Source of the DNA: Blasia pusilla
Taxonomy: Eukaryota
Length of the DNA: 64,000 nt
Direction: 5' to 3'
Assembly: GCA_050084515.1 (NCBI GenBank)
Contig: CM114271.1
Coordinates: 31,310,001 to 31,374,000 of the forward strand
A model generated the notes under the pieces. The model saw only the letters and a program-made list of their open reading frames with translations. It was not told the origin of the DNA and made no database searches. The position numbers and the translations under genes were made by a program. This document shows, piece by piece, positions 1 to 64,000 of this stretch; the stretch's first letter is position 1; each line of letters starts with the position of its first letter.

Positions 1-2057
1 TTTCTTCAAGTTCGGATTCTACACCTCACCTTCGCGATAATGCATAGAGCCATTTGAAAGACTGCGTAGAATATGAAGCTAATGCCCTCCCATCTCTCTG
101 TTCACTTTCTTCAGGAGAAATTTCCAAAACTTATATGTGATTTGGTACTTTTCTCACATCACCGCAATCCTCACCTCGTGCTTCTAAACTTGAGAGGAGA
201 TACCAAATATTCTGTTGAACAACTTTTCGGGAAGTGCGGCATTAGCTTGTGAAATGAGAGATCTTGGGAGAGGACTTCAATTCCGAATCTCAGCTATGGC
301 TGGTGAGCAAATTATTGGTCAAATAAGGTAAAAGGTATGACTGATGGTCTCATCAGCTTTGGTGCGGAAGGTGAGTGGTTTCACAAGTTATCTGCACTGC
401 AACCGCGTCACTTGGTATTAGAGGTGAATAATTCACTCCCTCTAGATCAAACAAGACCCTGCATGATTTTTCCGTATGTAAGCAATACGATCGCAAGATT
501 CTCCGGACACACTCCAGTGAGTGGCGAAGGAGGTGTAATCTGATTCGGAAGCTTTACCATGTCTAAGGGATACGAAGTTTCCTGCTAGACCCTCCTAATT
601 CGTGGAACAGGAGTTGGTATTGTCCCGCAGAAAGCACTTGATGTGCTCGCAGAACCGACCTTCCTCCGTCGGCCCTCCATCCTTTGCCCACTAGCGAAGG
701 ATCTGAAGTTGTTAAAATGGTCTATATCCTGGATCATGTGTTCTATGGCTTTAGCCTCCCTCTGGAGGCTAAAGCCATAGAACACATGAGGAGCACGATG
801 GGGGCAAAGAAGTAGGCATGAACTTAGCTCGAAATTCCATCAGCCATTGAGAATCTCGATCATTCCTCGGTTGGATCCAAGAAAGCTGAATCCAAAGTAG
901 CGAAATTTCCACTCCAAACCTATATGAACTAAACTTGCTGAAAAGCCGAGGATGCCGTATAACCGGCAACATCCTTCGTCGTACTTGTCCTTCGCTGTGA
1001 AGACTTTGTTGGCGGAAACCTAGAAAAAATATTCATCCATCGAAGGCATATTGGCCGTCTACGCTAGAGAATCTTCTATCACTGTAAGCTGATTTCTGCA
1101 CTTCATTCTTCCTCATCCTAGTTACACGCACCATGAGTGGATCGCATCGAAAATACAATCGTGTTCGATACCCAGAGAGTAAAACGGAGGACCAATTGCA
1201 GAAATTTCAGACGAGATGAGTAAAACATTCCAGTCAATTCCAAACTACGACAGGATGGGACATGTTTTCACAGTGGAAATACTTTTCCGGGAAATCTTCA
1301 ATCAGACTCTCCGCAAAACTATACCCATGGACTGAAAGAAATTATACGATAATACTGCAAAATATCCCGGAGGCAATCGTTCTACCTCATTCCGTTTCTG
1401 AGACCACACTATACTCACCCGGAAGGAGAACGCACGAGTCTCGGCATTCGACTTTTGCGCTGAAAACTGCTGGAAACGCACCTACGAAAATCTATGCTAA
1501 CAATTGGGATGTGAACTTGCTCCCTCTCTTTCCTTCGACCGATGTTTCCGCCCCTCCATATCGATCAGTGATCCATCTGGGATTATTGGAGCTTTCAGAT
1601 CAGCCTGCGCGAACGTAAGGCTTCTCTTTCCTGTGACTAAAATAGGTGAATAAGTGGGGGGGGACACCACGATGACCCCACTGACCAAGGAGCACGTTGA
1701 AGCCGGGAATCCATAGCATATCCATTCTTAACCGAGAACTCCATACGCTGCTTCCAAAATGGATCCATGCTGGGGATCGTACCTGCACAGTCAGCCGGCC
1801 TGGTCCCTCGTGCGTCGGTCCATTGGATGGAGTGAGAGATGCAGAAACGACATGGATTGCACTCCCGTCGCAACAGGCGGGAAGGACGCCTCCATTGTCT
1901 CAATGGGCCGAAACTGTACGGTATCGCAGTGTCAACGTCTCCAGAGCAAACCTATAATCTCTCTAGAACTTCATCGGCTCCTCAATTCACAAAGTTCCTT
2001 TCTGTGATAGTTTACCTCATCTCGTTAGAGTTCTCGTGTCTCTGAAGAAAAGAAGAT

Positions 2058-2489
2058 ATGAAGACGGTTCTATTCGCTTGCGTGCACAATGCAGGGAGAT
2101 CTCAGATGGCGTGTGCCATGTTCAATTTGCTCGTGGATCCGAGCCAGGCGCGAGGAATATCAGCAGGAACGCAACCAGGAGAGCGAGTGCATCCGGAATG
2201 CGTGGTAGCCATGGGTGAGCTTGGGATCGACATGTCCAACGAGAAGCCTAAGCTCTTAACTAAAGAGCTGGCGGAGGAGGCCAACTTCCTAATCACCATG
2301 GGCTGTGGGGAAGCTTGTCCTTACATTCCAGGACTACAACGCGAGGATTGGCCGTTAGAGGATCCCAAGGGTAAGAGCCCCGAGAAGGTGCAGGCCATCC
2401 GCGACAAAGTGAAGGAGCATGTTCTAGACTTTCTGGCCCGCCAAGGATGGCGCAAGGAGAACGAGGCCGAGGAGACGAAAGCAACCTAG
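2058..2489 (+). CDS. arsC: Arsenate reductase, LMW-PTP fold, thioredoxin-coupled ArsC type; intact and intronless
   Basis: 143-aa ORF with the P-loop FACVHNAGRSQMA (CX5R), SAGT, the redox pair TMGCGEACP and the C-terminal EDWPLEDP motif typical of bacterial ArsC. Confidence 0.9.
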   Translation: MKTVLFACVHNAGRSQMACAMFNLLVDPSQARGISAGTQPGERVHPECVVAMGELGIDMSNEKPKLLTKELAEEANFLITMGCGEACPYIPGLQREDWPLEDPKGKSPEKVQAIRDKVKEHVLDFLARQGWRKENEAEETKAT

Positions 2490-4294
2490 TTACCTTTCTC
2501 ATAACTTAGTTTAATCGGCTGCTAGTATCGACTTTCATGGAAGATCACAGTTGCATATCAAAAGGGCCAGGTCGAAGAATCCCATCGTTTTAATGGAGGG
2601 TTCAAATAAAACTTATGTAGGGGAAGACTCGAAGCCACGACTGTCGTATGGCAAGAAATAAACAAGAAATGATCATCCCGATCTTCTGGAGTGCACATGT
2701 GTGATATCCTTGCTCACAGACGGAATAATTTCTATGCTTGGTGTGCTGATGTCGTTGATACTATGAGGAGAGATTGTTCTCGATTAGCCAGAGATTTGTG
2801 CGCCCTGCTTTCTTGTGTCCCCGGTAGATAAGGCAGAATCTCGAAACTTCTAGATTTATTTAAATACAGGGAACTGAGATTTTCAAAGGATTGCGAAATT
2901 TATCGGTTGAGAAGAAGAGCAAATTCCTTCCTTCCTTCCTTTGCCACGCTCCGGGTGGGGAGGGAGCCTGGCCATGGCCACGCCAGAAGCTAAGATGGAA
3001 GAAACGCGCACCAAACTTAGTCACAGGCGCGATAAACTGGATAACTCAAGCACAATGAACTGCCTCTGTTCAGATTAACACCGAGGAAAGTAGCGCATAA
3101 TTCTTACAAATATGTTTAATTCTAACACATATTCACAGAGTAAGTGCTACCCGGAGGACCTGGCCGTGAGAAAATTAACGCTCAAAATTGTCAGGCGCTT
3201 AAAACGAAAGCTTGCCGGTTGGAAACGTGCCGGAAGCGATTCCATTCTAGAGCATATGGTACCAACGTACTCCAGCAGCAATTCCAGACATCCAGAGTAA
3301 AGATAGGGAAAGTAGCACGAGGTTGACGTCTTCCCATTTGTGGTCCTGACCACGCGCTCTTCAAGCTGCGGAAATGTTCGCAGGAAAACTCCCACAACAT
3401 TTCAGAGGTTAAAAAGCAGAAATCTAATCCATTGAAACCCCAGGCACGAAAGAGAAGCGTGAGATGATTATCCACCGACCGAGAGTATCAAGTCATTATT
3501 TCGATTGTCACAAATGACCACACGACCTAGATCAGACGCCACATTTTTTGAGGAAGAGGCCACAGTTTTCACCGAGGACTAAGCCAATCGGTGTCTACAC
3601 CGAGTGACAAACTTTTGAGATGCACGAAAAGGCAGAAACTTGAAACATACTGCTGATTTCTCACTTGCTATTCCGACACCTCAAAGTCTGAGGGTGTAAA
3701 AAATACGCGTAAATTATTTAACTCGAGTCGACATCTATACTATAATGTGAGGAGGGGGGTTACTTAATGTGGTAGTTTTTTTTCCTTAAAGAAAAGAAGC
3801 TCCTCCCCAAATAGATCTTCCTTCTTAGAGACAAGACAACCAAAAATATTTGAGGACAAGCGTAACTCCATGCAGCGTCATATGCAGAAAGGAGAAAAAA
3901 GAGACTACATATGAAAAGTGAAGCCATCCATGAAAAAAACTGTACTTTTTTGTTGTAAGGGATCCCTATTTTCTCCTCCGAATCAAATCTGCTACCTAAA
4001 AGCGCGATCCTTTCATTTTTGGCTATAAGGGGACCCAAGACTATCTTTTTCCCTCCGAATCAAATCTTCTCCCTAATAGTGTTTCATTAGTTACATGTGT
4101 CATTGTGAGAATGGATGGCCTATTGTATCCACACAAGTGTGTGATAGGTATGATTGCGACTCGGTATAACTCGAGCCTGCATAGCCAAAGTTGGAGACAC
4201 TGAGCCTGCCAAGTTGTTGTCAAGTGAGTCGAGTGTGTCGTTGGAGGTGAATATGGAGTTCTTGTTGGAGGTGTAGTTGGAGCTAAAGGCCGAG

Positions 4295-6625
4295 GGCAAG
4301 TTCGAGTTCAGGCAGAGAACTCAAGGTAATCTCGTCAAATTTATGGTTGTTATGATTAGCCAACTTGTCACTACAATCTTGCCTCTGCAATACGACGATT
4401 TGCAGATCCCTCATGCTGCGGTTTTCCTTCTACTGGAACTCAAAAAGATTTGGCAATGTTACTTTGGTAACTTTGCACGACTTTTTTTTTCTGACCTCGG
4501 GACACAGTGCATCTCTTCTCTTCGTAACTCTATGTTGCTAAGTCATTCGTAGATCAAGAACCATGAATAAGATGTATCTCAATACCCAAGAAGTTGCAGC
4601 AGATGTCTAAGTTCGATCTTGGAGAACATAATGATCTGCAAAATCGCAAGACCAGTTTTTAATGTTTCTGAATTGATGGTGGCCATATGTCTAACATTTC
4701 GAGCGCAAAAATTCCCGATTGTACTTTTCTGTTCTCAGGGGGAGCCCAAAATCAGAAGTAGTAATGACTACTCCAGACTCTCAGACTCCACCTACTAATT
4801 TTGTTTTCATTTTCATGTTCTTCGCAAACAAAGGATGCCCTGAAATGTCGATGGCTAAGCTTCTTTCAAACTATTCTTTCGATCTTGTGAATTTAAAAGC
4901 AATTCCCATCAAGAATTCAATTGGGTTTTGTGTAATTGCAGGCATTAGATACCTTCCATGTGCGTCGGCCCAAGATTACTCTTACTACGACTGCGAGATT
5001 CAAGTTCAGGCAGAGAACTCAAGGTGATCTCTTCAAATGTGTGGTAGTTACGATTAGCTAACTCGTCATTGTAATCCCACCTCTTCAATGTGACAATTCT
5101 CGGATCCCTCCTACCGCGGTTTTCCTTCAACTGGATCTCAAAAAGATTGGCAATGTGATTTCAGTAATTATGCACGACATTTTTGCTTCGAAATCGGGAC
5201 ACATTTTGTCTCTTCTCTTTGTAACTTTATGCTGCTACCCTTTCGCTGCCTCACGTCCTTGCTGCCCAGGCGTTCGCCGCCTCCAATGCCTTGTTATGAG
5301 ATACAACTCCGATCCGAGTTCAAAAGGCGTTAAGCCAATCACACAATTCTAGGCGTGTTGGAATGAAGGTTGGAAATTTTTCCTGGGCCTTATGGATTCT
5401 AATTCTCCGCGTACTGCCAGTAGAGCTGTCTCTTACCATAGAATTGGCATGTGGACATCCAACCTCCATCCCTCTCCATATCCGTGACTCCTCCCTACGT
5501 TCTTCTCTCCCAAATAAGCACATTAGTGTTTTGTCACGAATGCCAACAGTATAGCTCTCGAGACCAATTCCTAATTTTCGTTAACACACATCGAGGGTAA
5601 GGAAATCTCTGCCCAGGCATATTTTCTATTGAAATCTTATCTCAGACTATACTTGGATTGATCGTGCCTTGGTTGGCATGTGTTCGAGACATTCTAAAAT
5701 ATTGGACGAACACGTGTTCTGCACAGTCACCACCTGTTACGTGGAGACACATGTAGACATTCGACAGACATTGCAAAGTTTGAATGTCAATAAGTATTCC
5801 TCTCTTTCCCTCACTTTCCTACTTTGGAGAAGGAAGAGGCAGGCCAACTCAAGTCCTGCACCCGAGTCGATTTGCACCCGAATCTCAAAGCTTTCTTGCT
5901 TCCTAATATGATTCGAATTGGCAACCCCTCTTTATATGCACCTGCGTCGGATCTGCTCCCGTGTTCGTAATCTTCAACATGTGCCTATCTGTTGCTGCGT
6001 CGAAGTTTTCTTCCTCATCAACAGCCCGCAACTCCAATTGCTGTAGCATTTCAGCGCATTGAATTCAAGGTAAGAAGGCCTCCGTCCTTCTCTCTCTGTG
6101 CAGTTTATCATGTTGATTGTCTAATCGCATGAAGATTGAAGCCAACGGGCCAGGATAATCAATGAGCACTCTGAATGAGCCTCGACTTTGCCAATATTGA
6201 GAGATTTCAATGCTTCAGCAAGAGCGCGTGATAAAGAATTCTCAAGGACTTTCCATGCCTTTCCTGTCAGTGCTAACCACCATCACCACGACGCTCCTGC
6301 ACTTCCTCCTCGACAACGGAAAATCACACTCACACTCACTTCCACATGACAGTCCAATTTTTGACAAGACACAGACAATACTGGTGAGAATAGGGGAGGT
6401 ACTGCCAGTAGAGCTATCCTTTCTCTCACCATAGAATTGGCCTGTGGACTGTCGACATTACCAACCTCCTTCCCTCTCCATATCCGTGACTCCTCCCTCC
6501 GTTCTTCTCTCCCAAATAAGCACATTAGTGTTTTGTCACGAATGCCAACAGTATAGCTCCCAAGACCAATTTCTTATTTTCGCTGACACACATTGAGGGT
6601 AAGGAAATCTTTGCCCAGGCATTTT
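4295..6625. repeat. Segmental direct duplications in the Helitron 5' region
   Basis: ~4295-4545 resembles ~5000-5235 (GTTCAGGCAGAGAACTCAAGGT...). ~5411-5625 resembles ~6400-6625 (GTACTGCCAGTAGAGCT...GCCCAGGCAT). Confidence 0.75.
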
Positions 6626-7280
6626 TTGAATGCAGTGATCGAATCGAACTCACACATTCTCCTACGTTGGCAAGAAGCTCGTGTACGGGGATTGAAGAAG
6701 CCGTGTTTGTACAACGACACGGTCTGTCTGACACCCCGGCCTCCAAGAATACCAACCTATGCGACAAATCATCTCTCGATATTCAAATTTGCAAATTTGG
6801 ACAGCTCCCTGTATACCTACTCCCACCTCCCCACCAACATCAAGAGCAAAAGCTGCTTTACAGTCTCTACATCTTCAAATTCCGAAGCTTGTACGGCTTC
6901 CTGTAAACCTACTTGCAAGTACCCATTCGGCAAGAGCAGGAGCAAGAGCTGCATGACCATCTCTTTGTCTTCAAATGCGGAAGCTCTTGAAGGTCTCCAA
7001 CCCATTCGGCAAGACCAAGAGCAAGAGGTGCTTTACAATCTCTGCATCTCAAATTTCGAAGCTTGTACGGCTTCTTGTAAACCTTATAGACCTACTCGCA
7101 AGTACCCATTCAGGAACGACAAGAGCAAGAACATATGGGCTTCACCAGATACCGACTGGGAGAGCCGCTCCCACAAAGAGCAAAACGCTCCCAATATTGC
7201 GTCTGCAGCGGGTTTCGATCCCCGCCCATTTTATCCGAAGCCAACGACGTAGGCCTCTTAGAACAACAAATATTTTATCT

Positions 7281-7345
7281 AATACCCCTGTTTCCAAACA
7301 TCTAAGAGGCCTACGTCCTCTTAGACGTTTGGAAACAGGGGTATT
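7281..7345. repeat. 29-bp inverted repeat (hairpin)
   Basis: AATACCCCTGTTTCCAAACATCTAAGAGG (7281-7309) pairs with 7317-7345, 1 mismatch, 7-nt loop. Confidence 0.9.
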
Positions 7346-10314
7346 TCGGATCTTATTTATGAAAATAGTTTTTTCCATGCTCTGATCTTGTTCTCTTACA
7401 AATATCATAGCCTTTATTTTAGGTGAGCTTTATGAAATTATAGTTACATTTTTCTTAGTTGAAATATCTAATTTATATTGATAATTTAATCTATTCTTGG
7501 TGGTCCCTCTTTTTTTTACTAGATTTATCTAATTATATTGAAAAAGTAATATGCTTTTTTAAATTTGCAGTGAATAATATTGTATATGCGGAGTGAGGCT
7601 AACTAGCTTACGCCATGTCAACTCTCTCATTGAGATGCAAGAGGCCGATAATAGTGGAAGAAATTGTAATAAATAGGAGTCCTGAATATTTGGTAGAGAG
7701 AGATGAACATAGATTCTCATTATCTCGCTCTGAACGAAAACGAAAATTGTTTGATGTGGACCCTAAATTTTTTGCTCCTATTTCAAATGGTTTCAATGAG
7801 AGTGAGGAGGTTAGAGAAGTCTCAATAGGCGAGGAAATTGTGATTACTCTCAATAGTAATGAGAGATACTCTGTAGATATTTGTCCTGGTCTTGAAGAAC
7901 TTGACGATGGAGAATATTCCTCCACTTCCCTCTATGATTCTGAGGGATGGTATGTTGGTGATGAGTTGGACCTGGAATATAGGTGTATGGATTATGGGGA
8001 TTTAGACATAAGTGCAGATAGTCGAGATATTGGAGATAAGTAGCCTACAGAGTACTATCTATTGTGTACATCCAATTAATCATCAAATCCATGTTGGTTT
8101 TGCTCTCAGATATGTCTGTTTGAGATTGTTGAGTTGAGCAAACGATCAAGTTTCATTTCTTTGGGAGTGGAGTGACTCAAAAAAGTAAGTCTTCTCTGCT
8201 TGTGTTCTAATATTCAGGTGTGGAGATTTAGTATCCTTTTCTATTGAGTATTTCTTTCATTATTTTGATATATTTCTTTTATTTAAATAATTATGTGGAT
8301 AATGCAGGATACTTTATAAATGAGTGTTGCTGAATTACGCTATAGCGATGGTGAGTTCTACGTTCCTCTTGATGAACAAGAAAGGGATTATACATCTATA
8401 GATGTTGACGTCATAGAGGTGATACAAATAGCAAGTCCAGAGTATGTCCCCTCGCCGATCGTTGAAAATAGGCATAATGCTTCAAGTCCTGGCTATGTTC
8501 CATCGCCGATTTTTGAAAATATGGATAAGGCTTTAAGTCCTAGCTATGTACCATTGCCAATTTGCGAAAATGGGATTAATGCTCCTAATGTTAGCCTAAG
8601 CCCTTTGAGAAATGGTTAGAGTTGTAGTTATGATGAGAGTGCATCTAGGATTTTAACCACACCTGTGGTGAATCATCATTCTATTTCACAAGAAGTAGTT
8701 GGAGGTCAGGAGGAAGAAGGAGATACAGATTCCACATATGATTGCATCCCTTCATCAGACCCTATAGCATCTAGCCATTCATTTGTACGTGATTGTTACG
8801 GGTCGGGGTCATGGGAAATTAGTGATTGTCATTCAATTTGCTCTGAGGACTCAATTGAGATGAGTACGGCCGAATCTCATTGCCCGTTAGAATGATTTTC
8901 CTATTTCAGATTTTTATAAAAACTTCAGTTTTGTGTAAATTTATTTTTTAATATATATTATAATATTCACAGACCAAATCTTGAGTATAAGTTTTTTTTA
9001 CAAATTTGTTTCTTTTTTTCTATTATTTTTTTATATATTGACAATATATATTTTGGTCGGATGGTTGATATTGTCAGAAGATGCATGAATCTCAAGAGGA
9101 ACCATCGAGGCGAAATGAAAAAAGACCATTTGCAGACATCACCAATGTAGTCTCTTCACCTAATGTGGAGCATGATCACCACATTTCATGTAGTGTTCCA
9201 TCTTCTATACGGATTTCGGAGGAAACAGAGGAGCTTGCATATAAGAAGGTTAGAAGGGTTGCTTCTCAAAGAAACACAAGGGCGCTTCATGATATGCGAT
9301 TTGTAACTCATTCAACGACTTTGTTATCTCCAATATAAGGATACTTAGCATTATGATTATAGAATGATATCGTAACCATATGTGCACGCTCTAGATTTGT
9401 TGTGTGACTTTTATATCTTTTATGTTTGTGATGTAGACTTCCAAATCCATCGAACCCGAAACGATTACGTGATAAACATCAAATTATGAGAGCTCAAGGA
9501 CAAAAGCGAAGACATGCTAAATTAGTTAAATTGAGATCTATTGAAGCTGTTGAGAATGTTCCATTGATGGAAGAATTACAACGACCCATTATTGATGGCT
9601 CACCAGGCGCAAATACTAGAAGGTATTTTTTTATGTATAACATTTCTACTTTTTATTATAATAATATTTATAATTTTTGTTTCGTATTATGACTTTATAT
9701 ATTTTTTTTTCAGGTTGGTAGCAACACCTTCCAATGGAAATCTTCATGCTTTAATAGACTCTACATCGTCTCCAATGTACGTTTCATCCACTCTTTAATT
9801 TATTTCTTTTTATTGGTTTTTTTTAATTTAATTTTTTTGACTTGATTTTTATTAATATTGTTTTTCTCAGTCTTCCACTTCCATCCAACCCTCGGGGATT
9901 ACATGCTATGCTTCAAGTTGCACGAGCACAAGGCCAGAGAAGAAGGCACCATGATTTGGCCCAAACGAATGTTTATCAATTGTATGTGAATCTTCTTCCT
10001 AGAGAGGAAGTCGAGGCTATGACTACTAATGACTTTCATACTCAAGCTAATACAAGGTATGCTTTACATACTTTTATTATTGATGCTTCTTACTTGGTCT
10101 TAAATTTTTATGAATGATTTCTAATAACAAATTTTTTTGCAGGCCAATTATGGTACATCATGAAGTTGAAGCTATTCCAAACTCTGGGATTGTGGTCTTT
10201 CCATCTCCAATGTATATTTCTAAACTATATATTCAAATTTAATAGAAATATGTTTGTATGTATATTTATTCTTATTATAATCATATATGTTAATTTCTTA
10301 ACCTCTGCTTGCAG

Positions 10315-13300
10315 TCTTCCAGTTCCTACCAATCCTCTACGATTATCTCACATGCTTCAAGTTGCTCGAGCTGAGGGCCAAAGAAGAAGACATGCTCATT
10401 TGGAAGAAGTATATGAGATTGCACATGTTGGCGATTCGTTGATAAGGAATGATGCTAATGGACCTAATCGTGAAGGCCAGATGGAAGTGAATGAAGACAA
10501 TGTATCTGCCTCGATTCCAAATGTGGGATCAGATTTGGATGAAGTACATGAGATTGCACATGTTTGTGATCCGTTGTTTAGGAGCGATGCCAATGCAGCC
10601 AATCGTGAAGGCCACATAGAAGAAAATGAAGACAATGCACATGCCTCGATTCCAAATGTGGGATCTAGAAGGGTTGTGAACTTGAAAAAGTTGCTCAATA
10701 TTCCAAGTATTCCTAACTTTGAAGAGAAGCACATTCGAATTCTTAGGTTGGGAGATCATATTGATAGTATGACTGGCCGTTTTAGTGTTGGACTTATGAA
10801 TGTTGTTTGTCTGACTTGCAATGCTCTACATTGGAAGTGTGAGAGAGTGAAGTATACTAGGTTTATAAGCTCGCCTTTTAGTACGTGTTGTGGGCATGGT
10901 AAGATTCAATTACCATATTTGACAGCTTCACCTTCTATACTAGCATAATTACTTTCTGGTATGAGTGCAAATAGTCTTCATTTTTTGCGTAATGCACGTG
11001 CCTATAATAGTGCTCTTCAATTGGCATCTACAGGGGCACAAGTGACAGAGCAACGAGGCGGTACAGGAAACTTCAGGATTCAAGGTGGTGTATATCATTC
11101 TATTGGACCTCTTCATGCTGAAAGTGGTGCTCCTCCACAATTTGCGCAAATTTATATTCATGATGATGAGCATCAGATGGAACATAGAAGAAGGATTATG
11201 AGTGGAGATTATCGGGATCAATTGAGGCCAGAGATCTTAAGGGGATTACAAGATATGTTACATGCCCATAATCCATATGTGGCTTTATTTCAAAATGTGG
11301 CTATTGATCCATGTAATTCTGACTTTCATATTGTTCTTAAGGGTAGTAAGCGAGGTCTCGATGCAAAACGATACACCTTGCCTGTTGCTTCAGAGATTGC
11401 AGCTATCTTGCCTGGAGATGGGAGTGAGCCAGTAGAAGGATGTTATATTATTGTTCGCTTACATGGAGGAGGGATTCGTCGTCTGTCAGACTTGAATGAA
11501 GCATATATCCCATTGCACTTTGTTTTGCTTTTTGTTTATGGTGAAGCAGGTTGGCATTCTGGGATACCTTTGCAAGGGCAACATGATCATAGAGATGATC
11601 CTCCGTTAAGAGGGTATGCTATGATGGATGAAGATAGAGATGATATTGTACAAGGAGAAATTCAAGGTGAGGTTACCACTTATGATGCGAGTTCAAAGAC
11701 GATTACTGCTTTACAATTTGCTTCATTCAGACTTCAAATGCGAGCTAACGCTATGGATAATAATCGGTTGTTGAGGTTTGGTCGTCTTACTCAAGAATAT
11801 ATGGTGGATATGTATGCGACTATCGAAATGCAACGGCTAACTTGGATATGATTGCATCAAAAAGAGTTGAGAGCTGATTTATACCAAGGGGTCAGAGATG
11901 CCATGACTCGGCATGATGTGAACGGTCAAGGCATAGGGAGACGTATTATCTTACCTTCGTCTTTCATAGGAGGACCCCGTCACATGCATCAATTGTACCA
12001 TGACGCTATGGCCATTGTGAGACATTTTGGGAAGCCTGACTACTTTTTGACAATGACTTGCAATCCTAAATGGCCGAGATTACCTCGCTCTCTTTGCATG
12101 GTCAATCAACGTCCGATCGTCTGACCTGGTTGTACGTGTTTTCCAACAAAAGAAGAAGGAATTGTTGAGACTTATATTGGATAAGCATATTTTGGGTCGA
12201 GTGGTAGGATGCATTCATGTGGTCGAGTTCCAAAAGAGAGGGCTACCACATGTGCATATCCTAATTATTCTTGCTTCCGAGGATAAGCCAAGGACAACCT
12301 CTGATTATGACGATAATATATCTGCTGAGATTCCGAATCCCATGACTCATCCTAGGCTACATTCTACTGTAAGAAATTGTATGATTCATGGTCCGTGTGG
12401 AGTAGTACATCCAACTGCACCTTGCACGGATAAAACGACAAAAAAATGTTCCAAAGGATACCCAATGCCGTTTGCAACAATGACAATGGAGAATGAGGAT
12501 GGATGTCCTATTTATAAGAGGTAATTCATTGGTTTTGTTGTTTATTTTGTCATTTGATGTTCTTCTATTAGTGTGCTATCTTTTTTCCCCAACTATTAAC
12601 ATACTTCTATATGTGTTTATGCAGGCGTGATAATGGCAGATTGATAAATAAGTCAAATCATGACTTTGATAATCGTTGGGTGGTTCCATACAATCCAATG
12701 GTATGTACTTTATTTGATTGTCATATCAATTTGGAGATAACAAATAGCATCTTGGCAGTAAAGTACTTTTATAAGTATGTGTACAAAGGATCTGATGCCA
12801 TATCATATACCTTGGCAAATACTACATCAGGAGAGGATACTATTGATGAGACATCATTATATCTTGATGCAAGGTATTTTGATCCCTTCTATCTTTCAAG
12901 ATCTCCCAATTTTTCCTAGGATATTATGTGGGAGTCTAACAATATTTATATTGTATGGTATGAAGGTACGTTTCTTCTTCAGAAGCATGTTGGCGAATCT
13001 TCAAGTTTAGTCTACATGCAGAGCAACCAAGTATTGTGAGATTGATTGTTCATCTTCCAGACAGTCAAATGGTATATTTTTATGGGCAAGATTCATTGGG
13101 TAATATTCTGGAACGAAGTAAGGAAACCACTCTTACTCAATGGTTTGCAGCAAATATTTTTTATTCGACTGCGCGACAATATCTTTATTTGGAGTTCCCT
13201 TCTCATTACTCTTGGAATAAGAAGCAATGGCATCCACAGAACGTCTTGTGAAAAGGATGTGGACATCCTATTGGACGTTTGTATATGACAAATCTAGGTA

Positions 13301-15920
13301 AACTTTCGATACTTTGTTAAGATACAATTATTAACGAAAAAATTGAGTTAATGTTAAAATCATATTCATGCTTCCTTCCTAATACTTTTTTTTTTCGCTA
13401 ATCCTAGCTGAAGGGGAGCGTCATTGGTTACGATTACTTCTCCATCATGTGAAAGGAGCTCAATCATATCAAGATTTGAGAACCATCGATGGTGTAGTTT
13501 ATCCTACCTTCAAAGAGACCGCTATTCAGATGGGACTTTTGGAGGACGAGAGAGAGATCTTTTCTTGCTTTGAAGAGACGGTTGTCATTCGTACTGGCTA
13601 TTCATTATGTCTACTCTTTGCCATTTGTCTTCTATATAATACACCTTCCCTTCTGGCTATGGTGTGGGAACATTTTTTGGTTCCATTGACAGAAGATCTT
13701 CTACATCAAAGGCGTGAGGTAATATGCATGGCTTTTGTTGAGTCAATTTTTTTCTTATTTCTCTTACGAATATTTTAGGTACTTTATTTACATTTTAACT
13801 TCTATATTTGTTGCTTGTAATAGAGAATTGGTATTCCGACCCTTCCATTGGATGTTCATATTATTAATCTTGCGTTATTGGAGGTCCATTACCATCTTCA
13901 AGATCATGGTAAAAGTATGGCGGACTTCCCTGACATGCCTCAACCAAATTTCCAAACTCGTGATTTATCTATTTCGCGTCTAGAAGAAGAAGAGCTCTCC
14001 TACGATCATGATATTCTTTGTGAACGTGTAAGAGCAGGAGAGATGTCTTTAAATGATGGACAACGCGCGATTTGGGAAGTTATTTGTAATGCTTTTCGCG
14101 ATATCTTACATGATGCGCCACCTTCTGTAAGTGGATATTATATATAGTATATTTTATTATTAATTTCTTACACTTTTTATTTATTTAAGTTTTCTTTTAA
14201 AGTGCTTTTCTGTAACGAAAATTATGGATTTTTCAGGCAAAACTTTTCTTTATCGATGGTCTTGGCGAAACAGGAAAAACATTTTTGTACAACCTTCTTC
14301 TTGCAATGGTACGGAGCGAGGGTCATATAGCTCTTGCAGTTGCATCTTCGGGGATTGCCGCTTTATTATTGGATGGAGGTAAATCTTGCTCATTCTCGAT
14401 TCAAGATTCCTATCCAAGTACATGAAAGTTCCACTTGCAAGTAAGTCTAGATTTAAGATTTATTTTCCTTTTATGGCATGCATATTATTGTTTTATTTTT
14501 TGATTATCCTTCATAAATGTTCCTCAGATATTGTTTTGTTATCAATTTTCCAGCCTATCGGTCAATAGTCATATGGCCCGCCTTATACAAAAGGCGAAGT
14601 TGATCGTGTGGGATGAAGCTCCTATGACCCATCGTCACGCATTTGAGGCTGTTAATCGTACTTTCCAAGATATCATGGGTTTGATGGATCCTCGATTACG
14701 AGATTTGCCTTTTGGGGGGAAAATCGTTTTATTTGGTGGTGACTTCCGACAACTTCTTCCAGTTGTTCGTCGTGGAGATCGTGCCACAGTTGTGCGTGCA
14801 ACACTTAGGAGATCTCCTATTTGGTTTGACGTGAGATTATTGAAACTCACTACCAACATGAGAGTCAATACTGTACAAGGTATTAAAGAATAAACCTAAT
14901 ATTTCACCTTTTTCATTTCATGTGGTTTTTGTTTATTTTTAATATTTACTAATTTCTTTATCTTATATTTATTATCAGGATATGCACGAGAAGAGCAAGA
15001 AGCCTTTGCAAAGTGGTTATTAGAGGTAGGAGAGGGTTGTGTACCGTTACATTTGGACCTTGGAGAGGATTTTAAACAAGTTCCGGATGCGATAATTGTT
15101 AAAACCACAAGGATCAATGATTTCATTGACATTGTTTATGGACACGATGTTCATAAGTGGAGTGATATTGATTTCTTGAGGGGTACATCCATTTTGTCAA
15201 CCAAGAATACTACTGTGGATATTATAAACGGAGAAATCATGTCTCGATTTCCAAGAGAGGTAATATTCATATTCTTGAATATCATTATTCTATTTTGAAT
15301 GTTCTACTGCTACATTTTTCTATGATCTCTCTTATTATTAATGATTTATTTTGTTTTTGCAGGAGCATACTTTCTTGAGTGCTGATTCTGTTTCCGACGA
15401 TGAGATGAGACTTGTTTATCCAACAGAATTTTTGAATACATGTTTACCATCTGGATTGCCACCTCATTGTTTGACTTTGAAGATTTGAGCTCCAATAATG
15501 CTATTACGGAATATGAATGGAACCAAGGGACAAGCAAACGGGACTCGACTGGTGATAGCTGGCTTTAGTCGACATCTTATAGATGCAACAATTATCACGG
15601 GAAAAAACATTGGAGCTCGAGTTTTCATTCCACGCATTCCATTGATTGCTTCTGATTCCGGCCTACCTTTTGATTTACGACGATTTCAATTTCCTATCCG
15701 TCCTGCTTTTGCAATGACTATTAATAAGTCTCAACGTCAAACATTAGATAGAGTTGGTATTTACTTGCCCAATCCAATATTTTCTCATGGGCAATTGTAT
15801 GCTGCATTGTCAAGAGTTGGCTCGAGGAATTCTATTCATATTATGACAGATAATGAAAATGCTACTAACAAAATAGGTATTTATACTAGAAATGTTATAT
15901 ATAATGAAGTATTAAATTAA
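10315..15920 (+). pseudogene. Helitron Rep/PIF1-helicase (RepHel), multi-exon, with stops and frameshifts; probably extends upstream through exons from ~7615
   Basis: Zn-finger CLTCNALHW..CCGHG. Rep motifs YFLTMTCNPKW, VEFQKRGLPHVHILI (HUH) and KYFYKYVYKG (Y2). Helicase motifs GxxxTGKT (~14258-14281), VWDEAPM, GGDFRQLLP, QFPIRPAFAMTINKSQ and HGQLYAALSRV. Short AT-rich GT-AG introns separate the ORF pieces. Confidence 0.93.
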
Positions 15921-17519
15921 ATTAAAATAACATTATATATGTGAAATTTTATATTGACCCGCATTTTTTAAATTTTGTAATGCTTCACTAATTTATATTC
16001 ATTTATTAGTATGATTAATTTTACATATATGCTAAATTTTGATGCCGGTGCATCGCACGGGCATTCCTATTAGTAGTTTCAAAAGAAGAAGACGAGGGGA
16101 TAATAATGTCATGCATATTTGGAGATAAATCCTTAAAACTTTCGTGCATCCACTTAAATAAATATCTTAGAGTGAACTTCACTGTAGATGTTAAGAATGC
16201 TGGTGCGATGCACCAGCGTCCAATTGTATAATGATAAACAATATTGCATGAAAAAAACTGGAAAAATGACCTACACTCATCTCTACCTCTCCGAGATCCG
16301 AGTGCGTTGCATTTTAGCCCTCCTGGCTGACGCTCATCTCTACCTCTCCGAGATTGCGTGGGACTTACCCGATTGCCCTACAGGCAGCTCATCTCTACCT
16401 CTCTGAGATCTGACGGCGCACGATTTCGTGGGACATACCCGATCGCCCTTCCTGTAGGGTGTGACCGCGCACGATTGCCTCAGACAGATCCTAGCGTAGC
16501 AAACAACTGCCTCAGACATATCCAAGCACAACGAAAATCACAGGAGCCGGCCCACGAGGTGCGCGCAATTGCGTTGGACAGACCTGAGCTAAGCAAAAAT
16601 CATAGCATGCAACCTATAAGTAACGCGTGACCGCCTCAAACAGGCCTAAACTTGGTGATTTTCGTAGGAACTGCCTCAACGCCTCCACATCCACTCCGCC
16701 AGGAGACGATCATGAAACCTCTTCAACAGCGCCCACCTAACCTAGCCAACCTTCCGCCATCTCCATCTTGTTCACGACTTGTATGTAGTTTGTCTTAGTC
16801 CCTTGCTGTGTGTTTCTCACTCGATGCGCCGCCCCGCGGGGGGCTAAATTTCTCGAGAGAAAGACACGCGATGCCTTTCTCCCAAGAATCATAGCGCGGC
16901 CTACTTTTGAAGCACGAAGTGTCAAAGCTCGTGATGGGTGTCGGCGCTCGTTTAGGCCATTGCGCCGTGGCTACATCAACATGTGCTAGCCGCGTTCACA
17001 GATTCGCCATCGCTGGCCATATCAAGGAGAGGGAAGAGTTAAGCTTGCATTTTCAATTCTTCTGCCTATGGGTCGCTGCTCAATCAAGCACATAGAGCCA
17101 CTTTGGAGCGCACATGTACAATTTGTGAGACGCTCGTTAGAAGTGCAGCATCAGTTTCCAGGTTGGAATTGCATAGAACAAGGCGTTGGAAATCTGAGCA
17201 AGTGGACTCTTGAATACTAAAAATTGAGCCGCGTCAAATCCCCTTCAAGGTGACCCAACCCCAAATTGAATTCATGGACGATTAGCACTTTGGTAGTAGC
17301 AGCTGGAAAATCTTTGCACGAGCTGTGGGTTTCAGATTTGCGAGTTGTTGAGGATCTGCACGAATATTTCCTGCTCGGGGAAAGTGAGTGTTGTGAAATT
17401 CACAACAGAGGCTGAATTTCTGCAATTATGCCTTGATAGAGGATGCAAAAATCCAATCTTTATGGCTGTACTTTGGTTGTGGGCGTTGTCTCATAGTTGA
17501 CGCTCAATTTCCGCGCTTT

Positions 17520-17810
17520 TGCAATTTGTGTAGTCACCAGATTTGCTCCTTACAAAGAACTCACTAGATCCACGCGTTGCTGAAGATTTGCAAGAATATT
17601 CCCTCCTCGGGGAAAGTGAGCGTTGATTCACAACAGACGCTACATTTCTGCAATTTGTGTAGTCACCAGATTTGCTCCTTACAAAGAACTCACTAGATCC
17701 GCGCGTTGCTGAAGATTTGCGAGAATATTCCCTCCTCGAGGAAAGTGAGCGTTGATTCACAACAGACGTTGCATTTCTGCTATCTGTGTAGTCACCAGAT
17801 TTTCTTCTTA
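17520..17810. repeat. 129-bp tandem repeat, ~2.3 copies plus a degenerate upstream copy (~17330-17430)
   Basis: GCAATTTGTGTAGTCACCAGATTT or a close variant recurs at 17521, 17650 and 17779. Confidence 0.9.
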
Positions 17811-19750
17811 TGAAAAACTCACCCAATTCAGAATGATTGAAACCTATCAACGAAAGTTAACTAAAGTATCTTCGAGAGAGATTATGTGCCAATGCATTTG
17901 CCCCTACACACAGCGCAACCTAGGATCGGCTTCTGCCTCGTATTTTTTAGAGAACACAAAAGCTATGGGAAAGGGAGATTTACTTACCGCGATGGGGAAC
18001 GAATCGAGATGAGGAGACTACAATAACATTAGCAGATTTGAAGCTCCCAGTTGCAGATTTGCTGCTAAGATTCAAGATTCGACACGGCAATGACTACACA
18101 TTCAAAATTCATCGTGGCTGCAGTTAAGTGACGCACTCGACTTTCGGACCTTCCTCCCCCTACTCAATCTTCCTGCTTCACTAGTCAATCTTCCTCCCAC
18201 ACAAATAGTGGCCCACCTTCTCCAAAGTAGAAAAGAGAAGGAGAGCTCACATTCAAAAGCCTCAAGTTTGTTTAGTGCATGCAGGTGTCTCAAAGTAAGA
18301 GGTCTACATACGTCTTACTGCACGTGTCTCAAGGTAAAAGGTGCTCAGTGCGCATAAAGATGCTCAAGATGCAATGTCACTCTAGACAAGTCAGATCAAT
18401 TTATTAAAGGCAACCCCAAGTAGCAGATTTGATTCTACCGAAATATATTCCCTTACAATACTTTTTAAACCAAAGGCTTCACTTCTTATAGTGAGAAATT
18501 TTTCTTGTAATTCCCCTTTTAGTAACCCCCCATATTCAGTTAATAGTGTAGATTCAATTAGAATGCCATGGGGCCATCACTTGTGTCCGGACATGATCCA
18601 CAATCTTATATTTTTAAAAGAACATGGATTTGCAAAGTATTGATTTGTTGATACAATTCTTTCTCTCAAAAGAGAGTTCTTTTGGGAATATTTAGAAGAA
18701 AGCCTTAATCAAACTAAAGGTGATAAAAATTCCAAATTAGATTAATTGTGGTTAGTTTATTCAACTATTTTTTGTGAATACCAAATGTATCTTCTCGTGT
18801 GCCTATAGGCTAGACCGGAAGTTTGGTGTAAGCTAGGCAATGCAAGAGAACATCCTCATAGGCAACTCACTTGCTTGATAGGATGAAGTCAATCCGTGAT
18901 GCAAGTGAACTACCTCCATTTCAAGCCCTACAAATTGAACTGGACATCTCACATTAGCTTCCTCCCTTGTAAGTGGAACTTGTGGTAGGCCCATCCTTAT
19001 TCATTTTGCAAGATTTTTGAATCCCACTCTTGTCCCCGACTAATGAGAGCTTGGATCTAACGTGGAGTGATCCCATGCTCCTGGAAGAGTGGCATAAAGC
19101 CTAAGTTATCTAAATACTTGATCTGACTCTCTATTGGCTATGTGAACCTTGGACGGACTTCCTCTTGTTGTGTATTAATGTCCTTCAATATCATAATTGC
19201 AAAATCCAAGTATGTTTCCGGAACCTGAGAATCAAAAGTTAGATCATAACAAAGTAGAAACATGTACTGTACGTCACATCTGAGTAGCTGATAGGCCGAG
19301 ATCTATCGTGGATAGGGCATAAGAGCCACCGGACTATCTTGAGTTTTACTTTGTCCCACGGTGTCGGATGAGGTTGAGGATAGGTCCATTGTGTTAGGAA
19401 TGTTGTTTTTGACAACTTCCATGTTGAGGTCTTTCACAGTCAGGTGACTTGTTGACCAGGTCACCCGCCCCTGGTAAACTGTGCGCGCAGGTTACCAAGG
19501 GGATGGCTATTTTAGGGGAAGAGCCTTTTGGCTCTTCCCAATCCTATATAAGAGAGGAAGATGGCTTTCCTAAGCCATCTTTCTCATGTTGGGTCGTTGG
19601 AGCACCTCTCTTGTATGTGTGTGAGATAGGACTAGGGTGCTAGCGTCCGGATTCCTTGATAGCACAGGGGGGACGAGGCTTGATATGTCAATGTAGATTG
19701 GGGAGTGGAGTTTTAGGCCAGGTGTGCCACTTTTACTTCTCTTTATTTTT

Positions 19751-19764
19751 ACATGAGAAAGATG
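19751..19764 (+). promoter_or_regulatory. Self-priming primer-binding site, copy 1
   Basis: ACATGAGAAAGATG is the exact reverse complement of 19576-19589, which starts ~30 nt after TATATAAG (19545). Confidence 0.7.
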
Positions 19765-20899
19765 TCAGGGGGCTAGTGGGAATTCGTTGTTTGCAGGTAG
19801 GCAAGCGAGTTGCCTTGGTCAAGAGTCCCTAGAGACGCGTGTGTTGCGGGTGTTGGTCATTTTCCTGTTCGGAAGGCCATGGGCGGAAGCACTGTCCATT
19901 TTTCTCAAATTTTTGCTGGTGCGGATTGACAAGGGACAGCAGTTGAATGTAGCAGGAAGTGTGGCGTCGGGTGTACGCGAGTGAGGGGTCGGGAAAGAGC
20001 AAAAGGCGGCCGGGACGTAGAGGCGGCCGGAAATTAGGTCACGAACGGGCGGACGATGGGCGCGGACGGGCGGCGACAAGCACGGACGGCCCGCTTTCCC
20101 CCTTCCCCCCCTTTCCCCCCTGCCTGAGGTGGGAGGCGCGCATAGGGCTTCGTGCACCCCCCCCTCCTCCATTTAGGTGACGTGGTAACGGTAGGACCGG
20201 ACGTGGTGGAAGCTTAAGGTGGTGACAAGGCTACCAAGTGGGGGTGGATGTGGTGGAGCGGACTACGTGGAAGGAGTGGAGCCAGACCAGGTTGAGTCAA
20301 GTTACAGACCGCATGTGGGAATAGGCGGAGAGGTTTGTGCGATATGATATTTTTGGGCGTGACGGGGATTTGCGAGAGTTGACGATGGAGTGTCAATGCA
20401 CATGATGCTAATGGGTTGTCTGCATCTGTTGACGGGAGGATCGAATTGATGCGCGAGGAGATGTTTGTGCTTCGGAGGTTATCGTGGCATATGGAAGAGT
20501 GCGTGTTGACGGTGCCGTAGGTTGGAGGGCGTGATCAAGTTACCCATTCGAGTCCCTTTTCCTGCACTTTTCGTGTCTGATTGAGAGTGTTGGGTATCGG
20601 ATAGAAGTTGGTGCTAGGTGGGTGCAATGATGGTGAGGAGTGTAGATTCTTTTCATGTATAGCATGTTGATGGATATACGGCGGTTTCCGCGTAGGGGTC
20701 GCATATATGACCCGAGAGTGTCGCTAGGTTAGATGAGTTAGTTGGGAGGCTCATGGTGAGCCCGAGTGTTGAGTTTACGTGAGGCCCGGTGTGTCATCAT
20801 GGGATTGACATTAGTATAGGTGAGCTAGTGAGGAGTGTGGGAGACTCTCGGTGAGTCTGACTGCTTGAGCGGATGAGACAGGGTTGTCATCACGACGTT

Positions 20900-23800
20900 C
20901 TTCTAGGATTTGGAAGAACGGGGTAGTGTGAGCACTAGTAGTGGAGTTACACGGAGTGGAGTGAGATACCAAGGAGTTACGAATGAGGAGCTACCTCGAC
21001 ATCCATCTGTGGCTGGATCGTCATCACTAGACACTAGGTCTGGTGACGAGATTGCAGAGGGAGGCAGTATCACTTGGCAGGAGATGGACGACATGGGCCA
21101 TCGAGGCATGCGTTGTTTCTTGGGTGCAGTGGGCCCCATCGACTTAGATGATTTTATCCAGGAGTTCGACACGTGGTACGACTTCCAAGAGATACGGACC
21201 CCGACACGGTTCAATCCTTTCATGGCATGGAAGGGGTTGTTCCAGCACTTGGAGGATCCTCCGATGGATGACTACATGGAGTTTTGATCACTATATTTGG
21301 TACAGATCGATGCTTGGAGGATGTATTGGGCTCCTGGGTATGTATCCACTAGTGGTCGTGAGGCATATGATGGGATCGTGAGAGGAGAGAGACCCACACC
21401 ATCAGCCCGGAGACTAGATGGAGAGGAGGGCAGTGAGACAGGCGATGTGGCAGTGACCTTTGGTGGTAGAGGGCCACCCAGCTTCAGCCCCACATTGGAG
21501 TTCTTCCGACAGTTGGGGAAGAGCTACGAGGGCGTACGCACCCACAAGCTGAAGAGTCTACATGATTTTCAGCGACGATCGGGTGACAGTCTGAGAGAGG
21601 CATTCACGCGCATGAGGAGGCTGATCATTGCTACGTATGGAGTGACTGAGGTGCAATTAGTTCAGTATTGGTAGGGGGTTCTGGATCGAGAACTATGGAG
21701 GAGAGTCCAAGATGCGCTGCTGATTCACACAGCAAAACCCACATTAAAGGTGGTCTTTGAGTTGTCTGAGCGTGTTGAGCTCAACATGAATGAGGAGCAG
21801 GTAGTGACCGCTGGATTTTCTCAAGAGTCGACGGGTCCATGAGCGACGGTGACCCCATAGGTGCCATAGCCAGCACGAGTACCACGGGAGCGGGCCCGTG
21901 TGCCCAGAGAGCAGGGCGGGTACGTGAGCCTATGAGGCAACGACCCGTTGTCGTGTCGAGAGCCTTTCTTCGAGTAAGGGCAGGCCTTCTAGCTACGGCA
22001 GACGCGGTTGATGCAAGATGAACTCTCTGAGAAGATCTCCTTTTTCAATATAAAATTATTATGTACACTCTCCATTCTCTCACGACAGGTATCACAAATG
22101 GAAGTGCCGAGGCGATCACTTCTTCGTAACATCGGACCCCGAAATTCCTAACTATAAAATCCCTATAAACTATTTTACGCTTGTATAGGAGGAAGATAGC
22201 ACAACTAGTGTTAAACCCTATTTGAGCAGGCCTATTGACGTCCATGGATTGCTATATAAGGACATACAAAGTACAATCCCATGTCCTTCCATATGTGACA
22301 ATAGGAAGGATCACCGGAGTTGGAGATTGAATGACGTGGTCCATGAACGCCTACCCAAAGTGATAAACTAAATAGCGAGTGAACGAGTGCCTATCTACAA
22401 AGAGTATCTTGACATGGTATGGATTAAGGAAAGGAAAGTCAGGCACAACTTGTGCTCCACCCCTATCCATGTTTGACAAACATTCTCTACTCTCCTCAAG
22501 AATGGGTTTTGGCGGAGTTATTTTCCCAAGAGGGGTAATCCACTCTCATTGGGGAAGTAACGAGCCAAAACATTCACTATATTAGTATGACTAAGCTCCT
22601 CTAAGGTGACAAACCTCTCATCTCCACACACACACCACACTCTAGAAACTTCTCGAAGAATAGACCATGGTCAAGTTACTCTCCCAAGAGGGGTGATCCA
22701 CTCTTATTGGAAGAGCAAGCAATCCTAAAATCATACACTCAAGAGTGACATGAAAGACTCAAGATGTGGAATAGAAGGTGATGAACCCTTGAAGGTCCCT
22801 CCTCTTTATATACTCACAAGAGACCCACAAAAGTACGAAATAGAGCTAATCTTATCTTGTGCCACATGGCTTCCTCTCAAGGCTTAGCCAATCATATTTT
22901 GACACAAGTAGATTTCCTCTTATCTCTTCCAAAATATCCTCTTTACCCACTTGAAATTTTCCAAATTACCCCAACTAACCTAGCCACCAACCAAGCCTAC
23001 TTTTGCTTTTCATTAAAGCACCAACCTCACTACTTTACTTTTATAAAGTCATCTTTTATTTATTACCTCTTTTCTAAAGTTTGGCCCGCATAAAAGAGGC
23101 ACCATAAAGAGGTTTAAACATGGGGATTTCCTTTCCCTAAGCTAATTTACTTAACACAAATAAAACTCTATCTAACACTTAACAAGGAAGGAGTTTACAC
23201 ACTGGCTGATTTTACTATACGACACCGTACCTACATATGTTGCCTAGCAGGGACCGATGTTATCTTGTTGGATGTGTGGAGGGGCCCATAGGCAGAGAGA
23301 CTGCCCAGAGCATGGAAGAGGACCACGAGCGCCTCTGATTGGTTACGAGCCATAGAGGATGGCCCCACCACAGCACCCGTGTGACTATTGCCACAGATAT
23401 GGTCACACTAGGGATAGATGCTTTGACCTTCTCCGAGAGGCACGTCTAGAGGTAGGCTGAGGGCCAGGGGACGGTCGTCTTGGAGGAGGTTGGGGAGTTC
23501 TTCCTGGACGTGGTGGTAGAGGACCACCACCAGCCACAGGAGATGGAGCAGGAGCACTAGAGCCGACACTTCTCTCACGCATCGATCAGTTGGAGTGGAG
23601 GATTGCTGCCATGACAATGATGCAGCTCAAGGAAGGCACAGAGACATGAGCAGGTGTGGCTCCAGCTAAACCCTAAACCCTCTACCTCTTACAGTGACCC
23701 GAGTGAGGATCTCGCGAGTATGGGGTTTATGTGTAGTGCAGCTCAGGTTGAGGCGGCTGCAGTGGTAACTCGGGGTGCTGTGAGAGGCACCGAGCCATCG

Positions 23801-24730
23801 AGAGGTGGAGTTGAGATTGATCCACCGGAGGGGATCGATGGACGCCAGGCCAGGGTTCCACAGTCATTCACATTATCAGAGGCACTACACGCACCATCGA
23901 TGATGCCTTGACGACTAGCGGTGCCTACAGCTCAAGCATCTATGTTGACGTCACAAGGAGTTGGAGTGACAACTCCTATGCCGGCTCAAGTGGAGTCAAT
24001 GTCGACCATACTGTTGGAGGTGGCCACAAGAGTTAGTCAGACTCCACTATTTTCCGCCATAGAGTTGGCGACGTTGGGAGTTGGACCAGCTGAGATGTTT
24101 CGGCTGGCCGCCACGTTGTGTGAGCGTGGAGGGGTGACTGCTTCTTGTTCAGAGGTAGTTGACGAGGTGGTGGACTTGCCCTCAGAGCCGGTACTTGGGA
24201 CGTTCCCCACAGAGTCATGGCATGCGACGGAGGCAAAGTTGGTAGATATGCTAGATCGACCGGCCATAGAGCGAGCAGTGGTGACACCCGGAGTAGTGTT
24301 ACTGGATAACCGAGCTGGAGTATTTCACCTGGAGTTAGTCCCACGGGGACAGTATACCACCCGCAACGCATCCTACTTGATTCGGGAGCGCAACCCTTGA
24401 TGTTAGGGAAGGCGGCGTGTTTAGCGTTGAGGTTACGGAAGGCCGACATTGAGCCTTGTCCCTTCCAGATACAGATCTTGATTGGGGGCGTGTCACCCAC
24501 GTAGTATATGACTCGACAGGAGATAGTTATCAGAGTCCAGCCAGAGCATGCGATGGATAGTGCTATGGTGCGCACACGTGCGATTACGACACCTGCTGAG
24601 TCGTACGATGTGTTGGTGGGGAGTACAATGTTATATCCCCTAGGATTCATCCTTGACTTATGGGAGGAGATCGTTGCTTATCGGCCAGGGTGGCGGTCAG
24701 GTGATGGGCGGATGAGTCAGTTACCCGTGT
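20900..24730 (+). pseudogene. Gag (two CCHC knuckles) and aspartic protease of copy 1, interrupted by a 1276-bp insert
   Basis: DDFIQEFDTW, CWMCGGAHRQRDC and CDYCHRYGHTRDRC. Protease LLDSGA is frameshifted at ~24373, followed by YDVLVG. Confidence 0.85.
21949..23224. mobile_element. 1276-bp non-coding LTR-type insertion (solo LTR or non-autonomous) inside gag
   Basis: Termini TGTCGT...ACGACA with 4-bp TSD CCGT (21945-21948 and 23225-23228). Gag sequence resumes after it. Confidence 0.85.
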
Positions 24731-25095
24731 AGTTTGCAGGACTAGGTGGTCGATCACGAGGCAAGTCTGTGACCATATTGGTAGCTTTCACAGGTAGTGT
24801 TAGTTGGCCAGGAAAGTTGTTGGAGGGGAACGCACATGTGGAGGATGTCCCAGTAGCGGATAGTCCCACGGAGAGACAGGCCATGGCGGGTGTCTCTTCC
24901 CATGTTGGCGAGACCTCTTCACCATTGTGGGGTACGACTCGAGAGCTACAAAGGAGTGCCGACGACCTCGTGAGGTAGGCGTGGAGTCATGCCTTTATCT
25001 CGGAGCAGAGAGATTCAAGTGGCGATCGGGCTCCTGGAGTGGAGACGTTGACCCCACTGGATACCACACCCATTGTGTGGCAGTGTCTAGAGGAG

Positions 25096-26070
25096 GGTGT
25101 TAAGATGTTAGATCTCTTTGGAGGGATTAGCACCGGATTGGCTGCAGTATTGCAGGCGGGCATACGGGTGCATTAGTACCTTTATGTGGAGAGAGATGAC
25201 ACTGCGTGACGAGTATCATTACGTCACGTAGCGAGATTGGTCCAGAGGTATCCTGAGTTGTTGCCGGTATCTACAGTACGGGGATATCAACAAACACTAT
25301 CCACCGACATCTCTTTGGTGGGGGCGCAGGATCTCGATAGAGTTGGCACCATTCATTTGGTGATTGCTGGATGGCCATATCAGGGTCATTCATCAGCTGG
25401 CCGAGGATTTGGATTGCATGATCCGAGGTCAGGGATGTTTTGGGAGGTGCTGTGAGTAGTACAATACTTGCAGGAGAGTCAGACAAGTTCTCCAGCATAC
25501 ATTTTGGAGAACGTGCCATTGTTGGGAGACACTCGTGCACATGTGATGACAAGTGTGCATCAAGTGAGGTCCTGGTTGGGACCTGATGTGTTGTTAGATG
25601 CAGCGAGAGTTGGGTCACGTGCCCATCGTCCACAACTATGGTGGACGAATCTGATACCATCAGAGGTACTAAGTCGAGCATACGATGGAGTCTAGAGAGC
25701 ACCACATCTCACAGTGGATGTTATTTTGGGCTCAAGGTGTCAATCTCAAGTGGTGACACGGGATGATAGACCACCGTTGGCCATGGCCAGTAGGGTGGGG
25801 GAGTTGAGGGCAGCCTTACCTACGTTGGTGAGCTTCCCAGCATCCCATGCCTTTCGTCAGGGAGGGCTAGGCATGATTTGGGATGAGGTGACCGGAGCAT
25901 TGGAGGAGCCTACAACAGATGAGCATGAGCGCGAGCGCGCCATGGGGTTCGCTACCGGTACTACGGCGGTGCTTGGGATGACTTACGCATCCCGGACAGG
26001 TGTTGGGGCAGGCAATGGATCTCAATTGTCTCACATGGATAGTCAGCCTAGGTATGGCTGAGCAGAGATG
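25096..26070 (+). pseudogene. C5 cytosine DNA methyltransferase domain within pol, copy 1
   Basis: Motif I LDLFGGIST, II YVE, IV LVIAGWP(Y)QG (catalytic Cys mutated), VI YILENV, VIII AHRPQLWWTN, IX ERAMGF, X LGQAMD. Mostly in the same frame as the protease ORF. Confidence 0.9.
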
Positions 26071-26119
26071 GATGCAAGTGTCATCTGTCTTGATATTAAT
26101 AACTAACAAAAAGAGAGAC

Positions 26120-29029
26120 TTGGGTACGCTGAAGGGTCCCGGGATACGGATTGAATTGGCTAGTGATACACCAATCTTTCATCGACCCTACAGGTATTCC
26201 GATATGGAGCGAGCCTTGATTCAGAGCAGGAGTCAAGACTTGCCACAGTCATGCCGGCAAAGAAGAATATGTATGGCAATTGGACGGATAGGCGGATGTG
26301 TGGAGATTACCGTCCTATCAACCGATAGACGAGGTCAGATCGGTACGCCATGCCTACTCTTGAGGAGATCTTTGATGCGGTAGGGCATGCAAAGATCTTC
26401 AGTACGCTAGATCTCCGTGTTGGCTATCATCAACTTCCTATCTGGTTGGAGGACAGGGAGAAGACAACATTCTGGGGGATAGATCGGTTCACGAGAGATT
26501 GCTTGTATTAGTGGCGGTTCTTACCATTTGGGTTGAAGAACGCGCCTACAGAGTTTCAGAGAGTGATGGATAGGATTCTGGTTGGCTTGGATTTTGTATG
26601 ATGTTACATAGATAATATTCTTATCTTCAGTTCCACGGTTGAGGAGCATGAGCGACACCTAGAGGAGGTGTTTCGGCAATTGCGGTTACATGGACTCAAG
26701 TTACATCCAAGCAAGTGCAGATTCTTTCAGGAGCAGATTGAGTATTTGGGACACATCATATATACTCGAGTGGGTTAGGCGTTTAGCAGACGAAGGTAGA
26801 GGCTATTGTGCAGATTCCACGCCCTACAGATGTGAGTCGAGTCCGAGCATTTCTTGGATTGGCGAACTTCTATCCACGGTATGTCAAGTGTTTTAGTGCG
26901 ATCGCAAAGTCTTTGACCTTGTTGAGGAGACTTGATCAGGTTTGGTTGTGGGGAGATGATGAAGAGCAACCATTTCAGGAGCTCAAGGACAAGTTGACGT
27001 CCTCACCCATTTTACAGAGACCGGTTAGGGGTCGCCCATTCCAGTTACATACGGATTGGAGTATGTTGGATCTAGGAGTAGTGCTTACTCAAAGGGATGA
27101 CGAGGAGAGGGAGTTCGTTGTGGCTTACGCGAGCCGATCAAAAAATATTGTAGAGGCAAAGTACAGCTCCTACGAGGGAGAGTGCTTGGCTGTAGTGTGG
27201 GCCGTGGTACATTTCACGTGCTATTTATTCGGCAATCCTTTCACACTTACTGATCATTAGCCGTTGAGGTGGTTGATGGAGTCCGACAAGCTTATGGGAA
27301 AGCTTGCCAAGTGGGCTCTATTAATATAGGAGTATGAGTTTGAGGTGGTTCATAGGCCAGGTCGGCTGAACCAAGATGCGGATGGGTTGAGTCGTTACCC
27401 ATGTCCGAGTCAGAGAGACAATACAGGAGCTCGATGGCACGGAGAGAGTGATGAGGAGATGGTTCCCGGGTGGCATGCATCTGCCTATCTTTTTTGGTTG
27501 ACTATGGCAGGTCAGCCACAGGTGATGACTCTTGTGGTGGGATTGGATGATGAGTCTTTGGATCCGGAGGTCAGTGAGGAGGCAATAGGTGGTCGTGATA
27601 TCCATGACGACGTGGAGGTTGTGGAGTTCTTGTGCACTGGCGTCATAGCAAGCACAGTGAGTGCTAGGGAGCAGGATCGGATCCTACAGCGAGCCAGGAG
27701 GTTCAGGTTGAAGGGGACTCATATTTTGCGGGTATGGGGAGATGGTAGGATACGAGTGGGACCTTATCCTTCCCAGCGAGCACGTGTTGTGCGACATGCC
27801 CATGAGGAGTTGGGACATTTTGGAGTAAAGCGTACTTACAGCTTACTCCAGGTTCAATATTGATGGCGCGGCATGCATACTCGGGTACAGTAGTTTGTGG
27901 CTAGATGTATGTTATGTGACAGAGTGTGAGCATCCTTCAATGTTCCCACTCCGCAGTTACATCCTTTTCTGATTATGGGTTTAGGTTATCGGTGGAGTTT
28001 AGACTTTGCGGGACCTTTGCCATTGATGAGACGGCATCATAGGTACGTGTTGGTCATGGTGGAGCATTTCTCCAAGTGGATAGAGTTGATGGCACTACCG
28101 GACAAGGCAAGCGAGGGAACAACTTATGCATTTCTAGATCGTGTGCTTAGTCACTTTGGTGCACCGGCGGAGGTGTTGACTAACCAGGGTACTGAGTTCA
28201 AGGGAGAGTTTCAAGCCTTGTGTGATCAGGCATTGATAGATCACCGCACCATGTCCAAAGATCATCTTGAGGCGGATGGGTTAGCGAAAAGAGTGGTACA
28301 GACGGTGAAGAGAGGATTGCGCAAGTATGGCTTGCAGCGGGGACAGTTGAGGGAGTGGGACCTATAGTTGCCATGGTTGGCTATGGGTTATCGCTTTAGT
28401 CAGAAGGCATCCTTGGCGTCATTTTCACCGTACTTTGGGAGAGAGCTAGATTTACCTGCAGCCATTGGACATGATATGGCGGAGGTGTTAGATCTTGGTG
28501 ATCTAGATATGTGGGTACAAGCATGTTCTCAGAGGACGGATATTTTTTATAGAGTTATGCCTATGGCCTTTGAGAACTTAGCTATTGCTCAACATAGAGA
28601 TACATTGAGGTACGCGACCATTCGTGGAGGAGGTTATCGTCCAAGGATTAGGAGGTTTCATCCTGGGGATTACGTGTATTTATAGTAGGCGGCACCCACA
28701 ACGCTAGATATCACTGTAGGACGCACAATCCTACGTGTGCGCGAGATATTATCGACCGAGTCCTCATGTTGGAGGGACAGGATGGTATGATTTGGAAGGA
28801 TCATATGCGCAATTGTGCGCCATGTCATCTTCCAAACATAGACGGGACAGTGGATTCGAGCTTGGCGGTGGTATTTGCAGGCTTGAGGTGTATGTTGTGC
28901 GGATCTGCGAGGGGTGCAGCCACCATGTTGGTATGTGATGGTTATTCTCGAGGGTGGCATATGTCATGTCTGACCCTCCCTCTTGATGTAGTTCCCAGGG
29001 GACGATGGATTTTTCCGAGATATGTATAG
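26120..29029 (+). pseudogene. RT, RNase H, integrase and C-terminal PHD finger, copy 1
   Basis: RPYRYS, PFGLKNAP, YID(N)IL, LHTDWS, YEGECLAVVWA, HEELGHFG, WSLDF, and PHD-like CMLC..CD..WHMSCL..P..W at 28889-29026. Confidence 0.93.
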
Positions 29030-29105
29030 GGTAGTAGGTCATATCAGAGAGATGTGGTATTTTCTATCTGGAGTTGGGGGGATCCAATTGCCAGCTAGCG
29101 GGTCG

Positions 29106-29383
29106 GTTGTGTGATCTCCATGTATATGTATGAGTTGATTTTTGTACATGTGTGGATCAACCCGTGTGTGGGGAAGATCAGTGTTGTGTGATGTAGATGT
29201 GACCAGCGATGTATGTTATATAGCGATATGTATGCGCACGACGGCGTTGTGTAATCTCCATGTATATGTATGATTTGATTTTTGTACATGTGTGGATCGA
29301 CCCGTGTGTGGGGAAGATCGGTGTTGTGTGATGTAGATGAGACCAGCGATGTATGTTGTGTAGCGATATGTATGCGCATGACA
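29106..29383 (+). repeat. Two 138-bp 'B' repeats (29106-29243, 29246-29383) separated by GC
   Basis: Near-identical tandem copies GTTGTGT..GCGCAC/TGAC. They share CAGCGATGTATGTT and the GCACGAC end with the B repeat of copy 2. Confidence 0.92.
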
Positions 29384-31582
29384 TGTAAGACATGATTATC
29401 TTTTGATACCATACCTCTGTTGGAGTCCTCTGACAGAGATGCTTCCTCAACAAGTGTGTGTAGATTTATCTCATGTTCTTACAATGGAATTTTGTGAGTA
29501 CCTTGTGAGGACTAACCTACACAAGTAGAATGAGTGCTTGCGCTAGTTGCACGTCCCTATCGTGTGTTCTTGCATGATGCTATTTTCACAAATTTCAAGG
29601 TAGAAAATTACAATTGTTAGTAGATTTGTATACAACTCTACACACTTTGAAATCCTTAGATTGGAGTTGACCAAATATTCTAATTTGCTACCTAGCCTTT
29701 AATGATAACATAATATAGGGTAGACCAATTGCAAAAATTGATTTAATAACTAACAAAAAACAAACAATTAGAGTGGCTCCTTGGCTTTTATGACCTTTCA
29801 TGGCATAACCACGACAGGACATGAAAGAACTCTCAAATCAAGCTCCTTATTCTCATTAACAAATGGATTGCAAAAAGGATCATTGATATGAGAAGATATT
29901 CTAATCATCTCAATTGATGTAATGTCCATTTCAAGTTCAAGTTGCAAACCATCAATGGCCTTGGAAATAATTTCAAAGGTATGTACATGGCTCAAAAGGT
30001 TTCTAATACCATGCGATTTGATAAGTTTGCACACATCATTCATGTTGTTCACTAATTTGCGATGTACACACTTGGCAAGGTATGACCATTTGGGAGATGG
30101 ACATGATATGAGAGTTGCCTCAAATGAAAATAAAACATGATCTAAGAGTCTTAAAGCAATTAAAAAAATTCATTCCATTGATGTGAAGGATGAAACTCAA
30201 TAAATTGAACAATATGTTTTATCTTACATACAACATTACCTAAGTTGTCAAGTCCAAAAACTTGATCAAATCTAGTAGGGTGAAATTTAAATAACTTATA
30301 TTGTGACTAGAAATGAGTAAATGTTAGGGTTTCAAGCACGAAAGGTCTAATATATAGACTATACTTGGATGTATACATGGTAAAGATGCATTTTTATGCA
30401 TAGAACTCCTACATTTGGGAGGATTGTTATCAATGTAATGGCATGTTTGGGATTTGTTGAAGATATTGATCCATTCAAAATTACATCAGAAATCAGTTTT
30501 AGCTTGATTTCATCTAGACCCTCAAGACCTAGATATCTAGCAATATTAGTATCAATGTCAAGGGATCCTGTTGCAATTGGTTCTGATTTCATACAATACT
30601 TCAATAAATAAAAAAGACTAATTTTTATTGTTCACATGTTGAATATTCATGTGAGCATTTGATATAAGCAAAAAAAGGGGATGGTATGCAATAATATTAC
30701 GACGGTACAAAGACGGACGATAATAATTTCATCTCATTATTACTGAATCAACAAAAGGTTTAGTCTCAATATTTGGTCCCATAGAAAATCCAAGAAGACA
30801 AGAAGGTTGACGATCTCTTTTCTTGATAATGCAAATTCCTTCTTTGCATTTATGGAGTTGTTTCGTTGAGACATATTGAGATAATATCTCTGATTTCTTT
30901 AAATTACTCGTTGATGGTGTGTTCTATGAGGACCCATAGAATATAAGTACATATTTTTTTGAAGTTAGAATGTCATCATTTGAGTTTATCTAGAGTATCA
31001 TATAACAGTGTAAACTATCCCTATTTTCTAACCCATATATATTAGAAAATTCATACCTCTACCAAGTATTTGGGGTCCAAAAAGGAAAATTTAAGATAGA
31101 AATGAATATAACCAAATGTGGAATGGTTCAGCACATTCTGAAGGTATGTCACGCCATGTAAATGTTGGGTTGAACTTCTTTAGAACTCACTCTATATCAT
31201 CAAATTGAGGCTAATGTATAGGAGATATTTCATTTGATATATAGGTAAGAAAGAAATGGGGTATGCCCCATCTCTAAACTATGGCCTTGAGACCTTTTAG
31301 ATGACGTCTATGCTAAGATGGACTATCAAGAAGTCGCAAGCTTCTTGATTACTTTGAGAGATGAAAATACAAGTCTTTATCTTTTAGATTTGGTTTGGCA
31401 AGCACAAGCACACCACACCAAATGCAAAGAGAATCAAGCACGACCATACTAGATGAAGCAAGTAGATTATGTGTCAACCTCCATGTCAACATCGCTGTTA
31501 TCGAACATACACACAACGTGCACGATCCCATGCTAATTCATGGCATCCAAATAACGAGACGAGAAGTACCAAAATATCTCCA

Positions 31583-32550
31583 ATAAATCAAGTAGATCTC
31601 ACATCAATGTCTCTCACCAATCTCTCCATGGTGTGCACTCTCTCTCATGTCAAACCAAACCCACTCTCCTATTGAGAGGCTTGGGTTACACATACAAGAC
31701 AAGGACGACCATATATAGCTTTGTTGCTTCATGCCAACAGGTTCAAGAAAGAGAGAATGAGCTCTCAAACTCTCTCTCTTGGAAATATACCCCCTTCCCT
31801 CTCCCTTGTTGGGATGGCTATGGCATCCCCAAAAAAATTTGTTGTAACTTCGTGCTTAGACGATGAAATTGTGCACCATTTCTTCCACAGTGTGCACACC
31901 TTCTTGATCTACAACAACGTCAAATTGGTTTCTTCATTCAACCTTCCAATAAAAATTAAAAGGGACTATTGTACAACTCTTCAATCTATACTCCTATAGA
32001 GAATCCGGCAGCGCTTCCGCGCTGATTTCTCCCCATGAAAATTTTCAAACCTGTCAACACAACAACCAACAAGCCACAAGGTACTCCCAAGGGCACCAAC
32101 ATGGAGCAATCGACCCCCATACTTAATCTCTAAAGAAATTTGGGCAGCGCTTCCGCGCACCACTCTTCCACACGAAAAATCGCCAAAGAAATAACAAAAT
32201 CAAGTGGCTCTTGCTCCGGTGAGCACTCCCATGAGCCGCTGAACGGGGAACATGATCCCCAATCTGCACCAACAGCGAGTGACCAGCGAGCTCTTCCTTT
32301 GAAACTCTCTCACTCGCTCATTCTCTCTTTGTAAATCAAGTAGATCTCACATCAATGCCTCTCACCAATCTCTCCATGGTGTGCACTCTCTCTCATATCA
32401 AACCAAACCCACTCTCCTATTGAGAGGCTTCGGTTACACACACAAGGCAAGGAGGACCATAGCTCCGCCGCCTCATGCCAAGAGGTTCAACAAAGATAGA
32501 ATGAGCTCTCAAGCTCTCTCTCTTGGAGGTATAGCCCCTTCCCTCTCCCA
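31583..32550. repeat. ~220-bp direct duplication (~31583-31810 and ~32333-32550)
   Basis: AAATCAAGTAGATCTCACATCAATG...CCCACTCTCCTATTGAGAGGCTT occurs twice. Confidence 0.85.
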
Positions 32551-34682
32551 AGCTCTCTCCTCGGTGACCTATGCTCGCAGGTCATCTCCTTGGCTCTTGA
32601 CCTGCTATAGCGGGTCAAGGGCCACTTCCCAAAGTGGAAAGTCAACTATGCTCCAATTGGTAACTTACCCAAAATAGTAAGTTTCTCTATATGGCTCCAA
32701 ATGAGCCGGAACGAAGGGAAAACTTGCTCCCGCAAGTTATCCATGGCCTCAACAGGTCATCCTCGACCTCTTGAGGCTGCACTCCAGTGTCTCCAAAGAC
32801 GCTCTACTAGATCTCACCGATCTATCCTAAAAGTCGTGACATCCAGAATTGAAAACAAAATTGATCATGAGTATAGCAGATGGAAGTTAGCAAGTTATAT
32901 CTAACGTCAATGGAAGATTAGGAGCTCGGGAATAAAAATGATACAAGAAAAAATAGCAAATTCCCTTCGACACCTTTAAGAAATCCCATTCGACGCCTTC
33001 AAGTGACTAAGCCATTTCTTATAGTCATAGGCTTGTGGCAATGCCATTTTGTACAACATCATACCACAAGCGCCAAGCAAGTAGCCACAACCACAAGAAA
33101 AAAACACTTAATTATATAGTACACATTTAAAAGTACCGAGATGGTATTTTGATGGTAGAATCTAGCACCCAAGATAGAGGAAGCCTAACAAGAGTGTTTA
33201 TTAGATAGTATACCATTGGCTAGAATTGTTGCGTGGAACTCTAAACCCAAGACTAGTGAAACTATTATCAAGCACCTTGGTCTACTCGATCTCTAATGTG
33301 GTATCAATAATTATGTAGTACACCATCACATTCATAATGAAGTTTCTTTCTTATTTAAGATCATACAGATTATTTTATGGGACTTTTTGAAATTAGTCCA
33401 ATATTATGAACTCATTTCCTTAAACTTCCGTGTAGATTCAATCTAATAATATTTTAAGAATCATTTTTATATATTACATAGCATTGCCTACAATTACTAT
33501 ATAAGTGATGGGGGGTAAGGTATGACTACAGGCTTGATATAAGGTTGCACAAAAACGAACTAGTTTATCCGTGGGATGGACATGTCCATTGACATGCCCC
33601 ATGAATCCCCCATCCAGGTCTTTTGTTAACCAAGTTGCCAGCGCATGCTCAGGATGCGAGAATAGATATGGACTCGGATCGAGAGAAGCAAGCAAGAATC
33701 AAATGAATCTGCGGGCTAAGAGCCCTGGCCACATCAAGCCCGGGTGTGGCCCGCATTGAACCCATAAGGCCAGTATTGGCCCATAGCAGGTCTGCACATA
33801 GCCCGTAGGGTCCATCTATTAAGATCATATAAAATATTTTATGATATTTTATGTAGGGCCCACCATATCAAGACTTGTTCGGGCCTATGGCAGGCCGGTG
33901 TGGGCCCTATGGGATGTACAATAAATAGCAAGAATAGGCGCGGGTCAGACTGAGTGCGGGCTAGCCAAGCCTAGATCTACGTTGCCGGCAGGGTGGGCTG
34001 GAGGAACCCAACCCCGCACGGACATGCATATGTCCATCTATAACCTTCGCTTGGTAAGTCATAAAAATGAAACATAACAAATACAATCATAATTTGAGTT
34101 TTAGAAAATAGAAGTAATTCATTGTTGAGCCATCAAAATCATATTTTTCTTCTAGGGTATATTAGAAAATGAGTGAGGGATGGTCTCCTTCTCAATTGTA
34201 TGGGATATGCAAAAGAGTCCCTCACCCTAACGAGTATCTCTAGTAAAAATAATTATGGTTTATTAACTCTAATTAAGCTAGTCATTATTTATTGAATGAA
34301 ATTTATCAAGTTTACCTACTTTGTGTGAAAGGAAAATGTTACGATTCGTTTTGATGAGTTTGACCATATAATACTTGAGTTGTATCTTCAATAGTGTGGC
34401 ACTAATATTGTCTCCTCATGACATAAGTACATGTCTTGTACTATAGGGATATCATGTAGTGTCTTTATTGTTCGTCATAGACTATAGTATTATCCATCAT
34501 TCTAGGAGCAAGTAGCAAAGGAATGATATTGATAGCAATATGGCGTAACAAGTTAGATAGACGTGGCCATATACTTATTATGCATTCTACAATTATTCTC
34601 ATCTCTATATCATGAAAATTTGCATGTAAAAAATAATTCCATCACTTAATCAAACCTAGTATTATGTATGTATAATTAGAAA

Positions 34683-37496
34683 CTAGTCGGTGCCCGTGTT
34701 ACGCACGGGTGAAAGGCATCCAAACTCTGAATTTTAGGATGCGTGTCAAAATTGAAAAAGAAAATATCATCCAAAAAGGCTATTGGCCCAAAAAGACACA
34801 TGTAATCACCCCTATAAAGGCACTCTCCAATAATAATATAGATTGATGGATATTCGTAAATAACATTAATCATAATTTCATAAATAACTCATTTGGAAGC
34901 AGTGTATTTGGTCATAGATTTAGACAATAGTGCCACCAAAATTATAAATTAGAACTCTCTATTAGTAGGAGTATAAAAACTATAGCCTTAAGTTGGAAAA
35001 AAATTTGGATTTTATTAATATGGTGTGATAACTATAATACCACTTTATTTTCAATCTAGAGAGCTGCCAGAAGACAATCTTTTGCAACTTTGATGTGACT
35101 CTTAACACTTCACAAGTTGCAAAAATGAAAAATCCCTTTCATTCCTTGGAGTCTCAAAAATTAAATGCATCTTGGAATAATGATTAATAGAAGTATTTTT
35201 ATTGAAATTTACACATCATATAGAATCAATGATTGAGACTAGAATCTAATTATGCATGTGATGAAAAATGGTAAAAGGCTTGTATGTCTTCATCCCTCTC
35301 TTAAAAAGACTTGAAGGCTCCCATGTTAATGGGAGCCTTCAAGATGGGGCATAGAATAGAAATTTTGATAGGAAAACTTCTATAAATTAACAAGAAGTTA
35401 TGATTTCATTAAATTTTGACTGTAAAGAATCCTACAACATCATTGATATCTCTCGAATTGATATGCCATAGAGAGTATAACCATAATCTTAACAAAATCA
35501 TACATAGGACCTTAATACAAATCTTCAACAAATTTGCAACACCAGTAGAAATTCCTAAAGAAATTCCTAAAGATGTATTTGAATTTCACCATGTTCATAA
35601 GATAATACTTTCAAATTGTTAGAGATTCCTAAAGTCCCAAATGAAGGTTGGGAGATCTCATAAGATAGACTTACTATTACATTCATACACGTATGAAGCA
35701 TCGATGAAAATTTTCATTACACAATCTTAACATCTCTTAAAAATATTCCAAAAAATGGAGAACAAAAGGCTAATCCAACGTAGAAAGTTTCAACCCACAA
35801 AGAGAGAAGGGTTTGCCTTTTAGAAAACTCATGATGTTCCTTCAATAACATACATGATTGAAGTCTAATAACAACTATTCCTAAAATGGTAAATAAGATC
35901 CAAGAAAGTAACAACCTCGCACCTAAACAACCTCAAGTAAGCCCAAGAAGGGTTAAAAGTGGGTTAGAGGAGGAGGAACACTTCAACAAATTGGATGTGG
36001 TACCTAAATTTGAACCAAGGACTACTTGAGTGCAAGGGAGGGCTCCTTCCATCGCGTCCAACTCTCCTACATGTTTTGGATAGAAACAACAACATATTAT
36101 TCCCTTCTTCAATCCCAACCGTGGTTAGACAGACTAAACCACATGTCAGAAAAGAAGAAGACACACGAGGACATAAATTTGGAATCCCAGCAGGAGGGAG
36201 GTCGAGCTGAAGCTGCAAAGCTTATGGGTTTCATCGAACTTACAATAGACTCCTCCAACACGATCATCGTATCCCACCATACTAGAGATTCAGGACAGTG
36301 CGACTGATTTCGGTGATTCGTGAATCCACGGTTGCCGAAAGGATGCATGAAGGAGCTTCACGAAAACCTGCATAAACTTATGACCAGATCCCGGCTTTTC
36401 GTCTCGGATAACGCGCGCGGTGTGGCGGATGTGAGCGACTGAATATCGGTCACCCACGAGGGTTCCGATTTCCCCCATTCACGTGCACGGACCGGTGGGT
36501 CGCTCCGTTCGTGAAGAATTGGGTGGACTGCAGTCACTGCACGGCCAGCGTGCTCCGGACAAAAGGAGATTCTGGAGAATGAAAAGATGAGTCATCGGAG
36601 GACCCGCGATCATCGGGCTCTAGACGCACACGGAACCCCCTCCCACTGACTGCACCCAGAACCACGGAACCGGTTGCTTCTCGTGGATATGAAGCCATTG
36701 ATCACTTCCCCGTCCGGCCAACGAAAGGTGGTGCCATTGGTTCCTCCTGGAGGAACCAATGGCAAGTCACGGCAGGCCAAGGAGGCTGCTGTTAGGCCCC
36801 CTTTTTGGTTGGGGCCGATTCTGGCCTCTCGAGGTCTTCCTTGTTGGCTCTCTTTGCCCCCTCAGCTGTATCGTATCGTGATGGGTTCCCCATCTTTTTT
36901 ATACATATTTTATATCTTCTCCAGTCCTGCACAAAGCGACCCCTCTCTTCCGATACGGGAAGGTGGGTACAACCGGACTGTGATTTTGTATTTGTCTATC
37001 GCCGTCTGACTCAAAGCGCCTTCCCACAGCTTTGGGCGGTCCGATATCTTGGAGGCTCTTCCCGCGTTGCACGTTGAAAGTAACGAACTCCTAACTAACT
37101 AGTTAAGCGTGTAAAGGTGGTCGGCGTCTCATGCATGTGGAAGGACCTCGGTCTGCCCTCAATTGTAAGTTAAGCATGACCCACCATCTGAAGTGAACCC
37201 ATTGCACTCGATCGACCGGATATATTAGGGATTACTATAGTAGTTGGAATTTCGCATTTGCTACACGGAAACAAACCAACCAAATTGTAGTAGGATCAAT
37301 TGTAGAGGGGGAAAAGCAAATAGAGAAAAATTTGCCGACGAAAAGCTTTGGAAAGAGAGGATAGGAAAGAATTTAAGGCAACGGGAAAAATCAAATATGA
37401 CATTATGGCGTTGGAAAACGTATTGAATAATTAGAGTGATTGGAAAAAGGCATGTGGAAGTCATTAAATATTTCACCTTCACAAGATTATATTAGA
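34683..37496 (-). mobile_element. Probable non-autonomous Helitron
   Basis: The minus-strand 3' end CCCGTGCGTAACACGGG-CACCGA-CTAG|T (34709 to 34682) is clear. The candidate 5' end A|TCTAATATAAT at 37496 is tentative. It contains a perfect 15-bp-stem hairpin at 35310-35343. Confidence 0.6.
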
Positions 37497-40400
37497 TGGG
37501 GAGGTATGCAACTTTTTCTCGTTCTCTTTTTGCTGAAGAAAATCTAAGAATCTTCATAGTGACATGGCCTAGACATAGTGACATTTATTTATGTATAAGC
37601 GTACTTAGTGGCAATATAGTGTTATTGTCTCCTCCTCTCCTATGGTTCAAAATCATCCTCTGGTTTGATCATAATCCTTCTCCCAATTATCCGTCTTGTT
37701 TCCAACGTCCAACTCTACCTCCCCTCATTAACCTTTTTTCAACTACCTTAAACATTATGTGGACCAAGGGGAAGAGAATTCTACATTAGGAATCGCCTTG
37801 GAGAGCCTCGGGCTAAAGAGGTAAAAAGCTCAAAATACAAAAGTAGAAACCCCAAGTGCAGGAATTGGGAATTAAATAGGTGCGTGTGAATTGAGAGTGG
37901 ATGTTAATCTATGATGATCGATTAGAAATCTTATGGCAATTCATTGAATTATGATATAGATGGCTTCGAGGAGTGGATGTAATATGTGAATCACTAGATA
38001 CTAAATTGGAAAGAGATTACATGTAGTAGGAGTGGTAGGCCATCATAAGTGCCAAAGGATGACATGAATGAATGATCAAATTTTTTCTATATTTTAGTAA
38101 TAATTTCTTGTTCATATTTTTTCCAAAATTTTGGGATTCATAGATTTTGGAGAGATTTCTGAAATTTAAAGTTTATACTTTTTTCTCTTCCCCATTGACA
38201 ACTTATCTCTTTCTTTTTCTCAAAATTTTCTCTCTTCCTATTTTCTACGGTAAATTAAACCCTTAAAAAAAATAGTGTGAAGTCATCTTTCATTGAAGAA
38301 TTATCCTTATCCCTTTCTCCTTCCAATCGTCTACATTATTTGGGGAGAAGGACTTCTTGATTCATAAGAAACTCTTTGCTTTACACATGACCCAAGGGCA
38401 TGATTAGTTGTACTCTGTCTTCACAAATTGTTATGAAACATTGAAACCTAATACACATGACATAAAGAGAAAGTTTAACTAAAGAGCCAAACAAAATAAA
38501 GAAATAGATTATTGAAAGATTGTCTTCGTTTCTAGTTATGAAAATGTAGGCATCACTCTTTGGCACTTACAATAAAAGTAAACGCCGCAACAATGTAGGC
38601 TATCACAATTCCCGGACATGGACTTTCCTTCACTCGTTTCTATTCCTTGTTGGTGTTTCGAGTGGGCCATGGAGACTTGAAGTAAAATTCTTTGTGGTAT
38701 ATTTTGAAACTTTCTTTCAAGTCAAGTCTATCTTTGTATTTCTTGTTTTGTTTCACGGTTTTTGTTTATTCCTTGCACTATTATCGTACATAATTCTTTT
38801 CTCCTTTCTAAAGGTGATATTAGGCTTTGCTTCAAACCCTATTCCGTTCTAGTTCCTCTCTTAACATCTAAAATCATGTCCCATATGCATCACAAAATTT
38901 GCTAAATTTAGGACCTTGTTACTTCTTTATCTTCAGTCCTTCAGACTGAAGATCACTTCTTTAGGTGGTCTACATTAGTTTAAGATACCATCGGAGAACA
39001 AAGCATTTTCCAGTTCCTGGTCTCGTGGAGACCACCGACGTAAACTACACTTAAAAACGATTGACCAATTGCCTTTACTACCTTTGGCGGTCTCGTGCAT
39101 GACCACCTAGTCAGTCGAGTAGGACCATCGTCTCCAATACTCACCCCTTCCAATTCCACGGTCGTCCACGAGCACCAACCCTGTATGAATTCCAGCGCGG
39201 TCGACCACGCTGCCTAAGGAGGTAGCGAGCCAACTAAGCGACAGCCATGCGCAGCAACTATTTAAGCGCCACAACTTCAATGGAACATAGATCTCAAGAA
39301 TATTGTTATGCAGTGGGTCGAATTGAAATTCCTTGAAAATTGGAGGCATATTAAAACGTTTTGAATATTTATGGAAGATGCCAGCAATTCTGCGTTTGAT
39401 CAAACAAACAATCTAGCTAGCTATAGCTTTCGTGAAGCAATAGTTCGTCGGTGCCGTTGCTGCCTCGCTAGCGAACGAGCGCAACGAGAAGTCTTCAGAC
39501 TTGACACGTTTTCCACGGTCGCTAGATTTATGACAGTCTGGTGCACAAAACCAGATGTCCATAACTTACAATTCGCTAATTCACCAATCTATCCAAACAA
39601 TGCTCGAGAAATCCGTAAAAGAACGATGAGATCTACCTGCCCATCACAGGCTGGATCGTCGAATGGAAGGGGAAGAACCAAAAAATTGGATCTTACCAAG
39701 GACTTGAGATTCAGCTTCAAGCTACGGTTGGAAATTGAAAGTCTTCAAGAAAATTACAGGCGGGAATTAGATGACTTCTTTGTAAAAACAATTGGATTTT
39801 CTAAAAGTGATCTGTTTGTAAACACCACCTGAGTGTAAAAATCCTCGTACATGAGGATTGACTTGAAGGCGTCCAAAGTATGAGAAACTTATATGAAGCA
39901 CGTGCACGGACGTATAAGGGATCTCTCCATAAGTAATACTGTTCACAAATCGTTGTGTGAACATCGAACATTGCAGGGATCTAGCCTGATTGAGGTCAAG
40001 ATTCTGCTGGGCCCGAGCATTGGTAGTAACCCTGGGATGGAAAAACCATCGGGATACATGGAGAGCCAAAAATCCCGCGGACCAAAACCGGCCCCGAAGA
40101 GATAGAAGGGGGCCTAGGTAGGTAGTACTTCCACGATTATTCACTTGAGATCCAAGTCACTTAGAGTCCAAATTGCAACTTGCATTGCTGCATTAATGGC
40201 AGCTGCATCAATCGACCCACTTAACGCTAGCCGATGAAAGTGGGACCGGGTGAAGCTATGTAATTGACCGAGAGGTGCCACACCCCCATATTCATGAAAT
40301 ATATTATATGAAGCTGTGTTTCGGCTGATCGTCACAAGTACGCTAGCGCAGCCTATAAATGATGTGACTGACACAGAATAGAGGAGAGATGATCCAAATT

Positions 40401-40797
40401 CCTATGGGTGAAGCTCGAACGTTCATCTTCCTCCAGTCCAGTTCTAGAGTGATTCAAGAGAGCCTACATTCAAATTTCTAGAGTGGAAGCCGGAAGATTA
40501 CAAAACCTTCTTTCAGAAGAGTTTCGGAAATTGGCTGGACCTCGGATTCTTCACCCGTTTAGAACTAGTTTTTAGCCTAATTAGCTCGACCTGTACATAT
40601 ATCTATGGCGACGTACTATTCTTGCCGCAAAAACTTCACTAGACTCTGAAAGGCTCCATGAAATGATTTAGATTCATCGGTCGCAAAGGACTCTTATTAG
40701 CGTCAGTCGGTATCTCATGCTGGAGCTGGAGTAGTGAAGTTCATTTATTACTTGTCAACTCGAGAGCTCGAGCCAGCCACACGTATATATAGCGAGT

Positions 40798-42384
40798 ATG
40801 GATTCGACAACGCCGACGAGATACACATGGCTCTTGTACATGTTCTTGGTGCTAACGGGAGTGCAGTTCGCAATCGTCGCAGGTCAAGTGAATGTCAGCA
40901 GATTCGCTTATCCCAAGGGTTCCTTCGACTGCCTCAAAGACAAGCACTTGCTATGCACAGGTGATGCGATCTCCACAGCCCGAGGACAGTTGAATGTCAC
41001 TGAGGATGAGCCCCAAAGTGTAGGGCGTGTCCTCTTTCTTCCAGGAATCCGATTGCTCGACAAAAAAACCGGACAAGCTGCATCTTTCAGCACGAATTTC
41101 ACCTTCAGTGTGAAGAGTGCACACTCGTTTGAAGGGGAAGGATTGGCTTTCGTGATGGTGACCGATCTCAGCTACCACGGGTGCGATGGAGGTTTTCTGG
41201 GGGCTTACGGCAGGGACGGGAAGGCAGCAACCAAAACATTGACGGTTGAGTTCGACACAGTCATGAATTCGAGAGCTGATGGTAGTGATTATCCTTACAA
41301 TGATATGAACTCCAATCATGTGGGTCTTGATTTGAAAGACATAAATTCCATAGTCCAAGTGGATGCTGGAACAGTTGGCATCCGCCTCTGCGAAGGGTCG
41401 ACTGTCACTGCATGGATCGACTATATTGCACCGACTGAAATCCTCGAGGTCAGGATCAGTTCCACTTACATTCGACCGCAATTCCCCCTGATCTCGTGCG
41501 GTGTCAATTTGTCAAAAACGCTCTCCGAAGTTGTGTACGTGGGATTCTCGGCGTCAACGGGAGCTCATTGCCACTCGTATCATACAATTTTAGAATGGAG
41601 CTTTGATTCTTGGGGTCTTCCAACCAATGCGTCTTCTTCCTCTCCACCATTATCGTTGCCACCGACACCGTCAAATGGGAACTCCTACCCCCCCCTCCCA
41701 ACCTACGCGCCTCCAGTACATTCACCTGCACCTACTCCGGGGCCATCTAGATCACCCTATCCACCACCGACTCCATCACCGAGCTCTCCAGTCCATCCGC
41801 CCTCAGTTCTTTCACCATCACCTACATACAACCCGGGCTCATCCGGTTCTCCCACCGCACCATCCACTCCATCGCCGAGTTCTCCGGCCTATCCTCCCTC
41901 AGGTCTTTCACCGTCACCTGCTTACACTCCAGGGTCATCCAGATCACCCACCGCGCCAGTGACTCCATCGGCGACCCCTGCCATCACTCCCACTTCTGCA
42001 CCATCGTCCCTTCCATCCCCAGGTTCATCACACTCCCCTTCCACACCTGGATATCCTGTATCACCGGGACCAGCTTCCATTCACGCACCATCATCACCGC
42101 TAGCAGGGCCGGCACCGTATTCAATTTCAGTTCCATCACCGGGCTCTCCAACTTCCAGTCGACAAACAGGTCCATCATCTTACCAGCCTCTTCCACCTAC
42201 TCCGGTTCCAGCTCCCGCACCCAGTCCCAGTGAATCCGGCGGTGGCAACGGTGTCGATGTCGTCATTCCAATTACAACATCCATAGCTGGAGCCGTGTTT
42301 CTTTTGATTTTGGGCGTACTTTTGCTATTTTGCTGTTACAAAAAACATCGTCATATTGAGGAGGACCCGAGTCCTAGCTGTTAG
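40798..42384 (+). CDS. L-type (legume) lectin membrane protein with Pro/Ser-rich stalk, single TM helix and no kinase
   Basis: 528-aa intact ORF with a signal peptide. Lectin motifs ASFSTNFTF, GEGLAF, VEFDT, NHVGLD, AWIDY, VYVGFSASTG and ILEWSF. About 210 aa of SP/TP/YPP repeats, TM IAGAVFLLILGVLLLF, then CCYKK and a short tail. Confidence 0.92.
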   Translation: MDSTTPTRYTWLLYMFLVLTGVQFAIVAGQVNVSRFAYPKGSFDCLKDKHLLCTGDAISTARGQLNVTEDEPQSVGRVLFLPGIRLLDKKTGQAASFSTNFTFSVKSAHSFEGEGLAFVMVTDLSYHGCDGGFLGAYGRDGKAATKTLTVEFDTVMNSRADGSDYPYNDMNSNHVGLDLKDINSIVQVDAGTVGIRLCEGSTVTAWIDYIAPTEILEVRISSTYIRPQFPLISCGVNLSKTLSEVVYVGFSASTGAHCHSYHTILEWSFDSWGLPTNASSSSPPLSLPPTPSNGNSYPPLPTYAPPVHSPAPTPGPSRSPYPPPTPSPSSPVHPPSVLSPSPTYNPGSSGSPTAPSTPSPSSPAYPPSGLSPSPAYTPGSSRSPTAPVTPSATPAITPTSAPSSLPSPGSSHSPSTPGYPVSPGPASIHAPSSPLAGPAPYSISVPSPGSPTSSRQTGPSSYQPLPPTPVPAPAPSPSESGGGNGVDVVIPITTSIAGAVFLLILGVLLLFCCYKKHRHIEEDPSPSC

Positions 42385-44934
42385 ATTAATTCTACGTTTT
42401 TGTAATATGATTGATATTCTCTGTGTAAATAGTTTGCAAGCGTTTGGGCTGAAAGCTGTCCAGGAAAGGGCGATGAGCTCCAGTCTAATTCTTTTCGATC
42501 ACAGCACAAATTTGGATTCCACTGAATCAGAGAGAGTTGCTCGGAAAACCTTCAATGCAGTAGCAATACCTACACTTCTTCATCTCCATACCGTAAGTGT
42601 GTGTTATTGTGTATGCGAGGAGTCGATTGAACTCTGACAGTAGCCATCAATCATCCGGCTCTGTCAACTGGATTGATTACTCGTCCACATGCAAATTATT
42701 TGCTAATGTAAGGCTCGGAGATCATGCTAGAGCTCTTCATCCTTAATCCGACCGAGAGCTTCAATTCGTGCAGACCTGCTTTGCTGGACAAGAAATTAGA
42801 CTCAGACTCGACCGAATTCGCCGGCGATAAACTTGCTAGTTAGTCACGCACGCACCGATCAGATTGGAATCTTAGTGATCTAATTCATTTTCCTTGAGCT
42901 GCCTAATGTGCATCAAAACTCTAAAGGTCTCCTGCACACAGGGAATTGAAACCGGAGCCTTGAAAACGGAGCCTTGGTCACGTAGACATGATCAGAACTT
43001 TTGAAAGTCGGAATCGACCCATCGCCAGCGTATTCAAAACTAAACGGGGTCAGACGGATTCGGACCGCGTCAGAAATGAAGTTGAGTGCGGAGAAAAACG
43101 GAGATAGAGTTTTTTCTTTAATTGTTGGAGACGTAGAAAAGAAGAGAAAAACTTTGGAAAACTTGTGAGATCTTGCCTGGCTGCTTAGGAAATCGGGGGA
43201 TCTGAAAGTTGAGCCGATCCCCACTGTAGGTGCCCAAGGAGACGTACGTATGCAGCACGATTGCAATCGGTAAACATAATACAAAGGAAATAAGAATTTC
43301 AATGAAAGAGAAGTGTCTCAAAGAGGATTTTCAATGACGAAAAGTGGACAATAGGAATTCCAACAGGGAAAAGAAAGGCCACCGCAAACTGAGAAGAATA
43401 TTTTTGAATGAAAAATGGAAAGAAAAATCTTGACAACACAAAACAGAAAAAGTATTCTATTTTTAAGTCACGGATTGCTTGTACAATGCTTATATTTCAA
43501 CGCCACATTTTTTTCTAATCTGTACGACGTGACCCGAGTTGTGTAATTTACGTGATTTAAACTCGAATAGATCATTTCTGCGTCATAGTTAACCCATCTA
43601 CATGTGATCCGTAAATAAATAATAATCCCCCGTAATGTTAACACCACGTAATAGTTTGCGATGGACCGTGCAATACTAGGACGTCACAGCCACAATCCAC
43701 GTAGCTCGATATAAAGTATGTTTCTACGTAAATAAGATATCGAAAATGAGCGAAAGACAACCGAACTGGATTTTCATCAGACAAAAAACTGTCAAACACA
43801 CATAGCATCGGACATGAAGTAGAACGTAGCGAAGTCATGCCCGCAGCCGGCCAGGAACAAACCAGGGCTTGGAAACCGTCTAAAAGGTAAAATTGCTTGG
43901 AAACTCCATTGCGGAGTTGAAAGGAGCGGTCGTAGTTGTGCGCTAAAATTTGGCTTCTGCTAATTAACGAAGATTTGAACAAATGTAGGCGTAGTACGGA
44001 TGATTACTACCGAATTTACGCTCCTGTCCACTGCAAGTGAAAGCTTGAAATTTTCACAGATCGGAATGCAAGTTTATTATGCTACATTCGATGGGTCCTG
44101 CAGGATTTAGTAGGACGTTTTTCTTGCACTTTTTCTTTGCGTAGACGATTTTCCCAGTCATGTATTTTTTGGAGTTGAGTAATCCTCCCAATACTAGATT
44201 GCGCTTTAGTTCTTCCTTTAGGTATGCGAGATATTTTTCGAAGTTGAGTACTTCCCTCCTATAACTTATGTCAGCTTCCAATATCTCGGGTCTCCAATGG
44301 GGCAATTCGTAAAGGGTAATCCTAACAAGGTGCGTGGTCATCACTAGACTTAGTACTTAAGTCCGATTCAATTCTGCAAGCTCGCACACATCCCAAACCC
44401 CAGACCTCTGGTTCAAATGTGTATATCGGCCTCACGTGCCCGCGTCTGTTGCTCCAATGCACACTCGGTCTTTTGGATCTTCGTAGCGTACAGATCTGTC
44501 CTCATGTAGACTAGGCAGACTTCAAAAGTACCCACAATTTACGCAATGTAAAGAGGGAATTTCTGAAAGGGCTACTTTCTGAAGCAAACTTCACCGAAGA
44601 TCCTAAATATAGTTCTCGTACTGCGAACGATTGAGGCTGCCATGTCCTGTTAGAACTTGGCATTTAGCTACCGAGTCTCAAGATTTTTTTTGAGCGCTAA
44701 AATTGGGAAAATGATTTAAATGAATATGACCTCGGACTAGTACACTGTTGAGCGAGTATTTAGGCATGTGATTCGAGCAAGGTGGGGGGAGTTTTCCCGT
44801 ATTTCAAAGTAGGTAAAATCGGATTTCTAATCTTTATTGTCAAGTGCCTCTTCACTTTAATTTTACACACGTCTTTTTAATAGTCGTCGACTTAAATTAG
44901 AATTGAATTGTGGATGGGTAATTCAAAATTTTAT

Positions 44935-45115
44935 AAATTATAAATTATATTAAACTTTGAAATGAAAAATATTTCTAAACCTTTAAACAGACTAGTTAGG
45001 AGGATATTAATATCTTCTTAACTAGTTTTTTTAATGTCCTCCGTGCTAGTTTTTTAATACTTTTTAACAACTTAGAAATATTTTTCATTTCAAAGTTTGA
45101 AAATAATTTATAATT
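44935..45115. repeat. Nested AT-rich inverted repeat (MITE-like or foldback)
   Basis: Arms at ~44935-44978 and ~45072-45115 (AAACTTTGAAATGAAAAATATTTCTAA and its complement) surround a 36-bp palindrome at 44991-45026 with 2 mismatches. Confidence 0.7.
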
Positions 45116-46496
45116 TTTTAAATCTTAAAAGAATAATTAATTTTCACTTTTAAATAAAATTCAACTCCCTTAATTAATTTCACTAGTAAGGTGCCCATGC
45201 TATATATAGGTACGTGTTCGTCATAGTTGTTCAAAAAACGGACAAGTCTTTCCTTAGGACGAACATGGATAGACAAGTTTGTACATGTCCACGGACATGG
45301 GTTCCAAGAGGTGGGACCCACACTTTTAGTCCATGATGGAAGTCAAGGCAAGGAAGAGATGAGCAATGAGGATGGAGGGAGTGGAGGTGGAGGGAGGAAA
45401 AAATTGGGGAGTATGGAACACAAAGGCAAGTAAGGAGAATGAGAAATATGGAAAAGTAACGCCTATACGGACAAGTCCTTCCATAGGACAGACATAAGTC
45501 CATAGACATGTCCACATGCAACCTTGGTGTTCGCCCGCTTCAAATTAGGGGCCACCTGACATGGGACCTCCGCAACATTCTTTCTTCTCCCTACTTCTAC
45601 TCCAATACGGTTGAGAGATCATGTACAGGCATCCGCCCGCTCAGGACTTGTAAGTTCGAGTGCTTGCGTTTGAGGGCCGAATCAGACATTGTTGTCATCC
45701 ATTCTCACGTTTATCAGACGATATCAAGGATACTTCCCCGCTGCCCAACACCAGTGCAATTTTTTATTGCTTCTTATGTCAGATCGTGCCCTCACCTTGT
45801 GAGCATTTGTGCAACTTCTTGGATAGACGCAGTTGTTTAATCAATGCACAGGACTTGCAAGGGCGACTAGACAGCTTGGTGTTGGGATCCATGAAAAATA
45901 GACGTGGACGGGTACCTTGAATACCACGCCACAAAAAACCAAGTTAGACACGCAGACCAAACAAAACTTTTGTAAGTTTTTACAATTGGCTATTTAGCCA
46001 AGATTCATATTCTTCAGACGCTTGTAAAAATGCCAACTATCTGATTGTATACTCGCACTTCTTACCAAGTTGCACCTGCTCGTACTTGAAGGAGGCGCGT
46101 AGAGATCGGGAGCAGGGCCACACATGGCTATCGCAAGATGATCTTCATAAACACTTGCCAATCTGTCCTTCCGTGTGATTTTGTCTCTTAGGGGCAATGA
46201 ACCGAAGGCAGTAAAGTGAACTTGAGAAAAAGAGAGGAAGTTCACATAGAACCTGAATCACATCTCTCATACTATTAGAATCTGCAGTATGATATTAAAG
46301 GCCCTTTCTTAGAAGTGACCTTTGAATAATCCAACCACTTACCTGAAAAAAAAAACTTCTGAAATAAATTTTTTTCCCAGCAAGGTAGATTACAAATAAT
46401 ATAATACAATTTAATCTTACTGAATTCATAACATGATCATATGAAAATTGAATTATAATAGAAGAAGAATCTACAAATAATGAACTAGGGTGGACA

Positions 46497-49185
46497 TCAT
46501 GTCCTCAAGGTATGGTTCTCCTCTAAGAATTTATCAAGGGCCTTTCTATCATTCTCATCTAGAGTCCATGTCTTGATCAAACCCCTGTTTATAACTCGAA
46601 TGGTCACCAAACTCACTACCATCTCAATATCAATCCATCTAGTATCTACCTCATTATATTTAAACTTGTTCTTGCTATTGCCTACTGGGTAATACCAATT
46701 ACACATGACTTGGCATACAGATTGACCACTTTCATCCAGAGGGACAGGTCTATCTAACAAATCTACTTCATGTCTAGATCAAGCAAAATTGGCTCCATAT
46801 TTCCTCCTAATTTTCTGAACTCTTCCTATCCAAATTATTTCATCACATCCACTTAAAATAGATGCCTCGTTAATGTCTCTAGGCCTTGATGTCTTGCCTT
46901 TTTCTTTACCTTTTCCTCTCCCTTTGTTTGCAACCAATGATGCTCGAGTGGATCTGCATGGTTGAAGAACACTTGGACCTGATGCAAATACAATATCACA
47001 TCCAATATCGAGAATAATCTTCTCACTTTTATCATCTCTATTGTCCATGAAACTATTCCAATGAATAGATTCCTTCACATTCCCTATATGCTGGACCCTT
47101 TTCAGTCTATCTTTTGAAAGAGAAGGATTTCCCACAAGTAGACTAACAAGACTATACTTGTATATCTGACTCCCCTCAAATGTAACTATAGGAGTTACTT
47201 TGTTGATTCTCTCTTGCGTACCATGAAGTTCTGAAGACATGAATTCCTCAAAAACATGACCAACTTCGTACCCAACAACATCTATATCATTCAATCCATC
47301 ATCTAGCATATCATCTCCAAGTAAAGTAGGACTAGTATCACTCGTGTTCCAAAATGCATTTAGTCGACCACCAAATCGCAAGAGTGCTTGGGCAATGGCT
47401 TTTGTCCTTTTTGAAAATTTGTGCCCCTTCTCTTTCCTATTCAGATTTTTTCCTACATCTTGGAGATAGTCCCAGAGTGCTTCTCATCCTCCAAAACATC
47501 CACTCCTATGTGCTAGAATAATGTTTCAAAGGAAAGAAAGAAAATCTTTCCTATCGATTGTTTGATCTAAGAGGAAGTCTAATTTATGTTTCTTCGTCTA
47601 GAGTGCACATACCCTCTTTCTCAAGCCAAAATTGATCAAGCGCAATGTTCTCCTCTTACGAGCATAAGTCCGAGCTTGCAACCGTAGCTCAGGCTTTGTG
47701 AGATAGTCCAATATTATGTGCATCAAAGTTGATCTTGTCCCTTGTCGAGTCCTAGTCTTGTCTGTCAACTCCCATCCTGAAATCCCCCTTTTTAGTCAAC
47801 TTGAAGTACTCATCACAAGTGAGGTGCTTAAAACCACCTCCTAATCTACTAATATACAGAAAATTGATTGATCTGAACGAATCTCTGATGTCCACCCAAC
47901 ACTCTAATGTTGGGTTAAACACCCTCTTCCTAACTCTGCCATCTGCTTCCCACGTTTTTCCTCCCTTCTGATCATGCAATATTGCCTTTACTTCTTTTTG
48001 AATCCCAGAGACCTCAATAGTGTCTCTCCAGTAACCCCATCTCAATTGAGATAACGGAATGTCGGCAAGTTTTTCAGTATGTGAAGGCTCACCTTCAAAA
48101 CCTGCGCCATGTTGAGACCCCCTTGGCCTTGAACACTTAAGTCATCAGCCACCTCTCAAGGGCATTGTTGGGCTTAGTGTCTCTATCGTAAGGTTTCGTA
48201 GGTCTGCCTTCCTTTCATATCCTCAGAGGTGCACAAGCATTTTCCTTACTCAATTCCACACCTCAGAGATGAAACTTGCTCGTCAAATGCTGCTCTAGGT
48301 TTGTTTTCAAGTTCTTATGTGCAAGGGCTAAGTGAATGGTCTCTTTACAATATACACACTGAGCCTTAAACTTGAAAGCCACATCTTGCTCTACAGCAAG
48401 GTCTCCACTCCAATGGATATAAGGTGATTTCTCCAAACCCGAGGCCGAGTTCACCTCCTCCATGATTCTAAGCCCTTCCTCCACTACAAGTCTTGCATCT
48501 AAAGGTTGAGGCCTGCGCATTCAAACTTGGTTCTCTTAGTGACAGGTAAGTTATTCCTCTCTGCCCACCGCCTCTCATGTTGAACTATTAGAATATTTTT
48601 TCTCCAATTATTGAATGTATTGTCAATACATTTCTTGTCCTCTGAGCCATCAGTAGTGCCGTACTCTTCAACACACTCCTCGCAGACAAATCTACCCTAA
48701 GGTTCCCCATGCTTATCAAAGGTTCGTACAAACCATCTATGGTGGTCTAATTTCAGGTCTTTCATCAACCTATCTAATCCCCTGGTCTTACTTTTCCAGT
48801 AAGGCGTGTAGAAGGGTTTCATCAACGATGAACCCCATGTACTCCTCACATCAGCAATATGAACGGGTTGATGTGAGCTCCCACCTACCAAACCAGAGAG
48901 TGAATTATCAATAGCTTCTCCCGAATCGGGGTTGGGCCCACATGGGGACGGAGTAGTGTTACATCCCCTAGAACTGGCCTCTACAAATAGGTCTACAATA
49001 CCTATGCAATTATGATTCATGTCTTCATTATTTGAAAGGCTTGCGACGAATGAGTTACGCTCTGTTGTCAATTCCTTGTTGGTTTTCCCTTCCTCCTCCT
49101 TTTCATCAAATATACCCCTCTCAGTTATACTGTCTATCAAATAAACTTCCTCTCCCATATCCTCTAGCATATTGCAGTCTTCCAT
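46497..49185 (-). pseudogene. Decayed, probably transposon-derived ORF with zinc-finger-like segments
   Basis: Collinear minus-strand ORF fragments 48697-49185, 48263-48520 (CVYC...EQHLTSKFH, BED/C2H2-like), 47752-48045, 46779-47381 and 46497-46760. No introns evident and family not recognised. Confidence 0.45.
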
Positions 49186-51478
49186 GTCCTTATCTAAAAT
49201 TCCAAGTATTCTCTTATCCTAAAAACCAAACTCAACATCTTTCCACTTCTTTGATTTGTTAAGTTTTTCCCTCATGTTCTCTAAGGTTTCCTCATCCTTT
49301 TAAGCATATACCATTAGTGGTTCTGTTTTGTCAACCTCGATCATTGGTAAATAAAGGAGTTTAATTTTGTGTGACATTGGGAGAGTTACTGCAGCAAGGT
49401 ACAAGGTGTCATATTACATTCATAAAAAGACAGATGTGGGTTATGAGTCATCCACTCACATGATGTTGGGGAGAAACATCCATTTTAAGAACACTCCAAA
49501 CTATACACATATACTTTAAAATATAAAATATTCACACAAGCGGTGATCATAGTCCAAAATCAAAACCCTATGGGTGTTAGATGATCACCCCATACCAACT
49601 CCGCGTCAATCACCTTCTCTGCCAAAAACTTAAATTATTGTCCTTAAGTGCAACAGCCAGTCATTCACGACAAAATTAGAGGCCTCATACCATCCATTTG
49701 AAAAACCCTACTCATCTATGAATAACATCATGACGCCAACCCATCCTCCACCATACAATCCCACAACATACCCGACTATAACATGGGCAAAAACCTCCCC
49801 TCAACCACTGTCTAGGATATTGTCTAGCCAAGAAAATTCTTGCAGGTGGCAGCAATCCCTCTAGTATGTAGCAGTACTCAAATCGCAGGCACACAATACG
49901 ACCAGAGAAGGCAATGGCCTCATGGATCAAAGCTATAACTTTCCTCATGTGAGGGGAGTTGTCCTCAGTAACCAAAAAGCCATTTTTGTCATGGAAAATG
50001 TGGAGTGTAATCCAATCTGCCACTCCCAACATCAACCATGCCAAAATGGAGTACCAATCCTTGTGCAACAACACAAAATCAGCCATCTGCATATATAATT
50101 GACGGCTTTTTTCAGGAAACTTCCAACATGCTATATGTTTGAACAATGAGATGGGCCAAACTTTGATGAAGATCGTCTTCTTCACATCAAAGGGCAAGGC
50201 TTGAAGTCTTGACTGGAAATAGCAAGAGTCTGAAGGGGACCGGGTCTTGGAGGAGCTACTATCAAAGTGGCTTACCACGTCTGAGTAAAAGATCAACGCA
50301 AATGAGTAGCCATACATATGCATTTCATATCACTACCAGAACCTAGGACAACAGCAAGGAGTGAGGGAGAGAGTGAGAGAGTGAGGGAGAGAGTGAGAGA
50401 GTGAGGGAGGGGTAGGAAGGATTTTAGGGGAAAGGGAAGGGTAGGGTAGGAGGACTCCTCCCCTCTCTTTCTAGATTCTGTCAAAAGACAAAATTTTGAG
50501 AGAGAGGGAGAAGATTGGCTTGACATTTCTGTCATAAGACACAAACCTCAAGTTTGGGGGTAGGAAGAGAAAAGGGGGGCGGGGGTCGAAGAGAAGGGGC
50601 TTTAGGATCCCCCTCAGGTTTCTGTCTAATGACAAAAACCGAGAGGGGGGGAAAAGGGAGGAATTCAAGGAGGGGGGAAGGGGGGGGGTTTAGGATCCCC
50701 ACTCATGAATCTGTCTAATGACTAGAAAAGATGAGAGGGGGGCGAAAGGGAGGAATTCAAGGAGTTGGGGGAAGAGAAACGGGTGAGGGGGATGGAGGGA
50801 TTCCTTTGAGGTTTCTGTCATAAGATAGAAACCTCTCTCAAGTTTCTGTCCTATGATAGAAACCTACCCATGAGGGGAAGATGCAATCCAGAGAGAGAGA
50901 GGGAGGGGGGGGGAGGGGGGGTTGAACGCGGTTTAATTCCACACCTGAACTTGCTGTAGCAGTAGAGGCACTCCAAAGTACCCTGAAGCAGAAGCAGCAA
51001 GAAGGCAGTAGTAGCAAAACCACCACCACCACCACCACCATCACCTTCTCCAGCACCAGCACCAACAGAACCACCACCACCTTCTGCATCACCAGAAGTT
51101 GCCAAGGCACCCGTAGGAGAACCACCACCACCTTCTCCAGCACCAGCAGCAACAACACCACAACCACCAATAGCAAGAGCGGAAGCCGCAACAACAACAA
51201 GTGCAGAAAAAGAAAGTCAGCAACTAGCCAAGAGCCTGAACAGCATCAGTTTAGATCAGACCAAGAGCGAACTCTTGGGGCAAGAAGAGTAAACAACTCG
51301 GATGAAACCTAAGACCCTAAAACCTTGATTCTCCTAATCCAATCGTCTCGAAAATTCAAACACCAAGGAGGGATTGGAGAATGATATGAGGCCATCTAGC
51401 TCTAAAAGCAAAACTTTCTTCTCTTATGGAAATTTGGGAACTTTCAACTGAATCCTTTCATATTCTCCATTAGACGGA

Positions 51479-52593
51479 CGGTTCAAATCTTCATTTTCAT
51501 GTAGCAGTTTCAAAATAAAAATCTCAAAAGATATATCATGTTTGGTTTTTAATTCCATCCCCACAAGTCAACAAACCCTCGAACTTTGTAGGTTGCTCCC
51601 ACATCCTTCAACAAATCTCCATGAAAAGTTTCAAGACTAGAAAATGAGTAGAGGGAAAGTTGTTTTCTCCGGCTTACGAACACGCAACTTCCTTGTGGAG
51701 GGGATGAAACATAGCATTAGACCGTTGGATCTTAATAAAACGTTTGAGAGAGGTGTAACATCTTATTAGAAGTGATGTGAATGGTTCAGATCATGAAATT
51801 GGCTTTTATAAAGCCTCCAAAAATTTCCTTAGGGTTTTAGGGTTTTGAATTTTAACTTGGTCTTGCAAGATCATTTGCCTTTGAAAAAAATCTATCATTC
51901 TTAGGATGCAGAGATACATGTTCTCAAAACGTTTCAAATTTTTTTAAGGTCTTATGATGAGGGTTTGTCTACATGACCTCACCCAAAGAATATCTACCTA
52001 AAAGCTAGTGGAAATTGTGGACGAGTTGAGTTAATTTTCATCTACAAAAGCCAAAGGAATATTTTGTACGAAACTCATATAATTTCTACTAAAAAAATTA
52101 TTTTCTCATGAATTTAACGGTTCAAATCTTCATGTTCATGTAGCAATTTCAAAATAAAAATCTCAAAATATATATCATGTTTGAAATACCCTAATTTGGT
52201 TACTCCAAAATTTTTAATATATGTCCATGAAAATTTTGAGGACTATAAAATGAGTATAGGGAAAGTTGTGCTCTCCGGCACAAGAACGTGCAACTCCCTT
52301 GTTGGAGGGGATGGAACATAGCATTGGAGCGTTTGATTTGAAAGAAAATTTTGAGGGATGTGAAGCATTCCGCTAGAGATGATGAGAATGGTTTAGATCA
52401 TGAAATTTGGCTTTTATAAAGCCTCCAAAATTTTCCTTAGGGTTTTAGGGTTTGGAATTTTAACTTAGTCTTGGAAGATCATTTGACTTTGAAAAAATCC
52501 ATCATTCTAAGGATGCAGAGATACATGTCTTGAGAAAGTTTCAGACTTTTTGAGATCTTATGATGAGGGTTTGTCTACATGACCTCACCCAAA
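51479..52593. repeat. ~480-500-bp tandem direct duplication (~51479-51987 and ~52118-52593)
   Basis: Both copies run from CGGTTCAAATCTTCAT to CTACATGACCTCACCCAAAG. Confidence 0.88.
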
Positions 52594-52729
52594 GTTTATT
52601 TGTATTTTTTATGTTTTTCAAGAAGGTATTTTTAATTTTCTTTGGGACTTTTAAGATATATATTTTTATTAAATATATATCTAAAATAAAATATTTTTAT
52701 GAATTTACGAACTTGTATCCCTTGCTTTT

Positions 52730-53096
52730 TGTCATGACCATACGGATTATGTCATAGAGTATAGTGTGCTAGTAGAGGCCATACCTTATGTAGGGCCGCA
52801 GTGTCTAGGTAGAGATGCAATTTCATACATAGGGTTGGGGGTTACTCAGTTGAGGGTGACTTTTCCAGTAGGGCCCGCTCTTAGGTTGGAGGATATAAGG
52901 TGGAGTGCACTCAAAGAATAGTTAGATCTTTGAGTTGAGCCTGTTGCGTTGGGAGTTAGCCTTGGTAGTGAGTAGAGCTCTTGGCTATGGTATTCCCGCA
53001 AGCTTCGACCTCGATTCTCCCATCGTGGAGTGGGTTTGGCTCGATTGTATGTGATTCTATACGTGTTTTATAACACTAGGTATTTCACAGATTTCA
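52730..53096 (+). repeat. Repeat A1 (promoter-bearing LTR part)
   Basis: Near-identical to 61957-62321. TATAA at 52894. Similarity to A2 continues ~20 nt past the TAACA/TGACA and ends at GATTTCA. Confidence 0.93.
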
Positions 53097-53109
53097 CTCA
53101 AAGAACTAA
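53096..53109 (+). promoter_or_regulatory. Self-priming primer-binding site, copy 2
   Basis: ACTCAAAGAACTAA is complementary to TTAGTTCTTTGAGT. The match is perfect in A2 (62149-62162) and has 1 mismatch in A1 (52922-52935), 28 nt after the TATA. Confidence 0.7.
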
Positions 53110-54523
53110 TGTAGATCGATGGTGGCTTCGATTGTAGATCAGTAGGATCTAGTTAGGGCTGATTGTGTACTCAACCGTGGATGTTCGTGGCTTGTGGCCT
53201 ATGTCGGAGGTGTGAATCTGGTGCGTGGTTGGTTGGGAAAGAAGCGCCTTGCTGAGAGCTTTCCAATTCGCTTTAGATCGCTGGATTTCGTCAAGGGAGT
53301 TGGAAGTTATCAAGGATTGAAGATTCTAATTTGTGTTCGACGGTTTTCTGATGTGGAGAGCTTGGAGTGCGGAAGCTCTGTTGAAGTTCATCCAGATTGG
53401 GTGAGAGGTTCCTATTGCTACTTGTATTTTGATCTCATGTGAAGCTATCTGCTTGAGTGTGTGGAGGGTTGCGGATTTCTGCGTGCATGAAACTGGGCGG
53501 AATCGCTGTCGGATTTGCGATTCTGGAGGTGTATGGACAGCAAGTTTGTCTGATTTTTAGCTCGGAGTACAGAGCTCGGTTGTAGCTGATTTTTTGCGGA
53601 GAGATAGCTATGGTGGTCAATTAAATTCTGGTTGAAACAGATTCAATTTTGGTTGAGGATTTGTGGAGAAATCGCTGATTGAAATTTTGCAGACTAGCTC
53701 AAGGTCTGCCTATGGTGGACAGCGGATCGGAGGGGCTGGTTGGTTGGTGACTCATTCATTGTTGGAGACGCCTATCCCATTGGGGGCGCCCTGGTTTAGG
53801 GTGGTTTGTGGTTGCTTGGGGCAAGTGGGCGAGTGGGCGTGAGAGGCGGAGCAAGGAGCAAGCAAGCTTGCTTGCTTGCTTGGGCGTGAGGCAATTTTTG
53901 CAGGATTTGTGATTTGAGTGTCACCCATCTTTCGGTTATTCTGCCTGGAAGATGCTTAATTGCTCAGTTCTTAACTATGCCAGTGTACACATTGGTGTAT
54001 CTCATTTGGTGCCGTTCGGAGATGTGTTAGGCGCTTTATGCATCTCATGTTTTTGGTTGGTGTACTTCTAGCGCATAGTACGGTGTAGCCTCTCCATGCA
54101 GGTGATATTTTCAGGTGCTGCGAGTTCGACTAGCACGTCATCGACCTGCGGCAGAGTAGCTATTACGTTAGAATTGTGTGGTGGGTTCTGTGGATTCAGG
54201 GGGCGCCACATTTGGTGGATTGTGTTACCTTGATTTCCATTTGCGATTGGAGGGTTGTCGTTGGACTTCTTGTGTTTGGATCCCCTCCATCGTTGCTTCT
54301 TGCTTGCGCGCCCATTGTTAGGGTTGATGCTGATTTCCAGAGTAGTGTTACTCCTGTGTGCTACCGATAGTGAGGTTGGAGTGATGACCAGTAGAACGTG
54401 GGAGGCTTCTTGTGGTGATGACAGGTTAGGTTACCTACACCCATAGCTAGTAGAGCTAGAATAGTATAGCGACATCAACGTCACTTGGTTACTTAGTGGT
54501 GGTAATTTGGTGGTAGTGCGGCA

Positions 54524-57353
54524 TTGTCGTTGGTCATCACGGAGCTGTCGGGTGGTCTGGTTGGGGACCGTGGTGCGGATAGTGGTGATTTCACACAGAG
54601 TGGATTTAGGCATCGGCTACCTTTTCCACTTCCGACGGTTGATGAAGAGGAGGACGAGGGTGTTCCAAACACCGAGTCTTCTACGTTGTTATCGAGTGTT
54701 GCAGCTCCACTGATTTGGGACATGGACGGGATATATGGGGCCATGAAGGGCCCACTCGGGTGCAGTGGGTACCATTGAGTTGGAGGACTTCGTGCAAGAG
54801 TTTGATACGTGGTGTGATATGCAGATGTTGCGGAACGCCACGTTGTTTACACCCTTCTTGGCTTGGAAGGGGTTGTTTCAGCACTTGGAGGGACCACCCA
54901 TGGATAATTACCATGAGTTTAGGAAGGACCATTTTGCTGAGATTGAGGCGTGGAGACAATATTAGTCTCCAGGCTATGTGTCTATCACCTATGGTGGTAT
55001 TGGTAGTAGTGCTCCTACTATGCAAGCTAGCCCGACGTTGAGTGCTACGAGTACGATCCGGAGTGGGGGTACCAGTGGAGGTACCCATGGAGGTACCAGT
55101 GGGGGTACTAGTGGAGGTACTAGTGCCCCACCATCGTTTAGCCCAGTTGAAGAAGAAATATCAGGGAGTGAAGACAGAGAAGTTGAGGAGTCTTCAAGAA
55201 TTTGAGCGAAAGACTGGTGAGAGTCTTCGTGAGGCATACACTTGTATGCGACACTTAATTTCAATTACCCAGGGTGTGACTAAGGCTCAGGCAGTCCAGT
55301 TTTGGTATGGGATCTTCGACAGAGAGTTGCGCCGCAGGGTACGTGATGCTACTCTTATGAGTGATGATTCACCCATATTGACCCATGTATTTGCTCTATC
55401 TAAGAAGATTGAGCTTAACATGGTGAAGGAGAGAGTGGTGACATCCGCATTCAGTAGGGATACAACTACTACTTCTCGTGTTCAGCAGCCCACCTCACAG
55501 TCTCGTAATAGTGATGGTGGTAGTAGTAGTGGGAGTCGTGGGGGATACATAGGACCTCAATCAGGTCCTAGAGGGACACTTGCGCAGAGACCATTGCCTT
55601 CATTTGCTGCCCCGCAGCAAGGACAGTCATGTTGGACATGTGGAGGTGATCATGTTAGGAAGTTTTGTCCCCAAGAGGATGGGAGACGGACTTTGGAGGA
55701 TGGGCCTTAGTCGGCCCCAACTCAGTGTGATCATTGCGGAAGACCAGGTCATCCTCGAGAGTGTTGCTTTGATCTTCATCCAGAGTTGAGATCAGGCCAC
55801 GGCCGTGGTGGAGTAGCTCCGAGAGGCCGAGGTGGTAGGGGTGGTAGAGGTGGACCAGTGGTTGGAGAGCCTACGGTGGCCACCCCTACCACTACGACAG
55901 AGTCAGCTATGGCTTCCAGGATTGAGCAGTTGGAGCAGAAGTTGGCTACTATGGCTGGTATCCAGCATAGATCAGGTTCGGGAGCAGGGGCTTCCACCTC
56001 TTATGGAGGGGATGATCTCTCTTATATGGCAAGTGCAACACAGGTTGAGGCATCAGCTGTAGTTACGAGAGGAGCCACTCAAGCGTCAGAGCCACGTGGT
56101 GCTATTGTGGAGTTGGACCCACAGAGGGGTGACGCTGGGAGGCAGGCTAGGCTTCCCCAGTCATTCTTGTTGTCTGAGGTGCTTAGGACTTCATCCATGG
56201 TTCCTACGCAGCCTATTGAGCCGAAAGTGGGGACAGAGGCATCTACATCGCGTATAGTAGACACGGATCCAGCATCCACTACAGTATTGCGGATGGCAAC
56301 TTCAGTGTTGGGATCCCCATTGTTTTCGGCCACGGAGTTGATGGCTTTAGGAGTTCACTTAGCTCCTGTATTTCAGCTAGCAGCCACGTTGTGTGAACAT
56401 GGGGTATTCTTGCTACACATCTTTGAGGTGGATGAGGGTGTTGCGGTGGAGCAACCTCAGTATGTCGTATAGCATTGAGTACGGTGCTACTTGGCGAGCA
56501 AAGCGGCAAAGATGGATGCATTACCGGCCCGGCCACCATTGATCGTGAGAGGCTTACACCTGGTGTATGTATGTTGGACAACCGGAGTGGGATATTCCGA
56601 TTGGTGAGTCCTAGAGGACAGGTGTATAGACCAGATAGAGTCTTGTTAGACTCTGGTGCCCAACCTTTGATGTTGGGAAAGGCGGCATGTATTGGTTTGG
56701 GTATTTGGAGGTCAGAGCTTGAGCCTTGCCCATTCCAGATTCAAACATCACTTGGAGGAGCCAATGATAGGTCTCAATTCATGACACGGGAGAAGTTTTC
56801 TATACAGTTGAGACCAGATCATGCGACTGATAGTTCCCGGTTGGGAGTACCTGCAGTGGTCACATCAGCCGAGTCGTATGATGTACTAGTTGGAGGAGCA
56901 GTATTGTACCCGATGGGTTTTCAGATGGATTACTGGACTAAGACAACGTCTTATAGACCTGGTTGGCAGTCCGGGGATGGACGTATGAGCCAAGTTCCTG
57001 TGAGATTTATTTATGGGGCTCGACCAGGAGGGTCTTCCCCAACAGTGTTAGTATATGTGGCTGGTTTTAGTGGAGTAGTCACTTGGCCAGAAGACTTTTT
57101 GGAGGGTAATGTTTCTGCTATGGATTCTCCTGAGGAGGTAGAGGAGGTCTCTATTTTTGCAGCAGTGGCATCTTCATCGTTGGATGTGCCACTTTGGAGT
57201 TCAGGCGGTGCACTACGGGAGGAGGCTGATTGCCTAGTGCATGAGGCTTGGTGTGAGGCTGTTATACCTCACGAGGAAGAGGAGGACCAAAGGCGGACTC
57301 CTACTTCTGGTCCAGTTGGGTTATCCCCTTTGGATAATACACCCATTGTATGA
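54524..57353 (+). pseudogene. Gag (two CCHC knuckles) and aspartic protease, copy 2
   Basis: EDFVQEFDTW, CWTCGGDHVRKFC, CDHCGRPGHPRECC, an RGG-rich stretch, and protease VLLDSGA...YDVLVG. Confidence 0.9.
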
Positions 57354-57368
57354 CAGTATCCGCCAAAG

Positions 57369-58345
57369 GGCATTTGTGTGTTAGATCTCTTTGGTGGGAT
57401 TAGCACTGGTTTGGCAGCAGTGTTGCAGGCCGGTATTCCTGTGCGGAGATACGTGTATGTGGAGCAAGATGAGACGGCCCAGAGAGTCTCATCCCGACAT
57501 ATTGGTGAGTTGATGCGGAGATATCCTGAGTTGTTGCCGCCATCAGCTATTCGTGGGTACCAGCGTGCTTTGCCATCACACATTGCATTGTTGGGGGCGC
57601 AGGACCTTTAGAGGGTTGGTCCTTTGGATTTGGTGATTGCTAGATGGCCATGTCAGGGTCATACACGTGCTGGTCATGGTGAGGGATTACACGAACCTAG
57701 GTCTCGATTGTTTTGGGAGATGTTACGGGTGTTACGACATCTTCAGGTTCATCAGGCACGTGCTCTAGCTTACATTCTGGAGAATGTTCCATTGTTGGGT
57801 GACACTCGGACCCGGATGATGGCGAGTGTTCATAAGGTGTGGTCTTGGATTGGACCAACGGTGTTGTTGGATGCAGCGCGAGTTGGCTCGCGTGCACATC
57901 GTCCACGCTTGTGGTGGACAACCTTGTTGCCTAGGGAGGTTCTACGTTGAGCATATGATGCAGTGCAGCAGGATCCTTGCCTTACAGTGGATAGTATCTT
58001 GGATACTGGGCGACTTTCTCAGGTGGTGAGGGTTATTGATCGGTCACCCATGGCAATGGTGAACCGTGTGGGCCAGCCTAGAATGGCACTACCCACATTT
58101 GTGAGTTTTCCCTCGTCACATGCATACAGGGAAGGTGGTCTCGGGCTTGTATGGGATTCTCATGTGCGACAGTTGGTGGAGCCTAACGCTGATGAGAGAG
58201 AGCATGCGATGGGATTTGCTACTGGTGTGACATCGGTTGCTTCCATTTCTGAGGCTTCACGACGTCATGTGTTGGGTCAAGCCATGGACCTGAATTGTTT
58301 GACTTGGATTTTGAGTCTTGGTATGGCCGAGCAGCGTCAACTTCG
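57369..58345 (+). pseudogene. C5 cytosine DNA methyltransferase domain within pol, copy 2
   Basis: VLDLFGGIST (I), YVEQD (II), DLVIA(R)WPCQG (IV, catalytic PC intact), YILENV (VI), AHRPRLWWT (VIII), EHAMGF (IX), LGQAMD (X). ORFs starting at 56475, 57378, 57624 and 57963 share one frame and are split only by point stops. Confidence 0.93.
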
Positions 58346-58701
58346 GACTGTGTCTATGGGTCTTCCACCCCTTGTAATGAGCTCCATGGCTACCGGGGCG
58401 GTAGAGGCATCGGCTCGGGGCGAGGAGAGTAGTATTTTGCATCCTTGGAGTAAATGGGATGTAATGGCTGGGCATGTGGAGTTGGTTGCTCATGTTGGTG
58501 GAGGAGTTATTTGCTCAGATGATGGTGTAGCTAAGGGTGTACCATCTTGTGAGGGGTTGCGAGCGACCAATGGCATCGTCCTCCCCCCATTGTGCGGTGG
58601 AGGAGACTTGGGAGCCATTACTTGGGCCCAAGCTTACGGGAGGTGAGAAACGACGCTTGACATAGTTCCTACGTGCTTATAGGAGTTGTTTTGCCTTTAG
58701 C

Positions 58702-61675
58702 ATGAAGGAGTTGAGTGCTCTGGTTGGACCCGGTGTACGGATTGATTTGGCTAGTGATACGCCAATCTTCCGTCGTCCCTATCGATATAGTGATATGGAG
58801 AGGGACCTGATTCAGAGTAGGACGTTGGACCTTTTGGAGGCTGGATTAGTGGAGTTGTTGCATGGAGAGTATGCGTCAGCCACTGTCATGCCTGCTAAAA
58901 AGGATATGCATGGCAACTATCCGGATATGTGGAGATTACCGTCCTATCAATCGGAAAACCAAGGCCGATAGGTATGCCATGCCTACACTTGAGGAGATCT
59001 TTGATGTGGTGGGATAGGCAAAGATTTTCAGTACTTTGGATCTTCGGGCAAGATACCATTAATTGCCGATTCGGGAGAGTGATAAGGCCAAGACAACATT
59101 TTGGGGGGTCAACTCTCATGGCAAGGATTGTTTGTACCAGTGGAAATTCTTATCCTTTGGGTTGAAGAATGCACCTGACGAGTTTCAGAGAGTGATGGAC
59201 AGGATCCTAGCAAGGTTGGATTTTGTTCGGTGTTACATTGATGATATCTTGGTGTTCAGTAACACGGTGGAGGAGCATCAGATGCATTTGCAGATGGTGT
59301 TTGAGCGGTTGAAAGCTCATGGTCTACGTTTGCATCCAAGAAAGTGTAAGTTCTTCCATGAGGATGTTGAGTACTTGAGTCATGTGATCTATCCAGGTGG
59401 TTTGGGAGCAAGCAAAGGTGGAGGCTATTGCACTTATTCCGCATCCGGTAGATGTGAGTAGAGTTCGAGCATTCATGGGATTGGCGAAGTACTATCGGAG
59501 GTATGTGAAGGGATTTAGTGCTATGGCAAAGCCTTTGAACCAATTGCTGAAATCAGATCAAGAGTGGCACTGGGGATATGATCAGGAGAGAGCTTTTGTG
59601 GAGCTTAAGGCCCAGTTGGTGGCAGCGCCTATCTTGAGGAGACCTATCAGAGGGCGCCCATTTCACTTACACACTGATTGGAGTAGGTTGGGACTTGGAG
59701 CGGTGTTGACACAACATGATGATGAGCACATGGAGTTTGTGGTGGCCTATGCAAGTCGTTCGAATAATGCAGCAAAGTCGCGCTATAGTTCATATGAGGG
59801 AGAATGCTTGGCAGTAGTGTGGATTGTGGCACACTTTAGGTGTTACTTGTTTGGCACACAGTTTACTCTTGTTACTGATTACCAGCCGCTCAAGTGGTTG
59901 ATGGAGTCTGACAAGCTTACAGGGAAGCTTGCACGGTGGGCTCTTATCTTGCAGGAGTATGACTTCCAGGTGGTACATAGACCTAGAGTTGCCAACCTTA
60001 ATGCTAATGGGTTGAGTAGGAACCCATGTACTAGCCAAGAGGATACAAGTGGGGCTAGATGGCATGGCGAGGTTGATGAGGAGATGGTGTCAGGTTGGCA
60101 TGCATCCGCCTTTTTATGTTGGTTAGGGGTGGACTCTAGTATGGAGGACCACATGATATCTTACTCTAGTCAGAGGGTAGATGGATAGCCTTCATATCCT
60201 AAGGTTGGAGATGGTAGTACGGATCAGCATGATATTCATGATGATGCGTTGGTGTTGGAGTTCCTACGGACCAGTAGGGTGCCAGGCATAGTGAGTGCCA
60301 AGGAGCGAGACCGTGTTCTTCAACGTGCTAAGAGGTATCGATTGGAGGGAACACATATTCTCCGTGTGTGGGAGGATGGTAGAGTACGAGTAGTGCCGCA
60401 TTTGGCTCGAGAGAGAGCGCATTGTGCGGACATGCCCATGAGGAGTTGGGACATTTTGGGGTAAAGCGTACGTATAGCTTACTCCTTGGTCAGTATTGGT
60501 GGCGTGGCATGCATACTCAGGTGCAACAGTTGGTGTCAAGTTGTATGGTTTGTGACCGGGTGAGGGCATCATTCAATGCCCCTACACCACAATTACACCC
60601 CTTGCCTATTATGGGGTTGGGTTATTGTTGGAGTGTGGACTTTGCGGGACCGTTACCGCTGACTATACGACATCATCGATATGTGTTGGTGATGGTGGAG
60701 CACTTCTCCAAGTGGATTGAGTTGGTGGCATTACCTAACAAGGCAAGTGAGGGAACGGCGTATGCGTTTCTTGATAGAGTGCTTAGTCATTTTGGTGGAC
60801 TAGCTGAAGTGCTGACCGACCAGGGTACAGAGTATCAGGGTGAGTTTCAGGTCTTGTGTGACAAGGCATTGATTGATCATCGGACCACGTCTCGAGATCA
60901 TCCAGAGACGGATGGTTTGGCTGAGCGTGTGGTTCAGACGGTGAAGAGGGCATTGCGCAAGTATGGCCTACAGAAGGGGCATCTTGGAGACTGGGATATT
61001 CAGTTGCCATGGTTAGCCATGGGGTATAGGTTCAGTCGCCAAGCATCCTTGGCTTCCTTCTCACCTTATATTCTGATATACGGCCGAGATCCAGACTTGC
61101 CAGCAGCAATTTGTCGGGAGTCTAGTGAGGTGGTGAACCTTGATGACCCAGAGATGTGGATGAGAGTGTGTTCTCAACGGGCAGAGCTCTTTCGGAGAGT
61201 TATGCCAACAGCCTTTGAGAATCTTGCCATTGCTCAACACAGGGATACATTGCGGTATGCAACCATTCGAGGTGGAGGTTATCGACCATCAATTCGTAGG
61301 TTCCATGTGGGGGACTATCTCTATTTTCAGCAGATTGCACCGTCAACGTTGGATATGACGGTAGGCCGCACTATTTTATGAGTGCCCGAGGTCTTAGGTT
61401 CTTGAGTTCTCATGTTGGAGGGTCGTGATGGAGTTGTTTGGAAGGACCATGTGCGTAATTGTGCGCCATATCATCTTCCAAATGTGGATGGTACTGTTGA
61501 CCCAAGCTTAGCCATTATACGTGCTAGCTTGAGATGCATGTTGTGTGGGTCTGCTGGTAACGCAGCCCGTATGTTGGTGTGTGATCGGGGTTCTAGGGGT
61601 TGGCACATGATGTGTTTGACTCCACGTATGGATGTTGTTCCTATTGTAAGGTGGGTTTTTCCTCGATGTACTTAG
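58702..61675 (+). pseudogene. RT, RNase H, integrase and C-terminal PHD finger, copy 2
   Basis: RRPYRYS, FGLKNAP, CYIDDILVF, LHTDWS, YEGECLAV, HHCC (HEELGH..CMVC), DDE (SVDF, TDQG, LAERVV) and PHD at 61535-61672. Confidence 0.95.
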
Positions 61676-61838
61676 GAGAGGTAGATGACTTGATCTTTGC
61701 ATGATATGGATTACAGATGTGCGACTAACGATGGGGCAACCTAGCACCCGGCCTTCTGATTCGTGCACCCAAGAAGGTGTATAGCATGTAGTAGATGTAT
61801 AGGGCTTCCTGGGAGTTAGAGGGACCTAACCGCCAGTT

Positions 61839-61845
61839 AGGGGGG
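61839..61845 (+). promoter_or_regulatory. Polypurine tract, upstream of B1 rather than A2
   Basis: AGGGGGG lies 2 nt before B1. There is no purine run directly before A2. Confidence 0.6.
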
Positions 61846-61847
61846 CA

Positions 61848-62427
61848 AGTTGTGGTACACTTGTGTTTGTGGATGCTCTCGTCTATGTTATGTATGTATG
61901 TGAGTATGGTATGTCAGCGATGTATGTTGTATGATGATGTGGATTCGCACGACAACTGTCATAACCATACGGATTATGTCGTAGAGTATAGTGTGCTAGT
62001 AGAGGCCATACCTTATGTAGGGCCGCAGTGTCTAGGTAGAGATGCAATTTCATACATAGGGTTGGGGGTTACTTGATTGAGGGTGACTTTTCCAGTAGGG
62101 ACCGCTCTTAGGTTGGAGGATATAAGGTGGAGTGCACTCAAAGAACAGTTAGTTCTTTGAGTTGAGCCTGTTGCGTTGGGAGTTAGCCTTGGTAGTGAGT
62201 AGAGCTCTTGGCTATGGTGTTTCCCGCAAGCTTCGACCTCGATTCTCCCATCGTGGAATGGATTTGGCTCGATTGTATGTGATTCTATACGTGTTTTATG
62301 ACAGTAGGTTCACGGATTTCAGTTGTGGTACACTTGTGTTTGTGGATGCTCTCGTCTATGTTATGTATGTATATGAGTATGGTATGTCAGCGATGTATGT
62401 TGTATGACGATGTAAATTCGCACGACA
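61848..62427 (+). repeat. 3' terminal cassette B1 (61848-61954) - AC - A2 (61957-62321) - B2 (62321-62427)
   Basis: B1 and B2 are near-identical 107-bp copies AGTTGTGGTACAC...CGCACGACA. A2 matches A1. Confidence 0.93.
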
Positions 62428-64000
62428 TTTTTTCTAATTGGATTTTAGATTGTGTCACCCCTTGCTTACATACCAGTGAAAATTTGGGGAAAAAAAAAAA
62501 CCCTATCTTAGCAGTCAATACTTCCAAAATTTGGCCATTTTTTAATAAAAGTGCCCCTATCTTTGCTTGCACGGGGGCAAGTAATCCAATGAAGGGTAAA
62601 GTCCCCGAGCCCCCCTCGGCCAACACCTATGGAGTCAACGAGCAAGCTATCCAATTTGGATCTTCACACATTTATGAATTCCCACTCAAGATTACTGCAA
62701 CAACGATCGGAGCAAAATCAATGAGAAAAATCATTGATGTGGAGGGAGAGAAATTTTGGAATCTCAGTCATTTGTCTAGTTGGTTTGTTTGATATCATCT
62801 CTTCTTCGCTTTCTTCACACATCGTCTCCCCTCCGCTTTCTCCACAAAGTTGCTCTTCCTCAAATTACCTACTCGTTCCTTCCTTTATCTTGTTACTTTA
62901 CTTTTTTGACCTGAAATTGAGTACACCATCCAATTAAGCAGAGTTGGGTGGATAGGAGTTACTTTGATTTGAAAGAACAAGTCTCAAGTTTCATAAAAAA
63001 AAATGTATGGATAAAAATAATTACCCATGTGAATAAAGGTAACCCTCTTCCAACCACCAATAAAGGCATGGCATGAGTTTGCTAGATTCAATCTCCAGAA
63101 AAAGTAGTCCAAAATGACAATTAATAGTAGAGTGCTTCACTTGGCCCATGGAAATAATACTTAATTATAATTATTCTTTAGAGAGCTTCACTTCTTATAG
63201 AAGGCAATTTCTTTCCCCTTTTAGTAATCCCCCATGCTCCATAAATAGTATAGATTCCTCCATGAAAATTTGAACAATATCTTTTCTTCTCCTTCTATTT
63301 TTCCCACCCAAATAACATTGACTTTTAAATTTTTTTGTTAATTTTAATTAATTAAAATTTTCCCTTTTGAATTCGAATTCATTTTCCCTCCCAAAATATC
63401 ACATGCCAATAATTTGAAAAAAAAATTAAAAATCATTTCAAATTTTATTTTATTTTATTTAACCCTAAAAGAATAATGAAATTCCACTCTTCTAAATGAT
63501 TCCACTCTTCAATTAAAATTTAAATGATATCCCAAACCCCTAAATAAATATATCTTTCAATAAAATTTAAACAAAATTTATTCTTTCTCCACTAGAATTC
63601 ATTTCCGCTTCCCCTTAAATATAAATTAAGAAAAACATTTATTCATTTTTCTAATTATCACACTTTATTATCATTTAAGAGCACCCATTATAATACTAAT
63701 TAGTTAAATCATAAGGTATGAAGTAATAGAAAATAGAAAATTATTTTCCTCTTCCATTCAAATTCGTTGTAACCTCCTCTTCTGATTCATTTTTACCCAT
63801 CTAGTGACCTTGTGACTCAAAATTCTGACATGTTGCACTTTTGTTTTATTAATTTGTTATTTTTTTATTTTCCTTGTGTGGTCCCCCATTATAATATAAA
63901 TAGATAACTCGTCATCTTAAGCCAGTTTTTTCTCAACTGAAAATTTTAATTTCAACTAGCTACGATTACTCTTAACCTCGGATTTCCACGACCATTCATT

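Follow-up and report, generated by a model that had tools for sequence, protein, structure and literature searches.

Two dead copies of a DNMT3-carrying Ty3/Gypsy-type retrotransposon family with an integrase PHD finger in a probable liverwort genome

The window, a 64,000-nucleotide stretch of DNA, holds two dead copies of a Ty3/Gypsy-type retrotransposon family in a land plant that is most likely a liverwort. The copies represent two old subfamilies, and the single gag-pol polyprotein of the family includes a DNMT3-type methyltransferase domain as well as a PHD finger that follows the integrase. We place the probability of this reading at about 0.9. Taken as a whole, the identity of the elements together with the working proposed for them below is probably the best explanation of the data. 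The results support the presence in land plants of a kind of DNMT3-carrying Gypsy element for which earlier descriptions come from an alga alone.

Results

Two copies of the element in the window

The less decayed element, copy 2, spans 52726-62431 together with its putative target duplications and has the following features, all on the plus strand.

52726-52729 (+): left copy of a putative 4-bp target-site duplication (TTTT); the same four bases follow B2 at 62428-62431; a T run, weak by itself
52730-53096 (+): repeat A1, the left terminal repeat, with a TG start and a CA end; 95-96% identity to A2
53097-54716 (+): long leader from A1 to gag, opening with the conserved CTCAAAGAACT; common to several loci
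54717-56541 (+): gag with two CCHC zinc knuckles (tblastn of Marchantia polymorpha P0026; open reading frames and translation)
56538-57368 (+): aspartic protease region and linker to the methyltransferase; D-S-G at about 56643-56663 (read-through, tblastn)
57369-58345 (+): DNMT3-like C5 methyltransferase domain (PF00145, phmmer, fold of the relative P0025)
58666-59461 (+): reverse transcriptase (YIDD) in two frames; RVT_1 E 4.8e-23 on 59063-59461; tblastn
59388-60188 (+): RNase H; Pfam RT_RNaseH E 6e-35
60383-61381 (+): integrase with an H2C2 zinc finger and a DDE core; Integrase_H2C2 E 4.7e-14, rve E 1.8e-14
61535-61669 (+): C-terminal PHD finger, decayed; Pfam PHD 23.5 bits, slightly below the cut-off of 24
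61836-61847 (+): polypurine-tract-like run (GGGGGG) adjoining the 5' side of B1; kept in six of six split-repeat loci
61848-61954 (+): repeat B1; 96% identity to B2; followed by a 2-nt spacer (61955-61956) and A2
61957-62321 (+): repeat A2, pairing with A1
62322-62427 (+): repeat B2, with a CA end, the right terminus of copy 2; followed by TTTT at 62428-62431

The second element, copy 1, is older, more decayed and of a different subfamily.

21084-29382 (+): copy 1 (tblastn collinearity, read-through)
25096-26070 (+): methyltransferase domain of copy 1, DNMT3-like and interrupted by several stops; placed as in copy 2 (read-through 24733-26383, tblastn)

The architecture is thus gag-protease (PR)-DNMT-reverse transcriptase (RT)-RNaseH-integrase-PHD, with a pol of the Ty3/Gypsy type. 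The gag, aspartic protease, RT, RNaseH and DDE integrase follow the Ty3/Gypsy order, and the methyltransferase is placed between PR and RT.

Copy 2 is dead from stops and frameshifts. Its gag is disrupted by one stop (55708-55710) and by frame changes, and in-frame stops interrupt the methyltransferase domain at 57609-57611 and again at 57948-57950; a further stop lies just upstream, at 57351-57353. Two of the eight zinc ligands of its PHD finger are substituted. For gag, the supporting zf-CCHC match in Pfam was found in the relative P0082. Pfam gave no protease match in either window copy; among relatives, Asp_protease_2 scored 28.3 bits in P0011, above the cut-off, and 22 bits in P0082. The CTCAAAGAACT opening of the leader also follows A1 in five other loci (L061, L077, L076, L073 and L043), and L038 has the variant TTTAAAGAACT. 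In the copy 2 leader we could not recognise a primer binding site of the tRNA type, and ARAGORN found zero tRNA genes within the 64-kb window.

Copy 1 is likewise dead from stops and frameshifts. Its DNA is 72-81% identical to copy 2 in matched segments of 107-300 nt, and its gag match has a gap from 21830 to 23248. The read-through of 24733-26383 crosses 11 stops, the catalytic Cys of the methyltransferase has given way to Tyr (PYQ), and the frame shifts near 26000. Two B-like repeats, 29106-29242 and 29246-29382, stand in tandem and have no A between them. We found no A1 repeat belonging to copy 1, and the A-B-A-B pattern described below is absent from it. A search of the window with the leader motif for a second element start gave 11 matches against 7.6 expected, which is the level of chance. 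The initial annotation had placed the methyltransferase at the same position in both copies, as the read-through of 24733-26383 and the tblastn collinearity now show.

The surroundings of both copies are rich in other repeats and include a Helitron remnant. The window also has a lectin open reading frame whose nearest proteins are from M. polymorpha (53%), followed by Riccia (43-45%).

Sequence and fold identify a C5 methyltransferase of the DNMT3 type

The domain, encoded in frame between PR and RT, is a C5 methyltransferase of the DNMT3 type. For copy 2 we translated the frame 56436-58646 with X for each stop; in this read-through the domain extends from motif I, whose start is at about 57372, to about 58345, in agreement with the initial annotation. 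The sequence at 57369-58345 (+) is a non-permuted C5 cytosine methyltransferase domain with motifs I-X in canonical order. Both stop-corrected copies exceed the Pfam PF00145 cut-off of 22 bits, copy 2 with 29.3 bits (E 7.5e-7) and copy 1 with 25.3 bits (E 1.3e-5); the annotation had named this profile as a check.

In a phmmer search of the PDB the top match of the copy 2 domain was DNMT3A (E 7.6e-13), followed by DNMT3B (1.3e-10), DNMT3C (1.7e-9), a plant DRM (2.6e-5) and HhaI (0.28). The DNMT3A alignment is collinear, with query 5-222 aligned to chain 5-198 and motifs IX-X at 281-313 aligned to chain 236-268. The motif order is therefore canonical and not permuted as in DRM. Motifs I, IV, VI, VIII, IX and X of the domain stand in this non-DRM order, with DNMT3 nearest. 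The same read-through frame and collinear alignment agree with the annotation's description of canonical motifs in frame with the protease. An AlphaFold model of the relative P0025 (pLDDT 71.5, pTM 0.75) was compared by Foldseek, and its top matches were all catalytic domains of DNMT3A, DNMT3B or DNMT3C, at E 2e-16 and with TM-scores by target of 0.76-0.81. Across the fold alignment the model is about 20-22% identical to the human DNMT3 enzymes.

Like animal DNMT3A and DNMT3B and plant DNMT3, the element domain has the DNMT3 catalytic domain with motifs in the order I-X. Unlike these host enzymes, it is embedded in a retrotransposon polyprotein. Pfam found no PWWP beside the methyltransferase in the window copies or the relatives scanned, and the zinc-finger domains found there were limited to the C-terminal PHD.

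The catalytic residues are conserved across 176 relatives. The catalytic Cys is present in 173, the motif VI Glu in 175 and the motif VIII Args in 173-174. Glu replaces Pro before the catalytic Cys in 70 of the 176, mostly those with the RNaseH-DNMT-integrase architecture described below, while Pro-Cys is retained throughout the bryophyte clade. Copy 2 keeps Pro-Cys-Gln despite its in-frame stops. Neither window copy combines an open frame with the catalytic Cys.

These residues bear on the idea that the domain no longer methylates DNA and has some other task: m5C methylation of the element's own RNA, a structural or SAM-binding function in the particle, or drawing off host factors as a decoy. 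The Pro to Glu change would suit such a role, even if it falls mostly in the other architecture. So would the results in yeast with the Klebsormidium nitens domain and the Symbiodinium LINE domain, neither of which gave DNA methylation, an outcome that the authors considered inconclusive; for the LINE-borne enzyme RNA methylation was raised in the 2018 text (PMC5890265). Against it, 173-175 of the 176 relatives retain each of the catalytic residues that a DNA C5 methyltransferase has, the best matches in both sequence and fold are DNMT3-type DNA enzymes and not DNMT2, and the bryophyte clade retains Pro-Cys. We regard a non-DNA role as decidedly unlikely.

The family in bryophytes and metagenomes

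The domain is carried by 21 M. polymorpha proteins, 63-76% identical and annotated as "hypothetical proteins". Further bryophyte relatives are found in Calypogeia fissa (75% and 61%) and Sphagnum (63% and 52%). There are 80 metagenome loci of the family, among which the longest open frame is at most 493 aa; no DNA copy examined looks active. The family comprises at least 533 clusters (50% identity) at E of 1e-30 or lower, and the best 150 matches of an exhaustive search all scored above 247 bits against a profile built from element copies. The relative P0082 is an uninterrupted protein of 2188 aa with zf-CCHC, protease, DNA_methylase, RVT_1, RNaseH and integrase domains.

Two architectures are found. 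In type A, to which the window copies belong, the domain is between PR and RT, and this in-frame order was found in 46 relatives. In the sister lineage, type B, the same domain is between RNaseH and integrase. The A/B split agrees between the RT-RNaseH tree and the DNMT tree, the latter being unrooted and built from element copies only. A PHD finger with intact C4HC3 ligands occurs in both types. M. polymorpha P0070 (36.7 bits) shows the complete C4HC3 pattern, as do most of 31 tblastn rows, which represent 29 metagenome loci and both window copies.

The family is confirmed as heritable by both window copies, the 80 metagenome loci and dozens of annotated bryophyte proteins. The domain had been called a heritable family feature from the two copies, and these loci and proteins, with the purifying selection reported below, bear that out. 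The suggestion that the lineage persisted into land plants is supported by the M. polymorpha, C. fissa and Sphagnum relatives and by the liverwort-like lectin frame.

The same data bear on a chance origin of the arrangement through nesting or assembly, such as a host DNMT3 gene hit by a Gypsy insertion or a one-off, meaningless capture. Both window copies are degenerate, and their neighbourhood of repeats with a Helitron remnant is one where such accidents could be expected. However, the same in-frame order recurs in both copies, in the uninterrupted P0082 and in the 46 type-A relatives, and the DNMT and RT-RNaseH trees concur on the A/B split. Pfam found no host-type PWWP, nor zinc-finger domains other than the C-terminal PHD, and the domain is under purifying selection. 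An accident is very improbable.

Selection on the domain

We compared the domain between the two copies over 325 codons. With pN of 0.214 and pS of 0.686, dN/dS is about 0.14, next to 0.22 for RT, 0.105 for RNaseH and 0.40 for the PR-DNMT linker; synonymous sites are saturated between the copies (pS 0.63-0.78), making all four values rough. Across 72 loci, in non-independent pairwise comparisons, dN/dS of the domain falls from 0.87 at dS<0.1 to 0.20-0.23 at dS>0.5, and that of RT-RNaseH from 0.51 at low dS to 0.11-0.17 in deep comparisons. The high values of the domain at dS<0.1 are post-insertion decay. The deep comparisons support purifying selection on the domain, which appears to have evolved along deep branches at a dN/dS of about 0.14-0.23, near the values for RT and RNaseH. 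The dN/dS comparison had been proposed at the outset as a test of neutrality, and at 0.14-0.23 in deep comparisons the domain is not neutral.

Transcription of the family

Three raw, strand-specific RNA-seq runs from the host species each gave 3,727-4,082 reads at ≥92% identity to the element, with 30 of 30 bins covered. The first mate is on the minus strand in almost all reads of the three runs, which is sense transcription. Depth in the DNMT bins is 28-75, where bin coverage alone does not equal full-length or translated RNA. Of the roughly 3,700-4,100 reads in each run, only 24 reach ≥99% identity to the window copy, and the RNA therefore comes from other copies. The family is thus transcribed in the sense direction from sibling copies in the host species.

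Split direct repeats and target-site duplications

Copy 2 does not end in two identical LTRs. Its termini are unlike, with A on the left and B on the right and an internal B-A junction, and the A-coding-B-A-B layout is that of DIRS-like split direct repeats. The same A-B-A-B pattern is present in 6 of 12 long loci examined, five of them independent, and absent from 5 of the 12. Perfect 4-bp duplications lie outside A1 and B2 in four of five independent evaluable elements (the window copy, L077, L073 and L043); in the fifth, L038, three of the four bases match. The B1-A2 junction, ...ACA-NN-TGTCAT..., is conserved among split-repeat loci. Of the terminal features of Ty3/Gypsy elements, the TG...CA termini and the GGGGGG tract before B1 are present, but no primer binding site could be made out. 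We had considered the 107-bp segment before the 3' repeat as a truncated third LTR and dropped this candidate, as A-B-A-B and the flanking duplications recur in independent loci.

The layout equals a permuted LTR, where LTR = B+A. Because a polypurine tract precedes B1, the junctions read CA-NN-TG and the 4-bp duplications lie outside A1 and B2, the data suggest an integrated unit bounded by the start of A on the left and the end of B on the right. Split repeats would result if a circle of the two-LTR type, with LTR = B+A, were opened at its internal B|A junction. Such a circular DNA intermediate, read from the repeat anatomy, is a possibility that we rate well below even odds. A remark in the initial annotation that a circular intermediate might be methylated would fit the split direct repeats.

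Discussion

Proposed working of the element

We tentatively propose self-methylation by the Pol-borne enzyme combined with PHD-steered integration, a working that we judge possible at somewhat less than even odds. Synthesised within Gag-Pol, the methyltransferase would travel with RT and integrase and would methylate the element's own new DNA before or at integration, and the new copy would arrive in chromatin resembling host-methylated DNA. The PHD finger of the integrase may read the state of the H3 tail and steer integration, like the chromodomains of chromoviruses. In chromoviruses the integrase chromodomain is taken to steer integration. Like them, the present family has a chromatin-reader module on the integrase C terminus; unlike them, its reader is a PHD finger and not a chromodomain, its repeats differ from ordinary LTRs and it has an extra enzymatic domain.

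The domain could instead act on the host. The PHD-bearing integrase would tether the complex to chromatin in a given state and the DNA around the insertion would be methylated, strengthening heterochromatin as a safe haven or damping the host response. Selection on the domain and the intact-C4HC3 PHD finger, a family feature in both architectures, would be expected under this view, and the data are equally compatible with methylation of the element's own DNA and of nearby host DNA. The enzyme is, however, encoded beside RT in type A and between RNaseH and integrase in type B, that is, with the cDNA, and self-methylation fits at least equally. Action on the host is unlikely.

Self-methylation could be taken further with the circle discussed above. 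The family would then be a large and old integrase-bearing clade, persisting in land plants, in which the circle is the integration substrate, an episome methylated by the element's DNMT3 and then opened by integrase at its internal CA-NN-TG site, with insertion sites chosen by the PHD finger. This extended version is improbable, a little more so than the circle itself.

Comparison with known elements

The initial annotation had pointed to a Gypsy DNMT in Klebsormidium, and this is the published KnitGypsy-Dnmt3 of K. nitens, a DNMT3 domain in a Gypsy element (de Mendoza et al. 2018, Nat Commun 9:1341, PMC5890265). According to the text of that paper, the K. nitens elements combine Gypsy domains with a DIRS-like repeat arrangement (Fig. 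4c legend), the domain has a Ka/Ks below 0.2, and the isolated domain gave no methylation in yeast, a result called inconclusive by its authors (PMC5890265). As far as the text describes it, KnitGypsy-Dnmt3 is like the present family in having a DNMT3-type domain, not rearranged, within the Pol ORF of an element of the Gypsy type, A-coding-B-A-B repeats together with Gypsy domains (here in copy 2 and in six of the 12 long loci), purifying selection (published <0.2, here 0.14-0.23 in deep comparisons) and transcribed copies. The two differ in host, a charophyte alga there and a liverwort-like land plant here, and the published text (PMC5890265) has no mention of "PHD", whereas the integrase here has a C-terminal PHD finger. 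The bryophyte family can be regarded as the land-plant counterpart of KnitGypsy-Dnmt3, a kinship drawn from shared architecture and repeat structure and not from a tree.

DIRS/PAT-like elements share the split direct repeats (A1...B1A2B2), and SymbioDIRS-Dnmt3 and some DIRS-like elements are described as having a DNMT3 domain in Pol, as here. They use a tyrosine recombinase, whereas Pfam found a DDE integrase (rve, H2C2) and no phage-integrase domain in the present elements, which also differ in their 4-bp target duplications and Gypsy RT-RNaseH-integrase order.

Implications

In the literature that we searched there is no earlier account of a DNMT-carrying Gypsy element in bryophytes or other land plants, although the supplements of the 2018 paper and of two later papers may include bryophyte copies. 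Both later papers attribute Gypsy-DNMT3 or retrotransposon-borne DNMT3 to "streptophytes" and cite the 2018 paper. The only plant-lineage example of a DNMT-carrying retrotransposon published so far is from an alga (PMC5890265), and according to a 2019 opinion paper land plants such as tracheophytes have no transposons that encode DNA methylases (PMC6338049).

The same family is now found in bryophytes, including the transformable model M. polymorpha, which opens the question of what the element gains from the domain to genetics, methylomes and long reads. Because of these element copies, automatic annotation would overstate the number of DNMT3 genes in a bryophyte genome. Split repeats flanked by target duplications, and the same domain at two Pol positions in sister lineages, may be of interest to the retrotransposition field. 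If the circle reading were true, Gypsy-DNMT3 elements would not be the curiosity of one alga, and their replication would be unorthodox.

A DNMT3-type methyltransferase domain in a Gypsy Pol

To characterize the methyltransferase region of copy 2, we translated window positions 56436-58646 in one frame with stops as X. The frame holds a protease region with a D-S-G motif at about 56643, then a linker, then the methyltransferase motifs FGG (I), PCQ (IV), ENV (VI), RxR (VIII), GF (IX), and G-Q (X). Pfam model PF00145 matched both copies above its cut-off of 22 bits, copy 2 (domain at 57369-58345) with 29.3 bits (E 7.5e-7) and copy 1 (25096-26070) with 25.3 bits (E 1.3e-5). Among all PDB chains, the top match of the domain was the DNMT3A catalytic domain (E 7.6e-13), in an alignment collinear from motif I to motif VIII with a second, weak stretch across IX-X. 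DNMT3B and DNMT3C followed, with a plant DRM (2.6e-5) and HhaI (0.28) further down. The initial annotation had placed a C5 DNA methyltransferase inside the Gypsy pol, between protease and RT, and its coordinates and motif order are borne out by the PF00145 and collinear DNMT3A matches, which also mark the domain as DNMT3-type and non-rearranged, as judged by sequence. An AlphaFold model of a relative, P0025, was built with a 17-row alignment (pLDDT 71.5, pTM 0.75). Its best Foldseek matches were the DNMT3A, DNMT3B, and DNMT3C catalytic domains (E 2e-16 and upward), with a TM score by target of 0.76-0.81 against isolated catalytic-domain chains.

Organization and state of the two copies

Upstream of the protease, copy 2 has two CCHC knuckles; downstream, Pfam matched RVT_1, RT_RNaseH, Integrase_H2C2, and rve. 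A PHD finger at the extreme end scored 23.5 bits against a cut-off of 24. The order is thus gag-PR-DNMT-RT-RNaseH-integrase-PHD, and the frame changes several times in this copy. One uninterrupted relative of 2188 aa (P0082) combines a zinc knuckle with protease, DNA_methylase, RVT_1, RNaseH, and integrase, and the PHD finger reaches 36.7 bits in a Marchantia polymorpha protein (P0070). Of 31 tblastn rows (29 metagenome loci and both window copies), most retain all C4HC3 ligands of the finger; both window copies lack some of them.

Neither window copy is intact. The reading frame of copy 2 is interrupted by stops at 57351-57353, 57609-57611, and 57948-57950; copy 1 has 11 stops within 24733-26383, and its catalytic Cys is replaced by Tyr. 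No open frame longer than 493 aa was found in any of the 80 metagenome loci of the family. The gag match of copy 1 to relatives breaks off over some 1.4 kb (21830-23248), and at 29106-29382 this copy has two B-like repeats in direct tandem, separated by a spacer of 2-3 nt that leaves no place for an A repeat.

Split repeats and target duplications

Instead of two plain LTRs, copy 2 has direct repeats split in the layout A1...B1-A2-B2, with a GGGGGG tract immediately 5' of B1.

Split repeats of copy 2 (window positions)
52730-53096, repeat A1, 95-96% like A2
61848-61954, repeat B1, 96% like B2
61955-61956, 2-nt spacer between B1 and A2
61957-62321, repeat A2, 95-96% like A1
to 62427, repeat B2, 96% like B1

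As A1 and A2 differ by about 5%, copy 2 is not recent. The same layout is present in six of 12 long metagenome loci examined (L038, L061, L077, L076, L073, and L043). On either side of the element, L076 and L077 have the same flank; they are one genomic insertion in two records and were counted once. In L012 the contig edge comes right after A2, L053 and L060 have a single repeat pair of different geometry, and no repeat pair was found in L033, L048, or L031.

The junctions are conserved in the loci. B starts with GTTGTGGTAC after the purine tract and ends in ...CGACA, followed by two variable bases and the A start, TGTCATGACC. A ends in ...TTTTCA and is followed by B2 or, for A1, by a leader beginning CTCAAAGAACT. 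Outside the A1 start and the B2 end are 4-base direct duplications: TTTT in the window, CATA in L077, AAGG in L073, and TCTC in L043. In L038 three of the four bases are equal, and in L061 A1 is truncated. The unit that was inserted thus extends from A to B, and it was placed by a staggered cut of the kind made by a DDE integrase. L043 carries about 18 extra bases at its A2|B2 junction (10837-10855); in the window and in the other loci A2 and B2 join directly. Two tandem copies of a roughly 606-bp AT-rich unit, 72-96% identical in pieces, occupy window positions 51500-52600 and stop about 130 bp before A1 of copy 2.

Formally, opening a circle of int and two (B+A) units at one of its B|A junctions gives the layout A-int-B-A-B. 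The layout may derive from a two-LTR-type circle through a cut at an internal CA-NN-TG site.

Relatives and two Pol architectures

Word-indexed protein searches with the methyltransferase domain yielded 22 proteins of greater and 52 of similar length. Among those with a species name, M. polymorpha contributed 21 relatives (63-76% identity, all named "hypothetical" or automatically), Calypogeia fissa two (75% and 61%), and Sphagnum two (63% and 52%). An exhaustive profile search, in which each protein stands for one cluster at 50% identity, gave 13,367 proteins at E<=0.001, 2,343 at 1e-10, and 533 at 1e-30; each of the top 150 exceeded 247 bits.

We used jackhmmer to assign domain order among 223 proteins. 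About 68 are type A (PR-DNMT-RT...) and about 88 type B (RT-RNaseH-DNMT-integrase-PHD), the latter including P0018-P0024 and many of P0077-P0223. A single change accounts for the type-A (46) and type-B (84) rows on an unrooted FastTree of 178 DNMT domains (supports 88 and 95). One change also suffices on an unrooted RT-RNaseH tree, likewise from a fast method, with 52 rows (5 A, 47 B; support 99). Two sister lineages thus have this DNMT3 domain at different positions in Pol. In 70 of the 176 aligned relatives, most of them with the order RNaseH-DNMT-integrase, motif IV reads Glu-Cys-Gln: Glu replaces the Pro that precedes the catalytic Cys, which is unusual among C5 methyltransferases.

Copy 2 lies beside P0025 on the DNMT tree, adjoining an eight-row clade that is all M. 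polymorpha, seven rows by tree label and P0036 by protein name. Copy 1 is deeper, near a Calypogeia sequence. Both copies and these bryophyte rows fall inside a 14-row clade with 100% local support. The two copies come from subfamilies old relative to liverwort diversification.

Selection and transcription

The catalytic residues are conserved in the alignment of 176 relatives: 175 keep the Glu of motif VI, 174 the Gly of motif IX, and 173 the catalytic Cys, and the two Args of motif VIII are kept by 173 and 174. We paired codons of copies 1 and 2 via tblastn to intact relatives. Synonymous sites are saturated between the copies and the dN/dS figures rough: about 0.14 for the DNMT domain (pN 0.214, pS 0.686; 325 codons; bootstrap 0.06-0.20), 0.22 for RT, 0.105 for RNaseH, 0.10-0.16 for integrase, 0.10 for the PHD tail, 0.27 for the C-terminal half of gag, and 0.40 for the PR-DNMT linker. 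For the PR region and the N-terminal gag half, saturated dS precluded values. Across 72 loci, whose pairs are non-independent, the median DNMT dN/dS was 0.87 at dS<0.1 and 0.20-0.23 at dS>0.5. Over the same classes, the ratio fell from 0.51 to 0.11-0.17 for RT-RNaseH and from 1.29 to 0.24-0.29 for the protease region. This is the pattern expected if recent differences reflect post-insertion decay and deep differences replicating lineages.

The element's words are present in 20 listed sequencing runs. We placed reads at >=92% identity from about 6-12% of each of three raw RNA-seq runs bearing the species label of the best DNA run with those words. The element received 3,835, 3,727, and 4,082 reads covering 30 of 30 bins, with a depth of 28-75 in the DNMT bins. 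The first mate was on the minus strand nearly throughout, indicating sense RNA given usual stranded libraries. Only 24 reads per run were at least 99% like the window, so the RNA is from sibling copies. Reads joining 60192 to 61203 with 9 other letters between (16, 29, and 45 in the three runs) point to a transcribed sibling copy without about 1 kb of the integrase region.

Other features of the window

An uninterrupted 548-aa frame at 40738-42384 contains a legume-lectin domain (E 3.9e-51). The named proteins most like it are from M. polymorpha (53%), Riccia sorocarpa and R. fluitans (43-45%), and M. paleacea (34%). Together with the relatives of the methyltransferase domain and the DNMT tree, this frame, the one host-like gene used for placement, points to a land-plant host, most probably a liverwort different from the annotated species. 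Helitron_like_N matched 12057-12524 (E 5.8e-15) within a Helitron remnant at 10118-15920, where part of a Pif1-type helicase lies at 15489-15920 and a long ORF pair at 10118-11851 had no Pfam match. A 147-aa frame at 2046-2489 matches low-molecular-weight phosphotyrosine phosphatase (LMWPc, E 2.5e-17).

Relation to known elements and possible function

The available text of de Mendoza et al. 2018 (PMC5890265) defines the DIRS repeat structure as A-coding-B-A-B and ascribes "the structure of repeats" of a DIRS element to the Klebsormidium nitens elements, with a Gypsy domain composition (Fig. 4c legend). Of the links between the window family and KnitGypsy-Dnmt3 of K. nitens, this shared repeat structure is the strongest. 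The PHD finger, the target duplications around the split repeats, and the sister architecture were found here and are without mention in the available part of the K. nitens description. Retrotransposon-borne DNMT3 in "streptophytes" is mentioned, citing the 2018 paper, in the available parts of PMC12344493 and bioRxiv 10.64898/2026.05.21.726589. In the literature available to our search, no such elements were described in bryophytes or other land plants, though supplements may hold more.

Beyond the observed anatomy, conserved catalytic set, selection, and family transcription, a function may be proposed. Self-methylation of new element DNA has been put forward for DIRS elements in the available part of de Mendoza et al. 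2018 (PMC5890265). Likewise, an enzyme made within Gag-Pol could methylate the element's own new DNA, to which we give a tentative probability of roughly 0.35-0.4, and the PHD finger may steer integration. Action of the enzyme on flanking host chromatin seems unlikely, and a role that does not involve DNA somewhat more so. The initial reading was correct, and the finding is real: the window family is a land-plant member of an already known element type.
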